From contig CP145419.1 in the NCBI GenBank assembly GCA_036867785.1, positions 744,001 through 808,000 on the forward strand: a DNA stretch of 64,000 bases. The letters are read 5' to 3'. The position numbers were made by a program, and so were the translations under genes. Below the pieces are notes generated by a model. The model did no database searches. It was given only the letters and a program-made list of their open reading frames with translations, and was not told where the DNA came from. This DNA is from Plasmodiophora brassicae (taxonomy: Eukaryota). Of the stretch, positions 1-64,000 are shown one piece after another. How positions within the stretch are numbered: the first letter of the stretch is position 1; each line of letters begins with the position of its first letter.

Positions 1-165
1 CCGCGTTCGAAACGGTACCCCGCTGTGATTGACGTAGACCGGTACGTTATGCTGTACGTTTGCCATGACCGTTGTGATTCACTGTTCCAGGTTTGCAGCC
101 GACTTGACCGCATCGTTATCGCCGACTGTGTAATTGACGGGAGCTGGGAGCACAAACCGTGCACG

Positions 166-657
166 TTAGCGTTTGAGCCCAAGTGCCTTTGTGGATCTCG
201 ATGTCACGGGTTTGCACTCGGTTTGACGTGGGCAAGCTACCTGTTTATCTGATCCCGGACGCCCAGAATCTTCTTCGACGTCGGCAGCAATGGACGTGTG
301 GAACGGTGCGTGATCAAGAACTCGTCCGATTGCGCCCTTGTCGTAAATCCCGACGGGTCGGTGGTCGTGGTCGACACTGAAATCAGGAAAACGCATGGTA
401 TCGGCGTTTGGGTTCCAAGGTACATCATCGTATCCATTAGCCCGGTGAACGTGTCTCGACGCATTTACTTGACCCTGTATAGTCGGACCGTTCGTTCGCG
501 CCCGCCGTGCCCAGTTGTCCATGGCATCCGTTGCGCAGTCGAGGACTGCAGAACGCCATTCATGGCCCAGGACGGACAAATCGTGTTCGACGACGACAGC
601 GTCGCGCGTCTGACAACTGGCCGCGTCGGATAATGAGTAAACTGGCGCAAGGTCCAA
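166..657 (-). CDS. Hypothetical protein, probably a multi-exon gene continuing past the left edge
   Basis: 163-codon ORF divergent from the DHHC gene; no recognisable domain; boundaries uncertain. Confidence 0.3.
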   Translation of the reverse strand: MDLAPVYSLSDAASCQTRDAVVVEHDLSVLGHEWRSAVLDCATDAMDNWARRARTNGPTIQGQVNASRHVHRANGYDDVPWNPNADTMRFPDFSVDHDHRPVGIYDKGAIGRVLDHAPFHTSIAADVEEDSGRPGSDKQVACPRQTECKPVTSRSTKALGLKR

Positions 658-792
658 GGTGTCTCAGGAACCGTGTTGGCTGCGCCGGCGCCGCCGCGCC
701 TCCAAAAACAACAGCTGGGAACCGCGAGGCTGTGCTTCGCTGGACGGCGTCGTTGATTGCAGTCGCCCAGCAGACGAGGTTCGCGTCGGCGC

Positions 793-2102
793 ATGGGAAT
801 GCTTGCCGTCGGGCGACGGCGACTGTTCCCATGGCCGTCCTGGTTCGTCACATCGGATCCTTGCGGGCTGTTCTGCGCCTTCCTGACCGTCTGCCTGATG
901 GTGTTCGCCCATGTCGTCACTGTGTTCCTGGTCCTGCGCGGATCCCAGGGCCTGCTGTCCGTACATGCAATCCTGTTCACGCTCTGCACCGTTATGGGTT
1001 CGCGGCCGATGTTGCCGGGTGCGTGCGGTCGGCTAACGTTGTGGATGTTGTGCAGCGTTGACGTCGCATTGTCGAGCACAGTTTTCAGATCCCGGCTGTG
1101 TGCCGAAACGATGCGTTCCCGTCAATCCACCGGTTGCTCAAGCGGTTGATGGAAACCGAACGCTTCTTCCCAGTAGTATTCCAGTTGCCAAGAAGGTACG
1201 TTATAACGAGAGCGAGACGGATCACGCGTCCACTAAGGGCATTCGGTAGGCCCTGTTGCCTTCTGTTTGTCGTAAATGCAAGACGGTTAAACCTCGTGGG
1301 ACCCATCACTGTAGTGTCTGTGCGCGATGCATTTCCAAGATGGATCATCATTGGTAGCTTGCGCTGCTGTCGTGCATAAACGCCCTGGTCCAAATGCTTC
1401 CTGTCTCTGTAGTCCATGGATCAACAACTGTGTCGCCGCGTTCAACCAAAAGTACTTCCTGCTGTTCCTGTGCTGGACGGGCGTGATGTGCATATATTCT
1501 GGTTGCGTTATTGGCGTCGGCATCTACAGATGCGCTCAAAGCCTAAATCAGGTCCGTTCGTTTCTGGTTATCGCGTATATTGTGCTTACCACTCCCGTCT
1601 AGTGTTCCGATATATCGGCTGTCGTAGTAGTCTGCTCCATGCTCAACATGTTCGAAGCCGTCCTGTTTGGTATGGTTGTTCCCATGACGATATTTTACGC
1701 GTTCGGCTTACCTGCTTTAGGCTGTTTCGTTTCTGTTATGCTGTGGGACCAGTTGTCGGCCATCTTTGAGAACACGCCCTACATTGACAAACTTCAGGTA
1801 GGTCCTAACATGGGATTAGTGACATCGCGGAAGTCTGATTTATTCGGCAGGGGATCAAAGGTAACACCACCCATCTTGGCCGTATGGCGCTTCTTACGGA
1901 AGTATTCGGTGAGCGACTCTCGTGGCGGTGGTTCGTACCAGTTTCGCTGCCCAGAAGAGGTTCGCTCCATCGCATTCCGTCACGTATCACCTGTTCTCAT
2001 TCAATGACAGTCCAAGACGACTTCTACAATACGTGCGACGCATACAGCCAAGGCCGTCTCGATAACGCGCATGATCCAGACGCCAGCGATGACGACTCAT
2101 AG
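793..2102 (+). CDS. DHHC palmitoyltransferase (ZDHHC3/7-like), multi-exon
   Basis: N-terminal TM segments after DPCG; DPGCVP motif; MDHHC split by a GT-AG intron then [25 protein letters not shown] (TTxE-like) and EVFG...WFVP motifs; stop at 2102. Confidence 0.9.
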
Positions 2103-2913
2103 CCTTCCACCCAGTAATATACCTACCCGGTCCAAATGTACGTTCTGCAAACAACGGTGCCTGCCGTGCGAAGCAGGCCCTGTCCTCGACGCTGCCGTTG
2201 ATCGCGGCATTCCTGCCTCGGATGCCCAATTCCGTATGTCCCTCGATGCCCTGCCAATCCGTTAATCCGCCATGGCTACGCGGCACCCTGTATCGATACG
2301 CGCGGCACGGTCCACGATTGCATCGCGTCACCTTGGGCGTCTCCCACTTTTGCCGAGTACCAGGGCACCCTGAATCCGGGCTCCCGGTCGGAGCTCTTGT
2401 TCGTCGTGCTCACGTCGGCACTCGCCAGAGCGGGAAACGGGACGCGGCGACGTCTACTGCACACGCGAACGGAATCGCCGACTGCACATGCGGACGGAAC
2501 CGCGACCGTGTGTGCACATACTGGGGGGAAGGGCAGTCGTCACCATACTTTCGCTGGTTTCGTGAACCTTGCCAGCCATATCATATGTCTCAAGGGCCAT
2601 GGCGATCTGCATGCCGAAAGTGTAACGGACTACCCTCGCGGCAGGCCAACTATGGACCGTAGGTACCTGGACAAATGGCAATACGCAGACCGTTCGGCTT
2701 CTCTCGGCGCGGCTTCTCGTTTGGCGCCATTTTCTTGCTCTCGTTGTACCTTTGTGTATGTATAGTAGACCTATGGCGACAATCGCCGGTCATGTCATCC
2801 GCACAAAGATGGCATTGACCATAGAACGGCGTCGTCGGCCAGTTGCAGCCGTGCCCAAAAAGGGCTGGCCTCGTCGCGGGTAGACGACCAGTTGCCATCA
2901 CTCGGGAATTGTG

Positions 2914-4251
2914 ATGCGGAGTGTAGCTCGATGCCGTGTGCAGGTCGGGCGATGCAATTCACGGTGGGCGTCGTCCAAGGTGTTTGATCGGGGTTGAGTG
3001 CACCGCGCTGCCGTTCGTGTATGCGATGGTCGTTTGTGACACGATGTCGTCAGCGATCAAGCGCATGCAGATGGAGCGGGCCGAATCCGGCGGCCAGTAC
3101 GATTACCTGCGCGATGAGGTCGCGCGACGTCTGGTTGATCGTATCAAGGCAGGCTGTATTGCCTGTTTATAGTGCCAACTGATGGTCATCGACCGAATTG
3201 CTCAGGATATCAAACGATCGTTTCCAACGTGCGTCGACCTGGGATGTGGTTTCGGCCACATTGCAAAGCATATCGGTGGCGTAGGTGAGGTTCAGAACTT
3301 GGTCCAGGTTGACAACACGCTCCGTGTGGTTCAGCATAACCGCGAATCTCAGCCAGAGCGCATTGAAAACGGTCTGCGCTGGGATAACCTCATGTGTGGT
3401 CCCCTCTAAATGAAGCGCCAGGCCCCAAGCTGCATCACATCTGTGCCGATGAGGAGTTCCTTCCGTTTCAGCCGGCGTCAGTTGACATGGTTTTATCGTC
3501 ACTGTCACTGCACTGGGTCAATGAGTTGGAGTCCACGCTAGCGCAAGTTCGCCAGTGTCTGAAACCGGATGGGGCGTTTCTTGGGGCCATTCTAGGGGGT
3601 AAAACTTTGCAAGAATTACGATCTGCTTTCGCTATTGCTGATCAAGAACGGACCGGCGGTGTTAGCCCCCACATTTCGCGTACTGTCGCAATGCGTTGTT
3701 GAGATAATGATGTTCCCTGACCCCTACTTCTATCAGCGATGATCAGTCCAAGTGACGCTGGAGCCCTTCTTCAGCATGCTGGGTTTGTTCTCCCAACGAT
3801 CGACACTGACGTAAGACTACTTCTCGTAATGTTGCCTCACCGATCTCTCATCGTATATCGGTGTCGTAGATTATCGTTTGCCAGTATCCAGAGTAGGCTC
3901 GTCCCAGAAGCGGGCATTTGCGGTACATCTTACCAGCGTTTCGTACAGCATGTTCACCCTGATGGAACATCTTGAGGCGATGGGTGCAAATAATTGCGCT
4001 GTGTCAAGGCGACCGTTCGTGTCAAGGGACGTGTTCACTGCGGCCGCTTCCGCTTACAATGCCCTGTATACGGATAACGAAGGACTCGTCCGAGCAACAT
4101 TTCAGGTACGTCTCATAGCAGCACGGCGAATCGTTGCTGATTAGCATTCTAGGTTGTTTACATGATCGGGTGGGCCCCAGATGACACGAAGCAACCGCAG
4201 CCGTTGAGAAGAGGCAGCGCAAAGGCATCTCTAAAAGATCTCGCTGAATGA
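2914..4251 (+). CDS. NDUFAF5: Mitochondrial complex I assembly factor NDUFAF5 (SAM-dependent methyltransferase fold), multi-exon
   Basis: Presequence-like MRSVARCR...VFDR; YDYLRDEVARRLVDR; DLGCGFG; ADEEFLPF; SSLSLHWVN; LKPDGAFLGAILGGKTLQELR; ATFQ-VYMIGWAP...QPLRRGSAKASLKDL. Confidence 0.93.
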
Positions 4252-4468
4252 CTATTTCTTGTTCTCGATCCGTGTAAACGTGCTATCTGTCGTGGCCAAA
4301 GCGGCACCGCCTACGATGACGCTCGATTTCGAGACAGGCAGCGTGTGACTGTCAATAGGCAGATATCTGCCTGTGTTGGACTGTGTGGCCTACGTTTCGG
4401 GGCTTTCAGTCGATGCATACAACGTACCTTCGTCGACCACAGATTCAATCCGACCACAACCGAAGACG

Positions 4469-6351
4469 ATGCATCGCTTCCTGATCTTTGTCCTGATCGC
4501 CATCGCTGCCAGTGTTGACCACGAGATACCGGACCTGTCAGAGGAGACGTTCCAGGTACGGACAATGCACACCGGAACCTGATCCGTCCATTAACATCGT
4601 TACACACAGGACCATCATCCTTGGAGATCAATCTTCGCGAAGAAGGAACAGTTAGATCCTGCCCTCGTATTCTCGGTTCGAGTCGGGCTTCAGAACGCCA
4701 TCTCAACTCAATGCATTGTAAGTCGTCACCCAGGTGACCTTGTGACTTCTCGTACTGAAACATTATTCACAGCACGCACAAGACATCGAAGCCGTTCGCA
4801 TTGTGCGATCGATGTCAAGCCCAACGCTGCACAAGATCGCGACCGTATGGATGACGTTCCTGGCGTTCCGTGCGATCGAATTACAAGCGATAATTGCAGA
4901 TGGCATGGACGACGTCCCGCCTCGGCATCCTCTTTACGCTTGGTATCATCGTTACGCAACCGCCGACATTCGTCCAACGTGGCGCTCCTTACGAAACCCG
5001 AACCCTCGTTATAACATCACGTCCCGCGGCGTTCCCTGCCTTGACGACTCCTCCAGTGCCAACCCATGCTTGCAATTTGCCAGCTGGAAACGGCTGCCGC
5101 CTGCAGCTGCCGAGTTTCATGCGGCCGCGCCTTGGGAGACTCTTCGTCGCTCTCGTACGCTTTCTGGGTCAATCTACATCGAGGTATGAACTGGTTAGTT
5201 CGGGTAAACAGCGTTCGGTGTCGTTAAGCGACCTGGTGGCCTATGTAGATCCTCGAGGACCTAGATTTGTTGCAGCGCGAGTACGACACGATGACGCGGT
5301 ACCGCCGCAACGATACCACCGGAATGCTGAGGATGATGCGGCAGGCCTTTGTTGATGAATACTGCATTGACACCTCCGCTGGCCTTGTACGTGCTGCCAG
5401 CACAACACAGATGATCAAGAGAGACTCTATTCACTGGAAACAGGTATTGTATGCCAGAGACTGTTTCTGTCCGCGACAGTACCGTTTCTAAACCGACTAC
5501 ACAGCTTATCTCTCCTGTGCTCGAGGGTATCGGGTCAATCGTCGGCGTAGTAGCATCGATCGTCACGTTCGGTGCAGCAATTTCGATCGTGGTTGCTGCT
5601 CAAATCTTCCAAATCACGAACCACATCGTTCAACGACGCAGGCTGGAACGGGATGATGTAAGGGTTACGCAGAGAGGCCCGCGCGCTTGGCTGACTTGCG
5701 CAGGCACACCGTATGCTGGTTGAAGTTGTTGCCCAGAGGCTGTATCATCCACAGCTTTATGGTCATTTGTACCATCGGTTCATGCCGTCCACCGAATGCG
5801 ACGACACGCGTTCAAGGGCGTTCAGGAAATTCCAAGATACCGCCCGACACATCGCCGACGTCTCGGTCGGCACTGACTTGCACAACTGCCCAGGTAGGGA
5901 ATTCAGCCCGCCATTGGCGATGCCATTACTTACTACGACATCGTTGCCTTGTTCAGGCCGTTTCTCGTACACCATGAAGATGATGTCATGGGCCTTTGCC
6001 AGCGTCGAGGAGATCCGAGCACAGTATAACCCGAAATGCTATTACTGGGTCGTGCCACCGGACACGCCCCGCGCCAAATCGGCACCGAACCCGGTCCCAC
6101 CGAACGAACAGTTGACGCTTTCCGATCCCTTCCAGTCGAAGGGCAAATTCCATCAGACCATGGCTTCGCTGTCGTTCTTGCTTGACTACGTTTCCAATTC
6201 GGTATGGCACTCACGTTGCGATGGCGACATACTTCTAACGTTTGTGCATCAGTACGAGTACGTCAAAGTCCTGGGAAAGCGGAGGCTTGAGACTAGAGCG
6301 GTGCCTGAGATGCGTCCGAACAACGGCAGGGCAGACACTGGCACGTACTGA
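4469..6351 (+). CDS. Putative secreted or membrane protein of unknown function, multi-exon
   Basis: Signal peptide MHRFLIFVLIAIAAS; exons joined by short GT-AG introns; internal hydrophobic stretch GIGSIVGVVASIVTFGAAISIVVAAQ. Confidence 0.6.
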
Positions 6352-6505
6352 TGCAACGTCGTGTACGCGGACGGGGTTCCTGACGATACAACACCTATGC
6401 AGAGTGGGTCCCGGCCCATCATCATTGTGTTAGAATAGCGACTTCCTTCTCCTGCCGTGTATTCTATGGTGAATGACTGAGTCGAAGACAGCAAGTCGTC
6501 CGTGT

Positions 6506-7947
6506 TCAGCGGTGACGCCGCCCAGGCGGTGCACCTCGTCCGAATCCGTAGCCACCGGAGCGCGATGGCATGGCCGCTGGTCGCCTGTCCTCGACGTCAA
6601 CGTCCTTGGTGGACGCCTTCTTGTTGTGCACGTCCAGAATGCGCTGGGACAGCTTCGGACTCTTCAGCGTTGAATCGACGCCGCATGCCGGCGCGTTCCC
6701 CGACACCTGGATCCGTTCAACGAACTGTGTGCAATCCCGTCAGGCTCGTCGGCACTACGATGCGTTGGCCAGACCTACGCTCTTCATCTCCGAGTTGTTG
6801 GCGAACACGCGCAGTAATTCAGACAGGAGGTCTTGGACGGGTTCCAGCCTGGCGAGAGTCAAGACATGCCGGGGCACCATTCGGCAAGCAGGTACACCGA
6901 CCTGAAGTTGCCCATGCTCTTTGTGATTAGCATTGTCGGCATTGAGTCGCCGAACGTCGTGACAACCTGGCGAGCGATGTCGGCCTCGACTGTTGGATAT
7001 GGACTCTGCAATGTACACTCCAAGAGCCAAGTCGTCTACATCGCTGTCAGGAGGGTATAGAAACATAGGAGCCCGGGGAATTCAAACCTCCTCCAGCAGG
7101 CGGCCCTCGACAAGCATTCCTAGACAGTCGTTGACAATCTCTGACGGGGGATAAAAGCCCAGGCGGAGCATCTTGTCCAGCAACGTAATTGCCAGAGACG
7201 TGCTGCGATTAGTGACATGCTGCCGAACGCCGGACGTGTCAGCTCCGAAATACCCTCGCGATTACATACTACGCTTACAGCTGAGAGGACGGAACAGAAC
7301 GCGGTCTGATCAGGCGGGACACCTAACACGTCGTGGTCAATGACATCCGAAGGAGGATTCGACAAAGACACCCGGCGCACCTGTGCCGGTCATCTGCGAC
7401 AGAATCTTGCGGCATTGCTTTTCTTGATCCTGATGCGTCGCAAGCGACTCTAACGCCACGTTGTACGTAGCAAGATCGCATACTACGCCCACCCTCCTAC
7501 AGCGACAATCTCAGTCGTGGCTCGCAGACACGTTGGTTGCAGAGCCGACCGCATCTCATTGAGCGTCGAGACGACGGTCCTCGCGTCACCGCGTTTCGAG
7601 TAAAATTCGACTTTCAGGCGGTAGTCGACTGGACAGTAGCCGTACTCAGTGCTCAACGCCTTGAATTCGTCTTCGAACGCGCGCGGCCCCTGGCACAACT
7701 CGGGCTGCTTGGCGTACTGCCTCAACGTCCAGAACTTGGACAGCATCTTGGCGCGATCGGCTAACGCGGACCATCGTCAGCCACACCGTTCGCCAGACAC
7801 GGAACCCGCGCGACCCCCCGTACGCGCTAGGCGACTATCGCCGGAGTCGTACATCATGGCGCCAGCACCTCCCGGGACGCGCGACACTTCGGCCATGGCC
7901 GCCGAGCTGAACGCCCGGACGCGGACGCCGCGCAGCATCGTCATCAT
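6506..7947 (-). CDS. Probable mitochondrial PPR-like helical repeat protein, multi-exon
   Basis: Presequence-like MMTMLRGVRVRAFSS; PPR-like segments YRLKVEFYSKRGDARTVVSTLNEMR and ATYNVALESLA...ILSQM; exon structure approximate. Confidence 0.55.
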
Positions 7948-8266
7948 GCGCACGACGGACATGTCGGTGACGTCGTTCGCAAACCCAATGGCAGCTGCTG
8001 CTGTTGCAACCTGCGGCCGCCACGGGGTCCGCCGCCGTCCGCCCCAACGGGGCAGCCCCCGTCCGCACGGCCATGTCCGCGTACCAAAAAAATAGGCAGC
8101 CGCGCACAAACCGGACGAACCCGGTTTTGCGTGCGACGCACTGCGCAGACGGCCGGCCGATTGTCCGTGCGGGGGACCCTGTTTCATTCGACGATGCGGG
8201 TCGCCGCGGATATTTGGATCGATTTCGCGGGTCGCAGGGCAAAACGTACCAGGGGGGGCAGGTCGG

Positions 8267-8918
8267 ATGGCGGAGGCGGCAGCGGCGGCGAAGCGTGGGA
8301 CCGACCCGGTGGCGCGCAACGCCGTCTGGTCGGAGCATATCCGACGCGAGCTGGCCACGCAGAAAATCAACACGACGTTCACGATCAACGCGTCCAAGAG
8401 TACGCGCGACGTCTGGGTAGAGCGGGGCGCTGCGCTTCTCACCCCGCCGTGTGCTGGCAGTGTCCGTCATTACGCCGAAGCCGAACACGCAGGTTCCGGA
8501 AGGCAGACGCGCCGAGAACCTCGATAACGACCCAGTTGCGCGTAAGGATCGCCAGTACCCTGGTATCGCAGTCGAGTCACTCGCGATGCACTCAGAGCAG
8601 GTTCGCGATGGTTTACGCCGAGCAGACCTTCCGCCGATGCGGCGCCTTCCTCAGGGCCCGCAAACCACATCGCAGGAATACGGCTGGGATCGCCGTCTGG
8701 TACGAACGGCGGGGATGTTGCGATGTGCCCCTGCCCCTGATGCTCCTCCTCGCGTGCAGTCTTCCGAAGTTAAGCGCTCGTCGCCGATGCTGACGAGCCG
8801 GTTCAACCGGCCACGACAGACGTGTCCGATAACGAGCTATGCGGAGCGGTACATCGTCTCCAACGGCAAGAGCCCGTTCGCACGGCCCGACCACCAGACC
8901 GCTGCCAAGCCCAAATGA
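8267..8918 (+). CDS. CFAP144: FAM183/CFAP144 family ciliary microtubule inner protein
   Basis: DPVARNAVWSEHIRRELATQKINTTFTIN, ITPKP, PQTTSQEYGW, CPITSYAERY...KSPF match the FAM183 pattern; short introns. Confidence 0.8.
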
Positions 8919-8972
8919 CGTCGCGGCATGCCTCCACAGCCATGGTTTGATCAGTGTATACATACGCGAGGG

Positions 8973-9827
8973 CTATACGGTGCAATTGCGGGCGTCGGGG
9001 CAGAACCGGGCAGTCGCTTTGTCGGTGGCGCCGCCGCCCAACGTGAAGTTCCTGTCGACTCGCGTCCTGCCGTCCAGTCGGAATCGGGCGTTCAGCAGGC
9101 CATTAGGCGCGTTCGCCGCCAGCAACTGTCGCGTGGGGACGGGCATGAACAGGACGCGATCGGGGATGTTCCCGTTGCTTCGGAACGTGCTCAGGGCGGT
9201 CGTCCCCATGCCGAACTCGAACTCGAACGGGGCCGACCTCGTCGTATCGCCGACGTCGACGCACAGGACAAGGACGCTGTCGTCGGTGACGGTGACGACC
9301 CGGCCGGTATCGTCCGACCCGTCGTTGCTGAGGTCGCCACAAGTCACCGACGACTGGTTGCCGGAGAACACCAATCGCGAGCGCAGTGCAGGCGGGTTGA
9401 CGATGAACGGGATCGCCGCCACCACCGTGCTGTCGGCAACGATCTGCGCCACGAGCGTGCGATCCCTGAACCGGTTGTAGAGCGCCGGTGCCGAGAAGCT
9501 CCCAACCAGGCAGGACGTCTGCGCCGGGAACGAATGGTCGTGCCAGGCCCAGACCGGGTCGGCATCGCGTCCGACCGGGGCCATCTGGATCGTGATGCGC
9601 GTGTCTGGTGAGATCCCATGGACATGCGCCATGATCCAGACGAAGCTGGACGCCTGGCACTGCACGACGCCAGACGCGTCCGGCGGCGAAGCGTCGCTGG
9701 GCGTATGGCAGGATGCAATGTCGGGCGTTTCGGTCAATGTCGTGAAGACGTGGGTCTGCGATACGTGTAGGGCGTGCGTGCCGGCCGCCAGCAGCAGCAG
9801 CAGTAGCCGCAGGGCGACAACGATCAT
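8973..9827 (-). CDS. Intronless secreted protein, beta-rich with several Cys
   Basis: Signal peptide MIVVALRLLLLLLAAGTHA; 284-aa single ORF. Confidence 0.75.
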   Translation of the reverse strand: MIVVALRLLLLLLAAGTHALHVSQTHVFTTLTETPDIASCHTPSDASPPDASGVVQCQASSFVWIMAHVHGISPDTRITIQMAPVGRDADPVWAWHDHSFPAQTSCLVGSFSAPALYNRFRDRTLVAQIVADSTVVAAIPFIVNPPALRSRLVFSGNQSSVTCGDLSNDGSDDTGRVVTVTDDSVLVLCVDVGDTTRSAPFEFEFGMGTTALSTFRSNGNIPDRVLFMPVPTRQLLAANAPNGLLNARFRLDGRTRVDRNFTLGGGATDKATARFCPDARNCTV

Positions 9828-10058
9828 TCGTTGTCCTACGCGTCCTGCGATAATAGAATGGTGACGATCTGGTATCTGCAACAGTGTGACTCATGCTCGA
9901 CGTCGACGATGCGTCATTCCGGACGGAACACGACGCGAGGACAGCGATCGAATACAGGTGGGTATCGTACATCGGTCCAGTGCCCAGTGAGCCATGGGCG
10001 AGAATCGCTGACGATGGTTTATTGATATCCGGGCAGCAACGGTCACTAGAGCGGCGCT

Positions 10059-10898
10059 CTAGACGGGGCTGACCTGGTCGAGCGGGATGTTATGGGCTAT
10101 GGCCCAATCGCGGTCCAGCAGCTTCTGGTAGTACGACCACATGACGTACCTGCAGGGCGTTGCCGCCTCGGTCAGACCTCGTGACGACGACAACGAGTGC
10201 CAGAGTCGCGCCGAGACCACCAACCAGTAGTATACGTTGACGGCGAGTTGGACCAGGGCGACGGGTAGCATTGTGCTGACGACCAGGCTGACGACCAGGT
10301 TCAGAACGATCTGCAGGCCACTAAGGATGATGGTGATGAACCCGGCCCGGCTCGACTTCTTGTACACCGCCGTCAGACATGCCGCGCCGAACACGATCAT
10401 TTCGAGGTACGGCAGCAGCTGCACAACAGCGCTTGCAGGACTCTGCCCACCTGGCGACTTGGCGTCAAACACGATCAAGAGGATCGTGCCGAGAACGCCA
10501 GCAATGGTGTTGACCCATCCGAAGCACAGCATCCCCGTTGGCAACCCGCACTGAGAAGATCCGACCCGATTAAAGCGTTGCCTAGCAGCAGCACACACAC
10601 ACACACGCGCGTGTGCATACCGGGCAGCAGCAGCACGGTATGCCTGGCAAGGTTTGGGGCCGTCAGTTCAGCTTGTAGTACCGCAGGTGAACGGTAGTCG
10701 CTGCCTACAGAAGCACCGGTTCGTGGGTTCGCAGCCCGGTTGGGGTCGCGTCTGAACGGCGGCCTGCCTCTCGGCAGGGTACGCGCCTGGCCTGTTCGGC
10801 GCAGGTGCGACCTGGGCGGGATTATGGGGCGCTGGAGACGGGTCATTCGCCACTGCTGCCGCCGGTCGATCCAGGGGCGCCACTTGGTCCGCCTGCAT
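10059..10898 (-). CDS. Four-TM membrane protein with Cys-rich N-terminus (LAPTM-like), multi-exon
   Basis: Pro-rich N-terminus, CFC/CCCCP cluster, four hydrophobic helices, YVMWSYYQKL C-terminal motif. Confidence 0.6.
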
Positions 10899-11330
10899 GT
10901 CGCCGCCAACTTCAGAAATTCCCGGCAGGGCCGGACCGTCACACAGCTGGGGATCAGCGGCAACAGAGTCCAGACCGGGGAGCCACCCGGGTACAAAGAA
11001 CAGCAGTCGGCCTAGGGCCGCGCGCGTAAACGACACCAGGCCTGTCCACCAGGTTTCCGTACCGGCGTACCATACTGTCGAGCGCGGGGCGAGGCGATCC
11101 CCGCTCAGGGCATCGCGGCCCCCACTGGGGAACGACGGACAGGACGGCTCCGTTGATTGACCGACAGGTTCCTCGCGTCCACCCGATGGTCAGCTATCGG
11201 CCATGTGGTTGAACGATCAGGTCCTGGCCAAGGGCAACGCTAACTGTCCGGCGTGTTATGCATATAAGGTACTGAAGCGGCGATATATCCCATCTAAGGG
11301 TGCCCATCCCGCTTGCCGGAGGGGTTCATT

Positions 11331-12477
11331 TCAAACAGCTCTGGGTGTTGGTTGATATGTGTTTGCCCAGCAACCGTCCGGTCGGCAGACGGTCACGCGT
11401 ACTCTAACCGGGCACGTCGCCGAGACGGACACGGGCACCTTCCGCGGAGGCACCTGGACCTGTTTCCTGTGCAGCCTGGTGGCCCGCCGCCAGGCGAGCA
11501 ACGCTTTGCAGGACAACGCATGGGCCCAATGGAGCAGGGCACGTCTGGTCTGGGCTCTGGCTTGAACGCGCCGCTGCCAAACATGGAAACCGGCGCGTAA
11601 CTCTCGCAGACGAACCATGGCGTTGTACCAGCCCAGCAGCACAACACGCTGTCGACGCTCGCGACACCATTCCTGACATTGTCGCCGGACAGTGACCGCC
11701 TGGACGAGACGCCGCCGCCAGGTAACAAAGACGCGACGTCGAAGGGACCGGTGGTAGAACGCGGCCACGAGGTGGCGAACCTGGCGGGTCCTGGCGAGCC
11801 ACCATCGCAGAGCGCGCGATAGCTGCCGCGACGCATGCCGTTCGCGAACGACTTGCTCACGACGCCAACGCTGGAACTGGACGAGGCGGACGGCTGCCGC
11901 CATGCGATGCAGGACGCGGCGGCGCCGGAAGGCGCCCGCCTGTGCCTCGAGGGCGCATTGCCGAGCAGCGGCGATCCAGTCGTCCAATCGCTTCCGCGCT
12001 GCACGCCTGGCGACGGCCGCCTCGGCCACGAAGTCGGACGCGTTCGTCGCCGCCGACGACGTCATCGCGACGGCGTGCCCCAGCGACGCGTGGTGCCTGC
12101 CGTTGCCCAGATATTTTCTGCATGAGACGAATCACTTCGCGGAAGACACGGCGCCACGCACCCGGACACACGCAGCGGCCGCCTCTTTAGCTCAGTTGGC
12201 AGAGCATCCGCTTCGTAAGCGGGAGGTCGTGGGTTCGATCCCCATTGGAGGCATACGCGCGCGCAGCAACCTGTTTTGCCCCGAGGTTCTGTGCGGTTCG
12301 GCCGCGGCGCGGAACACCGGAAGCGCGACGACATCGGGACCCGGCCGGGTGATGATCCTCCCGACCGCATTGCCGTCCCGGGTTGCCGTTCTCCGGTTCG
12401 CGCCCGGGACTTGGTCCTACGCTCCTCTCCGTAGGACGAATTCGATAGGGCGTCGACACGTATCGTCCACGATGCAT
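11331..12477 (-). CDS. Sfi1-like centrin-binding repeat protein, multi-exon
   Basis: Periodic motifs ALRWW, RRVFVTWRR, VVLLGWY, GFHVWQ, KALLAWRR; in-frame splicing MHRGRY|DQVP...GQNR|KYLG. Confidence 0.65.
12181..12253 (+). tRNA. trnT-CGT: tRNA-Thr(CGT)
   Basis: Cloverleaf: GCCTCTT/TGGAGGC acceptor, GCTC/GAGC D-stem, TCCGC-TT CGT AA-GCGGG anticodon arm, GTGGG-TTCGATC-CCCAT T-arm; A and B boxes present. Confidence 0.95.
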
Positions 12478-12714
12478 TATTGACTGCGTCGACAAGGGCA
12501 ACCAGCAGCGGTACGGCACACAGGCAGCGAGTTGGGGCCGCAACAGTCGATAGTGGATCAGTGTATTATGTGCATGAAGCAGGCAACGGGGTCGGTACAT
12601 GCGGCAATGGTTCCGAAGGTTTGACATGGACCGGCGCCACGCCTTGACACTGGGAAGGCATCCGTCGACGCCCCGTTTCCATCACCTATAAGGTAGTTCA
12701 GTCATGGGGATCAA

Positions 12715-13440
12715 ACGTCTGCCCGCCCATGCCACGCGCGAAGCCCGCAGGCACTGGCACACCTGAACATACGGGGCACGGCCATTGCTCGTGCCGCTGC
12801 TGGCGACGCAATGCTCTCCGCCCTATATAGGGAACGCGAGAGTCAAATGACCAGCGTAACACATGATCCGATTGGATGCACATCCCACCTGCACAAACGG
12901 GGCGGATTCGCGAATGTCGCGCTGGGCGGCGGCCACGTCTGTCGCCTGGACAACAATGCCAGATCATCGTCAGAAGGCAATCCCGAATGACAGATTCCGG
13001 GCAACCACACCTGCAAGTACGAGCACGCCAGCGCCAATTTGTCGTTGCGGGTGAGGTCGTGCTGCGGTGGCCGTCTCGTGATGAGCTCGATGAAGGCGCC
13101 GCGTTGGTCCAGCCAGACAACGGGCGACGTGGGGCGTTGCAGGCCGGCCCGGTCGGCATGTTGCTGTCGGATGGCGACCCCCGTGTGGGCCGGGTCGCCG
13201 GCCGTCACAACCTTTTCTGGCGTCCTGCGCCAGTCACGAAGGTCAGCCCATCCATGCCGCTGGCGATCGAGCGTCCAGCGACGTCGGCCGCCTACCGATG
13301 CGACACCGAGCGAGCTCGCGACGACCGGCGTGAGCGGAACAGTCGACGGACTGGAGGAGAACAGAACGTCAGTGCTGTTAGCGGTGAGTGCGCCGTCGGT
13401 CGTACGTACACCAGGCTCCTGCGCCAGCGAAGACTTGCAT
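12715..13440 (-). CDS. Hypothetical protein, multi-exon
   Basis: Open frame ...VVWLDQRGAFIELITRRPPQHDLTRNDKLALACSYLQ with flanking GT-AG introns; no domain recognised. Confidence 0.35.
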
Positions 13441-14951
13441 GATCACCCTCCCTGGCTGTGATCGTTCGTTCGACACGCGTCGCTTCCGGTCAAACTCAAC
13501 TGGCTTTGCGTAACGTGCCCGTCCTCCGATCATATCTGGGTATCCGGCTGGCCGGCTCGTATCACGATCTGCCCGTACCCGTATTAATTATCTTCAGCCA
13601 CACTGCAGGAATTCGCCTGTTTCCCGTCCCACGAGTCCGTTGCTCAGTGGTCCACTCAGCACCTGTCACCTCTTCAGTCAGGCACCGGAACGGCTGTTGT
13701 GTCCCGCCATTGTGTATTCGCCTGCCGACCTGTCGCAACAAACCTGCTGTTGCGCCAGGTGACGTCCAGTCCGTTTGTTCATGAATAAACGATTAAAGAA
13801 TGGTCACGAGCGTCCTCCCCGCTGATCGCTGCCATCTGTTCGGCAAGCGACGCGACGAAGCATGGGCATTCGTCGCTATCGTGTTGCTGCACTCGGTGGC
13901 ACATGTTTCAACGTGCGTCGAGTGGTTACAGCGCGCGGTCTAGGAAGGTCGTTATGTGTACATACGACCAAATTAGTGACTACCGGTACTCAGACATGGT
14001 CCGCGCGTACAGCAGAGATAACAAGGAAAGCGTCAAGGCCGACATAGACGACGCCAAAGAACCGGAACCCAACGATAATGGCACAGATAACAGCAGGGAA
14101 AACGACTGAGACTCTGAATCTGATATAATATATGTCAACTCCCGCAGAAGCAAAAGTACCTTGAATTATAGGGCGCAGCGAGGAGATCGACCAGCTGGCC
14201 AAACGAGCGGCCAGGAAGGGCCTGAGAAATATCACACGCACGCCGCTCCTGTCCTCCTACAAACTCCACCTACGATGCGTGGAGGCCTGACGATTAGAAG
14301 GATCACTTGAGCAGTTGGAAGGCAAAGGGGCGCCTGAAAAACAGGCGACCTCCTCCCACAAGGGGGATGGATGTCGTCAATAGTGTACGATAGATCAACC
14401 AGAGTAAGAAAGATCAAAGTCTATAAACCTTTGGGGACTCGCAGAGCCCTTAGATCGCCCCAGAGTCGCCAGACGGCAAGATCCCATCACAAAGGTGACT
14501 AGGCCGGCGCCGGCACAGCTGAACCTACGGGTCGTCCTCGGACTCGAGACCGAGGCGCCTGCGTGAAGAGCGCGAAACCCAAATAAACTAAACGACACTA
14601 CACTAACTCCAGCTGGCGTTACGTTCCCTGCCGACAGCACCGGCAATGATCAGCTAGGGCAAACGAGGCAAATCAGCACGTCCCGGGCGTACATTCGCAA
14701 ACGCTGTGCCGTACCACACCCGAGCACCGATATGGCCGTTAGCCTGTGTCCTCGAACGTCCTGTCCGACATTCCTATGTAGGGCGGCCGTCGTACAAGTG
14801 TCCTGTTCCGGAACGCGCTATTTGTGGGTTGTCTGCTTGCCGCGGATTTCGCGCGGGCGCCGGCCGTCCAGGCCCTGGAGACTGCGCCCCCGGCCTCGCG
14901 CGGGACTCATTCTGCAAGCTGCTGCGGGTGCATCCACGAGCCACGTCGGCA

Positions 14952-17320
14952 ATGGCGCTCTGGAAATCGTACGCATTGCTCTTCGCGTTCCTTGCCGGGC
15001 GCTGCGCTCTCGGTGGCGATGACGACGCCGTCAGCGACGCAGTCAAGACCCGAGACTTCGACCTGAATATGGCGTGGGACGCTGATCAAGACCCTGTCCA
15101 CGACATGACGTCAAACGCGGTGCCCAACCGCGCCAACCCTCCTTTTATGGTCGCTGATGACGCCGATGACGACGTCAACGGCGATGCAGTCGACACCAAC
15201 GTGGACCGGAATATTGCCTGGTGTGCTCATCGAGACCTAGACCACAGCGTGGCGTCAAACACGGTGACGAATCACGCCCATCTCTCCTTTTATTGCCGCT
15301 GCTGACATCTGCCAGGGAATGAACGACATCGGCAACCTGGGCGACGCCGCCGTCGACGTGGCGATGTCAACGGCAGAGTCTAACAGAGGACGTGATCCAG
15401 CATCGTACGCCACCGATCACCTGCTCAGCAGCCCGCCAATCTGGGCCCCGACGGACGTCGTCAGCTACATGCATGGCTCTGTTGGGCAAACGTGGGTATC
15501 GTACAATCAACACCAGATCATGACGTCTAACTTTGCTGCTGGGGCGACAACATCCAGCTCGATCCCTCAGGGCACAACAGTTACGTGTGGCCAATGCGCA
15601 GGCCTCTTTATATACGGACTGATCCGTAAGCTCCTTAAATAGCCTATTCACGGACTAGAACAGGAGGTTGTTTACGGATTACACGGATCACCGTAAGGGA
15701 TGGAGCATTCTGTTGGAATTTATTGTTCTACACGAACGTCAGCGCCTGAATGTTGCGCTCCTTCAAGGGACAGGTCGGTGATGGCCATTCGGTGGACGTC
15801 TTTCTCTGACTTCACGATGGAGAAATCGCTCTCGACTTGCGCAGTCCCAGGAAAGACGGTTGCCAGGCCATCGCTGAACCTCTACAAAGATAGGAAGCGC
15901 CCCTGCACTACTTTCCAGCTGGATTCAAAGGTGGAAGTTCCGCTTAAGGCATCGAGAGATGCTCGCAGAACTGGTTCGCGAGAATATGCGGCAACCAGCT
16001 CCTGATGTTCCTGTTCTATGGCATCAATATCGGTCCGGGTCCAGCGAACCAGTAGACGGTCAATGTGTCGGCGAACACCAACACAAAACTGCCTCGGAGG
16101 CAAGGTAACAAGTTCTTGCGGCGTGACAGGAGGGACGTGGTCAGCGCTGGCGACATTATTCTCGTCGCGTTCTGCAACAATGCTCGAGATACCGGACAGA
16201 GACGACGAGTACAGGTGGATCGTGTTGTCGACAACATTGGCGAAGGTCCCTGAGCCCATCCAATGCGGCCATGAACAAACGAACCCATGTCCAGAATACA
16301 GTTCTCGACACGTTGGCGATTGACGCCGACCGGTGGCATTTCGACAGCACCCACGTCTCGTCGAGTTCGTCAACCTGTTCCATGTTTCAACAGCTCACGC
16401 CCTTGGACCTGGTTCAACAATCTGGAGCAAAGGTCGCCAAGCGCCTGACGCTGAATGCTGACGGTGAGTTCGGGACTTTGGATCGTCCTGAAAGTAACCA
16501 TGCAAGTTGCGGCGAATTCGTGTACAACCAACATCATAACCCACCACTCGGGAGGTGTCTTTCACTCGCGTTGTGGGCTTGCGCTTCGCGCCGACCTTCT
16601 CCTCCCTGCCGAAGTGGGCGCAGAAGAGACATTCCACCCCTATCACAACATTCGTGTGTTGCTGGTGGGACTGGGTGGGGCGAACGGCGTAATCAACCGG
16701 GTGAGAGGCCTGGAAATCCGTTGTACGCGCTCCCGACGGCATGACAACCACGAAAACTACCCCAACGCGAACTCGCTTATTTATGGACTGACCGCCAGCT
16801 TGATTACGGCGCGCCACGGACTTTTGGGGTCAAAATCCGTATATAAAGAGGCCTGCCAATGCGGCAACCAGTTTTTCAACAAATCTAGCCTAAGGCGGCA
16901 TTTGACACGCGGTTGCAAGGGGCCGGAGCCGACCACATCCAGCTCGGTCCCGAAGGACACTATGTGTGTCCAATGCGGCAAGAAGCTTTCCACCGAATGG
17001 AACCTAAGGCGGCACATGATACGCGGTTGCAAGGCGCCGGGGCCGACCACATCCAGCTCGGTCCCGGATGCCACCACAGTTACGTGCGTTCATTGCCGCA
17101 AGAAGGTATTCAAACATAATCTACTTCGACACCAATACCGCTGCAAGGCTCTCAAGGTGCAGACGTTGTCCTATTGCCCATAGACCATATTGCCCAAATC
17201 ATCTCGGGTTTCGCCATCGCCACTTCCTGTGCAGACACCTGAGGACTCCCCCCCCCCCCCACACATAATGAAGCTGGCACAGAATTATTGGGACTCGTCA
17301 CCGGATGGCTGGCTGTTGCC
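14952..17320 (+). pseudogene. Secreted zinc-finger protein, copy 1, disrupted
   Basis: Signal peptide MALWKSYALLFAFLAGRCALG; intron 15264-15315; C2HC/C2H2 fingers; hAT insertion in the first finger; 7-bp frameshifting insertion at 17183-17189; LTR insertion at 17321; paralog of 37412-38288. Confidence 0.85.
15599..16855 (-). mobile_element. Non-autonomous hAT DNA transposon (1257 bp) with a transposase C-terminal remnant
   Basis: 20-bp TIR CAGGCCTCTTTATATACGGA; 8-bp TSD CCAATGCG (15591-15598, 16856-16863); minus-strand GLATVFPGTAQVESDFSIVKSEKD...TDLSLEG. Confidence 0.92.
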
Positions 17321-17543
17321 TGTGCCGGCTCCAAGCTATAAGACAAGAATAGCTGTGATCCGGCTAGGCCGCCCTAAGAATGACGGACATGCACGGAGTG
17401 CGCACGGAGTCCGCACGGCGTCCGCGGGAGCTGCAGGTCGGGGACACAGACGATTATACTACACGGCTGATATACCATCACCGTTGGGACGTCACAGAGA
17501 TCTCTTGAACATCCTTTCGGGGAAGGTTTCAAAGAAGGACGCG

Positions 17544-20500
17544 ATGGTGGCCACCGCGCAGGAGATGCTGCTGGAAGATGACGTCGATGATCGACAACAA
17601 GGACAGAGCGTGCAAGGCTCAACGATCGTCCTGCAGATGAACAAGGCGCCGACCTTGAAGAGCATGGACCGCAAGGCCGTCACGACGTTCATGGCCGAGC
17701 TGAAGACGTATCGGAATCACTTCCGGGACGATCCGAATGCCAAAGGCCAGATCCCACGGTCAGTGAGGAGTATGATCGACCCCGGTCTGCTCAGGGCGAT
17801 CTGCAAGTGGGAACTCGGCACGGACGCCGAGGGGGTGACGGAGAGCGACCTGATGGACTGGATGAAGAGGCATCTGGAGCAGGATCGCTCGACGGACGCG
17901 AACATCGACCGGGAGATGCGGAAGCTGGCGATGAAGCTGACCATCACCACACCAGCGGCAAGGGTCGTGAACCTCGTGCAGCAGTACGAGGAATTGGTCG
18001 CGCGCAACGGGTGGCAGGACCTCTTCACGTCCCGCGAGGGACGGAAGAACCTGGTCAAGTACCTACTGGGTGCTGTGCGCCCATCCGGTTTACAAGCGCT
18101 CATGCGGACCCTCGTCATGAAGCGCCAGACCGATCTCCAGAAGGACCCTTTGGAATTCTATCGGGTGCTGAAGGAACGGGCTGCATCGTATGAGGAGACG
18201 ATGTTGTACATGGAGCCGGGACGTGAGGATGGCAAGGGGAAGGGAAAGGTCAAACCCACCCCGAAGAAGCGAGGGGCGCAGACGGATGAAGGAGGCGATG
18301 GAGGCCGGGACACGAAACGACACCGGAAGGACCTGCGATGTTTCAACTGTGACGAGGTTGGACATCCAGCGTTTCGTTGCCCGAAGAAGCCTACCAAGAA
18401 GCAGGTCGCAGACCTGCTGAAGGATCGCCGCAAGGGGCCAACGGGAAGGGATGGACCCCGTAAGGCCAAATCTGATAAAGATGACGACTTGTCAGAGTAC
18501 CCATGGCTTCCAGTGGTAGGAAGAGTGTCGGAGGGGGCGCAGAGGACAGGGGACCAAGTAGTCGTTCGTGTAAACGGACATGAGGAAGACTACGTTGGGG
18601 TTCTGGACAGTGGAGCGACATCGGTTGACGTTCTGATGCCATTGACCATAGCGCGCGAGCTAATGGAGCGGGACCCATTGTTAACAATGGAGAACCTCCA
18701 GAAGCCGGAAACGTTCTGTCTGGTAGACAGAGAAACGAAGCACACAGCCTACCATGTGATGATACTGGATCTGGGACTGACGACGACGGCAGGCGAACTG
18801 ATCACTCGCCGGCGCCGATGCCTTGTATGGGACATTCCTGAAAAGGAAATAATCCTAGGGGAGAGGCTGTTGGACGAGTTGGGTATCCACCCAAAGAAGG
18901 CCCTGGACGTACTCATTAAGAGCACGCCGAAGAAGGGGAATGACGTCATGGATGAAGTGCACAATATGGCAAACGAGATGCCACCTCTCTGGGAAGGGGA
19001 GGAAGAGGAAACAGAGGATGTGAGGATCGGAACCGATTCCACAGACTCCCTGGAAAGGGAGATGGACGGGATGGCCGAGCGCGCATTGAGGAATGGCCTA
19101 CCGCAAGCGATGGGGAAATCGCTTCGGAAACTCGTCAGAAGATATAGGGACGTTTGGCGTATGAGCATTGGACCTGATGGTCCAGCCAGGGTTACACCAT
19201 TTGTCACGGAGCTGAAACCGGATGCGGAACCTTACAGGTGCCGAGCCAGAAAGTACAGTATGGAGGACAGTGCTTTCATGGAGGAATTCGTCGCCCAATT
19301 GAAGAAGTATGGCCTAGTCGTTGAAAACTACAACGCGAAGTGGGCTTCACCGGTGGTGGTGGTGACGAAGCCAGGGGGCGGAAAGCGGTTCTGTGTTGAT
19401 CTCAGAGCTGTTAATGCCAAATGTGTCGCCGTGGCGTGGCCTATGCCACATCAGGAGGCGATACTCAGGAACCTGGCAGGCTCGAGGTTCTGGTTTAAGC
19501 TAGATGCGTTCAAAGGCTTCTGGATGATGCCGCTGGATGAAGCGTGTCAGGAGATCTTCTCCTTCATGACAGATAAGGGGGTGTATAAGCCAACGAGGTC
19601 GATGCAGGGGGGAATGAACTCCGCCCCTCAGTATCAAGGGAGGATGTTTGAGGTGTTCGGGGAACTTATGTTCCACAAACTAATCATATGGATCGATGAT
19701 CTAATGGGGCATGCCCAAAGGGAGGATGATTGGTTCCGAACGTTGGAACGGACTCTGATGCTAGCCGAACGGCACAGCATCAAGTTCAACGTGGAGAAGT
19801 GTGAGCTCTTCACAACAGAGGTTCGGTTCTGTGGAAGGATATTCACGCCAGAAGGGGTAAGGCACGATCCTGCTAGGATTGAGGCTTTAATGGCGATACC
19901 ACAGCCGAGGACGGCAAGGGACTTGCAACAATTCCTTATGGCAACTCAGTGGATGAGTAGGTCCATCCCTGAGTACAACAGGAAGGTACACCTGTTACAG
20001 AGGATATACGAGGATGCAATGAAGGACCAACCTGGCAGGACGAAAGCCATTGCCAGGAGGGTGCGATTGTGCAAATATGGATGGTCACCCGAACATGCGC
20101 TGGCATTCGAGAAACTGAAGATGGCAGTGGCGGACACGGTCCAACTAGCGTACCCGCGAAAGGACCGGATCCAATGCCTATTCTCAGATGCAAATGAGGT
20201 TAACAGCGCGGCGGTAGTCACACAGATTCCGCCTGAGGACTTGGGTAAACCAGTGCATGGGCAGCGACATGAACCGCTGGGTTTCGTCGGACACAAGTTC
20301 GCGGGCCCAGAGCGGAACTGGTCCACGGTGGAGAAGGAAGGGTTCGCGATCAAGGATGGGATTGACAAACTGGACTATCTCGTTACAACCAACGAGCAGT
20401 TTCGTTTGTTTACCGATCATAGGAATCTCGTGAGGATATTCTCACCAACGGACGTGTCAAAGCCAACGGCGCAGAAACTGCAACGATGGGCACTGGACAT

Positions 20501-20612
20501 ACAGAGGGTCAACTACGTCATTGAACACATTGCGGGGGAGGACAATGTGTGGTCGGATCTTATGACGCGGTGGGGTGCACCGGACGGTGGGCCTGATGAC
20601 CAGCACCTAGAG
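17544..20612 (+). pseudogene. Family A copy 1 gag-pol, 5' part (Gag, PR, RT, RNase H)
   Basis: ATG at 17544; CFNCDEVGHPAFRC, VLDSGA, LDAFKGFW, WIDDL; broken by the family B insertion. Confidence 0.92.
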
Positions 20613-23600
20613 TGTTCATCCAGAGTACCAGTACTCAGATGATGCTGCTCAGATGCTGCTGCCACCCGGTCACATGATCATGACCGTACTCGACCCCGCA
20701 GCGGCCCTTGCTGTGACGATCCTGTCCAAATACATCAGTTCGTTATATCACCAGGCGCCGACTCTTGCGACCGACCGCCCCCGTAGTGGGCAGCGGCGGC
20801 GTTAGCACAGAAGCTTCTTGCGCAAAGAGCCCCAAGCAAACGAACTCACTTAATGGCAGGAGGTGGCCGCAGAGCGCCCGTTCGTCTACAGATGGAGGAC
20901 GACGCCAGGACCAACTCCGACGCCGAGGCCAAGGAGCATGAATCGTCGACAGATGACGAAATCGATCGAGGGCTTCAGTCAACAAACCTGCACGGTAAGA
21001 GCCCGATCTTTATGCCTTTGAAACCGCCCATCCTACGTACCCTGAGCCTTACGGCCAAGGACGGAATTAACGATTTCCTCAAGAAATATAGGAAACACGT
21101 CGAGATCGTTAACGAGCGCCGACTGATCTACAAGGAGGATATTCATCCGCCAACGGTGAAGTCATGCATTACCGAGGACGTCCTCAGAGGGATGTCGAAA
21201 TATCGCCTACGTCAACCCGCCAGCACGATCACGGATGGCGACATCATGAGCTACTTGAGGTCAGTCCAACGCAGGGAGGCTGATGTCGAGAGTTCGACAG
21301 ACATCAAGGCGCTTCTCACGAAGACAGTGGTCATGAACCTGTCAATCAAGAGTATTGAGGAACGTGTCACGTCTTTCTTCGCCAAGTTCGATGAGCTAAT
21401 CGACGACTATGGGCTACAAGACACATACGCCAAAGGAACGAAAGGAACCAAGCGCAAGATCAAGGTATTACGCGGAGGTATCCGTCCCACTGACCTTGCG
21501 GTTCTAGTCGAACGCGCGATCGAGTTCGGAGGGTGCAGGGACGCTGAGAAGGACGAGCTCAAATTCTTCGACCTCGTCGACCGTCTTGCCAAAGAGCAGG
21601 ACAAACACTTCCGGCTGCAAGCTGAGAAGAAGAAGTCTCCAGCGCAGACCATGTCCCCACCTGCAGGTAAGAAAGGTAAGGACGTTGTTGCTCCGAATAG
21701 GAATGGCGGCAAGCATCCGACAAATCCGATCGGACTGAAGACAGCTCAATCGTCCACATCGCAAACGAAAGACGAATCGAGGGACATCCCCGAGCACATC
21801 CGAAAACGTTTCGAAGGTAAGGATCCTCCAAAGGCAGGTTGCCTAATCTGCAAGGAGCAGCACTGGGTCCAAGTGTGCCCGAAGGCAACTCAAGGAGAAC
21901 GCAAAGCTGCCATTGAAAAGTTCCAGAAAGAGCGCAAAGAGAAGGAGGAGAGTAAGGGCAACGCAGACACGGCAAAGCGCATGGGCCCGCCGTCGCCGTC
22001 AACACCGTCCCCTATGAGACTTCGCTTCCAGAACTCGCTCGACCTTCCATTCGAAGCCGATAGTGGTGCGACGAAGACCGTCATTTCGCAATCGCAACTG
22101 CTACGGATTCAAGCCATCCAGCATGTCCCAGTCAAAGTGTTCGACCATCCAACGGAGGCGAAACTTGCAACGATCGGGGCTACGACAACAATTGTCGCCA
22201 CAGCGATCGTGGACATCACCATTGTCCCACCTTCGCATGGCAAACCTGCACATCTACGCGGGCGGGAAATCAACGTATGTCGCGAAGACCTATCTGATGA
22301 CATTGTCCTTTTAGGAGCCCCGGAACTGGACGCGTTGGGTATCAATCCAGCTACACAACTGAAGGAGATGTTAATCGAGGCAAATGGTCCTATCATCATC
22401 GAAGCGGATCCGACCCCGGAACGTCACGCCCCAGGTGGTCAAGGGATCACGATGAGAGCGGTAAGACACCCGGAGGTAAGTGGAACAACTCGCGATCATG
22501 AGCCCCAATTGGACACCAATGATCCGGGTGACGACTATGATGTCGAAATCGGAGAACACTCCGATACAGACGTGGACAGGGCAATAGACCGGATGATACA
22601 ACGTGCAACTGACTCCGGTTTCCCTAACGATCAAGTCCCGCGTCTACGCACAACTGTCAATCGACACAAAGACATATGGCGAACGAAGCTTGGCCGTGAT
22701 CCACCTGCGAAAGTAAGTCCACTGAAACTACACTTCAAAGCAGATGCTCGTCCTGTTCGTTGCCGAACACGAAGGTATACCCTCGAACATCAAAAATTCA
22801 TGGATGATCACGTAGGAACCTTGGCGGAAAACGATTTTGTGTACCGCAATCCGCACAGCAGGTACGCGTCGCCGTGTCTGGTCGTCGACAAGAAGGACAC
22901 GGAGGTTCGCGGCCATCGGCTGACCGTCGACATCAATGAAGCCGTCAACAAACAGACCGAACGCATTGCATGGCCGATGCCTCACATCGACATCATCCTG
23001 ACCTACCTACGTTCCGCGACCATCTTCATGCTGTTCGATGCCTTTAAAGGCTATTGGCAATTTCCGTTGCACCCTGATTCGCAGGAGGCCTGCTCGTTCA
23101 TGACGCACATCGCCACGTTTACACCCAGGCGCATCATCCAGGGAATCGCTGATTGCGTGTTTGCGTTCCAGGCGGGAATGCAACAGGTGTTGGGGAAACT
23201 TCTATATATCTGCGCCCTACTCTGGATCGACGATATCCTCGGCTACGTATCTGGATTCGGAGCCTACATGGACACACTCGAATCTCTTCTCAACGCTTTC
23301 GACGAGTTTGGAGTTAAACTCAACCCTGATCGCTGCCAGTTATATCTCACTTCAGTGACATGGTGCGGTCGCGTTATATCCGCTGATGGAGTGTCGTTCG
23401 ATCGCTCGTATCTCAACGCCTTGCACGATCTATCAACTCCTATCACGGCTGCTGATCTCCAACAGTTCCTCTCGGGCCTCAATTGGGTCCGTTCTGTTAT
23501 CCCTCAATTCGCGGCACATGTTCATCCGCTACAGGATCTACTTCTGTCCGCTTCTCGTTCTGTCAGCAGTCTGAAGAAATCACACCTACGTCGAGTTCGT

Positions 23601-25948
23601 TTAGCCGACATCGGCTGGACCACTGACCATCTCACCAGTTTCAATTCTCTGAAGCATCGACTATCGGAGGCCATGACGCTGGCGCACACCAAGGACGAAT
23701 GGATCATGTGTCTCTTTCCGGATGCGAGTGACCGTTTCTGGTCTGTTTTCCTGTCGCAGATCCCTCCGGAAGATATTGATCTCCCGTACGGTGAGCAACA
23801 CCACGAACCTTTGTCGTTCATCTCGGGGACATTCCGTGGTTCTCAATTGAAGTGGGCGACCATTGAGAAGGAGGCCTACGCCATCATTGAAGGCTGCTAT
23901 CGCCTCAGACACTTCATCTCTATGTCAAAGCTGGCACTTCGAATCTTCACAGACCACCGTAATTTGGTTTTCATTCTGAACCCAGCCTCGGTTGCACGAA
24001 TTAGTCGGACGACCGGCGATCGCTTGGAGCGCTGGCGACTTCAGATTATCGACCTAGATTTTCACATTGAGCACATTGCTGGGGAGGACAACGTTTGGGC
24101 CGACCTCGCCACGCGGTGGGGCGTCGCCCTGCAACCACTCTCCTCATTTTCCCCTCCATCGTTCCGTTCTATTCGTCATATGGCAATTAATCTTGACTTC
24201 GACGATTACAAGATGACCGATGAGTTTATCTGGCCGTCTGTCGACGAGATTAGTAACGCTCAGACCGACTACATTCGCCAACACGACCTATCTGCCGTTT
24301 CTGATATTCTCCAACTCGAAGGGGACATGTCTCTCCACCTTAGCCCGGAATCTGGCTGGCGTACTCCAGACAATCAACTCTGGGTACCATCACATGCACT
24401 GCAGCTACGCATCGCAGTGATTTCACATATGGGACTGTCTGGTCATCAACTTGCTGCATCGACTATTTCGAGCATCGCGCAACTCTTCTGGTGGCCTGAT
24501 CTCGATTCCTTTGTTCGTGCATTTGTGGACAAATGCTTACACTGCCTACGCAACAAAGATTCGATGATCCCCCGACCTTATGGCACGGCTATGCATGCGG
24601 ACAAGCCCAATAAGGTCATCCACTATGACTTTCTGTTCTTATCCAAACCTCGTCCAGGCGATTCTCATCAACTTCGTTATGTTCTGGTTCTGAAGGACGA
24701 CGCTACAGCATTCGTCGAGTTAATTCCTTGTCAATTCGCGGATCACAGCGTTGTCGCCGAATCTCTTCTGGATTGGTTCAAACGTTTCGGCATTGTTTTC
24801 CAACATGTCTCTGACCGCGGCACACACTTCAAAAACGCGGTTATCGCCGAGCTTAATAGCCGGTTACACTGCAACCATCATTTCACAACTGCCTACACAC
24901 CTTGGGCGAACGGCACGGTTGAGGTTGTCAACAAGCGGCTTCTCTTTCTGCTGAAGTCCCTCCTCTCCGAGCTAAATCTTCCATTCCAGGATTGGCCGTA
25001 TGTCCTTCCGCTGATCAACATGACGGTAAATCACACTGTTCGATCAAGTGTGGGCTACGCGCCTGTCACGATGTTTACGGGTTTGCCACCCTCGACACCT
25101 ATCTCGATTATCTTCAACAAACGCATCGACGCGGTTATCGACGTACCGTTGACCCCTGACCGTCTCAAGGAAATGACGACGGAACTTATCGATTCTCTCG
25201 AGGACATGCACAAAGAAGTGGCACGTACACGCACCCATCTACGTGATCTCAAGCAACGCGCCCGGCGTCGCCGACGCAATGTTCGCGAGATCAACTTCAC
25301 GACGGGCGACTATGTTCTCGTGGCCAACCATGGCAAGCACTCCAAGTCCGAGTACAACTGGACTGGACCTGCCCAGATTATCGACACCATCAACGACTGG
25401 GTGTATCGAGTTCGAGATCTCTTGACTGATCATATCTCAGATGTACACGCCCAGCGCTTAATGTTCTATGCAGATGCGCACTTGAATGTCACCTCTTCCC
25501 TGAAGCACAACATCGCGCTCACCGGCGTGGCTTACCAAGTCAACGCAGTCGAGGACATTCGAGTCAATTCTACGTCAGGTGACACTGAACTACTGATCAA
25601 CTGGATCGGATTCGATGCCACCGACAATTCATGGGAACCTTACTCGGTCATGGCGGCCGATGTTCCTGATATCGTCAGGGCCTTCCTCGAACGACAAGCC
25701 GAAGGAGACCCGCTCTGCTCACGACTGTTAGCAGATTTCTAACACGGGGAGTGTTCATCCAGAGTACCAGTACTCAGATGATGCTGCTCAGATGCTGCTG
25801 CCACCCGGTCACATGATCATGACCGTACTCGACCCCGCAGCGGCCCTTGCTGTGACGATCCTGTCCAAATACATCAGTTCGTTATATCACCAGGCGCCGA
25901 CTCTTGCGACCGACCGCCCCCGTAGTGGGCAGCGGCGGCGTTAGCACA
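20613..25948 (+). mobile_element. Ty3/Gypsy chromoviral LTR retrotransposon, family B copy 1, intact
   Basis: 197-bp LTRs at 20613-20809 and 25752-25948; 5-bp TSD TAGAG; inserted in family A pol. Confidence 0.97.
20853..25742 (+). CDS. Family B Gag-Pol polyprotein, 1629 aa
   Basis: CLICKEQHWVQVC knuckle, ADSGA protease, FDAFKGYWQ/WIDD RT, RNase H, HHCC + DDE integrase, chromodomain (LLINWIGF...SWEP). Confidence 0.96.
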   Translation: MAGGGRRAPVRLQMEDDARTNSDAEAKEHESSTDDEIDRGLQSTNLHGKSPIFMPLKPPILRTLSLTAKDGINDFLKKYRKHVEIVNERRLIYKEDIHPPTVKSCITEDVLRGMSKYRLRQPASTITDGDIMSYLRSVQRREADVESSTDIKALLTKTVVMNLSIKSIEERVTSFFAKFDELIDDYGLQDTYAKGTKGTKRKIKVLRGGIRPTDLAVLVERAIEFGGCRDAEKDELKFFDLVDRLAKEQDKHFRLQAEKKKSPAQTMSPPAGKKGKDVVAPNRNGGKHPTNPIGLKTAQSSTSQTKDESRDIPEHIRKRFEGKDPPKAGCLICKEQHWVQVCPKATQGERKAAIEKFQKERKEKEESKGNADTAKRMGPPSPSTPSPMRLRFQNSLDLPFEADSGATKTVISQSQLLRIQAIQHVPVKVFDHPTEAKLATIGATTTIVATAIVDITIVPPSHGKPAHLRGREINVCREDLSDDIVLLGAPELDALGINPATQLKEMLIEANGPIIIEADPTPERHAPGGQGITMRAVRHPEVSGTTRDHEPQLDTNDPGDDYDVEIGEHSDTDVDRAIDRMIQRATDSGFPNDQVPRLRTTVNRHKDIWRTKLGRDPPAKVSPLKLHFKADARPVRCRTRRYTLEHQKFMDDHVGTLAENDFVYRNPHSRYASPCLVVDKKDTEVRGHRLTVDINEAVNKQTERIAWPMPHIDIILTYLRSATIFMLFDAFKGYWQFPLHPDSQEACSFMTHIATFTPRRIIQGIADCVFAFQAGMQQVLGKLLYICALLWIDDILGYVSGFGAYMDTLESLLNAFDEFGVKLNPDRCQLYLTSVTWCGRVISADGVSFDRSYLNALHDLSTPITAADLQQFLSGLNWVRSVIPQFAAHVHPLQDLLLSASRSVSSLKKSHLRRVRLADIGWTTDHLTSFNSLKHRLSEAMTLAHTKDEWIMCLFPDASDRFWSVFLSQIPPEDIDLPYGEQHHEPLSFISGTFRGSQLKWATIEKEAYAIIEGCYRLRHFISMSKLALRIFTDHRNLVFILNPASVARISRTTGDRLERWRLQIIDLDFHIEHIAGEDNVWADLATRWGVALQPLSSFSPPSFRSIRHMAINLDFDDYKMTDEFIWPSVDEISNAQTDYIRQHDLSAVSDILQLEGDMSLHLSPESGWRTPDNQLWVPSHALQLRIAVISHMGLSGHQLAASTISSIAQLFWWPDLDSFVRAFVDKCLHCLRNKDSMIPRPYGTAMHADKPNKVIHYDFLFLSKPRPGDSHQLRYVLVLKDDATAFVELIPCQFADHSVVAESLLDWFKRFGIVFQHVSDRGTHFKNAVIAELNSRLHCNHHFTTAYTPWANGTVEVVNKRLLFLLKSLLSELNLPFQDWPYVLPLINMTVNHTVRSSVGYAPVTMFTGLPPSTPISIIFNKRIDAVIDVPLTPDRLKEMTTELIDSLEDMHKEVARTRTHLRDLKQRARRRRRNVREINFTTGDYVLVANHGKHSKSEYNWTGPAQIIDTINDWVYRVRDLLTDHISDVHAQRLMFYADAHLNVTSSLKHNIALTGVAYQVNAVEDIRVNSTSGDTELLINWIGFDATDNSWEPYSVMAADVPDIVRAFLERQAEGDPLCSRLLADF

Positions 25949-25953
25949 TAGAG

Positions 25954-27552
25954 GTACGCACGATCAGGAGGATAACGCTTCAAATTGAGGACGGATATCG
26001 GGTACGGCCGTTACAAAGGAAGGAATTCCAATGGCCGACCGTGGACGAAATCCGTAAGGCTCAGAGGAAATGGCTCAGAGGAACGAAACGACCGAAGAAT
26101 GGTGATGATCTCTTCGTCACAGGGAAGGGACAGGTGATCATACCAGACGAATGCAACGAGCTGAAGCTGCAGCTATGCGCTATTGCTCATGCGGGCGGAA
26201 ACAGTGGGCATCTAGGACTGAAGGCCTCGTTGAGGAAGTTGGGGGAGTTCTGCCATTGGGCACACTGCGATGAGGACATGAGGACGTTCTGCAACGCGTG
26301 TTTGAACTGTCTACCGACAAGGGGCGGGGTTAGGATTCCCAGGCCATTGGGAACAGCTGTTCATGGTGTTAGGCCGAATCAGGTGATTCACTTGGATTGG
26401 CTATACATGATGGCGGCTCAGAAGGGCGGAAGACATGATCTGCAATGGAACCTGATAATCAGGGATGATCTGTCTGGCATGGTCAAGATTACTCCTGACC
26501 ATACACCCAATGCGGAAACCACTGTAGAGGCACTGCTCGAATGGAGGGCTATCTTCGGAACGTTTGAGTTGATGGTGTCAGACATGGCGTCTTGCTTTCT
26601 GGCAAACGTTGTGAAGGAACTGGCGCGTCGATGTGGATTTGCTCATCACCCGACTGTTGCCTATGGGCATTACAGTAATGGATCAATTGAGGTGATCAAC
26701 AGGAACTACTTGCAACTAGTCAGAGCACTTCTGTCTGAATTGCAGTGGGACAAATACGATTGGCCATGGTTGAACCACAACATTGAACACACGATCAATC
26801 ACAGGTCGCAGGCGCGTACCAACGGGAATGCGCCAGTGACAGTGATGATGGGACGTCAACCAGACAACCCGCTGAAGCAAGTGTTCAAGAGGCCAGGGGA
26901 TGAGAAGTATGGGGAAGCTACACTCTCAAAGGAGCATATTCAGGAGCTAGTCATGCAATTGCAGACGTCGCTGAATGAAATGCACAAGGGAGCAGTGCAG
27001 CAATCGAAGAAAATCCGAGCCGTACACAGGAAGAGGAGCGACGCGTACCGACGAGCAACTGCACCGAACTTTCAGATCGGTGACTATGTACTCATCGGAT
27101 TGCCTGAACCGGGTAAGGTTCCGGGCAAGAAGCTCTTTATGAAGTGGCGGGGCCTATATCAAATAACTGATAGCCACGAGAACTACACCTACGAGGTGAG
27201 GAATATGTTCAATGAGACGGACACTCGAACCGTTCACGGGGACCGCGTTCGCCTCTATGAACATGGCAAAGTGAATGCCACTGAGGAACTGAAGCGACAG
27301 ATGGATTATGACAATGAGCGTTTCGCCATTGAAGTCTTCAAGGACTGCAGGCACAGTCCGGAGACAGGGGAATTGGAATTGTTGATCGGATGGAAGGGTT
27401 TCTCTGAAGCGGAGGATTCATGGGAGCCAATCTGCAGGTTGGCGATGGATGTACCGAAGCTGGTGAAGGCACATGCCGCCAGGATGAGGAAGGAGAAACA
27501 TCACCTTGCTGATGAGGTTAAGGAGTTACTTAAGGCGGAAGGAGTCCAGTAG
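25954..27552 (+). pseudogene. Family A copy 1 gag-pol, 3' part (integrase and chromodomain)
   Basis: Frame resumes after the TSD; HLDW, VSDMA, NGSIE; LLIGWKGF...SWEP. Confidence 0.92.
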
Positions 27553-28338
27553 GCTAGTCATGCTTTTTTCCCGGATGCGCGCTGGGTTATTTTAATGCCG
27601 ACGGCCATGTGACGACAGAAGCCAAAACTGTGTTCTACGAAGATTGAGACTTAATTATGTTAATTAGACTATATTAAGGAGAAGACATGATTAGGATACA
27701 CCACCACTGAAGACACCTGCAAGGAGGAGCATTTCTTTGAAGGAGGGGAATGTGCCGGCTCCAAGCTATAAGACAAGAATAGCTGTGATCCGGCTAGGCC
27801 GCCCTAAGAATGACGGACATGCACGGAGTGCGCACGGAGTCCGCACGGCGTCCGTGGGAGCTGCAGGTCGGGGACACAGACGATTATACTACACGGCTGA
27901 TATACCATCACCGTTGGGACGTCACAGACGTCCCTTGTGGTGGACGGGCAACAACCAATTGGTGCTCGCCCGGGCCTTCCGCGTCTGTCGAGGGGTGTTG
28001 TCCAGCGGATCGCTGCGGCCCTTTGCGGCGACCCTCGATCTGCCTGTCACCTGCAGGCAGACCCCGTCTGGCGAAGGCGGCGTAGAGCAGCAGCAGTAGT
28101 CGGAGACCATCAATGCGCCGCGCGTGTAGCTGATCGCAGCGACGTTCGCAGGAACGTGCCACATGCGCTTCCTCGAGTCGGCTTATCGCTGTACCGGCTG
28201 ACACGTGCTTCGCTGTTGTGCCCCGCAACGTCTGAGCCGCTGTCAGGTCGGGTCTGTCAGGTCGAGTCGCAATGACAATCAATCAGCGGCGTCACTTTGC
28301 GTGTGAACTGTGCCTCCAGATAGAGGTCCAGCGAGGCA

Positions 28339-31300
28339 TGTGACGTCCCAACGGTGATGGTATATCAGCCGTGTAGTATAATCGTCTGTGTCCCCGACCT
28401 GCAGCTCCCGCGGACGCCGTGCGGACTCCGTGCGCACTCCGTGCATGTCCGTCATTCTTAGGGCGGCCTAGCCGGATCACAGCTATTCTTGTCTTATAGC
28501 TTGGAGCCGGCACATTCCCCTCCTTCAACGAAATGCTCCTCCTTGCAGGTGTCTTCAGTGGTGGTGTATCCTAATCATGTCTTCTCCTTAATATAGTCTA
28601 ATTAACATAATTAAGTCTCAATCTTCGTAGAACACAGTTTTGGCTTCTGTCGTCACATGGCCGTCGGCATTAAAATAACCCAGCGCGCATCCGGGAAAAA
28701 AGCATGACTAGCCTACTGGACTCCTTCCGCCTTAAGTAACTCCTTAACCTCATCAGCAAGGTGATGTTTCTCCTTCCTCATCCTGGCGGCATGTGCCTTC
28801 ACCAGCTTCGGTACATCCATCGCCAACCTGCAGATTGGCTCCCATGAATCCTCCGCTTCAGAGAAACCCTTCCATCCGATCAACAATTCCAATTCCCCTG
28901 TCTCCGGACTGTGCCTGCAGTCCTTGAAGACTTCAATGGCGAAACGCTCATTGTCATAATCCATCTGTCGCTTCAGTTCCTCAGTGGCATTCACTTTGCC
29001 ATGTTCATAGAGGCGAACGCGGTCCCCGTGAACGGTTCGAGTGTCCGTCTCATTGAACATATTCCTCACCTCGTAGGTGTAGTTCTCGTGGCTATCAGTT
29101 ATTTGATATAGGCCCCGCCACTTCATAAAGAGCTTCTTGCCCGGAACCTTACCCGGTTCAGGCAATCCGATGAGTACATAGTCACCGATCTGAAAGTTCG
29201 GTGCAGTTGCTCGTCGGTACGCGTCGCTCCTCTTCCTGTGTACGGCTCGGATTTTCTTCGATTGCTGCACTGCTCCCTTGTGCATTTCATTCAGCGACGT
29301 CTGCAATTGCATGACTAGCTCCTGAATATGCTCCTTTGAGAGTGTAGCTTCCCCATACTTCTCATCCCCTGGCCTCTTGAACACTTGCTTCAGCGGGTTG
29401 TCTGGTTGACGTCCCATCATCACTGTCACTGGCGCATTCCCGTTGGTACGCGCCTGCGACCTGTGATTGATCGTGTGTTCAATGTTGTGGTTCAACCATG
29501 GCCAATCGTATTTGTCCCACTGCAATTCAGACAGAAGTGCTCTGACTAGTTGCAAGTAGTTCCTGTTGATCACCTCAATTGATCCATTACTGTAATGCCC
29601 ATAGGCAACAGTCGGGTGATGAGCAAATCCACATCGACGCGCCAGTTCCTTCACAACGTTTGCCAGAAAGCAAGACGCCATGTCTGACACCATCAACTCA
29701 AACGTTCCGAAGATAGCCCTCCATTCGAGCAGTGCCTCTACAGTGGTTTCCGCATTGGGTGTATGGTCAGGAGTAATCTTGACCATGCCAGACAGATCAT
29801 CCCTGATTATCAGGTTCCATTGCAGATCATGTCTTCCGCCCTTCTGAGCCGCCATCATGTATAGCCAATCCAAGTGAATCACCTGATTCGGCCTAACACC
29901 ATGAACAGCTGTTCCCAATGGCCTGGGAATCCTAACCCCGCCCCTTGTCGGTAGACAGTTCAAACACGCGTTGCAGAACGTCCTCATGTCCTCATCGCAG
30001 TGTGCCCAATGGCAGAACTCCCCCAACTTCCTCAACGAGGCCTTCAGTCCTAGATGCCCACTGTTTCCGCCCGCATGAGCAATAGCGCATAGCTGCAGCT
30101 TCAGCTCGTTGCATTCGTCTGGTATGATCACCTGTCCCTTCCCTGTGACGAAGAGATCATCACCATTCTTCGGTCGTTTCGTTCCTCTGAGCCATTTCCT
30201 CTGAGCCTTACGGATTTCGTCCACGGTCGGCCATTGGAATTCCTTCCTTTGTAACGGCCGTACCCGATATCCGTCCTCAATTTGAAGCGTTATCCTCCTG
30301 ATCGTGCGTACCTCTAGGTGCTGGTCATCAGGCCCACCGTCCGGTGCACCCCACCGCGTCATAAGATCCGACCACACATTGTCCTCCCCCGCAATGTGTT
30401 CAATGACGTAGTTGACCCTCTGTATGTCCAGTGCCCATCGTTGCAGTTTCTGCGCCGTTGGCTTTGACACGTCCGTTGGTGAGAATATCCTCACGAGATT
30501 CCTATGATCGGTAAACAAACGAAACTGCTCGTTGGTTGTAACGAGATAGTCCAGTTTGTCAATCCCATCCTTGATCGCGAACCCTTCCTTCTCCACCGTG
30601 GACCAGTTCCGCTCTGGGCCCGCGAACTTGTGTCCGACGAAACCCAGCGGTTCATGTCGCTGCCCATGCACTGGTTTACCCAAGTCCTCAGGCGGAATCT
30701 GTGTGACTACCGCCGCGCTGTTAACCTCATTTGCATCTGAGAATAGGCATTGGATCCGGTCCTTTCGCGGGTACGCTAGTTGGACCGTGTCCGCCACTGC
30801 CATCTTCAGTTTCTCGAATGCCAGCGCATGTTCGGGTGACCATCCATATTTGCACAATCGCACCCTCCTGGCAATGGCTTTCGTCCTGCCAGGTTGGTCC
30901 TTCATTGCATCCTCGTATATCCTCTGTAACAGGTGTACCTTCCTGTTGTACTCAGGGATGGACCTACTCATCCACTGAGTTGCCATAAGGAATTGTTGCA
31001 AGTCCCTTGCCGTCCTCGGCTGTGGTATCGCCATTAAAGCCTCAATCCTAGCAGGATCGTGCCTTACCCCTTCTGGCGTGAATATCCTTCCACAGAACCG
31101 AACCTCTGTTGTGAAGAGCTCACACTTCTCCACGTTGAACTTGATGCTGTGCCGTTCGGCTAGCATCAGAGTCCGTTCCAACGTTCGGAACCAATCATCC
31201 TCCCTTTGGGCATGCCCCATTAGATCATCGATCCATATGATTAGTTTGTGGAACATAAGTTCCCCGAACACCTCAAACATCCTCCCTTGATACTGAGGGG

Positions 31301-33549
31301 CGGAGTTCATTCCCCCCTGCATCGACCTCGTTGGCTTATACACCCCCTTATCTGTCATGAAGGAGAAGATCTCCTGACACGCTTCATCCAGCGGCATCAT
31401 CCAGAAGCCTTTGAACGCATCTAGCTTAAACCAGAACCTCGAGCCTGCCAGGTTCCTGAGTATCGCCTCCTGATGTGGCATAGGCCACGCCACGGCGACA
31501 CATTTGGCATTAACAGCTCTGAGATCAACACAGAACCGCTTTCCGCCCCCTGGCTTCGTCACCACCACCACCGGTGAAGCCCACTTCGCGTTGTAGTTTT
31601 CAACGACTAGGCCATACTTCTTCAATTGGGCGACGAATTCCTCCATGAAAGCACTGTCCTCCATACTGTACTTTCTGGCTCGGCACCTGTAAGGTTCCGC
31701 ATCCGGTTTCAGCTCCGTGACAAATGGTGTAACCCTGGCTGGACCATCAGGTCCAATGCTCATACGCCAAACGTCCCTATATCTTCTGACGAGTTTCCGA
31801 AGCGATTTCCCCATCGCTTGCGGTAGGCCATTCCTCAATGCGCGCTCGGCCATCCCGTCCATCTCCCTTTCCAGGGAGTCTGTGGAATCGGTTCCGATCC
31901 TCACATCCTCTGTTTCCTCTTCCTCCCCTTCCCAGAGAGGTGGCATCTCGTTTGCCATATTGTGCACTTCATCCATGACGTCATTCCCCTTCTTCGGCGT
32001 GCTCTTAATGAGTACGTCCAGGGCCTTCTTTGGGTGGATACCCAAGTCGTCCAACAGCCTCTCCCCTAGGATTATTTCCTTTTCAGGAATGTCCCATACA
32101 AGGCATCGGCGCCGGCGAGTGATCAGTTCGCCTGCCGTCGTCGTCAGTCCCAGATCCAGTATCATCACATGGTAGGCTGTGTGCTTCGTTTCTCTGTCTA
32201 CCAGACAGAACGTTTCCGGCTTCTGGAGGTTCTCCATTGTTAACAATGGGTCCCGCTCCATTAGCTCGCGCGCTATGGTCAATGGCATCAGAACGTCAAC
32301 CGATGTCGCTCCACTGTCCAGAACCCCAACGTAGTCTTCCTCATGTCCGTTTACACGAACGACTACTTGGTCCCCTGTCCTCTGCGCCCCCTCCGACACT
32401 CTTCCTACCAGGGGTCCATCCCTTCCCGTTGGCCCCTTGCGGCGATCCTTCAGCAGGTCTGCGACCTGCTTCTTGGTAGGCTTCTTCGGGCAACGAAACG
32501 CTGGATGTCCAACCTCGTCACAGTTGAAACATCGCAGGTCCTTCCGGTGTCGTTTCGTGTCCCGGCCTCCATCGCCTCCTTCATCCGTCTGCGCCCCTCG
32601 CTTCTTTGGGGTGGGTTTGACCTTTCCCTTCCCCTTGCCATCCTCACGTCCCGGCTCCATGTACAACATCGTCTCCTCATACGATGCAGCCCGTTCCTTC
32701 AGCACCCGATAGAATTCCAAAGGGTCCTTCTGGAGATCGGTCTGGCGCTTCATGACGAGGGTCCGCATGAGCGCTTGTAAACCGGATGGGCGCACAGCAC
32801 CCAGTAGGTACTTGACCAGGTTCTTCCGTCCCTCGCGGGACGTGAAGAGGTCCTGCCACCCGTTGCGCGCGACCAATTCCTCGTACTGCTGCACGAGGTT
32901 CACGACCCTTGCCGCTGGTGTGGTGATGGTCAGCTTCATCGCCAGCTTCCGCATCTCCCGGTCGATGTTCGCGTCCGTCGAGCGATCCTGCTCCAGATGC
33001 CTCTTCATCCAGTCCATCAGGTCGCTCTCCGTCACCCCCTCGGCGTCCTTGCCGAGTTCCCACTTGCAGATCGCCCTGAGCAGACCGGGGTCGATCATAC
33101 TCCTCACTGACCGCGGGATCTGGCCCTTGGCGTTCGGATCGTCCCGGAAGTGATTCCGATACGTCTTCAGCTCGGCCATGAACGTCGTGACGGCCTTGCG
33201 GTCCATGCTTTTCAAGGTCGGCGCCTTGTTCATCTGCAGGACGATCGTTGAGCCTTGCACGCTCTGTCCTTGTTGTCGATCATCGACGTCATCTTCCAGC
33301 AGCATCTCCTGCGCGGTGGCCACCATCGCGTCCTTCTTTGAAACCTTCCCCGAAAGGATGTTCAAGAGATCTCTGTGACGTCCCAACGGTGATGGTATAT
33401 CAGCCGTGTAGTATAATCGTCTGTGTCCCCGACCTGCAGCTCCCACGGACGCCGTGCGGACTCCGTGCGCACTCCGTGCATGTCCGTCATTCTTAGGGCG
33501 GCCTAGCCGGATCACAGCTATTCTTGTCTTATAGCTTGGAGCCGGCACA
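28339..33549 (-). mobile_element. Family A copy 2, full length with an uninterrupted ORF
   Basis: LTRs at 33374-33549 (5') and 28339-28514 (3'); near-identical to copy 1. Confidence 0.97.
28713..33326 (-). CDS. Family A Gag-Pol polyprotein, 1537 aa (intron-less variant)
   Basis: Single open frame with all domains; lacks the 54-nt segment present in copies 1 and 3. Confidence 0.95.
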   Translation of the reverse strand: MVATAQEMLLEDDVDDRQQGQSVQGSTIVLQMNKAPTLKSMDRKAVTTFMAELKTYRNHFRDDPNAKGQIPRSVRSMIDPGLLRAICKWELGKDAEGVTESDLMDWMKRHLEQDRSTDANIDREMRKLAMKLTITTPAARVVNLVQQYEELVARNGWQDLFTSREGRKNLVKYLLGAVRPSGLQALMRTLVMKRQTDLQKDPLEFYRVLKERAASYEETMLYMEPGREDGKGKGKVKPTPKKRGAQTDEGGDGGRDTKRHRKDLRCFNCDEVGHPAFRCPKKPTKKQVADLLKDRRKGPTGRDGPLVGRVSEGAQRTGDQVVVRVNGHEEDYVGVLDSGATSVDVLMPLTIARELMERDPLLTMENLQKPETFCLVDRETKHTAYHVMILDLGLTTTAGELITRRRRCLVWDIPEKEIILGERLLDDLGIHPKKALDVLIKSTPKKGNDVMDEVHNMANEMPPLWEGEEEETEDVRIGTDSTDSLEREMDGMAERALRNGLPQAMGKSLRKLVRRYRDVWRMSIGPDGPARVTPFVTELKPDAEPYRCRARKYSMEDSAFMEEFVAQLKKYGLVVENYNAKWASPVVVVTKPGGGKRFCVDLRAVNAKCVAVAWPMPHQEAILRNLAGSRFWFKLDAFKGFWMMPLDEACQEIFSFMTDKGVYKPTRSMQGGMNSAPQYQGRMFEVFGELMFHKLIIWIDDLMGHAQREDDWFRTLERTLMLAERHSIKFNVEKCELFTTEVRFCGRIFTPEGVRHDPARIEALMAIPQPRTARDLQQFLMATQWMSRSIPEYNRKVHLLQRIYEDAMKDQPGRTKAIARRVRLCKYGWSPEHALAFEKLKMAVADTVQLAYPRKDRIQCLFSDANEVNSAAVVTQIPPEDLGKPVHGQRHEPLGFVGHKFAGPERNWSTVEKEGFAIKDGIDKLDYLVTTNEQFRLFTDHRNLVRIFSPTDVSKPTAQKLQRWALDIQRVNYVIEHIAGEDNVWSDLMTRWGAPDGGPDDQHLEVRTIRRITLQIEDGYRVRPLQRKEFQWPTVDEIRKAQRKWLRGTKRPKNGDDLFVTGKGQVIIPDECNELKLQLCAIAHAGGNSGHLGLKASLRKLGEFCHWAHCDEDMRTFCNACLNCLPTRGGVRIPRPLGTAVHGVRPNQVIHLDWLYMMAAQKGGRHDLQWNLIIRDDLSGMVKITPDHTPNAETTVEALLEWRAIFGTFELMVSDMASCFLANVVKELARRCGFAHHPTVAYGHYSNGSIEVINRNYLQLVRALLSELQWDKYDWPWLNHNIEHTINHRSQARTNGNAPVTVMMGRQPDNPLKQVFKRPGDEKYGEATLSKEHIQELVMQLQTSLNEMHKGAVQQSKKIRAVHRKRSDAYRRATAPNFQIGDYVLIGLPEPGKVPGKKLFMKWRGLYQITDSHENYTYEVRNMFNETDTRTVHGDRVRLYEHGKVNATEELKRQMDYDNERFAIEVFKDCRHSPETGELELLIGWKGFSEAEDSWEPICRLAMDVPKLVKAHAARMRKEKHHLADEVKELLKAEGVQ

Positions 33550-34070
33550 CGCTGGGAGACCTCCCGATTGACACTCAATCTGGAATCCATAATTGCCCGC
33601 TTACCTCGGTTCTGCAAGACCATCAGGCTGGGCATAAGCAGTGCCGACGTGAAGTTGAGGGACCGTTATCGGCATTTCGTGGCGGGTGGTGCATATCAGG
33701 CCAAAGCGATACCTGCTGCAGCGACTTCTTCGGAAGCGGATGTTCTCCCGAGGACGGCGGGCGAGGCAACACACGTTGGGCGGCAGCGTGTCGCGCCCGT
33801 CGACCTGCAACCTGGATGTGTTCCAAACGGTCATGACGTACCGGAGGGGCGCCCTCAGTGCAGGCGACGACGGCGCGCTCGGTCATGAGTCAGACCAACG
33901 TACCACGGCGCAGCAGCATCGATCGATCGGCAATGCCCTGATGGCAGGCTCCCTTGCCACAGCGACTGCCAGGCAGCACTCATCATATGCTGAAATAGGG
34001 ACCTCGTTACGACATTGTGGTGTGTCATCCCACCCAATCTGAGCATTCGGAGCCGCTGGTCCTGGATATA

Positions 34071-37000
34071 CCGGGGTCAGCCGAAAATAATCAAACGACG
34101 TGAAGAAATCAAACCCCGAGCGAAGCGAGGCGCCTTCCACCGCAGCAACAAAGGCAATGCATGGTCGATCGAGGTACAGGCTACAACTATCGATCCCGGA
34201 TTAACGAATCAAAACACGATGCACGCTAGCGTTCATTGTTGTGCCTGCGCTTCCGGACGCTGGATCGAGTCACGAACGACGATGGAGAAGTCGGACACTT
34301 GGTCTTGTCCTTAATGCCGGGACACTTTTCTTTGCCGCACAGGAAATAAATGCCGTCGATCAAATGGCCGTTTCTGCACGTTGGCGATTCTCGCCGGCGC
34401 TTATTGGTCTACTGACAAAAATAATTGGTTATGGGCCGGCTTCACCTTCAGCCAAGTCGGCTGCGTACCAATGCGAGGTTGAGAGGATGATGTCGCAGCA
34501 GCCTGCACGATTTTTGTTTATAGCGCACACGACAGCAATCACGAACCAAACCTGTGTGGGGAAAGGGGCCAGCAGGCGCATTGGTGCGACTGTGTCCACG
34601 AGAACTACCGGTTCCGTTACAGCAGCCTGAAAATATTGTCAGTAGAATGCAAAATAGAGATGAGGCATAGTCGCTGTACTCGGTCGGGCGTGCGATGATC
34701 GATTCGACAAGCGGATGCGGCTGGATCAGGACAAGTAATCACAGAAACAACCTGAACAATTGGTCAGCGAATGCTCACCACGGTCGGTATACAAAGGCGA
34801 AAGCTGTACCTGCGTGGGAGCCGCGTCTACAACAACGTCTGCTGTCGTCGACTGCAACGACGGGACGGCGTGCAGGCACAACTTATTGAGTACCGGAAAC
34901 GTCATCATTCCTGCCTCTTGACCTGCTGAATCGGCGCTAGCGAGACAACGAAAGGCTGGGGACAGGTGACTGGACACGGTTATTCAATAAGCAACCCGCA
35001 ATAGAAATCGATTTGGCAGATTTAAACCAACCGGAAGAGATTCTGCAGCGTGCCATACACGAAGTTCTGTTTGTGAAGTTGTGCAATACTGTGGTCCTCC
35101 CATACCAAGACAGTCACTCCTGCAGCATGCGTATTCAATGCCATTACGAAGTTCGCTCTGACCGCGACATCGTCGAGGGCGACGAGCAGGCGGATTGTCT
35201 GCTGGATAATTCTGGCGCGGCAGATTTGCGATGGCTTTCTCGTTCAACAAAATCGGCACAGACGGCCTAGCAACCATTGCTGGCGCAAGCGTGCTAAGCG
35301 ACCCTAACAGAGCCGACCGTCGAAGTTCGTCGATAACCCGTTCGTACTTCCGGCGGTCTGCGAGAACCGCATCGGTTTTCGACATCCGTTTCAGCCTCTG
35401 CTCGATAAAGATCGTTGGCTTCGGCAATATTGTCGATCCATTGACATACACAAAATGCCCATTATCGTCGACGTCGTTCCACCGCTTACACAATCGGTCA
35501 GCGGACAAATTGGGAAGTGACCGGACAAGAACGTTGAGAAACTGTAGTGAACCCTGGCAAAAGTTCAGGAACGGGAGTTCGGTGCCGAACCTTGCAGCCA
35601 GGAAACGTGATGAGGGGCTTAGATTGTCTTTAGACAAGCGCGCGGAGGCTTCCACAATGGCAGTAGTTTCAATTACCAAGGGACTGGGAACGATTCCAAA
35701 GCGTTCACCAACAGGAGCGAAATCTGCAGGGATAATGCGGTCAGGATGCTCAACGTACGTACCCGCGCGACGTTCGCATAAAAATTTGAATATCGTCTTC
35801 GATCCACGAATGATGATGATGAAGGTCGGGAACGAATCCGCGGCTTTTCTTAATGGTGTTGTTATAACGGAAACAACGCCAGCGCGACAGCGCCTCAATA
35901 CGTTCCGGACCACAAGTGTACGAGTCGAGGTATTTTCCACTCCATATGAAAGCTAGCTTCAACGTCATTTTCTCCCCGTATAGTGCGGTACGTCATAAGT
36001 CCATTCGAGTCCTTGCCATCCTCGAAGTAATAATTGACATCGCCGTGGTCACTGTAGACACCTTCTAGAACGTCAGTTAGCAGAGAAACTGCCTATCAGC
36101 AGAAAAAAGTGGCTGCGATTGTGATCCGGTTCGCATGAAGCCGAAGCACAGAACCACCGATAGCAGGCGCCGGAACAAGTCCATAGGTGGCGGCTTCAAC
36201 AGCTTGATGCGTTTGAAGACAAAATCGTCCGTTGGCTTATGCTTCCTGCGAAGAAACTCGTCCATCGCCGCCGATTCGTCGCCGCCGTGCTGCCCAACCA
36301 AGAACGCCATGACGTTAGCGAAGTCTTCCTTATCATATAAAGAAAACGCATCGCTCATTGCGTACATCCAATGTTTGCGCAGTACTGGATGCCCTAACGG
36401 TGCGGGCTCCAGGCGTTTCATTCCATGAAACTGGTCCTGGGTGACACCAGACACATATGAAGTTCGATGGACGTACCCATGCCCCATGTCGCATTTGTAC
36501 AAGAACTCGACGAACTTTCCGAAAGCAGTGAGCATCGTCTTGTCGTCATTTTGCAAGTTGGGAAGTTCCGGCGCTTTGCATTCTTGCATCAGCATGCATC
36601 CTAGCTGGACATAATCGATGTCGACATTCGCAGGCGGTTGCGACGATGGCGTCGAAGACGGCACAGGATCCACTGGAGATATTGGAACACTGTCAGTGTC
36701 TCTTGCCCTTTCCCTATTTCCAAGGTCGTCGGCCCAGCCATCACGAAGACGAGATATTGGAAGCGTAACCTCAAACGGACAGTCGCCGAATTCACAAAGT
36801 GCAGTCGTAGAACCCGAAGGCAGGGTTTCTAACGCCCGGTCGCGTAGAAATGTTCGTGTGCACAGCAGCGCGTTTGGCACGACAACATCGACGACAACAA
36901 CACGAGCGTGCGTCAACGGTCTGTCACGCCGAGCGAACACGGAGCTCAGTCCAGCTCGCCAGACTCTCACCAGGTCGAAACTTGTCCGGAAAGGTCCGAC

Positions 37001-37306
37001 AGGACTCCCAAATGTCCCTGTTGGTGTCCCTGAGGCGCATAGCGTCTGCTGCAGTAGTATTGGATAGTTGTCAACACATTTCTTAAAAGTGGTACAAACC
37101 GGCCGCTAAATGTGGTCAAAGTGGCATCTATTAATAGTTTACCACTTTTTATGAGGCCTGGGATAACGTTACCTACATCCCAAGGCGCTCAGTTGCCACA
37201 ACGCACTTTTTACGAACGCACTGGGCGCAATCTACGAAGGCACTGGACGCACTTTTTACGAAGGCACTGACGCACTTCACGAAGCCACTGGGACCTATCA
37301 CCCCGG
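34071..37306 (-). mobile_element. Degenerate Zisupton/KDZ-like DNA transposon
   Basis: Transposase relic inside; short IR CCGGGGT.A / T.ACCCCGG flanked by TA on both sides; subterminal repeats ACGCACTTTTTACGAA at 37201-37290; boundaries tentative. Confidence 0.5.
34984..36970 (-). pseudogene. Zisupton/KDZ-like transposase, frameshifted
   Basis: Motifs DQFHGMKR...H...MSDAFSLYDKED, PPPMDLFRRL...QPLFS, VLEGVYSD...GKDSNGLMTYRTIRGENDVEASFH, SYTCGPE...RYN...HHSWIEDDIQ spread over several frames. Confidence 0.65.
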
Positions 37307-37411
37307 TAAATCACGGACTTCGGAGCGCCGCCCAGAGGGAAACTGCGCGGCCTGGCGCCGTCCTCATTCTGCAATCTGCTGCTGGTGCATCCACGAGCGA
37401 CGCCGACGTCA

Positions 37412-38288
37412 ATGGCGCTTTGGAAATCGTGCGCAGCATTGCTCTTCGCGGTCCTAGCCGGCGGCCGCTGCGCTCTCGGGCCCGATGACGACGTCGACCG
37501 CGACGCAGTCGAGACCTACTTTGACCTGAATATGGCGTGGAATGCTGATGACCACGACATGACGTCAAACGCGGTGCCCAACCACGCCCACGCTCCCTTT
37601 ATGGGCGCTGATGACGCCGATGGCGACGTCGACAGCGACGCAGTCAAGACCTACATTGACCTGAATATTGCCTGGTATGCTCATCGAGACCTAGACCACA
37701 GTATGACGTCAGACAAGGTGCCGGACCACGCCCATCGCTCCTTTTATTGCCGCTGCTGACATCTGGCAGGGAATGAACGACATCGGCAACCTGGGCGACG
37801 CCGGCGACGATGTGGCGATGTCAACGGCAGCGTCGAGCGTGGGACGTCGTCACATCGAGCGGAACGATGACGTACGCGCTGCAGTACCGGCCGGTACCTC
37901 TAACTGCGGAACGATGCATGATGCAGGGTCGCACGCCATAGATCACCAGCTCAGCGCCACGTCGGCCTGGGCTTCGGCGGGCGTCGCCAGCTACATGCAA
38001 CAGCAGCTAACGACGTCTAACGTTGACGCTGGGGAGACAACGTCCAGCTCGGTCCCGAAGTACATATACCCGGAAGTTGCCTGTACCCATTGCGGCAAGG
38101 AGGTCGCCAAACGCAGCCGACTTCGGCACCGGAAGTACCATTGCCCGGCTCGCAAGGTGCAGACCGCGTTGTGGTATTGCCAATGTTGCCCGTATCCAAG
38201 GTCATTCATCCGCCACGATTCCCTGCTCAAACACCGGAGGAAACGTCACACGAAAGACCAGGAACAGGCAAGCCCACCATTTCAGTGA
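37412..38288 (+). CDS. Secreted zinc-finger protein, copy 2, intact (~274 aa), effector-like
   Basis: Signal peptide MALWKSCAALLFAVLAGGRCALG; phase-0 intron 37718-37769; CTHC...H...C finger and CQCC...H...H finger with basic KHRRKRH. Confidence 0.82.
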
Positions 38289-38771
38289 AGGCACAGAATC
38301 GGAACTCGTCACAGGCTTCCTGGTCGTGCCTCGCCGGTTGGCACGGTTCGCACGGAAAGACATGCCCCATGGTCGGCAGGAGCCATAAGCAGGATCGTTG
38401 GGAACATCGATCACAGGGCGGACGCTGACGCGTACCGTCGTCACCACCAGACGGGATCTGCCTGCACGTACACGACAGGCAGGTCGAGCAGCGTCCAGAC
38501 AGGCGCAGGACTCGCGCCGTCGTGTCGGCAAAGGACTGCGACGCGCCTGGCACACGCTTCGACAGACGCGGGTTCGTTCCTTGGGCGAGCACCTGCATGT
38601 TGTCAGTCGACCGCAAGGGTCGCCTAGCTCGCCGATAACTGAGATTCAGTATGCCTGCTGCACATTCTCCCATATCACGAAGCCACGCGTTAGAGACCTA
38701 TCCACTTTAGAAGACGAGGCTGTGGATTGCATTCTCGCTATCCTGCCTATGTAATGTAGACTGTAAAATCG

Positions 38772-39173
38772 ATGGCTCTGGAGTGCATAGCAATCGTCGT
38801 CATCTGTTGCTGATCACGCACCGATCTGTCGTCAGCAGTGGCCGCCGCTTCGACGTTGCTCCGTCGTAGTACGATCCGGCGCACAAAGTCGCCGGAACGA
38901 TGATGCATGATCCCGCGTCGCACGGCACGACAACATGGGCGTCGGTGGACACCACCAAGTACATGCTTGATGTTGCTAGGCGGACGCGGGCTTCGTAACG
39001 CTCAACAGCAGCATTTGACGTGTACCGTTGATGCTGGGGCCATGTGTGTCCATTGCGGCCAGCGGTTATCCACCAAACATACCCGAGACCGGCACCAGAA
39101 ACACAGGGTGGCCAGGTTCCCCAAGTTCGCAGGGCACCTGTTCGCCCTACGCCCGGAGCACCGATACTCATAA
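38772..39173 (+). pseudogene. Secreted zinc-finger family, copy 3, fragment
   Basis: GTMMHDPASH...WAS...YM...QQQHLTCTVDAGAMCVHCGQRLSTKHTRDRH aligns with copies 1 and 2; stops and frameshifts. Confidence 0.65.
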
Positions 39174-39201
39174 TGGCGTCCTGCTCCATGTACGTATTGG
39201 T

Positions 39202-40891
39202 CTAGTCGGCATGCGGGTGGGGCCTCGTTGGTGGCAGGTGGTCCCCTTCCAGTCGCAGCGACCCGTCGTCGTTCACGATATGGTCCGGTGCCGGGACGCC
39301 CAGGTGCACGATGCGGTCGCCTTGCACGTTGGACGGGTTCGTCGACTTGCCAACGACGACGCCGTCCTCGGGCGCTTTCACCTTCGCCTGGACGAACCCT
39401 GAACAACAACAACAACAGCACGTTGCTTCGTGTGACACGTTCCTGTACGAAGCAGGCGGGCCACCGTTCCGCTACCGAATATGTCGACGACCGACGCGAT
39501 GCACTGGCCCTTGACGACGCGGTCGCCCACGTTCGGGTACACGTCGAGGATGCCGCCCTTCTGCTCGCCAGCACGCGATCAGCACACAGGCGAGAGGCGG
39601 CGTCGGGCGCCCATTACGATGGTGTGAATCCAGTACGAGTGCACGCAGGCGATCGTCGGCGGCATCGTCTCGTTCAGGTCGTGCATGTCGGGCGCGTCGA
39701 CCACGCCGAGGTGGTCCAGGACGCGGACAATGCCCGTGTACGTCCTGTGGATCAGGTCGCGGTCGAACGCCACACACTCGCCGATCTGGACCGCCAGGCA
39801 GTCGATCCCGTTCGCCGTGCACGCCGCCCGCAGCGTCCCGTCGCGATCCGGCCTGGCCACCTGCACCAGCACAGCCCGCCCCCGGTTGTCAGGCGATCTG
39901 TCGCTGTCGACCGACCCCCGCAACCGACATGGTGGACGATGATCTGCGGCTGGAGCCACCTGGCGATCCGGGCCACCGACCTGCTCCTCATGTCGCCCCG
40001 CACGTAGAAACTGTTGACGCGCGTTCAGACGCGAATCGGAGGCGAACGCGCGCCAGACGACCGACCTGTTGTCCCGGCCGAAGCTCGCCGTGTGCCTGTG
40101 TGTGTGGCGACACGCGTCAGTTCCGTTTGGGTCGTGCGCGCGCGCCTCCCGACAACGCAACGTACAGGTCCAGGATCAGGGTGCAATGCCGCAGGACGCG
40201 GTCGAACAGGTTCCTGGCGAACTGTCTGGCCCGGGTCTCCTTCGACGGGTCGCGGTCGTCACCGGGGAGGCCCGCGCCGAGGAAGCTCCGGTTCAGGTCG
40301 GCGCCGTCCACGTAGAACCGGGACGTCGTCTGGAACCCGTACTGTGCAAACGTCAGCGACGTCGGGTACGAAGAGGACGCCCAATCGTACCTGGTTGCAG
40401 CAGGGGATGGCCACTACGGAACCCTTCATGTCCATGACCAGGTGCGACAGCGAATGGAAGATCTGTGGGATCGGTGTCAGGGGGCGTGCCGGTGCAACGT
40501 GGCCGGTCGGTGGCTGCCGGCTGCCTTCTGGATGGTCGGGATGCCGGACGATTCGTTGCCATGGAGGGCGGCGGTCAGGCCGACGACGGTGCCGCCCGGC
40601 TCGGCGCCCTTGGCGAGCATCACCGGGACGCAGACGGGCGACCCGAACGAGTCGGACACGGTCTCGACCCACATGACGCTGATCTGGCCCTGTGGGGCAG
40701 CGTGAATCGGGCAGGCAGGGTCGCTCCTCGCGGGCAGGATACGCCACCGTTGGCCACTCGTCGATGACGAGCGACTGGACCGTCGGGATCGTGACGACCG
40801 GCTTCGAGCTGAAGTAGTACAGGATGTCGTCGATGGAGTGGTTACGAAGCAGGCCACGCGGCGATGGGCCGGCGTCGCGAGTCGTCGACAT
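39202..40891 (-). CDS. Succinylglutamate desuccinylase/aspartoacylase (M14-like) family protein, multi-exon
   Basis: TAALHGNE, AIPCCN-YGF, DLNRSF, DL|HTAS, GTLRAA; C-terminal barrel-sandwich domain (GDRVVKGQCIA...KAPEDGVVVG). Confidence 0.88.
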
Positions 40892-41001
40892 CGCTCCAGG
40901 GGCGTAGGTCCTGTGTGACAGCACCTGGGCCGTGATGGAGCCCGGCCCAGAGAGATCGATGACCCGCTTCGTTACGACGACGGCGGCCCCCGGGTGCGTT
41001 T

Positions 41002-41831
41002 TTACTTCTTACGATCCAGCTTCCATCTGTACACAGGGACGGCATCGGCGAGCGGTTCGCCAAACTCGTCGACCGGGGCGGGAAGTTTCACGCGGCGCCC
41101 CTTGCCGAGCAGGTTCTTCTGCACGCGTATTCGCGCGATCTCCTTCTCCATGACGGCGGCGCGGTCCAGGCGCGCGCTGAGCTCCTTGTACGCGCGCAGG
41201 CGCTCACGCTGGATGCCCTGCAGGTCGACGTTGGCCATCTGGACGCGGGCGGAACCTAGTTGCGACGCACGTGGGCGGTCGTACGCGCGACCAGCTAACC
41301 CGGGCAAGGTCCCTAACAGCGCCACTGTCAGTTTCTGACGTACCGAACGACACCGGATCAGCACAAACCGAAATGCGACGTGGCATCGAAGGACGTCAAC
41401 TGGGACGGCTTGTCGACGAAGATCGTGTGCGTGTTCTTCGTCGCTGGGGTGTCGCTGAGCAGATGCAAGCTGCTCTGAAGGTTGTCGATACGAATGCGCT
41501 CTTCCTGGGCCTTTGAGGTCAGGTAGGCCAGGTCCTGCTCGGCGAACCGGCGGAACGCTGTCGCAGAGCGTTGCTCTGGGTCGATCCGGCGCTTCGCGAC
41601 GTGCACACCCTGCTTCGTCCGCTCGTTGACCATGGCATGGTAGAATTCATCCGGGTTCTTCAACGCGGCGCTCTCCCGCATGGCTCGCAGACGGTCCTCC
41701 TTCTTGTGGAAATCCCGCGCACGCTTGACATAGTCCTTGTGCTTTTCGAGTTGGCCGAGCTTCGCACGTGCTGCCGGCTGCGATCGCTCGCGATGGATAC
41801 GCCGCTTGCCGATCTTCACGAAGCTCGACAT
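41002..41831 (-). CDS. UTP11: U3 snoRNA-associated protein 11
   Basis: HRERSQP...LGQLEKHKDYVKRARDFHKKE...KNPDEFYHAM; HTIFVD; KGRRVKL...VYRWKLDRKK. Confidence 0.95.
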
Positions 41832-41989
41832 GGTCGGCTCGAGGGTGGACGGCGCCTTGTGAAGCAAGTCCGTCGCGGACTCCGCCACGGACTTGACGGG
41901 TTAACCTCGACAACCGCGAGCTTGATCCTGTCGGCGTCGTGGCTCTCGTACAGTGTATTCAAGATGAGAAACGTCGCTTGCAGCTGCCC

Positions 41990-42424
41990 TCAGAGCGTTT
42001 GTGCACGTTGGCGAATGCGCCCTCTGTGGAAGATGCCATCGTAGATCACGACCGGTTTGTCGGAACCGACGATTTCGCTGACCTGCCCGGGGCCATCGAG
42101 GAGACCCTTCCGGAACTGGCCAGTCTGAACCAGGCGTCTGGTAGGATCGATGGCGCTGATGACGATCGTCTTGGTGCCGTGCCCGTCAGGCGCCCCGAAT
42201 TGCCAATCTCCGTAGTACGATATCCAGTCGCCGATCGCGCCTCCCCATCCGTGCGGAATGACGCCGCCGTGGTCGTCCCGAATCGCGAACCCTTCGTAGA
42301 CCAGGAACTGATTCGGGACCGCGAACTTGGCGTCGACGACGCCAAACACGTACTGCGTCCGGGGATGGAATTGTGAGGCCCTCACCACGGATGACAACCC
42401 CACAAGCAGGATCACGCGGAACAT
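41990..42424 (-). CDS. Small secreted MORN-repeat-like protein (144 aa)
   Basis: Signal peptide MFRVILLVGLSSVVRA; YEG...PHGWG, YYGDWQFGAPDGHG, TGQFRKGLLDGPG, YDGIFHRG. Confidence 0.72.
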   Translation of the reverse strand: MFRVILLVGLSSVVRASQFHPRTQYVFGVVDAKFAVPNQFLVYEGFAIRDDHGGVIPHGWGGAIGDWISYYGDWQFGAPDGHGTKTIVISAIDPTRRLVQTGQFRKGLLDGPGQVSEIVGSDKPVVIYDGIFHRGRIRQRAQTL

Positions 42425-42568
42425 GGTGATGCCCCAGGCGCAGACCGCAGGCACACTTCGTAGAATAATTACCTGCTGCGGAACCCTCGCCATAGTTGAC
42501 CCCGAAGTGTCACTCGACAGGCACCTTTTTTGTGGTGGTGGAGGGGGGCGGGGAGGCACTGGAAAGCT

Positions 42569-42744
42569 GGCAAGGCGCACCATTGACCATAGACGTCGCG
42601 ATTGGTACTTACTGTCCGAGAACCATTGAAGAAGATCTGCGACTCCCAAAACTTCAGAGGCGCTGCAGGCCCTCTGTTCCTACCTCAAATTCGCGACCGA
42701 TATGTGGACTATCGCGACGTCTATGGTCAATGGTGCGCCTTGCC
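42569..42744. repeat. MITE-like element with a 34-bp perfect inverted repeat
   Basis: GGCAAGGCGCACCATTGACCATAGACGTCGCGAT at 42569-42602 and its reverse complement at 42711-42744; no TSD seen. Confidence 0.75.
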
Positions 42745-42749
42745 CCGTG

Positions 42750-43562
42750 ATTCTGTCTTCCATGTGCATCGAAGAACAAATCGCGGCGTTGCAAGGTCAA
42801 ACGCACGTCACACTTCCGTCGCCACCTCGTCAGCGAACACAGTGACGTGTACACCGCGCCGTCGAAACCGACCGTCAATCAGGGCAAGACTAGACATTAC
42901 TTCAAGAGTGAAGGCGGTTCGAAGGTTGGTGGGAAACGGAAGGTTATGCCTTCTGCTGATTCACCAACGTCGACAGAGAGTACTCGGGGCGAAAACTGAT
43001 CGACTGGATTGTCACTCATTTCCAGTCGTTCACCGTTGTCGAGCTGGATGAGTTCGTGGAGTTCTGTGACTCGCTGAGACCCGAGTACCGGCTTCCATCA
43101 CGGGATACGGTTCGCGCACGGGTACTGAATCGGTGGCGAGAGGAGAAGAACAGGGTCAGGGCGCTGTTAAACACAGACCGAAAGGACAGGCGCCCTGGAT
43201 TCACGACCGATATGTGGACTTCTTCCGCTAAGCGTTGTTACATGGTCGTCGGCACGGTGCACTACATCGACGAGAATTGGGGGACGAAGCATTGCATTCT
43301 GGGTTTCGTTCGCGTGCTGTACCCGCACACGGGACAGCGGCTGGCACATCACTTTCTCCAAGTGGTTGCGGATATGGATCCTGACCTACTCTCCAGCGTA
43401 TGGACGATAACTGCTGACAATGCGTCGTCGAACAGTTCAATGGTCGACAGCATCAAAGGGTCCTTACAAGACATGATCACCAGGTCCTTCGGGCACTCTG
43501 TCCCGGTCGAACCGCCATGGCAAATGTCTCCTACGTCGACTTTCCGGCATTTGTATTTTTGA
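42750..43562 (+). pseudogene. hAT (Ac-like) transposase fragment with BED-finger remnant
   Basis: C...KRTSHFRRHLVSEH; LRPEYRLPSRDTV; FTTDMWTS; HTGQRLA; ITADNASSN; truncated; TTCCG subterminal repeats follow at 43560-43690. Confidence 0.85.
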
Positions 43563-44059
43563 GTTCCGGAACTGCAGAACCGTGTTCCGGTGTTCCAGCG
43601 TGTTTCCGTATCTGCAGAGGTCTGTAAGTGTTTCCGGAGTGGCAAGCGGCACTTGTGCGTACGGATCGCGTGGAATTCCGCCCCGGTCCATTTTTTGGCC
43701 CCCTTGCGGCCCGGGAACCGTGCAGCCGACCAGAGCCTGAGTGGTAAATTAGTAGCGATGGCAAGAGCGCCGCGGGCATTTCGAAATCATTGGTGTTTCG
43801 TCATGGGTGGCGGCAAGCTCATATGGAAAGAGACTCCTCCCGGACCGCAGCAGGTGAAGTTGGAACGGCTGTTTAGGGACGGTGTGTGCCGGCTCCAAGC
43901 TATAAGACAAGAATAGCTGTGATCCGGCTAGGCCGCCCTAAGAATGACGGACATGCACGGAGTGCGCACGGAGTCCGCACGGCGTCCGTGGGAGCTGCAG
44001 GTCGGGGACACAGACGATTATACTACACGGCTGATATACCATCACCGTTGGGACGTCAC

Positions 44060-44791
44060 TATAGATCTGTTATATAACGCTTGGCGGGGGGGTGGGCGTT
44101 ATATAACGTTATGTAACGTTATATAACGGTTATATAACGGTTATATAACGCCCTTTTTGGAGACGCTTGGAGACCACCCCGGACAGCCCGGACTGCGCGG
44201 AGAGGCCGTGGAAATCCGGCGGACTCGCATTGACATCTCGAAGTGCACTCTAAACAGCGTGCGAGACTTGGAGACGCGAATATTGAACGCCAGACTGCAG
44301 TGTGTTTCAATTCGTCCCAACTGAAGCGAAAGGTTCCGGACGTACGCCCGATAGACGGACTCCTCAAGCACCTCATCAGTTTCCACTCCTGGACAGAATC
44401 TCTGGTGGGATCTGCTGCCGATGGATGCGAAGATGACGACGTGATTGATCCTGTCGACGACTTCGAATTTTAGATGCCTGTGATCGCGAGGTCGACCGCG
44501 TAGTGAATCCAAACGAAATTGACGACCACGTGATCTACAGCGACTCTGATACCGAGGAAGTGGTCGTAGAATCAGGATGGGTGTTGTAGACCAGACCGCC
44601 AACTAGGCCACGAGAGCAGCTGCTCTCGTGGCCTAGTTGGCGGTCTGGTCTACAGTGTGAAACATGACCGGTACACTGTTATTCGTTATAAATGGAATAT
44701 AACGCGTTATATAACGCCTCTGTGACATAACGTTATATAACGCGTTATATAACGCCCGTTATATAACGCCAAAATAACTAACAGATCTATA
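44060..44791 (+). mobile_element. Non-autonomous hAT element/MITE (732 bp)
   Basis: 13-bp TIR TATAGATCTGTTA; 8-bp TSD GACGTCAC; many TTATATAAC subterminal repeats at both ends; dimerisation-domain remnant AERPW...HSKQRARL...N. Confidence 0.9.
44585..44654. repeat. 70-bp perfect palindrome with no spacer
   Basis: TGTAGACCAGACCGCCAACTAGGCCACGAGAGCAG|CTGCTCTCGTGGCCTAGTTGGCGGTCTGGTCTACA. Confidence 0.95.
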
Positions 44792-45275
44792 GACGTCACA
44801 GAGATCTCTTGAACATCCTTTCGGGGAAGGTTTCAAAGAAGGACGCGATGGTGGCCACCGCGCAGGAGATGCTGCTGGAAGATGACGTCGATGATCGACA
44901 ACAAGGACAGAGCGTGCAAGGCTCAACGATCGTCCTGCAGATGAACAAGGCGCCGACCTTGAAGAGCATGGACCGCAAGGCCGTCACGACGTTCATGGCC
45001 GAGCTGAAGACGTATCGGAATCACTTCCGGGACGATCCGAATGCCAAAGGCCAGATCCCACGGTCAGTGAGGAGTATGATCGACCCCGGTCTTGTCACGA
45101 CTGAGTCGTGTTGGCGACTCAGCCGGCACCAAATTGGGCTCCTTCGTAGCGCACTGGGTACAATAAACGTCCACGGCGCGGACCGACCTCAGTCGGTCAA
45201 TCCGTGTGGTTGACTCATCGTGTTCGGTCGTCACATTTTGACCGACTAACCTTCTGTCGTCGTCTTGTCTCGACT

Positions 45276-45495
45276 CGTATCGTATTGTGCCGTATCGTAT
45301 CGTATTGTGCCGTATCGTATCGTATTGTGCCGTATCGTATCGTATTGTGCCGTATCGAATCGTATTGTGCCGTATCGTATCGTATTGTGCCGTATCGTAT
45401 CGTATTGTGCCGTATCCTTATCGTATTGTGCCGTATCGTATCGTATTGTGCCGTATCGTACCGTGCCGTACCGTTTCTATCGTTCGTATTGTATT
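45276..45495 (+). repeat. Minisatellite (CGTATTGTGCCGTATCGTAT)n in the leader of element C
   Basis: 20-bp unit built from CGTAT/TGTGC pentamers, about 9-10 copies. Confidence 0.92.
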
Positions 45496-45501
45496 GCATT
45501 C

Positions 45502-48048
45502 ATGGCAGGAGGCGATGGGTCGATTCCGTCATGGGCGGACGACGTCCCATCGTCCGCGAATCCGGATGTTGCGGGTGTGTCGGATTTTGCTCTCGGTTCC
45601 CTGTCGCAGCTGCACTTCGCGCGGGGTGTTCTGCCACTGGCGAATCATCTCCCTGCACGACCGCTCACCCCGCCTTCGCTCACTAGTACCGCTGCCGATT
45701 GGCCCGACGACTCTCTGTCCTCTTCGGACCCTCACTCCCCGCCTGCCTTATCGTCCCTACACGTTTCTGCCGCCTCGACGTCTCTGCAGGACCCCGGCGG
45801 CGCGCCTCGGCATGACCCTGTCTCCTCGACGTCGCAGCATATTGGCGCTTCGTCCGTTGGGGCTCGGGTGCCGGCGCCACGGGTGTCTCCGGGCCCACCC
45901 TTAACGTCTATTGTTGTCCAGTCACAAGACATTCCGCGTTTTTCGGGAAGCGATGGTCTGTCGACGACGCGTTGGTTGACTGCGTTCTCTCGGATCACCC
46001 AGACGTCGTTAACGTCTACAAGTCCTCTATCCGGCGATGTGCAATGTGTCTTAACGACAGCCTTGCAAGGTCAGGCGCTTGAGAGTTACCTCGACTTGCC
46101 TGCGGACGCGTCTATGGCGGACGTAGCGTCCGTCCTGCTCCATGACTTCCCGGGACCTTCGTTCAAGCAGGTTGAAGCGAAGTTTGACAACCTGAAGCAG
46201 ACTGCAGGTGTCGCTCACCACGCACTGGCATTCCAACGCTTGTACAAGCACCTTCAACGACTTGACCCATTGTACAGACTCAATCCGGCCCGCTTGGCGG
46301 AAAAGTTCCGCCTCTCGTTGAACCCTGCGCTCTCAGAAGCGCTGTTCTTCTACAACTTCAGAGACTACGACAAAGTTCTCGAGATGGCGGTTCATCTTGA
46401 GTCGAAATACCCAATCGCCGCCATCAACGCTGGCGGTGATGCAAGGGCACAACCCCTGGCTTGCCACTATTGTCGCGAAGTTGGGCATTTTATTGCGTCC
46501 TGCCCGAAGAGGCCACCGTGCCCGCACTGTCATAAGGTTGGCCACCGCCCATCGCTGTGTCCCGAGCGGTCCGGCAACCCTCTCCACGTCACTGATCTGT
46601 TCCTTATGACGTCTCCCTCAATACCGCATCTATTGGTATCGGTACGCCTCGTTATCGGCTCACGCCGTGTCAACACTATCGCCCTGTTAGACTGTGGTGC
46701 GACTTCCAACTTCATCGACTGGTCGTTCTGTCGTCACCATGAAATACCGGTTCGCTCTAAATCGCGTGCCATTCCTGTTCGCGTCATCGACGGGCGACAC
46801 CTGTCTCCAGTAACTCAGGAAACCGTCCCGCTACGTGCTACCGTCGACGGATGTTTCGACAGCGATGTCGTCCTGAACATGATCCACTCGCCTCAACACC
46901 CTGTCATTCTTGGGCTGCCTTGGTTGGCGGATACAAACCCAGATATCGATTGGCGTCAGCGCCGCCTACAGCGCCGCGGAGATACCCTCGTGGGGATGTC
47001 ACGCCGTACAGGAGACGTCCATGAGTCTGGGTCCTTCGTCTCTTCGGCGGGACCATTTGCTAAGCGCGGGGATAGTCTCTCGGCTGGGGTCTCACCTCCT
47101 GCACGAAGCGTTCCTGCGCCTGCGTGTGCCATCCCTTCACCTGAATCACTTGAAACGCTGCCGCTTACATCCGTGTTTGTCGACGGCAAGCTGGCTTCCG
47201 TAGCTAACGACGACCACCCGGAGTGCCACATTGCCATTGCTGCGATCGACGACAGGCCGAGCCCTTCCGCTTTCGATTATGGTAGCATCCCGGGGGTCGC
47301 CGCCTTCAATGATACTGTTGCCCCCAGCCGCACCGATCTCTTATCATTGCCCCGTTCAGGCTCCGAGTCCACGCCCCTTATGTCCTCCTTCCGGAACTGG
47401 GGCCCCGTTCGACGAGGGGTGAGACGGCCTCTCCCGCCGCCCCCGCCGCCTCCCTCCAATGATGGCTTCCGAGACGGCCACAGCCTCAATCTTCTGATGT
47501 TCGCAACCTTTGTCGCCCTGACCTGGATCCTAGTTGGGTGGCCGTATTTTCCAATAGCACAGCTGTGTACGAGCGCCTCTGCGGAGCCCCCGCCCTTGAA
47601 TGCGCCCGCCGAGTCCTTCTTTGAACCTTTTGCTACGCTAGAGGATGACCAGGTCTCATCAACCTTGATCGCGTTTCTCAACCCCGATCTCATGTTCCTG
47701 GACGCCGCCGCACGTGCGTTTGCCCACAAGCTACATCGACGACAGATTCGTTCACTCCAATTCCTTAGCGAAGTTGATTTCGTTCATTGGACACCTGACG
47801 CCCTGACTCGTCGACTGGAGTACAGACTGTCGCCTAATGATGAAGCAGTTCTTGCTAGGCCTCACCAAATGCTTCCAACCAGACAAGCCCGCAGCCCGTT
47901 CCCGGTGCGGCTAAAAGGGGACTATTATGTCACGACTGAGTCGTGTTGGCGACTCAGCCGGCACCAAATTGGGCTCCTTCGTAGCGCACTGGGTACAATA
48001 AACGTCCACGGCGCGGACCGACCTCAGTCGGTCAATCCGTGTGGTTGA
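45502..48048 (+). CDS. Element C Gag-protease protein with a TM segment and an RNase H tail remnant
   Basis: IPRFSG capsid start; knuckles CHYCREVGHFIASC and CPHCHKVGHRPSLC; ALLDCGA...ILGLPWL; no RT or integrase; frame runs into the 3' LTR. Confidence 0.85.
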   Translation: MAGGDGSIPSWADDVPSSANPDVAGVSDFALGSLSQLHFARGVLPLANHLPARPLTPPSLTSTAADWPDDSLSSSDPHSPPALSSLHVSAASTSLQDPGGAPRHDPVSSTSQHIGASSVGARVPAPRVSPGPPLTSIVVQSQDIPRFSGSDGLSTTRWLTAFSRITQTSLTSTSPLSGDVQCVLTTALQGQALESYLDLPADASMADVASVLLHDFPGPSFKQVEAKFDNLKQTAGVAHHALAFQRLYKHLQRLDPLYRLNPARLAEKFRLSLNPALSEALFFYNFRDYDKVLEMAVHLESKYPIAAINAGGDARAQPLACHYCREVGHFIASCPKRPPCPHCHKVGHRPSLCPERSGNPLHVTDLFLMTSPSIPHLLVSVRLVIGSRRVNTIALLDCGATSNFIDWSFCRHHEIPVRSKSRAIPVRVIDGRHLSPVTQETVPLRATVDGCFDSDVVLNMIHSPQHPVILGLPWLADTNPDIDWRQRRLQRRGDTLVGMSRRTGDVHESGSFVSSAGPFAKRGDSLSAGVSPPARSVPAPACAIPSPESLETLPLTSVFVDGKLASVANDDHPECHIAIAAIDDRPSPSAFDYGSIPGVAAFNDTVAPSRTDLLSLPRSGSESTPLMSSFRNWGPVRRGVRRPLPPPPPPPSNDGFRDGHSLNLLMFATFVALTWILVGWPYFPIAQLCTSASAEPPPLNAPAESFFEPFATLEDDQVSSTLIAFLNPDLMFLDAAARAFAHKLHRRQIRSLQFLSEVDFVHWTPDALTRRLEYRLSPNDEAVLARPHQMLPTRQARSPFPVRLKGDYYVTTESCWRLSRHQIGLLRSALGTINVHGADRPQSVNPCG

Positions 48049-48075
48049 CTCATCGTGTTCGGTCGTCACAGGTCT

Positions 48076-51000
48076 GCTCAGGGCGATCTGCAAGTGGGAA
48101 CTCGGCACGGACGCCGAGGGGGTGACGGAGAGCGACCTGATGGACTGGATGAAGAGGCATCTGGAGCAGGATCGCTCGACGGACGCGAACATCGACCGGG
48201 AGATGCGGAAGCTGGCGATGAAGCTGACCATCACCACACCAGCGGCAAGGGTCGTGAACCTCGTGCAGCAGTACGAGGAATTGGTCGCGCGCAACGGGTG
48301 GCAGGACCTCTTCACGTCCCGCGAGGGACGGAAGAACCTGGTCAAGTACCTACTGGGTGCTGTGCGCCCATCCGGTTTACAAGCGCTCATGCGGACCCTC
48401 GTCATGAAGCGCCAGACCGATCTCCAGAAGGACCCTTTGGAATTCTATCGGGTGCTGAAGGAACGAGCTGCATCGTATGAGGAGACGATGTTGTACATGG
48501 AGCCGGGACGTGAGGATGGCAAGGGGAAGGGAAAGGTCAAACCCACCCCGAGGAAGCGAGAGGCGCGGACGGATGAAGGAGGCGATGGAGGCCGGGACAC
48601 GAAACGACACCGGAAGGACCTGCGATGTTTCAACTGTGACGAGGTTGGACATCCAGCGTTTCGTTGCCCGAAGAAGCCTACCAAGAAGCAGGTCGCAGAC
48701 CTGCTGAAGGATCGCCGCAAGGGGCCAACGGGAAGGGATGGACCCCGTAAGGCCAAATCTGATAAAGATGACGACTTGTCAGAGTACCCATGGCTTCCAG
48801 TGGTAGGAAGAGTGTCGGAGGGGGCGCAGAGGACAGGGGACCAAGTAGTCGTTCGTGTAAACGGACATGAGGAAGACTACGTTGGGGTTCTGGACAGTGG
48901 AGCGACATCGGTTGACGTTCTGATGCCATTGACCATAGCGCGCGAGCTAATGGAGCGGGACCCATTGTTAACAATGGAGAACCTCCAGAAGCCGGAAACG
49001 TTCTGTCTGGTAGACAGAGAAACGAAGCACACAGCCTACCATGTGATGATACTGGATCTGGGACTGACGACGACGGCAGGCGAACTGATCACTCGCCGGC
49101 GCCGATGCCTTGTATGGGACATTCCTGAAAAGGAAATAATCCTAGGGGAGAGGCTGTTGGACGACTTGGGTATCCACCCAAAGAAGGCCCTGGACGTACT
49201 CATTAAGAGCACGCCGAAGAAGGGGAATGACGTCATGGATGAAGTGCACAATATGGCAAACGAGATGCCACCTCTCTGGGAAGGGGAGGAAGAGGAAACA
49301 GAGGATGTGAGGATCGGAACCGATTCCACAGACTCCCTGGAAAGGGAGATAGACGGGATGGTCGAGCGCGCATTGAGGAATGGCCTACCGCAAGCGATGG
49401 GGAAATCGCTTCGGAAACTCGTCAGAAGATATAGGGACGTTTGGCGTATGAGCATTGGACCTGATGGTCCAGCCAGGGTTACACCATTTGTCACGGAGCT
49501 GAAACCGGATGCGGAACCTTACAGGTGCCGAGCCAGAAAGTACAGTATGGAGGACAGTGCTTTCATGGAGGAATTCGTCGCCCAATTGAAGAAGTATGGC
49601 CTAGTCGTTGAAAACTACAACGCGAAGTGGGCTTCACCGGTGGTGGTGGTGACGAAGCCAGGGGGCGGAAAGCGGTTCTGTGTTGATCTCAGAGCTGTTA
49701 ATGCCAAATGTGTCGCCGTGGCGTGGCCTATGCCACATCAGGAGGCGATACTGAGGAACCTGGCAGGCTCGAGGTTCTGGTTTAAGCTAGACGCGTTCAA
49801 AGGCTTCTGGATGATGCCGCTGGATGAAGCGTGTCAGGAGATCTTCTCCTTCATGACAGATAAGGGGGTGTATAAGCCAACGAGGTCGATGCAGGGGGGA
49901 ATGAACTCCGCCCCTCAGTATCAAGGGAGGATGTTTGAGGTGTTCGGGGAACTTATGTTCCACAAACTAATCATATGGATCGATGATCTAATGGGGCATG
50001 CCCAAAGGGAGGATGATTGGTTCCGAACGTTGGAACGGACTCTGATGCTAGCCGAACGGCACAGCATCAAGTTCAACGTGGAGAAGTGTGAGCTCTTCAC
50101 AACAGAGGTTCGGTTCTGTGGAAGGATATTCACGCCAGAAGGGGTAAGGCACGATCCTGCTAGGATTGAGGCTTTAATGGCGATACCACAGCCGAGGACG
50201 GCAAGGGACTTGCAACAATTCCTTATGGCAACTCAGTGGATGAGTAGGTCCATCCCTGAGTACAACAGGAAGGTACACCTGTTACAGAGGATATACGAGG
50301 ATGCAATGAAGGACCAACCTGGCAGGACGAAAGCCATTGCCAGGAGGGTGCGATTGTGCAAATATGGATGGTCACCCGAACATGCGCTGGCATTCGAGAA
50401 ACTGAAGATGGCAGTGGCGGACACGGTCCAACTAGCGTACCCGCGAAAGGACCGGATCCAATGCCTATTCTCAGATGCAAATGAGGTTAACAGCGCGGCG
50501 GTAGTCACACAGATTCCGCCTGAGGACTTGGGTAAACCAGTGCATGGGCAGCGACATGAACCGCTGGGTTTCGTCGGACACAAGTTCGCGGGCCCAGAGC
50601 GGAACTGGTCCACGGTGGAGAAGGAAGGGTTCGCGATCAAGGATGGGATTGACAAACTGGACTATCTCGTTACAACCAACGAGCAGTTTCGTTTGTTTAC
50701 CGATCATAGGAATCTCGTGAGGATATTCTCACCAACGGACGTGTCAAAGCCAACGGCGCAGAAACTGCAACGATGGGCACTGGACATACAGAGGGTCAAC
50801 TACGTCATTGAACACATTGCGGGGGAGGACAATGTGTGGTCGGATCTTATGACGCGGTGGGGTGCACCGGACGGTGGGCCTGATGACCAGCACCTAGAGG
50901 TACGCACGATCAGGAGGATAACGCTTCAAATTGAGGACGGATATCGGGTACGGCCGTTACAAAGGAAGGAATTCCAATGGCCGACCGTGGACGAAATCCG

Positions 51001-52201
51001 TAAGGCTCAGAGGAAATGGCTCAGAGGAACGAAACGACCGAAGAATGGTGATGATCTCTTCGTCACAGGGAAGGGACAGGTGATCATACCAGACGAATGC
51101 AACGAGCTGAAGCTGCAGCTATGCGCTATTGCTCATGCGGGCGGAAACAGTGGGCATCTAGGACTGAAGGCCTCGTTGAGGAAGTTGGGGGAGTTCTGCC
51201 ATTGGGCACACTGCGATGAGGACATGAGGACGTTCTGCAACGCGTGTTTGAACTGTCTACCGACAAGGGGCGGGGTTAGGATTCCCAGGCCATTGGGAAC
51301 AGCTGTTCATGGTGTTAGGCCGAATCAGGTGATTCACTTGGATTGGCTATACATGATGGCGGCTCAGAAGGGCGGAAGACATGATCTGCAATGGAACCTG
51401 ATAATCAGGGATGATCTGTCTGGCATGGTCAAGATTACTCCTGACCATACACCCAATGCGGAAACCACTGTAGAGGCACTGCTCGAATGGAGGGCTATCT
51501 TCGGAACGTTTGAGTTGATGGTGTCAGACATGGCGTCTTGCTTTCTGGCAAACGTTGTGAAGGAACTGGCGCGTCGATGTGGATTTGCTCATCACCCGAC
51601 TGTTGCCTATGGGCATTACAGTAATGGATCAATTGAGGTGATCAACAGGAACTACTTGCAACTAGTCAGAGCACTTCTGTCTGAATTGCAGTGGGACAAA
51701 TACGATTGGCCATGGTTGAACCACAACATTGAACACACGATCAATCACAGGTCGCAGGCGCGTACCAACGGGAATGCGCCAGTGACAGTGATGATGGGAC
51801 GTCAACCAGACAACCCGCTGAAGCAAGTGTTCAAGAGGCCAGGGGATGAGAAGTATGGGGAAGCTACACTCTCAAAGGAGCATATTCAGGAGCTAGTCAT
51901 GCAATTGCAGACGTCGCTGAATGAAATGCACAAGGGAGCAGTGCAGCAATCGAAGAAAATCCGAGCCGTACACAGGAAGAGGAGCGACGCGTACCGACGA
52001 GCAACTGCACCGAACTTTCAGATCGGTGACTATGTACTCATCGGATTGCCTGAACCGGGTAAGGTTCCGGGCAAGAAGCTCTTTATGAAGTGGCGGGGCC
52101 TAGATCAAATAACTGATAGCCACGAGAACTACACCTACGAGGTGAGGAATATGTTCAATGAGACGGACACTCGAACCGTTCACGGGGACCGCGTTCGCCT
52201 C
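48076..52201 (+). pseudogene. Family A copy 3 gag-pol, central part
   Basis: Near-identical to copies 1 and 2; bounded by the C and B insertions; chromodomain tail continues at 57543-57839. Confidence 0.92.
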
Positions 52202-55200
52202 TGTGCTAACGCCGCCGCTGCCCACTACGGGGGCGGTCGGTCGCAAGAGTCGGCGCCTGGTGATATAACGAACTGATGTATTTGGACAGGATCGTCACAG
52301 CAAGGGCCGCTGCGGGGTCGAGTACGGTCATGATCATGTGACCGGGTGGCAGCAGCATCTGAGCAGCATCATCTGAGTACTGGTACTCTGGATGAACACT
52401 CCCCGTGTTAGAAATCTGCTAACAGTCGTGAGCAGAGCGGGTCTCCTTCGGCTTGTCGTTCGAGGAAGGCCCTGACGATATCAGGAACATCGGCCGCCAT
52501 GACCGAGTAAGGTTCCCATGAATTGTCGGTGGCATCGAATCCGATCCAGTTGATCAGTAGTTCAGTGTCACCTGACGTAGAGTTGACTCGAATGTCCTCG
52601 ACTGCGTTGACTTGGTAAGCCACGCCGGTGAGCGCGATGTTGTGCTTCAGGGAAGAGGTGACATTCAAGTGCGCATCTGCATAGAACATTAAGCGCTGGG
52701 CGTGTACATCTGAGATACGATCAGTCAAGAGATCTCGAACTCGATACACCCAGTCGTTGATGGTGTCGATAATCTGGGCAGGTCCAGTCCAGTTGTACTC
52801 GGACTTGGAGTGCTTGCCATGGTTGGCCACGAGAACATAGTCGCCCGTCGTGAAGTTGATCTCGCGAACATTGCGTCGGCGACGCCGGGCGCGTTGCTTG
52901 AGATCACGTAGATGGGTGCGTGTACGTGCCACTGCTTTGTGCATGTCCTCGAGAGAATCGATAAGTTCCGTCGTCATTTCCTTGAGACGGTCAGGGGTCA
53001 ACGGTACGTCGATAACCGCGTCGATGCGTTTGTTGAAGATAATCGAGATAGGTGTCGAGGGTGGCAAACCCGTAAACATCGTGACAGGCGCGTAGCCCAC
53101 ACTTGATCGAACAGTGTGATTTACCGTCATGTTGATCAGCGGAAGGACATACGGCCAATCCTGGAATGGAAGATTTAGCTCGGAGAGGAGGGACTTCAGC
53201 AGAAAGAGAAGCCGCTTGTTGACAACCTCAACCGTGCCGTTCGCCCAAGGTGTGTAGGCAGTTGTGAAATGATGGTTGCAGTGTAACCGGCTATTAAGCT
53301 CGGCGATAACCGCGTTTTTGAAGTGTGTGCCGCGGTCAGAGACATGTTGGAAAACAATGCCGAAACGTTTGAACCAATCCAGAAGAGATTCGGCGACAAC
53401 GCTGTGATCCGCGAATTGACAAGGAATTAACTCGACGAATGCCGTGGCGTCGTCCTTCAGAACCAGAACATAACGAAGTTGATGAGAATCGCCTGGACGA
53501 GGTTTGGATAAGAACAGAAAGTCATAGTGGATGACCTTATTGGGCTTGTCCGCATGCATAGCCGTGCCAAAAGGTCGGGGAATCATCGAATCTTTGTTGC
53601 GTAGGCAGTGTAAGCATTTGTCCACAAATGCACGAACAAAGGAATCCAGATCAGGCCACCAGAAGAGTTGTGCGATGCTCGAAATAGTCGATGCAGCAGG
53701 TTGATGACCAGACAGTCCCATATGTGAAATCACTGCGATGCGTAGCTGCAGTGCATGTGATGGTACCCAGAGTTGATTGTCTGGAGTACGCCAGCCAGAT
53801 TCCGGGCTAAGGTGGAGAGACATGTCCCCTTCGAGTTGGAGAATATCGGAAACGGCAGATAGGTCGTGTTGGCGAATGTAGTCGGTCTGAGCGTTACTAA
53901 TCTCGTCGACAGACGGCCAGATAAACTCATCGGTCATCTTGTAATCGTCGAAGTCAAGATTAATTGCCATATGACGAATAGAACGGAACGATGGAGGGGA
54001 AAATGAGGAGAGTGGTTGCAGGGCGACGCCCCACCGCGTGGCGAGGTCGGCCCAAACGTTGTCCTCCCCAGCAATGTGCTCAATGTGAAAATCTAGGTCG
54101 ATAATCTGAAGTCGCCAGCGCTCCAAGCGATCGCCGGTCGTCCGACTAATTCGTGCAACCGAGGCTGGGTTCAGAATGAAAACCAAATTACGGTGGTCTG
54201 TGAAGATTCGAAGTGCCAGCTTTGACATAGAGATGAAGTGTCTGAGGCGATAGCAGCCTTCAATGATGGCGTAGGCCTCCTTCTCAATGGTCGCCCACTT
54301 CAATTGAGAACCACGGAATGTCCCCGAGATGAACGACAAAGGTTCGTGGTGTTGCTCACCGTACGGGAGATCAATATCTTCCGGAGGGATCTGCGACAGG
54401 AAAACAGACCAGAAACGGTCACTCGCATCCGGAAAGAGACACATGATCCATTCGTCCTTGGTGTGCGCCAGCGTCATGGCCTCCGATAGTCGATGCTTCA
54501 GAGAATTGAAACTGGTGAGATGGTCAGTGGTCCAGCCGATGTCGGCTAAACGAACTCGACGTAGGTGTGATTTCTTCAGACTGCTGACAGAACGAGAAGC
54601 GGACAGAAGTAGATCCTGTAGCGGATGAACATGTGCCGCGAATTGAGGGATAACAGAACGGACCCAATTGAGGCCCGAGAGGAACTGTTGGAGATCAGCA
54701 GCCGTGATAGGAGTTGATAGATCGTGCAAGGCGTTGAGATACGAGCGATCGAACGACACTCCATCAGCGGATATAACGCGACCGCACCATGTCACTGAAG
54801 TGAGATATAACTGGCAGCGATCAGGGTTGAGTTTAACTCCAAACTCGTCGAAAGCGTTGAGAAGAGATTCGAGTGTGTCCATGTAGGCTCCGAATCCAGA
54901 TACGTAGCCGAGGATATCGTCGATCCAGAGTAGGGCGCAGATATATAGAAGTTTCCCCAACACCTGTTGCATTCCCGCCTGGAACGCAAACACGCAATCA
55001 GCGATTCCCTGGATGATGCGCCTGGGTGTAAACGTGGCGATGTGCGTCATGAACGAGCAGGCCTCCTGCGAATCAGGGTGCAACGGAAATTGCCAATAGC
55101 CTTTAAAGGCATCGAACAGCATGAAGATGGTCGCGGAACGTAGGTAGGTCAGGATGATGTCGATGTGAGGCATCGGCCATGCAATGCGTTCGGTCTGTTT

Positions 55201-57537
55201 GTTGACGGCTTCATTGATGTCGACGGTCAGCCGATGGCCGCGAACCTCCGTGTCCTTCTTGTCGACGACCAGACACGGCGACGCGTACCTGCTGTGCGGA
55301 TTGCGGTACACAAAATCGTTTTCCGCCAAGGTTCCTACGTGATCATCCATGAATTTTTGATGTTCGAGGGTATACCTTCGTGTTCGGCAACGAACAGGAC
55401 GAGCATCTGCTTTGAAGTGTAGTTTCAGTGGACTTACTTTCGCAGGTGGATCACGGCCAAGCTTCGTTCGCCATATGTCTTTGTGTCGATTGACAGTTGT
55501 GCGTAGACGCGGGACTTGATCGTTAGGGAAACCGGAGTCAGTTGCACGTTGTATCATCCGGTCTATTGCCCTGTCCACGTCTGTATCGGAGTGTTCTCCG
55601 ATTTCGACATCATAGTCGTCACCCGGATCATTGGTGTCCAATTGGGGCTCATGATCGCGAGTTGTTCCACTTACCTCCGGGTGTCTTACCGCTCTCATCG
55701 TGATCCCTTGACCACCTGGGGCGTGACGTTCCGGGGTCGGATCCGCTTCGATGATGATAGGACCATTTGCCTCGATTAACATCTCCTTCAGTTGTGTAGC
55801 TGGATTGATACCCAACGCGTCCAGTTCCGGGGCTCCTAAAAGGACAATGTCATCAGATAGGTCTTCGCGACATACGTTGATTTCCCGCCCGCGTAGATGT
55901 GCAGGTTTGCCATGCGAAGGTGGGACAATGGTGATGTCCACGATCGCTGTGGCGACAATTGTTGTCGTAGCCCCGATCGTTGCAAGTTTCGCCTCCGTTG
56001 GATGGTCGAACACTTTGACTGGGACATGCTGGATGGCTTGAATCCGTAGCAGTTGCGATTGCGAAATGACGGTCTTCGTCGCACCACTATCGGCTTCGAA
56101 TGGAAGGTCGAGCGAGTTCTGGAAGCGAAGTCTCATAGGGGACGGTGTTGACGGCGACGGCGGGCCCATGCGCTTTGCCGTGTCTGCGTTGCCCTTACTC
56201 TCCTCCTTCTCTTTGCGCTCTTTCTGGAACTTTTCAATGGCAGCTTTGCGTTCTCCTTGAGTTGCCTTCGGGCACACTTGGACCCAGTGCTGCTCCTTGC
56301 AGATTAGGCAACCTGCCTTTGGAGGATCCTTACCTTCGAAACGTTTTCGGATGTGCTCGGGGATGTCCCTCGATTCGTCTTTCGTTTGCGATGTGGACGA
56401 TTGAGCTGTCTTCAGTCCGATCGGATTTGTCGGATGCTTGCCGCCATTCCTATTCGGAGCAACAACGTCCTTACCTTTCTTACCTGCAGGTGGGGACATG
56501 GTCTGCGCTGGAGACTTCTTCTTCTCAGCTTGCAGCCGGAAGTGTTTGTCCTGCTCTTTGGCAAGACGGTCGACGAGGTCGAAGAATTTGAGCTCGTCCT
56601 TCTCAGCGTCCCTGCACCCTCCGAACTCGATCGCGCGTTCGACTAGAACCGCAAGGTCAGTGGGACGGATACCTCCGCGTAATACCTTGATCTTGCGCTT
56701 GGTTCCTTTCGTTCCTTTGGCGTATGTGTCTTGTAGCCCATAGTCGTCGATTAGCTCATCGAACTTGGCGAAGAAAGACGTGACACGTTCCTCAATACTC
56801 TTGATTGACAGGTTCATGACCACTGTCTTCGTGAGAAGCGCCTTGATGTCTGTCGAACTCTCGACATCAGCCTCCCTGCGTTGGACTGACCTCAAGTAGC
56901 TCATGATGTCGCCATCCGTGATCGTGCTGGCGGGTTGACGTAGGCGATATTTCGACATCCCTCTGAGGACGTCCTCGGTAATGCATGACTTCACCGTTGG
57001 CGGATGAATATCCTCCTTGTAGATCAGTCGGCGCTCGTTAACGATCTCGACGTGTTTCCTATATTTCTTGAGGAAATCGTTAATTCCGTCCTTGGCCGTA
57101 AGGCTCAGGGTACGTAGGATGGGCGGTTTCAAAGGCATAAAGATCGGGCTCTTACCGTGCAGGTTTGTTGACTGAAGCCCTCGATCGATTTCGTCATCTG
57201 TCGACGATTCATGCTCCTTGGCCTCGGCGTCGGAGTTGGTCCTGGCGTCGTCCTCCATCTGTAGACGAACGGGCGCTCTGCGGCCACCTCCTGCCATTAA
57301 GTGAGTTCGTTTGCTTGGGGCTCTTTGCGCAAGAAGCTTCTGTGCTAACGCCGCCGCTGCCCACTACGGGGGCGGTCGGTCGCAAGAGTCGGCGCCTGGT
57401 GATATAACGAACTGATGTATTTGGACAGGATCGTCACAGCAAGGGCCGCTGCGGGGTCGAGTACGGTCATGATCATGTGACCGGGTGGCAGCAGCATCTG
57501 AGCAGCATCATCTGAGTACTGGTACTCTGGATGAACA
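52202..57537 (-). mobile_element. Family B copy 2, intact
   Basis: LTRs at 57341-57537 and 52202-52398; 5-bp TSD GCCTC. Confidence 0.97.
52408..57297 (-). CDS. Family B Gag-Pol polyprotein, 1629 aa
   Basis: Differs from 20853-25742 by only a few residues. Confidence 0.96.
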   Translation of the reverse strand: MAGGGRRAPVRLQMEDDARTNSDAEAKEHESSTDDEIDRGLQSTNLHGKSPIFMPLKPPILRTLSLTAKDGINDFLKKYRKHVEIVNERRLIYKEDIHPPTVKSCITEDVLRGMSKYRLRQPASTITDGDIMSYLRSVQRREADVESSTDIKALLTKTVVMNLSIKSIEERVTSFFAKFDELIDDYGLQDTYAKGTKGTKRKIKVLRGGIRPTDLAVLVERAIEFGGCRDAEKDELKFFDLVDRLAKEQDKHFRLQAEKKKSPAQTMSPPAGKKGKDVVAPNRNGGKHPTNPIGLKTAQSSTSQTKDESRDIPEHIRKRFEGKDPPKAGCLICKEQHWVQVCPKATQGERKAAIEKFQKERKEKEESKGNADTAKRMGPPSPSTPSPMRLRFQNSLDLPFEADSGATKTVISQSQLLRIQAIQHVPVKVFDHPTEAKLATIGATTTIVATAIVDITIVPPSHGKPAHLRGREINVCREDLSDDIVLLGAPELDALGINPATQLKEMLIEANGPIIIEADPTPERHAPGGQGITMRAVRHPEVSGTTRDHEPQLDTNDPGDDYDVEIGEHSDTDVDRAIDRMIQRATDSGFPNDQVPRLRTTVNRHKDIWRTKLGRDPPAKVSPLKLHFKADARPVRCRTRRYTLEHQKFMDDHVGTLAENDFVYRNPHSRYASPCLVVDKKDTEVRGHRLTVDINEAVNKQTERIAWPMPHIDIILTYLRSATIFMLFDAFKGYWQFPLHPDSQEACSFMTHIATFTPRRIIQGIADCVFAFQAGMQQVLGKLLYICALLWIDDILGYVSGFGAYMDTLESLLNAFDEFGVKLNPDRCQLYLTSVTWCGRVISADGVSFDRSYLNALHDLSTPITAADLQQFLSGLNWVRSVIPQFAAHVHPLQDLLLSASRSVSSLKKSHLRRVRLADIGWTTDHLTSFNSLKHRLSEAMTLAHTKDEWIMCLFPDASDRFWSVFLSQIPPEDIDLPYGEQHHEPLSFISGTFRGSQLKWATIEKEAYAIIEGCYRLRHFISMSKLALRIFTDHRNLVFILNPASVARISRTTGDRLERWRLQIIDLDFHIEHIAGEDNVWADLATRWGVALQPLSSFSPPSFRSIRHMAINLDFDDYKMTDEFIWPSVDEISNAQTDYIRQHDLSAVSDILQLEGDMSLHLSPESGWRTPDNQLWVPSHALQLRIAVISHMGLSGHQPAASTISSIAQLFWWPDLDSFVRAFVDKCLHCLRNKDSMIPRPFGTAMHADKPNKVIHYDFLFLSKPRPGDSHQLRYVLVLKDDATAFVELIPCQFADHSVVAESLLDWFKRFGIVFQHVSDRGTHFKNAVIAELNSRLHCNHHFTTAYTPWANGTVEVVNKRLLFLLKSLLSELNLPFQDWPYVLPLINMTVNHTVRSSVGYAPVTMFTGLPPSTPISIIFNKRIDAVIDVPLTPDRLKEMTTELIDSLEDMHKAVARTRTHLRDLKQRARRRRRNVREINFTTGDYVLVANHGKHSKSEYNWTGPAQIIDTINDWVYRVRDLLTDRISDVHAQRLMFYADAHLNVTSSLKHNIALTGVAYQVNAVEDIRVNSTSGDTELLINWIGFDATDNSWEPYSVMAADVPDIVRAFLERQAEGDPLCSRLLADF

Positions 57538-58292
57538 GCCTCTATGAACATGGCAAAGTGAATGCCACTGAGGAACTGAAGCGACAGATGGATTATGACA
57601 ATGAGCGTTTCGCCATTGAAGTCTTCAAGGACTGCAGGCACAGTCCGGAGACAGGGGAATTGGAATTGTTGATCGGATGGAAGGGTTTCTCTGAAGCGGA
57701 GGATTCATGGGAGCCAATCTGCAGGTTGGCGATGGATGTACCGAAGCTGGTGAAGGCACATGCCGCCAGGATGAGGAAGGAGAAACATCACCTTGCTGAT
57801 GAGGTTAAGGAGTTACTTAAGGCGGAAGGAGTCCAGTAGGCTAGTCATGCTTTTTTCCCGGATGCGCGCTGGGTTATTTTAATGCCGACGGCCATGTGAC
57901 GACAGAAGCCAAAACTGTGTTCTACGAAGATTGAGACTTAATTATGTTAATTAGACTATATTAAGGAGAAGACATGATTAGGATACACCACCACTGAAGA
58001 CACCTGCAAGGAGGAGCATTTCGTTGAAGGAGGGGAATGTGCCGGCTCCAAGCTATAAGACAAGAATAGCTCATGTGATCCGGCTAGGCCGCCCTAAGAA
58101 TGACGGACATGCACGGAGTGCGCACGGAGTCCGCACGGCGTCCGTGGGAGCTGCAGGTCGGGGACACAGTAGTATATACACCTAACTGTATAACGTAACT
58201 ATGGAGAACCAGGGAGGGCCCGGCGCCACGGCCTTTCAGGTACCGCTATAAATAGCCCCCCCACACACCCCTCCGTCCGCCTCGCCCCTGCC

Positions 58293-58723
58293 AATTTCAC
58301 TGTCATATGAAACGGACGAATTTCACTGTCATATGAAACGGACGAATTTCACTGTCATATGAAACGGACGAATTTCACGAATTTCACTGTCATATGAAAC
58401 GGACGAATTTCACTGTCATATGAAACGGACGAATTTCACTGTCATATGAAACGGACGAATTTCACTGTCATATGAAACGGACGAATGTCACTGTCATATG
58501 AAACGGACGATATTAGCAAATTCAATGTCATATAAAACGGACGATATATCCTCGATCGGGACGCCTCCACACATGAAACGGACGAATTTCACTGTCATAT
58601 GAAACGGACGAATTTCACTGTCATATGAACGGACGAATTTCACTGTCATATGAAACGGACGATATTGGCAAATTCAATGTCATATAAAACGGACGATATA
58701 TCCTCGATCGGGGCGCCTCCACA
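58293..58723 (+). repeat. 26-bp tandem array (AATTTCACTGTCATATGAAACGGACG) with higher-order duplication
   Basis: Units at 58293, 58319, 58345, 58380, 58406 and onward; about 13 full or variant copies; tail ATATATCCTCGATCGGG..GCCTCCACAC occurs twice. Confidence 0.95.
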
Positions 58724-58963
58724 CGCAAGCACCCACCGAGAGGGCGGCTCGCCCCAACGACGCTAGAGCGAGGCGGGCACAATGTTGCAGGAACCGATCC
58801 GCGCAGCGAATCGGTAACGACATATCACCCGTGTCGCCAGTGATCACACTGCTGCAGGCTACGAGGTGACGTCACGCGTCCTTGCCAGTCGAATACTTTG
58901 TGACACAGTGCGTACCAGCGTCGACTGTGGTGACGCGTCATAACTCTAACGGGCCGACTAACG

Positions 58964-61704
58964 ATGGCATTCGCTTCCTCCAGCAAGTCTGCGCTCAAGA
59001 AGATGTGCACTGTACGCCGTCTGGTGTCGTCTAGGGCGCGCAAGGACGTCGACGAGTTGAGGACACTTCTGGGCAACTACGTCGAAGAGCACCTGTCACA
59101 TCCCGGGATACAGGTGGACGTTCTGCAGACATCCACCGGGTCGACAAGACGAACGACAGGAGAGTTGCTGCCGTCGCCGTATCAACCCGATCGTACGACG
59201 CCTGTTGACGTGGCCGCGTTGGGCGACGATGGCACCGCTGTCCTTGACGACCACGATACTGGAGACGGCAATGGGGTTTCCGAGTCGACGTCGTATAGGG
59301 CGGTGAAGATCACTGCGAACGAAGATCAAACAGACGATGAGATCTCGTTGCGTCCCGGTGACGTGGTACTCGTCCATGTTCGCCTTCTCGTCCGAGCTGC
59401 ACTGCCGGTGCCAATTCGTCGGGTGATCCAGGATCAGACCATGGGCAGAAGTAAGCGCAATCAGATCGGGTGCGCCCTTGTGCACTTCAACCGCTTCCTC
59501 GACGATCCTGCCATGCGGCAGGTTATCGCCGCACGGCGATGGGAGCAGTTGACGGTGGACGAGGCCACGCCCGATGTGTTCGAGCAGTTCGTCACATTTT
59601 TGATCGAGAGGTCGCCCTCGATTCGAAAATGGGAGACCGCCAGCGCCTACGTGGCCCAGATGAGGGACGCGTTGGCGCAACGGTTCAAGGCGGACAACCC
59701 GGAACTTGCCATCTTGGATGACAAGTGGTACAAGGCCGTCCGGTCGACAGTGAAGAAGGCGTTTGTGGAGCGGGCCAATGTCACTGGGTCCGCTTTCATC
59801 GACCGGGCGCCTGCCCTGCAGAAGGAGGGCGTCCAGCAGGTTGGGCACGCCCTGTTCTTGGAGATGGGAGAACCGGCCACCAGTGCGGCTGCTGCCCATG
59901 ACAGGTAATCTCGGCCTTGTGTGTGAGTATACCGCCTTTGACAATGTGTCGCGGTCAGATTCCTAATTGCGTTCCAGTGGGCCATCCTGGGCCGTGCAAG
60001 CGATGCAGCCCTGATGCGGAAATCAGACCTGCAGTGGGACGCCGGCTCTGGAGCTGCCCTTGCAGGGGTCAGCCGTCAGAAAACTACCAACGAAGCGCCG
60101 CTGCTGATTTACTGCGATCGGAACGATTATCGTGCCGATATGTTCCACGCACTGGGCAGCCTGGTCGCGACAGTCAGCGATCAAAGCCAGGTCGTCTTGT
60201 TGTTGCTTCGCCCGTCCGTTACGTCCTCTGATTGTCGTTCTTTGCAGGAACTGTTTCCACGGATAAGGGGCACCAGCAGCGCGTCAGCGTATCTGAACCG
60301 AATGTTCGATACGCTGGTTGACCGATACGAGCACCTCGTGTCGGTCTCGCCTAGCCTGGGCGACCTCGGTGGTCACGTGCATCGACGAACCAGGTCCCAC
60401 TCTCTGCGTCGTGGTGCTACCACGGCCGCTGCTGCTGCTGATGGGGTAACACTCAGCAGTATTATTTATCGCGGCGGGTGGAACCTGGAATCGATGTGCA
60501 CCGCCTTGGAGTACATCGTGGGCGGGGGTGCCGGTGACGCTAGGGTCGGTCGCGTCCTGGCTGGTTGGCCTAGCGGTTCCGGTGGGCAACCGATGTCTTT
60601 CGCCTTCGTGAAAGACAATACTCACGAGAAAGCACGTGTCGACGCTTGGGTTCGCGCCGTTTTCGGTTCGAACTGGCATCTATGGTCCAGGACGTCCCCT
60701 GGACTGCTGACAGTTTGCGCAGCCAGCATGCTCATGTACCTGCCGCAGACGTTGAAGGGAGCCGGTGACTCTCTCGAACAACCCGTTCACCGTAAGTGCC
60801 TGTTGAGATTGGGCGTCTCTATTCGTAATCAATTGTTGGTTCAGCTTTGCATAAGACGATGAGCCGTGCTTGCGATGAGATCGGCTTGCCGAGATCGACT
60901 CTGATGGGATGGTCAGGGGAGATCCTCGTCGAGTTCCTCAAAGCGAACATCACCGCGATCCCGGGCAGCATGCTGCGAGACGCACAGCCGGAGGTGGCGG
61001 CCCGACTGACCGTGGACGTCTTCTCGCTGACGGACACGGTCGAGCGCCTATGCCACACGGTTCTCCAGCTTCATGACACCGTGCTGGACCTGCAGCGAGA
61101 GAACCGCCAACAGGCCCTCGCAATGGCTCAAACGCAGAGCCAGATTATGGAGGTCCTGATGTCTGGCAGGCCTCCTGCAGAGGCGGAATCGACTTCCGAT
61201 ATCGCCGCTGGCCGGGGTCCAGCAAGGTCGTCGCCTGATGGTCCCGAGCGCGAGCTTCGCCATCCCGCAGCCGAGCGGACGTTGGACGACGCCGTGCCCA
61301 AGCTCACCGATATGAGCGTCAAGACTGCGTTCCACGCCTGGCATGCTGCTGGGCTTAAGACGCTCAGGTACGACGCCGCACGGGTCAAGAGCCAGCTGAA
61401 GCAGCTGGTGGAGGAGTATTGCCCTTTGTTCCTGGACCCTGATGATGACGTGGAAGCCCAGAATGGAGAAACGGAAGCGGCATACGACCGTCGTATTCAC
61501 GATATGGCTGCCAAGGTGGAGTCGCGAATCATCAGGTTCTTGGGCGACTGGTACCGCCCACATGTGGCCCGTACGACCAACTCAACCAGGAAGCCGCGTA
61601 AGCTGACAAGGACGGCTGTGCGGGGCACTTTAAACGAGCTCCGGAATGCCTGCAAAGGACTTTCCAAGGAAGACGTTGCGGCGAAATTGTCTTTACTAAA
61701 CTAG
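58964..61704 (+). CDS. Crypton-type tyrosine recombinase, spliced
   Basis: Introns 59905-59958, 60191-60247 and 60792-60844 give one frame; catalytic R (LGRASD), K (RQKT), HxxR (SHSLRRG), W (RGGW), Y (LEYI), then RVLAGW; start uncertain. Confidence 0.88.
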
Positions 61705-61741
61705 GTCGCGAGATTGCACATCGTGCTGCATGTATTGAGTC

Positions 61742-63693
61742 TTAATTGCATGCCGGGCAATGAGTAGCCGTGGAAGCGCCAGAGAAGTACGCGCTCAGGG
61801 CCCATGCGAAGCAGGATGAGTGATGATTTGAACCAATCTGAGCCAAACGTTGCATCTCGTTGTAGTCAGAGATGTCATCATCGACCCTGTCCTTGCCAAT
61901 CTTCAGAATTTCAGCCGCCAAGTCGTCCAAATTCAGGTCACGTTTCAGAATGCGGATCACCTCACAGCGCCCGCCGAAACGCGACGCTCGTTGGGATTCG
62001 TGCTCGTCAAGTTCGCGAACATCGGCAATTAGTCGAACCTGCTCCAAGTTTGTTGCGGTGAACGTGTTGTTGTTCGATTGGATACTCTGACGGAGGACCT
62101 GCGAAGTGCCGGGATTCCCATTATCCAGTTTCGTCCAGACACGTCTCGAAGGCCGCACGCGAAGAAATCCGGTCTCGACCATGTCGATAATGCCTTTGGC
62201 GTACATCCAAGTTAGAATAGACAGCTTGGTGGTTCCATTCCGATCCGAGACATCGACATAACCTACACCGCCATGGTCACCTGCAGCACAAATGTCGCGT
62301 ACATGATCCTTCACAACGGTTTCTTCCAAATAGCATCTCTGGATGTTCGACAGCTGCTGCGCATCGATCTCCTTGCAGCAAATAGTGACGCACTGGCCAT
62401 TGCTGTCGGGACGCCGAGCCGCACGCCCTGCCTGCTGAACGAAATCCATTGGACTGCTTGGTAGGCCGTATTGGACGATCAGTCCTACGTCCATGCGGTT
62501 GATACCCAAGGAGAAAGCAACCGTGGCTACCATAATGGCGGACTGGTGCTGCTCCCAGCCTAGCTGCTGACGTTCGCGTACAGGTTCAGGCATACCTGGA
62601 AGAAGATATTAGACATCGTAGCTCTCTGTTGGTAACTATTGTTTTCGTACCACCACGATACTTGAAGACCGGCCGAGACGGAGGAACATGTTTGACCAAC
62701 AGATCATGCACCTTATCAGCGTGTTCTCGCCGCAACACGTAGACAATGGCCGCATTGCCATCATCGCAACGAGAGATGATATTAATAAGCATCGCGTCTG
62801 CGTTCGCCATGGCCTCGCAGTGCACAAACCGATGCCCGACATTGGTGCGTGCAGACGGGGCCCAAACGACATTGTTTGCATCGATGTCGAAATGCATCAG
62901 CATGCGGGGTAAACGACGCTTTGACAGAGTAGCCGTCAATACCAGAATAGGGCAGAGCAATCGCACAGCGATCAGAGCAGCGCGATGATAGTCTGCGCGG
63001 AACCGTTCTCCCCATTGTATAGCGGTGTCCCCTTCGTCGAAAGTAACGAACGAAACATGTGTGAGAGTCGATGGACACACTTGGAATAGTCGTACAAACA
63101 TTTCGGGACTGATGAACAGGAGTTTCAGTCCCTTCCCGAAACGGGAATATATTGCCTGTCGTTCAGTCGGCGTTCTGGTACCTGTTCAACATGCGATTTA
63201 GAGTCGAAACGACATAGTGCATTGACAATGCACAACCGTTGACAATGTCTACTGTGCCCTTGAAGTATTTACAGGCCTGTTGATACTGATCAAGTATCAA
63301 GCTGTTCAACGGTGAAACGACGATGCCAGTGCCTGGAAGCTCCTTGGCAGCCGCCTGGTACACAAGCGACTTCCCGGAACCTGTTGGGCTAACGAACAAG
63401 GTTGAACGGCCGTCCACGATTGACGTTATTGCTTCACGTTGACCAGGTCGGAGAGAACGAATCCCCATTGCACCCATGAGCTCCTCGGTCCCTGAAGTCT
63501 TCCGCCGAGCCATCTCCCGCCGAGCCATCTTATGGCATGATGCGTTCTCGTTCGGGACCATGAGACGTTTCATGGTACGTGCAAGCAGAAGACAGACTAC
63601 AACGCCCTCGCGTTCGACGACGACCGGCGCTTGGTTGCAATTTGGCGCGATGGCCGGAGAATCTTTGAACTGCGCAAATAGAATCCTCTCCAT
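61742..63693 (-). CDS. RecQ-family SF2 DNA helicase, spliced
   Basis: LRPGQ, PTGSGKS, SPLNSL, ISPE, DEGD, QWGERFRADY, LTAT, YRGGM, ATVAFSLGIN, QQAGRAAR; C-terminal C...CPAC; introns 63182-63236 and 62596-62650 restore the frame. Confidence 0.9.
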
Positions 63694-63743
63694 TGTATGT
63701 AGCTACCTATGTAGCTACATCGTGAAATCTATGCTCCTCCACT

Positions 63744-63932
63744 GGAATGTGGGAGGGCGCTGCCTCCTGGAAGGCGGGACCAAATGCCGTTTCTATGCAG
63801 GAATTTGTGTTAGAAATCGCTCACAGCTTCTAGAGCGGAATGTGGGAGCGCGCCGCCTTCCTGGAAGGAGAGGCCAGATGCCGTTTCTATGCAGGAATTT
63901 GTGTTAGAAATCGCTAGCAGCTTCTAGAGCGG
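63744..63932 (+). repeat. Two-copy direct repeat of about 93 bp upstream of the helicase
   Basis: GGAATGTGGGAG...ATGCCGTTTCTATGCAGGAATTTGTGTTAGAAATCGCT...CAGCTTCTAGAGCGG at 63744 and 63837. Confidence 0.9.
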
Positions 63933-64000
63933 CGCCTGGCGGCGGGCCCTTCATGGCTGCGGGCTCCCGCCGGGTCGCCCTCCGCCTGCGTTCCCACTAT

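Follow-up and report, generated by a model that had tools for sequence, protein, structure and literature searches.

To our knowledge, the start of cDNA synthesis in LTR elements without a tRNA site has been solved only for Tf1. Elements of the Tf1/sushi type carry a primer-binding site (PBS) that is complementary to the 5' end of the transcript inside the LTR, according to the excerpt of the report used here (PMC4600332). Another arrangement was described for the copia superfamily by Donnart et al. (2017), whose report, in its excerpted text, covers 44 fungal GalEa elements without a tRNA PBS (PMC5445492). Their "Conserved Hairpin Site" (CHS) occupies the 9 nt after the LTR and, with the final A of the LTR included, constitutes a 10-bp palindrome. 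A second, inverse-complementary element of 9 nt, with a conserved A/A mismatch, is located 12-41 bp downstream. The authors proposed that the site replaces the PBS, yet according to the same excerpt found no fitting model (PMC5445492). Among the papers searched, the term otherwise appears only in one on bivalve TRIMs.

Skipper chromoviruses of dictyostelids are described, in the excerpt of their report, as having neither a TGG nor a complement in the left LTR, and a novel self-priming mechanism was proposed for them (PMC5006619). Ty3 dimerises via a 6-nt palindrome away from the PBS, as stated in the excerpted text (PMC11381356). Our literature search, covering titles and the openings of abstracts, returned no palindromic primer site described for gypsy elements.

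The window, i.e. the whole stretch of 64,000 nucleotides of Plasmodiophora brassicae DNA analysed here, is a nest of LTR retrotransposons. The polyproteins of two families, A and B, contain the Pfam domains RVT_1, RT_RNaseH and Integrase_H2C2 in that order, and B contains rve as well. Both have a C-terminal Chromo domain (26.5 bits in A and 27.9 bits in B, cut-off 25.1), and a CCHC knuckle is found in A with a score below the cut-off. A and B are Ty3/gypsy LTR retrotransposons with a chromodomain; their overall amino-acid identity is 32%, and it reaches 47% within the RNase H block. Host-side segments that flank the nest have a further copy elsewhere in the window: 27929-27998 and 38552-38622 are 73% identical in inverted orientation, and 15095-15393 and 37549-37847 are 88% identical. 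Helicase fragments (DEAD, Helicase_C; RecQ-like by atlas features) are distributed over three frames of the minus strand at 61742-63702, a splitting that may reflect introns or decay.

Family A is present in the window in three copies (A1, A2 and A3) and has an LTR of 176 bp (TGTGCC...GTCACA). In A1, on the plus strand, alignment of the LTR copies places the 5' LTR at 17321-17496 and the 3' LTR at 27751-27926; the element is interrupted by the insertion of B1. A3 is an uninterrupted element on the minus strand (28339-33549 by LTR comparison), with the 5' LTR at 33374-33549, the 3' LTR at 28339-28514 and the polyprotein ORF at 28713-33635. A2 starts at 43885 on the plus strand and contains three interruptions. 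Its 5' LTR extends over 43885-44059 without the last base, which is found beyond a 732-bp insertion. The A1 5' LTR agrees with the 3' copies up to ...GTCACA. Contigs of the public run X15 break exactly at 17321 and 17496, and one of them spans precisely this interval. At the junction, the terminal CACA is followed by GAGATCTCTTGA. The primer-binding position is occupied by the palindrome AGAGATCTCT (17496-17505, plus strand), which is part of the 17-nt motif TCACAGAGATCTCTTGA read from the window at 17492-17508. The letters of the palindrome are identical in all three copies, the other two being located at 33365-33374 on the minus strand (A3) and, together with the displaced last LTR base, at 44800-44809 on the plus strand (A2).

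Comparison of the flanks of A1 and A3 showed no matching target duplication, and their LTRs still read TG...CA. Among the flanks examined (17316-17320, 27927-27931, 28334-28338 and 33550-33554), the A1 5' flank at 17316-17320 and the A3 3' flank both read TGCC, which would fit an inversion by recombination between A1 and A3 in their opposite orientations; the remaining flank pair does not match. The A2 3' LTR (58041-58169) matches over the first ~129 bases and then diverges, being truncated or carrying a further insertion. The 732-bp element at 44060-44791, within the last bases of the A2 5' LTR, carries terminal inverted repeats (TATAGATCTGTTAT...) and is flanked by a target duplication of 8 bp, GACGTCAC; it is rich in GTTATATAAC repeats and looks like a hAT-type MITE. 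The A2 5' flank was considered as an LTR remnant and rejected on inspection. The resemblance of the A1 3' flank to the PBS, and the inverted repeat GGGACGTC-ACA-GACGTCCC, are regarded as coincidence because a host paralogue of this flank exists at about 38.55-38.62 kb.

Family B has an LTR of 197 bp (TGTTCATCC...GTTAGCACA) and is represented in the window by two copies. B1 (20613-25948, plus strand) is nested in A1 with the target duplication TAGAG, and its LTRs are located at 20613-20809 (5') and 25752-25948 (3'). Its empty site is visible in the uninterrupted A sequence of A2, at 50890-50905. B2 (52202-57537, minus strand) is nested in A2 with the target duplication GAGGC, with the 5' LTR at 57341-57537 and the 3' LTR at 52202-52398. 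B1 and B2 are independent insertions; they are located in separate A copies, at positions of A that do not correspond, and have opposite orientations. The 5-bp target duplications of both copies fix the LTR end at CACA, which is followed by GAAGCTTCTTGC. The palindrome AGAAGCTTCT is found at the primer-binding position (20809-20818, plus strand) within the 17-nt motif GCACAGAAGCTTCTTGC (20805-20821), and its letters are identical in B2 (57332-57341, minus strand). A second palindrome, TTGCGCAA, overlaps the first at 20818-20825. Further palindromes are present in the leaders: GGTGGCCACC (17546-17555) overlaps the A start codon, and GGTGGCCGC is found in B.

Since the LTR ends were fixed independently of the palindromes, it follows that both 10-bp palindromes begin on the last LTR base. 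Each consists of an 8-nt palindrome directly after the terminal CA, extended to 10 nt by the last base of the LTR. An earlier note on this DNA, made from its letters, had given the two motifs and placed a perfect 10-bp palindrome on the last LTR base; the window letters agree with it, and the placement holds in 3/3 copies of A and 2/2 copies of B.

Neither family has a TGG after the 5' LTR, as had also been noticed: the first one is located at +49 nt in A and +45 nt in B, with none within 44 nt. The only tRNA gene in the window, a tRNA-Thr (CGT) at 12181-12253, offers a complement of at most 4 nt to the A site and 6 nt to the B site, the latter 15 nt past the LTR end. A tRNA-type PBS is absent from A and B, with the tRNA comparison covering the one tRNA of the window. 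An Rfam search of 17300-21000 (3,701 bases, E up to 10) returned a single weak and unrelated hit.

A match between the PBS and the transcript 5' end, which the earlier note had named as a finding that would count against its own reading, was looked for in both families and not found. In both families, the longest Tf1-type complement to the own LTR measures 5 nt. With wobble pairs and bulges allowed, shuffled LTRs did equally well in 442/500 (A) and 164/500 (B) trials, and a second run gave 896/1000 (A) and 321/1000 (B). No complement of at least 6 nt exists between the family A LTR and the first 40 nt after it; for family B, the sole complement to the first 40 nt is an 8-mer that begins 30 nt beyond the LTR. 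Elsewhere in the elements, the only complements are a 10-mer at A position 4167 and a number of 8-mers, none of them common to A and B.

A third element provides the control for this comparison. Element C (45093-48070, 2,978 bp, plus strand) is nested in the gag of A2, has identical 143-bp LTRs with the target duplication GGTCT, and encodes only gag, with two CCHC knuckles, and protease. Its PBS TTGACCGACT (45238-45247) is located 2 nt past the LTR and is a perfect complement to AGTCGGTCAA (45191-45200) in its own LTR; this 10-nt pairing was equalled by 9/1000 shuffles. Element C thus carries a Tf1-type self-priming signature. An AATAAA is present just upstream. The test accordingly picks up the signature where it exists, and A and B are without it.

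Perfect 10-bp palindromes occur at 108 of the 64,000 positions of the window, a background of 0.0017 per position. A palindrome on this exact base in two families would be very unlikely to arise by chance if the families were independent. As A and B are related, covariation constitutes a better test than the chance rate. The alignment of the two sites contains 8 pairs with 16/16 cells paired; five pairs are invariant and three are changed on both sides (T-A to G-C, G-C to A-T and A-T to G-C), so the compensatory nature that the earlier note ascribed to the differences is borne out by this two-sequence check. With the partners slid by 1-3 columns, pairing was 43-58% and no double changes were seen. 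A shuffle control attained the observed value in 61/500 trials, which is as far as this control can go with two sequences, so that its formal power is low. We argue from these compensatory changes that selection may maintain the self-pairing itself. The accompanying statement that the LTRs are otherwise unalignable is slightly overstated, as the two families have a short TATA-like block in common, along with a GGTGGCC block close to the start codon.

The site had been interpreted as a hairpin, and this part of the earlier proposal is not supported. The 17-mer has a predicted energy of only -0.5 (A) and -2.0 (B) kcal/mol as a monomer, and over 27 and 61 nt the folds do not surpass those of shuffles (95, 68, 137 and 173 of 200). 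As a homodimer, the 17-mer is predicted at -17.2 (A) and -19.5 (B) kcal/mol, and the bare 10-mer at -14.0 (A) and -13.3 (B) kcal/mol. The innermost pairs, two of the three that covary, cannot form within one strand, which favours pairing between molecules over a hairpin. On these modelled energies, the site is aptly called a palindrome rather than a hairpin.

We compared the contigs of four public runs (X19, X15, X16 and X10) over 17000-25740. The runs containing the stretch are labelled as plant or soil metagenomes, or bear coded organism names, and are represented by assembled contigs only. The contigs of X15, X16 and X10 report no alternative letters at either palindrome, and those of X15 bridge both the A and the B junction. 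X19, an RNA run, covers B only, with one contig (20748-20926) crossing the B junction. One variant contig of X10 departs after 20817, where four other letters replace TT before the leader resumes and TCTTG is lost; it retains only the 8-nt core GAAGCTTC. The element-internal contigs of X10 have a word depth roughly 30-40x that of the flank contig, a depth that is not a copy number.

In the standard scheme for LTR elements, strong-stop DNA covers everything 5' of the primer 3' end, and this copied part turns into U5; integrases trim a few bases at most. In family B, the terminal CACA of the 3' LTRs adjoins the target duplication. With this end and so little trimming, the primer has to anneal within about 0-3 nt of the final A, a position on the palindrome itself (GAGATCTC in A, GAAGCTTC in B). 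A primer that is complementary to a palindrome in turn bears the same palindrome. We consider it likely that A and B carry a selected, tRNA-independent cis-element at the primer position, built to the same design as the GalEa site. The evidence base for this assessment is two families that are related to each other.

Our main reading, which we hold at a probability of roughly 0.4, is self-priming in trans through the palindrome, between two genomic RNAs, by a series of dimer pairing, nick, priming and switch that we infer. In a dimer, the site on one genomic RNA would find its counterpart on the other and pair with it over 10 bp. As in Tf1, one strand would then receive an RNase H-type nick 3' of the palindrome, leaving a 3' end that could copy the U5-R of the partner RNA. 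Copying the primer back would regenerate the palindrome, which would explain the appearance of changes in compensatory pairs. On a wider and less probable view, in which this is a general mode, two packaged RNAs would be joined by the palindrome and one of them, its leader nicked immediately 3' of the site, would prime the other, making dimerisation and priming one event. The priming mechanism itself would then keep the site palindromic, turning single mutations into compensatory pairs, and the mode would have arisen independently in copia (GalEa) and in gypsy (the A/B clade).

It is conceivable, and in our view rather unlikely, that the palindrome serves only as a signal for dimerisation or packaging, like a retroviral dimer initiation site, and that another RNA primes over the same bases. 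The strong predicted homodimer energies agree with such a role, as do the extra palindromes at the A start codon (GGTGGCCACC) and adjoining the B palindrome (TTGCGCAA), and short palindromes in the 5' leader are reported to drive the dimerisation of Ty3 (PAL6; excerpt of PMC11381356). Against this, the site fills the only place available for a primer, given the 3' LTR end, and in each family a separate primer would need to bear that very palindrome. The dimer sites known to date are placed in hairpin loops away from the PBS, whereas A and B form no stable hairpin there. In MMTV, palindromes inside the PBS were dispensable for dimerisation, according to the excerpted report (PMC8096270).

A further candidate partner of the palindrome is located beside the gag start, and was noticed by folding, i.e. 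post hoc. In family A, CAGGAGAT at 17559-17566 (plus strand; gag ATG at 17544) pairs with 17500-17507, the core pairing being AUCUCUUG with CAGGAGAU. In family B, GCAGGAGGT at 20856-20864 (plus strand; gag ATG at 20853) pairs with 20813-20821, with the core GCUUCUUGC and GCAGGAGGU. The partner thus lies 51 nt (A) or 34 nt (B) downstream and forms 8-9 bp with a G.U wobble and no A/A mismatch, a pairing that is significant for A only. The duplex is predicted at -24.4 kcal/mol in A, where 1/500 shuffles are as good, compared to 76/500 shuffles in B. A 141-nt fold of A pairs 17488-17507 with 17559-17586 (z = -2.10, with 5/200 shuffles folding as well), and the fold of B has z = 0.13. Aligned on the shared letters, 8/8 pairs form in both families: five are identical, one shows a double and two show single compensatory changes. 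The shared CAGGAG motif is found 15 nt after the ATG in frame in A and 4 nt after it out of frame in B, and because the reading frames differ, coding does not explain it.

This partner raises the possibility of snap-back priming in cis. Here CAGGAG(A/G)T would fold onto the 3' half of the palindrome, be cut at its 3' end and prime the same RNA, as the would-be counterpart of CHSeq1/CHSeq2 in GalEa. The complete pairing in both families with its compensatory changes, the differing reading frames and the energy of the A duplex and fold speak for it, as does the conserved second element 12-41 bp downstream in GalEa, as given in the excerpt (PMC5445492). We nevertheless consider it unlikely, since B performs no better than chance, CAGGAG occurs 25 times in the window and the motif emerged only after folding. 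Moreover, following the retroviral scheme, copying back in each cycle would be expected to erase the conserved G.U wobble, and likewise the A/A mismatch of GalEa, and the cut would part the leader from gag-pol.

The same motif also bears on our main reading of self-priming in trans. In the predicted minimum-energy dimers of the 131-nt leaders, the palindrome pairs with the CAGGAG arm and not with the other palindrome, which counts against palindrome-palindrome pairing as far as energy models go. Under priming in trans, the CAGGAG motif by the gag AUG, paired with the palindrome's 3' half, would probably keep the monomer in a closed state. The suggestion of the earlier note that one genomic RNA pairs with the other is sustained in that RNA-RNA pairing fits better than any tested alternative, and weakened by the preference of the predicted leader dimers for the CAGGAG arm.

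A fragment of a host RNA, such as a tRNA half, an snRNA or an rRNA end, could also act as the primer, and half-tRNA primers are known from copia lineages, according to the excerpted source (PMC6317226). This is very unlikely for A and B. By simple logic, each family would need a host RNA of its own, bearing a palindrome of 8-10 nt that differs from that of the other family; the single tRNA of the window pairs over no more than 4 nt (A) or 6 nt far from the LTR end (B), and no Rfam family matches in 17300-21000.

Still less can be said for a chance likeness on an inherited junction without function. In its favour, only two related families are compared and 5/8 pairs are simply conserved. Against it, 6/6 changed bases keep the pairing, the two families agree in position down to the single base, palindromes occur at a rate of 0.0017 per position, and the same design is found independently in GalEa. 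Self-priming from the first transcript bases is hardly credible for A and B: they share the chromodomain with the Tf1/sushi group and the signature is present in element C of the same window, yet A has no complement of at least 6 nt, B has only the 8-mer 30 nt past the LTR end, and the best LTR-PBS duplexes are no better than those of shuffles.

Relatives of the two families were sought in metagenomes and viral contigs. The metagenome scans gave 596 and 376 pattern matches, of which none was confirmed. Scans of viral contigs by protein and by DNA pattern returned one relative, L001, a gypsy element with 23% amino-acid identity. The contig (1-5210) is a collapsed circular assembly with a 5,087-bp unit, a terminal overlap of 123 nt and one LTR; it represents a gypsy LTR retrotransposon rather than an ordinary virus genome. 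Close resemblance to A is seen in its polypurine tract and LTR start, and a 12-bp palindrome is located at 2728-2739, a few bases after ...GTAGTCAC. As the LTR end cannot be fixed from one copy, we treat L001 as a hint and do not count it. The 8-mer TTGCGCAA also occurs in L001 (2827-2834), 10 nt before its start codon. The other 4 viral contigs (L002, L003, L004, L006 and L007, two of these loci having the same letters) were rejected as chance hits.

Among the known systems, a palindrome able to join two genomic RNAs through the 5' leader is shared with HIV-1 (DIS) and Ty3 (PAL6). These palindromes are 6 nt long and placed in hairpin loops separate from the PBS, whereas those of A and B measure 8-10 nt, have no supporting hairpin and are located at the PBS position itself. 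A kissing loop, i.e. a palindrome in the loop of a stable hairpin away from the PBS, is accordingly not found in A and B. The U5:AUG interaction of HIV-1 offers a possible parallel for the competition between the palindrome and the pairing at the start codon. Skipper has a polypyrimidine stretch and, in the excerpt of its report, no palindrome, in which it differs from A and B (PMC5006619).

With the Tf1/sushi group (Tf1, Tj1), A and B have in common that they are chromodomain gypsy elements, that they are tRNA-independent, that their own RNA is the likely primer and that a cut in an RNA duplex would be needed. The LTR-complementary PBS described for this group in the excerpted text (PMC4600332) is carried by C, whereas A and B have none. 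As element C is found in the same window, the two modes that dispense with a tRNA can be compared side by side within a single genome. That palindromic primer sites constitute a third general mode of starting, beside tRNA and Tf1-type 5'-end priming, is a tentative and somewhat doubtful generalisation. Families of this kind will be under-called by annotation tools that include a tRNA PBS in their LTR scoring.

The closest likeness is to GalEa, a precedent that, together with the competing CAGGAG partner near the start codon, goes beyond the earlier note. Within the excerpted description (PMC5445492), the GalEa elements share with A and B the absence of a tRNA PBS, a 10-bp palindrome on the same base, a downstream element able to pair with it, TG...CA LTRs and 5-bp target duplications. 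The palindromes AGAGATCTCT and AGAAGCTTCT both agree with the definition of the GalEa site given there. The letters differ, being CTGATCAGT or CTAATTAGT in GalEa and GAGATCTCT or GAAGCTTCT in A and B. The second element of GalEa is 12-41 bp away and has an A/A mismatch, whereas in A and B the distance is 34-51 nt, the element reaches into the region of the gag start and a G.U wobble takes the place of the mismatch. GalEa has the copia gene order, in contrast to the order RT, RNase H, integrase and chromodomain in A and B. By analogy, the sites of A and B may be called CHS-like, while the gypsy domain order sets the elements apart from GalEa itself. The palindromic site of GalEa has stood unexplained since 2017, and a site of this design, on the corresponding base of elements from an unrelated superfamily, provides a second, independent test system.

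Follow-up and report, generated by a model that had tools for sequence, protein, structure and literature searches.

Intron-marked Ty elements reportedly go back to an experiment by Boeke et al. in 1985, and exitrons, i.e., exonic introns, are said to have been described by Marquez et al. in 2015. What defines exitrons is alternative splicing observed in cellular genes, with both forms being translatable. For intron-marked Ty, it is described that the intron was precisely missing from new copies and that transposition proceeded via spliced RNA (PMC12786077). Human LINE-1 SpIREs are genomic copies that lack the segment between a splice donor and a splice acceptor of the element itself (Larson et al. 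2018, PMC5860796). They are explained by retrotransposition of occasionally spliced RNA, as a by-product of cryptic sites, and splicing was shown by RT-PCR (PMC5860796). For LTR elements, BARE1 is reported to have a 104-nt facultative intron where gag ends, the splice shifting the frame so that only Gag is encoded (Chang et al. 2013, PMC3735527). Bulk genomic RNA of BARE1 is described as unspliced in the same paper, and splices are also named for copia, EVADE and Ogre (PMC3735527, PMC12786077).

Here we analyze a Ty3/gypsy chromovirus of Plasmodiophora brassicae, termed element A, in a stretch of 64,000 nucleotides (the window). Like BARE1, it is a single-ORF LTR element with a small putative alternative intron near the gag/pol border, and its bulk RNA is unspliced. 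As in the L1 SpIREs, one of its copies is without the segment from donor to acceptor, and retrotransposition of spliced RNA would account for this. In the titles, abstracts and passages covered by our literature searches, introns in P. brassicae retrotransposons are not reported.

Three chromovirus copies and one exact gap

Element A is a young, transcribed chromovirus with a single gag-pol frame. Its three P. brassicae copies are >99% identical and have 176-bp LTRs with TG..CA ends (Table 1). The Pfam domains RVT_1, RT_RNaseH, Integrase_H2C2 and Chromo follow each other in this order, the Chromo match being weak (19.4 bits vs a cutoff of 25.1). The two LTRs of copy 2 match each other at 175 of 176 positions. 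Of the three copies in the window, one is intron-less.

Table 1 Element A copies, nested insertions and features around the intron-like segment, in window positions.
Feature	Position	Strand	Details
Copy 1, element A	17321-27926	+	LTRs 17321-17496 and 27751-27926; element B inserted at 20613-25948, TSD TAGAG
Copy 2, element A	28339-33549	-	5211 bp, uninterrupted; LTRs 33374-33549 (5') and 28339-28514 (3')
Copy 3, element A	44792-58169	+	5' LTR down to 9 nt; 3' LTR minus last 47 nt
Element nested in copy 3	45093-48070		TSD GGTCT
Element B nested in copy 3	52202-57537		reversed; TSD GCCTC
CCHC zinc knuckle of Gag/NC	18339-18380	+	CFNCDEVGHPAFRC; upstream of segment; weak Pfam zf-CCHC match
Nearest SNP private to copy 2	18263	+	copies 1 and 3 have G, copy 2 has A (32607)
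Intron-like segment, copy 1	18460-18513	+	54 nt, GTAAGG..CTTCCAG, phase 1; retained form encodes RKAKSDKDDDLSEYPWLP(V)
Identical segment, copy 3	48747-48800	+	54 nt
Copy 2 junction without the 54 nt	32410/32411	-	codon C/TG = Leu, reads GPLVG
Protease motif LDSGA	18603-18617	+	active-site D-S-G codons 18606-18614; 31 codons downstream of segment

An earlier note on this DNA had claimed that 54 nt are present in copies 1 and 3 and exactly absent from copy 2, and comparison of the three copies bears this out. The segment letters of copies 1 and 3 are identical (GTAAGGCC...GGCTTCCAG), and copy 2 reads ...GGATGGACCCC/TGGTAGGAAG... on the minus strand across 32411/32410, with exactly 54 nt gone. 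The boundary of the gap in copy 2 is fixed both ways (microhomology 0 and 0). It is the sole deletion among the three element A copies, which otherwise show a single indel, 3 nt inserted in copy 3. The two copies of element B show no indels over 5336 nt.

In copy 1, the segment comprises 18 codons, in frame and without a stop. Translation over the site gives GRDGPRKAKSDKDDDLSEYPWLPVVGRVS in copy 1 vs GRDGPLVGRVS in copy 2. Because the segment is in frame and stop-free, the retained and the spliced form are both translatable. The earlier note was also right that the frame of copy 2 stays open after the loss: over 1640 codons, gag-pol reads across the gap and through to the chromodomain, and copy 2 hence does not correspond to a Gag-boosting RNA that encodes Gag only. 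With the gap in frame, a BARE1-like frameshift function was rejected, and the Gag:Pol ratio should be unchanged, unlike in the BARE1, copia and EVADE splices. The segment lies in the linker that joins the nucleocapsid zinc knuckle to the protease, and in an alignment with relatives both flanking motifs are conserved, i.e., zinc knuckle residues C266/C269/H274/C279 and the invariant protease residues D355-S356-G357.

Could the gap be a deletion made independently of the spliceosome, by blunt end-joining after insertion or by a template jump of the reverse transcriptase? We consider this unlikely, and the evidence from the locus itself falls on both sides. We found no target-site duplication that would prove independent insertion of copy 2, the flanks of which (CAGCG and TGCCT) do not match. 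Copies 1 and 2 share a reciprocal LTR SNP and have no matching TSDs, which are signs of later DNA rearrangement; given the reciprocal SNP, the mismatched flanks of copy 2 likely stem from a crossover with the inverted copy 1. Such DNA-level events at the locus would favor a chance deletion, as does the single intron-less copy in the window. In contrast, zero microhomology speaks against slippage or template switching, and further deletions are lacking in the copies of both A and B.

Ends and length of the segment compared with host introns

The sequence of the ends bears on the same alternative. On the sense strand of the element, 24 of the 5217 possible 54-nt deletions have GT..AG ends, five have GTNNG..YAG ends, and a single one has GTAAG..YAG ends, which is the observed gap. 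GTAAG occurs at just four sites on this strand, and the gap begins at one of them. A blunt DNA deletion can have such ends by chance, but the counts of 24 and 1 in 5217 argue against it.

For comparison, ten host introns between positions 8000 and 17000 are confirmed by RNA contigs (49, 54, 60, 61, 63, 65, 66, 66, 71 and 77 nt). The range of 52–57 nt given for host introns in the earlier note is therefore only roughly right, the confirmed introns spanning 49–77 nt (n = 10). The 54 nt of the segment fall inside this range. For 86 P. brassicae introns, a median of 55 nt and a mean of 55.66 nt (sd 7.01 nt) are given in PMC2483917. That the length sits on the host intron mode likewise speaks against a chance deletion. 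One host intron, at 8542-8595, has 54 nt and the donor GTAAGG as in the element, and acceptors of the confirmed introns are CAG, TAG or GAG. The segment ends thus conform to the U2-type GT-AG donor and acceptor pattern of the host.

The branch signal is less convincing. Eight of the ten host introns have a YTRAY motif 13–27 nt upstream of the acceptor, and two have none. Candidates in the segment are CTGAT at 38 nt and the near-motif ATGAC at 29 nt, and there are two inner AGs. A branch motif outside the host distance range is what a chance deletion might show; a weak or poorly placed branch signal also fits the mostly retained behavior of the segment described below.

RNA contigs retain the segment

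RNA data were available as assembled contigs from four runs (X1, X2, X19 and X20), and such contigs drop rare forms. The informative libraries X1 and X2 skip all ten host introns covered. Their element contigs, which could include some carried-over DNA of this multi-copy family, have 5118 nt at a depth of 43.5 (X1) and 4971 nt at a depth of 98.3 (X2). Both retain the 54 nt, with no gaps over 18460-18513, and the retained isoform alone is seen in them. X19 and X20 are the only runs recorded as RNA; their coverage is limited to 17460-17757 and 19306-19484, i.e., regions off the site. The joint 18459/18514 was found in none of the contigs of the four runs, with which a rare spliced form is still compatible.

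The long X1 and X2 contigs show the letters of copy 2 at 17425, 17660, 17738, 17744, 17756 and 17821, C at 18878, and in addition the 54 nt. An expressed form with the segment exists on the copy-2 haplotype. Between 17468 and 20600, copy 2 differs from this form only by the gap and by the SNP at 18263. This SNP, 197 nt upstream of the segment, is a marker by which junction reads can be assigned to their source copy.

The absence of spliced RNA from the contigs of four runs would be expected after a chance deletion. It would also be expected if copy 2 were wrongly assembled, and repeats are hard to assemble. Such an artefact is nevertheless scarcely credible, because an exact in-frame loss of 54 nt with splice-site ends is atypical of assembly errors and copy 2 has private SNPs and flanks of its own.

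The segment has a counterpart in related elements

At the position of the segment, seven of ten relatives (alignment A1) have a homologous in-frame stretch, K-rich and running to S-x-Y; relatives with this stretch are 25–40% identical. The S-E-Y of the segment aligns with the conserved S-x-Y, after which the same seven relatives have hydrophobic residues and VCR(I/L)G. Judged by this alignment, the 54 nt are old, conserved coding sequence common to related elements. The segment should hence be regarded as an exitron-like cryptic intron rather than as an inserted non-coding intron: it lies inside coding sequence, is a multiple of three in length, is translatable and is homologous to protein of the relatives.

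That both haplotype groups have the segment and copy 2 alone lacks it points to loss, not gain. The reverse, i.e., that copy 2 is ancestral and copies 1 and 3 gained the 54 nt as a new intron or insertion, agrees with the bare presence/absence pattern only and is very improbable. Both SNP haplotypes carry the segment, flanking duplications are absent, and we rejected gain in copies 1 and 3 since the relatives carry the homologous stretch.

In the predicted structure of P0005, the segment is part of a stretch with pLDDT <50 (residues 295-336), and loss from such a low-confidence linker should be tolerated. Among proteins of near length, P0004 was the only homologue of residues 300-560, a P. brassicae model beginning downstream of the protease motif; among shorter proteins, no homologues of these residues were found. 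The exact 31-mer directly upstream of the segment had no matches in JGI metagenome contigs, and a protein-guided scan of viral contigs yielded no loci. Three metagenome loci from a protein-guided scan (L001-L003) matched the zinc-knuckle region only (residues 238-287) and were discarded as not being real relatives.

One relative from Spongospora subterranea, P0013 (CRZ08288.1), lacks the K-rich to S-x-Y stretch in frame, its sequence continuing with LVCRIG. The downstream boundary of this gap is that of copy 2, and the upstream boundary differs. Elsewhere, P0013 diverges further by a gap of 17 residues and an insert of 26. The Spongospora subterranea data in PMC4471660 are a transcriptome. A transcript-derived Spongospora protein without the stretch and the intact intron-less copy 2 are hints of a shared exitron.

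These observations bear on the possibility of a regulated facultative intron, conserved among plasmodiophorid chromoviruses, in which splicing of the NC-PR linker would give two polyprotein forms and tune processing; the earlier note had already raised control of processing by splicing. The removed stretch holds the S-E-Y aligned with the S-x-Y of seven of ten relatives, P0013 shares its downstream boundary with copy 2, and both forms of the in-frame, stop-free segment are translatable. We nonetheless find regulation doubtful. In bulk RNA the segment is kept, and none of the contigs shows the junction. Moreover, efficient splicing and copying would push the family towards the intron-less state, but carriers predominate (two of three copies and both contigs). 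In P0013, the different upstream boundary and the divergence elsewhere mean that its gap may be plain divergence. S-x-Y may be the N-terminal cleavage site of the protease. There is only a slim chance that plasmodiophorid chromoviruses share a facultative exitron in the NC-protease linker, the removal of which would delete S-x-Y and alter self-processing, with competent spliced RNA keeping the family dimorphic.

Discussion

We propose, with moderate confidence, that copy 2 is a retro-copy of a rarely spliced element A RNA and that the segment is a weak, exitron-like cryptic intron, which is mostly retained. The GTAAGG..CAG ends, the host-like length, the lack of microhomology and the obligate passage through RNA make a spliced-RNA origin the best explanation of copy 2. 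The origin from spliced RNA claimed in the earlier note hence stands as an account of the sequence, whereas the RNA contigs gave no junction. We infer the splicing itself and its rarity, and we take the loss for a by-product rather than a device.

For the origin of copy 2 by copying of spliced RNA, we envisage the following course. A stretch of ordinary coding sequence happens to have the modal length of host introns, to begin with a good donor (GTAAGG) and to end with a good acceptor (CTTCCAG). Lacking a well-placed branch motif, the segment would act as a weak, exitron-type cryptic intron. Most RNA would retain it, adding 18 residues in a probably disordered linker, and occasionally the spliceosome would take it out. 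As the segment lies far 3' of the primer site and far 5' of the polypurine tract, the spliced RNA would retain all cis signals. Signals for packaging, reverse transcription and integration would be intact and the full polyprotein would still be encoded. Such an RNA could have given rise to a new insertion, with copy 2, or the donor of that part of copy 2, as the product.

By analogy, copy 2 is best read as the LTR-element counterpart of human L1 SpIREs: it has both LTRs and an open frame and lacks only the segment from donor to acceptor. L1, unlike element A, is a non-LTR element, and SpIRE splices in the 5'UTR/ORF1 are described as damaging the promoter or ORF1p, which makes these copies dead ends (PMC5860796). 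Element A is an LTR chromovirus with a putative in-frame splice in a linker that leaves the frame and both LTRs intact. Compared with BARE1, the splice of element A would be in frame and without effect on Gag:Pol, and a DNA copy matching the spliced form exists.

The exact loss of an intervening segment from a new LTR-element copy is also the outcome with intron-marked Ty, of which copy 2 would be a natural repeat. The Ty intron was, however, engineered and efficiently spliced, whereas the element A segment is coding sequence of natural origin and its signals are weak. With exitrons, the segment has in common that it is protein-coding, lies inside an exon, has a length that is a multiple of three and carries splice signals. 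It differs in sitting in a transposon and in that its splicing is putative.

Accidents in which spliced RNA is copied back are already known, and the element A case alone does not reveal a new mechanism. If copy 2 came from spliced RNA, it would be a natural record of the host spliceosome acting on retrotransposon genomic RNA. Spliced element RNA would then still be packaged and integrated, for which human L1 SpIREs and engineered Ty are precedents; for spliced BARE1 RNA, the BARE1 paper reports the opposite (PMC3735527). The conserved Tyr motif ahead of the protease is flagged as a candidate cleavage site. Presence or absence of the 54 nt offers a simple marker of recent activity of the family across many clubroot assemblies.

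Three element A copies and an exact gap

Nested LTR retrotransposons occupy part of the window. Element A is a Ty3/gypsy chromovirus with 176-bp LTRs (ends TG..CA) and the Pfam order zf-CCHC (weak), RVT_1, RT_RNaseH, Integrase_H2C2 and Chromo (weak); its three copies are 99.3–99.95% identical. Element B has inserted into element A copies twice; the two insertions differ in site and run in opposite directions. Its copies differ by 11 mismatches and no indel over 5336 nt, a pattern that suggests recent activity with nesting into other elements. Copy 3 also houses a 2978-bp LTR element (45093–48070, TSD GGTCT), which looks like a very young, non-autonomous one: its 143-bp LTRs are 100% identical, and its only frame covers gag and protease (zf-CCHC, RVP_2), RT and integrase being absent. 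A run of 10-nt periodicity lies within it (45240–45497). About 120 bp past the truncated 3' LTR of copy 3, a tandem array (58293–58724) contains about 16 units, with variants, of the 26-nt sequence AATTTCACTGTCATATGAAACGGACG.

Retrotransposon features around the 54-nt segment
Feature	Position	Strand	Remarks
Element A, copy 1	17321-27926	+	split by element B
CCHC knuckle	18339-18380		upstream of segment
Protease D-S-G codons	18606-18614		downstream of segment
Element B (second chromovirus)	20613-25948		inside copy 1; 1629-aa frame; TSD TAGAG
Element A, copy 2	28339-33549	-	5211 bp, uninterrupted, open frame of 1640 codons
Element A, copy 3	44792-58169	+	without 5' LTR and end of 3' LTR; two nested elements inside
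Element B, other copy	52202-57537		inside copy 3; TSD GCCTC

Sequence comparison confirmed what the earlier note had described: a segment of 54 nt, GTAAGG...CTTCCAG, is identical in copy 1 (18460–18513) and copy 3 (48747–48800), and exactly these nucleotides are missing from copy 2, between 32411 and 32410. The feature is real; that copy 2 was misassembled here is barely credible. The gap boundary cannot be slid either way and microhomology is zero on both sides. At the protein level, GRDGPRKAKSDKDDDLSEYPWLPVVGRVS becomes GRDGPLVGRVS in copy 2.

We slid a 54-nt deletion over the sense strand of element A, which contains only four GTAAG sites. Of the 5217 places, 24 gave ends of the type GT..AG, five GTNNG..YAG, and a single one GTAAG..YAG, i.e., the observed site. 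Moreover, no other deletion distinguishes the three copies, and their only further indel is a 3-nt insertion in copy 3. Both the unique ends and the lack of further deletions speak against a chance blunt deletion or a template jump, which we hence regard as unlikely.

Comparison with host introns

Four public runs, all assembled contigs, were compared with positions 8000–20600. The RNA nature of two of them, X1 and X2, was initially only guessed; that they are RNA-like follows from their contigs, which skip ten host-gene introns of the GT..AG type, on both strands (49, 54, 60, 61, 63, 65, 66, 66, 71 and 77 nt). These introns appear in spliced form only. One of these (8542–8595) has 54 nt and the donor GTAAGG, as in the element A segment. 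Introns of P. brassicae average about 60 bp (PMC4471660), and in another source the median for 86 introns is 55 and the mean 55.66 ± 7.01 (PMC2483917). Donor, acceptor and length of the segment are therefore host-like. The match in length noted earlier holds, the range of 52–57 nt given for it being an approximation, as the confirmed introns span 49–77 nt. The branch signal of the segment appears poor: a YTRAY motif lies 13–27 nt before the acceptor in eight of the ten host introns, whereas the candidates in the segment are CTGAT at 38 nt and, at 29 nt, only ATGAC, with two AGs between. The commonest branch hexamer among the 86 P. brassicae introns is tctgac (PMC2483917).

Four of the confirmed introns (77, 66, 65 and 71 nt; X1 contig) belong to a minus-strand gene, 12686–13295, adjoined by a plus-strand tRNA-Thr (CGT) gene (12181–12253). 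Positions 15946–16800, probably another repeat family, have high depth in the X1 and X2 contigs and occur there as two sequence variants, of which one shows small indels and more than 20 substitutions. A frame at 16455–17183 encodes repeated Cys/His-rich units (C..C..H..C).

Contigs across the segment

One long contig each from X1 (5118 nt, depth 43.5) and X2 (4971 nt, depth 98.3) spans 17468–20600 without a gap and with six substitutions, and hence retains the 54 nt. As host introns are spliced out in the same libraries, the majority state of the segment differs from theirs, although contigs of multi-copy element A are possibly inflated by carried-over DNA. The joint 18459/18514 was found in none of the four runs, as assembled contigs, which drop rare variants; X19 and X20, the only libraries on record as RNA, have no coverage of the site. 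A regulated facultative intron acting on protease processing is quite improbable in our view, and the splicing control of processing proposed earlier is unsupported.

The contigs agree with copy 2 at 17425, 17660, 17738, 17744, 17756 and 17821, and have C at 18878; at 18263 they have G in place of the A of copy 2. They contain the 54 nt. Over 3.1 kb, one SNP and the gap are therefore all that separates the expressed form from copy 2. The segment is thus found on both SNP haplotypes, which points to loss in copy 2 and makes a gain of 54 nt in copies 1 and 3 very improbable.

The segment as coding sequence

With the Gag-protease part of the copy 1 protein (P0005), we searched 1.84 billion representative proteins and obtained 227 relatives at E ≤ 0.001; alignments spanning the site comprised 10 relatives, then 22. 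Seven of the first ten (P0009, P0010, P0014, P0021, P0024, P0068 and P0122, metagenome proteins 27–40% identical to P0005) have a homologous in-frame stretch exactly at the place of the segment, i.e., a Lys-rich run, S-x-Y, two hydrophobic residues and VCR(I/L)G. Tyr319 in SEYPWLPV aligns with the conserved Tyr, and the donor GTAAG derives from Arg-Lys codons of the Lys-rich run. The homology marks the segment as old coding sequence and rules out an inserted non-coding intron; at most, it would be a cryptic, exitron-like intron located in coding sequence. In an AlphaFold model from a 24-row alignment, capsid-like helices and protease barrel are confident, and pLDDT is below 50 at residues 295–336, which enclose segment residues 306–324. 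The predicted structure should tolerate loss of the 18 linker residues.

Two relatives are named Plasmodiophora brassicae. One, P0004, is 100% identical to part of element A; its gene model starts at an internal Met just past the protease D-S-G motif, corresponds to copy 2 downwards from about 32280 and has 7 additional residues at its end. Public proteins carry no annotation of the Gag-protease part with the 54-nt site, and a search among shorter proteins likewise found nothing.

P0013 (CRZ08288.1), from a related element of the sister genus member Spongospora subterranea, we take to be a product of that species' transcriptome project, and it is probably transcript-derived. The data of this project are a Trinity transcriptome (PMC4471660). 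In P0013 the Lys-rich..S-x-Y stretch is missing in frame (..KEMAELL|LVCRIGKVV..), and the protein resumes at LVCRIG, the downstream boundary of copy 2; its upstream boundary is unlike that of copy 2, and it has other gaps and inserts. It could represent a spliced transcript or plain divergence.

Possible rearrangement of copies 1 and 2

Copies 1 and 2 lie 412 bp from each other in inverted orientation. A matching 5-bp target-site duplication is absent from both (flanks 17316–17320, 27927–27931, 28334–28338 and 33550–33554), and the 5' flank TGCC of copy 1 equals the 3' flank of copy 2. The LTRs of both copies differ at one and the same position, and do so reciprocally: copy 1 has C in the 5' LTR (17425) and T in the 3' LTR (27855), copy 2 T (33445) and C (28410), respectively. 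Together with the missing duplications, this suggests, as the simplest reading, that the inverted copies crossed over and the intervening stretch was flipped. Each present copy would then be chimeric; the present flanks of copy 2 would no longer reveal its insertion event, and the intron-less part may stem from either original insertion. The gap argument is unaffected.

Origin of the gap and related systems

We moderately favour a rare splice of genomic RNA at weak cryptic sites, copied back into DNA. Of the earlier intron reading, the spliced-RNA origin of copy 2 thus stands as likely but unproven: ends, length and zero microhomology speak for it, the missing junction in the four contig runs against it. 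The closest phenomenon is the SpIRE of human LINE-1, a copy of occasionally spliced retroelement RNA (PMC5860796), and the intron-marked Ty element is the classic engineered counterpart (PMC12786077). In PMC3735527 and PMC12786077, natural splices are described for the LTR elements copia, BARE1, EVADE, Ogre and CRR. Nearest in position is the 104-nt intron at the end of gag in BARE1, also a single-ORF element. However, its splice shifts the frame to yield Gag only, whereas the element A gap is in frame; and DNA copies of spliced BARE1 RNA were not amplifiable (PMC3735527), whereas for element A a DNA copy exists. In the literature searched, introns are nowhere reported for retrotransposons of P. 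brassicae.

As the segment sits between primer site and polypurine tract, a spliced RNA would keep R-U5-PBS, PPT-U3-R and an intact frame, and so could be packaged, reverse-transcribed and integrated as a new copy. The intron-less state would be irreversible, and efficient splicing with copying would soon make the family intron-less. Because intron-carrying forms are in the majority (two of three copies and both contigs), either splicing would be rare or the 18 residues would be under selection.

Follow-up and report, generated by a model that had tools for sequence, protein, structure and literature searches.

The window, i.e., the whole stretch of 64,000 nucleotides that was analyzed, belongs to Plasmodiophora brassicae (Rhizaria, plasmodiophorid), and its genes are identical to deposited P. 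brassicae proteins. It is densely filled with near-identical retrotransposon copies. Among these lies a small island in which a tyrosine-recombinase gene and a RecQ-like helicase gene converge tail to tail (Table 1). When all exon pieces and the deposited proteins of 58964-63693 were searched with Pfam, helicase domains and a weak integrase signal were the only matches, with neither a reverse transcriptase (RT) nor another transposase among them. A DIRS/Ngaro retroelement was consequently ruled out by the lack of an RT, an Academ transposon by the lack of a DDE domain or transposase, and a Starship-type or virus-like element because the island is small and holds no other genes. All five introns of the two genes are confirmed by joints in the spliced contigs of two public runs, so that both genes are expressed. 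The RNA-like contigs of the recombinase and helicase genes in run X16 end at 61701 and 61715.

Table 1. Features of the two-gene island and its flanks (positions in the window).
Feature	Position	Strand	Basis
LTR-retrotransposon 3' part (chromodomain end of pol and terminal repeat), cut	57538..58169	+	sequence copies
AT-rich stretch, 30 bp, between cut repeat and TATGG	58170..58199	.	no match elsewhere in the window
TATGG and GC-rich arm, left arm of imperfect inverted repeat	58200..58225	+	sequence read
26-bp tandem-repeat array (unit AATTTCACTGTCATATGAAACGGACG), two blocks, upstream of the recombinase gene	58293..58724	+	Tandem Repeats Finder, periods 26/52/152
Tyrosine-recombinase gene, 4 exons, 858 aa	58964-61704	+	intron joints in spliced contigs of X16 and X18
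Spacer between convergent stop codons	61705-61741	.	37 bp; ORF ends
RecQ-like helicase gene, 3 exons, 613 aa	63693-61742	-	intron joints in X16
Two 94-bp tandem units	63744..63932	+	Tandem Repeats Finder, 90% matches
Right arm of imperfect inverted repeat, ending ...CACTAT at the window edge	63968..64000	-	sequence and gapped alignment

The exons of the recombinase gene (58964-59904, 59959-60190, 60248-60791, and 60845-61704) are separated by GT..AG introns of 54, 57, and 53 nt, and all three joints are seen in spliced contigs (X16, X18). The spliced model includes the deposited protein P0001 letter for letter, and an ORF with an intron read through shares 93% identity with it. Beyond the Cre-like core, the protein continues for about 350 aa as a C-terminal extension. 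In P0001 numbering, the catalytic set R-K-HxxR-W-Y comprises R167, K196, H283/R286, W310, and Y321. In an alignment of 30 sequences, R167 and K196 do not vary and conservation reaches at least 90% for R286, W310, and Y321, while H283 was taken from the P0001 sequence and is not among the conserved columns listed. The AlphaFold model has a pLDDT of 84.6, Foldseek ranks Cre complexes first (E 1e-4, TM 0.57-0.60 relative to the target), and the family profile matches Cre at E 5e-7. Judged by predicted structure and profile, the P. brassicae protein is a Cre-fold tyrosine recombinase. Cre of phage P1 is its best structural match over both domains, and the spacing of the catalytic residues is presumably nearly the same in both proteins. 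However, their sequence identity is just 16-19%, the recombinase described here carries ~160 additional N-terminal and ~350 additional C-terminal residues, and its gene is eukaryotic and contains introns.

The helicase gene consists of the exons 63693-63237, 63181-62651, and 62595-61742 (boundaries +/-3) and of two introns of 55 nt each, the joints of which were seen in X16; the parts uncovered in X18 were left out of the interpretation. Motif II of the core reads DEGD instead of DEAH, and the RecQ-type loop QWG..FR..Y is present as QWGERFRADY. The best-matching models are recQ (E 7.6e-51) and recQ_fam, the latter (TIGR00614) with 158.5 bits and E 2.5e-46 over model positions 7-329 of 470, which falls below its curated cut-off of 219.8 bits. 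Matches in the PDB comprise RecQ, BLM, RECQ1/4/5, and WRN at E 5e-34 to 1e-16, no other helicase appears among the matches down to E 5e-16, and the best helicase outside the RecQ group follows at E 4.7e-11. Pfam matches to RecQ_Zn_bind, RQC, or HRDC were found neither in P0176 nor in the RNA-supported tail (61745-62266), and the C-terminal tail of ~175 aa has no Pfam match. On the basis of these model and motif matches, the protein is a divergent RecQ-family core helicase. The first-pass annotation of this DNA had read a spliced recombinase gene with a complete catalytic set, facing a spliced RecQ gene with 37 bp between the stop codons. All of this holds, since every catalytic residue is present, the introns of both genes are supported by contigs, the RecQ-family core is recognizable, and the ORF ends give exactly this spacer.

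At E<=1e-3, 308 relatives of the recombinase were found, of which the best non-self one is 35% identical. Of 28 non-self clusters looked up, 6 bear an organism name, and all six belong to oomycetes: Aphanomyces, Phytophthora infestans, [Pythium] brassicae (three clusters), and Globisporangium. These oomycete relatives are multi-copy proteins and have the C-terminal extension in common, as BLASTP aligns them up to P0001 residue 573 (Aphanomyces) or 465 (P. infestans). Among 30 aligned family members the Pfam domain Phage_integrase was matched by 8, and GCR1_C, DUF3504, and RT by none; likewise, no fused accessory domain (peptidase or helicase) was detected by Pfam in 10 long relatives. A metagenome scan with the relative P0158 delivered only two contigs, L001 (1,740 bp) and L002 (1,634 bp), which are too short for neighborhoods to be read, and a viral-contig scan with P0018 gave no match.

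This pattern resembles CryptonS, a group of oomycete and diatom elements (Kojima and Jurka, 2011, PMC3212892). The majority of these elements possess TATGG termini and some comprise a second gene for a C48/Ulp1 peptidase, while the available part of their description gives them no GCR1_C domain, which fits the lack of GCR1_C and DUF3504 in our alignment (PMC3212892). The recombinase shares with CryptonS, as far as that description extends, the full catalytic set, the conserved C-terminal extension, the missing GCR1_C domain, and the low copy number; in addition, the nearest organism-named relatives of the island are multi-copy proteins of oomycetes, and TATGG lies beside its left arm. In contrast, the host is a rhizarian, the second gene encodes a RecQ-like helicase and not the C48/Ulp1 peptidase of the description, long tandem-repeat arrays are located inside both ends, and terminal direct repeats are candidates at most. 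Since the organism-named relatives are exclusively multi-copy oomycete proteins that share the C-terminal extension, it is reasonable to call the recombinase CryptonS-like, a term based on comparison with the published description. The first-pass annotation had likened the pair to stramenopile CryptonS elements. This stands with respect to the oomycete relatives, the C-terminal extension, and the absence of GCR1_C, but it is not literally applicable to a plasmodiophorid host. The P. brassicae recombinase is best described as a new member of the Crypton-like group, one that extends it to a new host lineage and may have helicase cargo. An oomycete-type Crypton recombinase family is hereby placed in a plasmodiophorid. 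As plasmodiophorids share plant roots with oomycetes, this raises the question of horizontal transfer.

For the helicase, word-based protein searches revealed no relatives outside P. brassicae: exon 2 matched only the P. brassicae protein itself and exon 3 nothing among longer proteins, both being weak negatives of word-limited searches. The metagenome scan with exon 3 and the viral-contig scan with P0176 detected no relative either. Consequently, no second case of the helicase-recombinase pairing is known. The claim that no CryptonS with RecQ cargo has been described agrees with our literature search, which found no report linking Crypton with RecQ, although published elements may contain extra ORFs. 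RecQ helicases do occur as non-transposase genes in Academ DNA transposons (PMC3627910). There, however, the transposase is of the DDE type, while the island comprises a tyrosine recombinase and no DDE domain. Fungal telomere-linked RecQ-like helicases are repetitive, fast-evolving, and placed outside the canonical RecQ set (PMC4522978). The P. brassicae gene likewise falls outside that set. It differs in its single gene form, its non-fungal host, and its partner recombinase, and in the absence of telomere-type repeats from the window for the motifs tried (TTAGGG, TTTAGGG, TTAGG, and TTGGGG, at least three units).

The helicase and the recombinase bear the adjacent numbers PBRA_009686 and PBRA_009687, and the helicase contig of the PBRA short-read assembly is 6,377 bp long. 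In a different annotation set, neighboring XXQ accessions exist twice for both proteins, on two contigs (XXQ30264/30265 and XXQ36680/36681), and such pairs could reflect two assemblies instead of two loci. The sole other recombinase copy seen, P0151 (PBRA_007550), shares 317 of 350 residues, diverges right after HSLRRG, lacks a helicase, and carries a single XXQ number; both DNA runs show it as well, in the form of variant contigs and of a skip of 125 bp. In run X1 the helicase and the window-form recombinase reached depths of 510 and 466 against 269 and 240 for variants of the truncated copy (~2:1), and in run X7 91 and 82 against 80 and 84 (~1:1), contig depth not being a copy number according to the tool's own warning. 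The accession pairs, the 6,377-bp contig, and the matching depth ratios are suggestive, yet not more than suggestive, of a helicase that travels with the recombinase. The second, truncated gene copy is counted as transposable element-like behavior of the recombinase gene.

Taken together, with a probability of roughly one in two we consider the locus to be a low-copy, transcribed Crypton-type element of P. brassicae, with a CryptonS-like recombinase of 858 aa on a repeat-bounded island of ~6.3 kb, the helicase probably being part of the same unit. Within this reading, the ends, joint mobility, and helicase function are inferred, in contrast to the two genes with their expression, fold, and family, the repeat arrays, and the inverted arms, all of which are demonstrated. 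Alternatively, only the recombinase and the upstream 26-bp repeats might represent a Crypton-like element or remnant, while the helicase would have a separate origin, either as a fast-evolving gene of the host or as a relic of a different element, and any duplication of the pair would be segmental. At least 20 recombinase relatives of at least 600 aa are located on contigs of only 2.4-4.5 kb, as expected for single-gene elements; this leaves little room for a helicase gene of 1.95 kb, which is thus not a family trait. The partial recombinase copy without helicase, the absence of helicase variants among the contigs seen, and the unequal expression in X16 (contig depth of 32.5 for the helicase and 8.4-8.8 for the recombinase) point in the same direction, as does CryptonS, which in the available part of its description carries at most a C48 peptidase (PMC3212892). 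However, no genes other than these two lie on the island between the repeats, the helicase contig in one assembly comprises 6,377 bp, helicase depth follows that of the window-form recombinase in either DNA run, and no helicase orthologue was found elsewhere, albeit by word-limited and therefore weak searches. We regard an unrelated neighboring helicase as possible, though rather unlikely.

The boundaries of the putative element deserve separate consideration. At the left, the 57538..58169 segment is 99.4% identical to 27251-27879 (+) and 29014-28386 (-), and its terminal repeat stops 46 bp short of the usual end. All five other copies in the window run on over these bases, ACGATTATAC...GGGACGTCAC, so that the LTR is indeed cut off, as the first-pass annotation had noticed. 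Its further claims, that the gene pair starts just after the cut and arrived recently by insertion into the LTR, were not borne out: 30 unrelated bases (58170-58199) intervene before TATGG, and since the 46-bp tail is absent from 58170-64000, a recent insertion into the LTR is not demonstrated. In run X1 another left flank leads into 58166 in one contig, and a second genomic context joins at 58279, both of these flanks being absent from the window. TATGG itself is not enriched (5 TATGG and 1 CCATA in 57801-64000). That the LTR breaks at 58169/58170 instead of at TATGG, with its tail missing and the motif unenriched, speaks against the Crypton-type reading of the island.

The same features bear on another explanation, according to which neither gene is mobile today. 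Both would then be host DNA, possibly with a domesticated recombinase, that forms a unique island within a nest of young LTR-retrotransposons, and the cut at 58169 would be due to a deletion or to nested insertion of a retrotransposon. The dense, near-identical retrotransposon copies of the window are in line with this, the 30 bp between cut and TATGG fit no insertion model, and both genes are expressed and have ordinary short introns. Furthermore, the stretch was wholly or partly present in 20 of the 24 runs listed (8 studies), among which no absence polymorphism was seen. In contrast, the recombinase has kept every catalytic residue, there are a truncated paralogue and other variant pieces, the oomycete relatives are multi-copy, and the depth ratio differs between runs. 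An immobile island is improbable.

At the right, the 94-bp units are part of a longer period that begins at ~63730 and probably continues past the window. In either DNA run, the contig depths summed over 63779-64000 amount to ~5x the depth of the helicase contig; loose contig ends lie at 63837, and one back-joint leads from 63998 to 63732. The loose-end contigs of two DNA runs read CACTATGCTCCTCCACT ahead of a repeat unit and, together with the back-joint, suggest that the sequence past 64000 continues with GCTCC..., which would give TATGC, not TATGG, followed by a further repeat unit. The window end had been taken for the start of a second TATGG, and an element of 5.8 kb bounded by TATGG at 58200 and ~64002 had been proposed. 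Neither proposal is supported: the contigs indirectly suggest TATGC and a repeat unit at the right, the break lies at 58169/58170, and the right end is beyond the window. With this end outside and the repeat array running past 64000, one might speculate that the two genes only form the left portion of an integrated element that is larger and extends well past the window. Judging from the 6,377-bp helicase contig, however, unique sequence seems to stop no more than ~0.5 kb from the window edge, which makes a larger element highly improbable.

The letters that had been quoted for both ends are correct, and so is the imperfect inverted repeat they were said to form. Aligned with gaps, the left arm (58200-58225) and the reverse complement of 63968-64000 score 10, compared with a shuffle mean of -4.0 (sd 2.9). 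This score was reached by 0 of 2000 shuffles, 1 of 4000 random 33-mers of the window, and 4 of 2000 GC-rich 33-mers. The arms abut TATGG at the left and ...TAT at the right window edge.

With respect to the Crypton-type reading, a mechanism can be envisioned in which site-specific recombination, catalyzed by the recombinase at a short core beside the GC-rich inverted arms, would excise or integrate the two-gene unit, TATGG at 58200 being the candidate core. The helicase might act as an accessory factor, for example by unwinding or replicating the excised intermediate or by branch migration. Chlamydomonas is the only organism in which Crypton activity has been observed; there, the 5-bp terminal motif of CryptonF-1_cRei recombines with a near-identical target and copy number rose despite clean excisions, by a mechanism that was called complex (PMC9977147). 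A TATGG/TATGC pair at our locus would parallel the CACCG/CAYCG pair of this element, and the short terminal motif, near-identical target, excision, and copy gain, as published in the accessible part of that account, would match the mechanism proposed here (PMC9977147, PMC3212892). CryptonF-1_cRei is nevertheless different: it belongs to another Crypton group with a GCR1_C domain, is described there as a single gene, and its activity was directly observed (PMC9977147). A more far-reaching version is a Crypton lineage with its own RecQ-like helicase that still moves as a two-gene unit of ~6.3 kb, present once or twice depending on the isolate, with a TATG(G/C) core with GC-rich inverted arms and a helicase that supports replicative copy gain. 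We put this forward as a tentative proposal that may well prove wrong.

Among the classes of eukaryotic DNA transposons, Cryptons are the one understood least. If the two-gene unit is real, a dedicated helicase would be present for the first time in a tyrosine-recombinase DNA transposon, and Rhizaria would have their first described element of the Crypton type. The pairing would point to a replicative or junction-processing step and would provide a two-protein system that is testable on plasmid substrates. If the helicase is merely a neighbor, a new host record for a known family and corrected gene models remain, which is useful but ordinary.

As a minor observation, the left GC-rich motif has a second, weaker inverted copy at 63934-63957. 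In this other register (58209-58232 vs 63934-63957) lies the best inverted match of an ungapped-style comparison, which scores 26, a weak signal next to a maximum of 25 in 300 shuffles.

Two convergent genes occupy 58170-64000, the island that follows a cut retrotransposon repeat: a tyrosine recombinase (PBRA_009687) and a RecQ-like helicase (PBRA_009686). Logan contigs from four public runs were aligned to 56500-64000, and spliced contigs came from two of them, X16 and X18, whose kind of run is unstated. All five introns are removed in these contigs: the three of the recombinase (54, 57, and 53 nt, GT..AG) in both X16 and X18, the two of the helicase (55 nt each) in X16. Thus both genes are transcribed and spliced, as the first-pass annotation had proposed from the sequence, and its distance between the facing stop codons is exact as well. 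If compared to the RNA-like contigs, the deposited models contain surplus introns: one in the recombinase model P0152 (a 19-aa skip, 60575-60631) and one, frame-changing and 3', in the helicase models P0175 and P0176 (62029-62266). The recombinase ORF matches a 699-aa 'Core-binding (CB) domain-containing protein' of Plasmodiophora brassicae, which the spliced model includes letter for letter. Since the genes of the window equal deposited P. brassicae proteins, the host is a plasmodiophorid (Rhizaria), and the stramenopile frame of the first-pass annotation has to be abandoned.

Coordinates of the two island genes and of the long retrotransposon frames in the window
Feature	Position	Strand	Description
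Recombinase gene	58964-61704	+	4-exon spliced model, 858 aa, RNA-supported
Helicase gene	63693-61742	-	spliced model, 613 aa, RNA-supported
Spacer between the two stop codons	61705-61741		37 bp
Open gag-pol frame	20787-25742	+	1650-1651 aa
Open gag-pol frame	28713-33665	-	1650-1651 aa
Open gag-pol frame	52408-57363	-	1650-1651 aa

The recombinase itself is not recognized by Pfam. An exhaustive HMMER search at E<=1e-3 yielded 308 relatives; apart from the query itself, the best of them shares 35% identity. Among 30 aligned sequences R167 and K196 are invariant (numbering of P0001, the deposited P. brassicae recombinase protein), while R286, W310, and Y321 are conserved to at least 90%; H283, which lies outside the listed conserved columns, completes HxxR in the P0001 sequence. 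Thus the R-K-HxxR-W-Y set claimed earlier is complete in P0001. Pfam Phage_integrase matched 8 of the 30 members, and GCR1_C, DUF3504, and reverse transcriptase matched none of them. With this alignment as input, AlphaFold produced a model with a mean pLDDT of 84.6. Foldseek against the PDB ranked Cre-lox complexes first (E ~1e-4, target TM 0.57-0.60); XerH, Tn1549 integrase, Flp, and lambda integrase come next, and the family profile matches Cre too (E 5e-7). Members were looked up for 28 non-self clusters; an organism name is given for six of these, in every case an oomycete: Aphanomyces euteiches (6 members), Phytophthora infestans (7 members, three of them with neighbouring locus tags), [Pythium] brassicae (three clusters), and Globisporangium. 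Similarity extends well beyond the catalytic domain: the Aphanomyces alignment reaches residue 573, that with P. infestans residue 465.

In the parts of Kojima and Jurka (PMC3212892) drawn on here, CryptonS elements are described from oomycete and diatom hosts, without GCR1_C and with a conserved C-terminal region; their ends are 5-6 bp terminal direct repeats, mostly TATGG, and some carry a second gene, a C48 peptidase. The recombinase fits this description in its oomycete relatives, the lack of GCR1_C, and the extended C-terminal similarity. It is thus reasonable to call it CryptonS-like, whereas 'is' would go too far because the comparison was made with published descriptions. The traits behind the class proposed in the first pass stand, but the host is no stramenopile; overall, that observation was largely right.

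For the second gene, P0176 served as query, a model without errors up to residue 439. Its scores are 173 bits against recQ and 158.5 bits against recQ_fam; the second falls short of the curated 219.8, as the match covers only model positions 7-329 of 470. In the PDB, every match with an E value of 5e-16 or better is RecQ, BLM, RECQ1/4/5, or WRN, the first other helicase follows at 4.7e-11, and its look-alikes in the atlas are clusters of RecQ. Motif II reads DEGD in place of DEAH, and QWGERFRADY, the aromatic loop of RecQ, is retained. Zn-binding, RQC, and HRDC domains were not detected, the 175-aa tail gave no family match, and word-based searches, a weak negative, returned no relatives beyond P. 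brassicae.

Does the helicase travel with the recombinase? We consider the odds about even, roughly one in two, that it is cargo of a Crypton-like element. In favor of joint travel, the island contains only these two genes between repeats. Furthermore, neighbouring accessions exist twice for the two proteins, on two contigs (XXQ30264/65 and XXQ36680/81), though both pairs may stem from two assemblies; P0151 (PBRA_007550), a truncated recombinase copy outside the window, has a single XXQ number. In the DNA run X1, depths of 510 for the helicase unitig and 466 for the window-form recombinase stand against 240 and 269 for the truncated-copy variants (~2:1), whereas they are nearly equal in the DNA run X7 (91, 82, 84, and 80, in the same order); contig depth is not copy number, which limits any argument from these ratios. 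Besides the window copy, the recombinase was seen only as the fragment P0151, corresponding to ~58279 to 60418, which shares 317 of 350 residues (91%) and diverges after HSLRRG, just past the HxxR motif. At least 20 relatives of at least 600 aa reside on contigs of 2.4-4.5 kb, and therefore the helicase is not a family trait. Scans of metagenome contigs produced no usable second case of the two genes together. An absence polymorphism of the stretch was not seen, as 20 of the 24 runs listed (8 studies) hold all or part of it. X1 variant contigs at 60984 and 61087 may come from yet another partial recombinase copy.

The literature search turned up no Crypton reported to carry a RecQ or other helicase, no P. 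brassicae tyrosine recombinase and, judging by titles, no P. brassicae Crypton; Additional file 1 of PMC3212892 may list element structures that matter for novelty. In the portions of the following sources used here, RecQ helicase cargo is known from Academ DDE transposons (PMC3627910) and repetitive RecQ-like genes from fungal telomeres (PMC4522978).

On the left side, 57538-58169 recurs with 99.4% identity at two further positions of the window. In all five other window copies the repeat runs 46 bases further before it ends (a tail from ACGATTATAC to GTCAC), whereas here it stops at 58169. The LTR is thus indeed cut off, as noted earlier, but the pair does not start directly behind the cut: 30 bases (58170-58199), without a match within the window, separate it from the TATGG at 58200. 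TATGG is not enriched (five TATGG and one CCATA in 6.2 kb). Two X1 contigs come in from other flanks, which are absent from the window, one at 58166 and the other at 58279. A short array at 44060-44130, which begins immediately behind a complete retrotransposon end, consists of TTATATAACG-like units and bears a loose resemblance to the 30 bases at 58170-58199 (CTGTATAACGTAAC).

The 46-bp tail is absent from 58170-64000; hence an island inserted into the repeat would have its right end outside the window. Loose contig ends of both DNA runs show CACTATGCTCCTCCACT preceding a 94-bp repeat unit, and one X1 contig links 63998 back to 63732. Given the window end ...CCCACTAT, the simplest, albeit indirect, reading of these contigs would be a continuation as GCTCCTCCACTGG..., i.e., TATGC and a further repeat period, in place of the second TATGG predicted in the first pass. 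At 63779-64000 the summed contig depth is ~5x the depth of the helicase contig in either DNA run, which fits a longer repeat array. A helicase-bearing contig of 6,377 bp in one deposited assembly suggests that unique sequence ends ~0.3-0.5 kb past the window, unless repeats collapsed. The ends of the ~5.8-kb element proposed for 58200-64000 are unproven, and in detail the right one is probably wrong. Immediately upstream of the helicase start codon, 63697-63720 holds a near-perfect duplicated palindromic motif (ATGTAGCTAC ... ATGTAGCTACAT), beside which one X1 contig variant carries a 72-bp deletion (63664 to 63737).

The imperfect inverted repeat, in which 58200-58225 pairs with the final 33 bases of the window read as reverse complement, withstood its controls: the gapped global alignment scored 10 against -4.0 +/- 2.9 for shuffles, and this score was equalled or beaten by none of 2000 shuffles, by 1 of 4000 random 33-mers from the window, and by 4 of 2000 GC-rich 33-mers. 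The alignment takes several gaps, and the pairing was already on the table when it was tested. Joined as a circle, the two ends would place the inverted arms on either side of a TATG(G) core, as in a tyrosine-recombinase site. Such a circle-junction site is attractive, but not a result. For active Chlamydomonas Cryptons, the part of PMC9977147 used here describes that terminal CACCG recombines with CAYCG targets, and that the elements excise cleanly yet gain copies.

Elsewhere in the window, 8000-14000 and 38000-42000 are GC-rich (0.61-0.64), and long ORFs overlap there on the two strands; the seven ORFs tested gave no Pfam match. A nest of young Ty3/gypsy-type chromodomain retrotransposons spans 17184-57363 and comprises, besides the long frames, shorter ones of 1152 and 1424 aa. 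Their terminal parts are 99-100% identical among copies, so the family may be active. Two inverted 3' ends (27251-27879, +; 29014-28386, -) face each other with ~0.5 kb between them.
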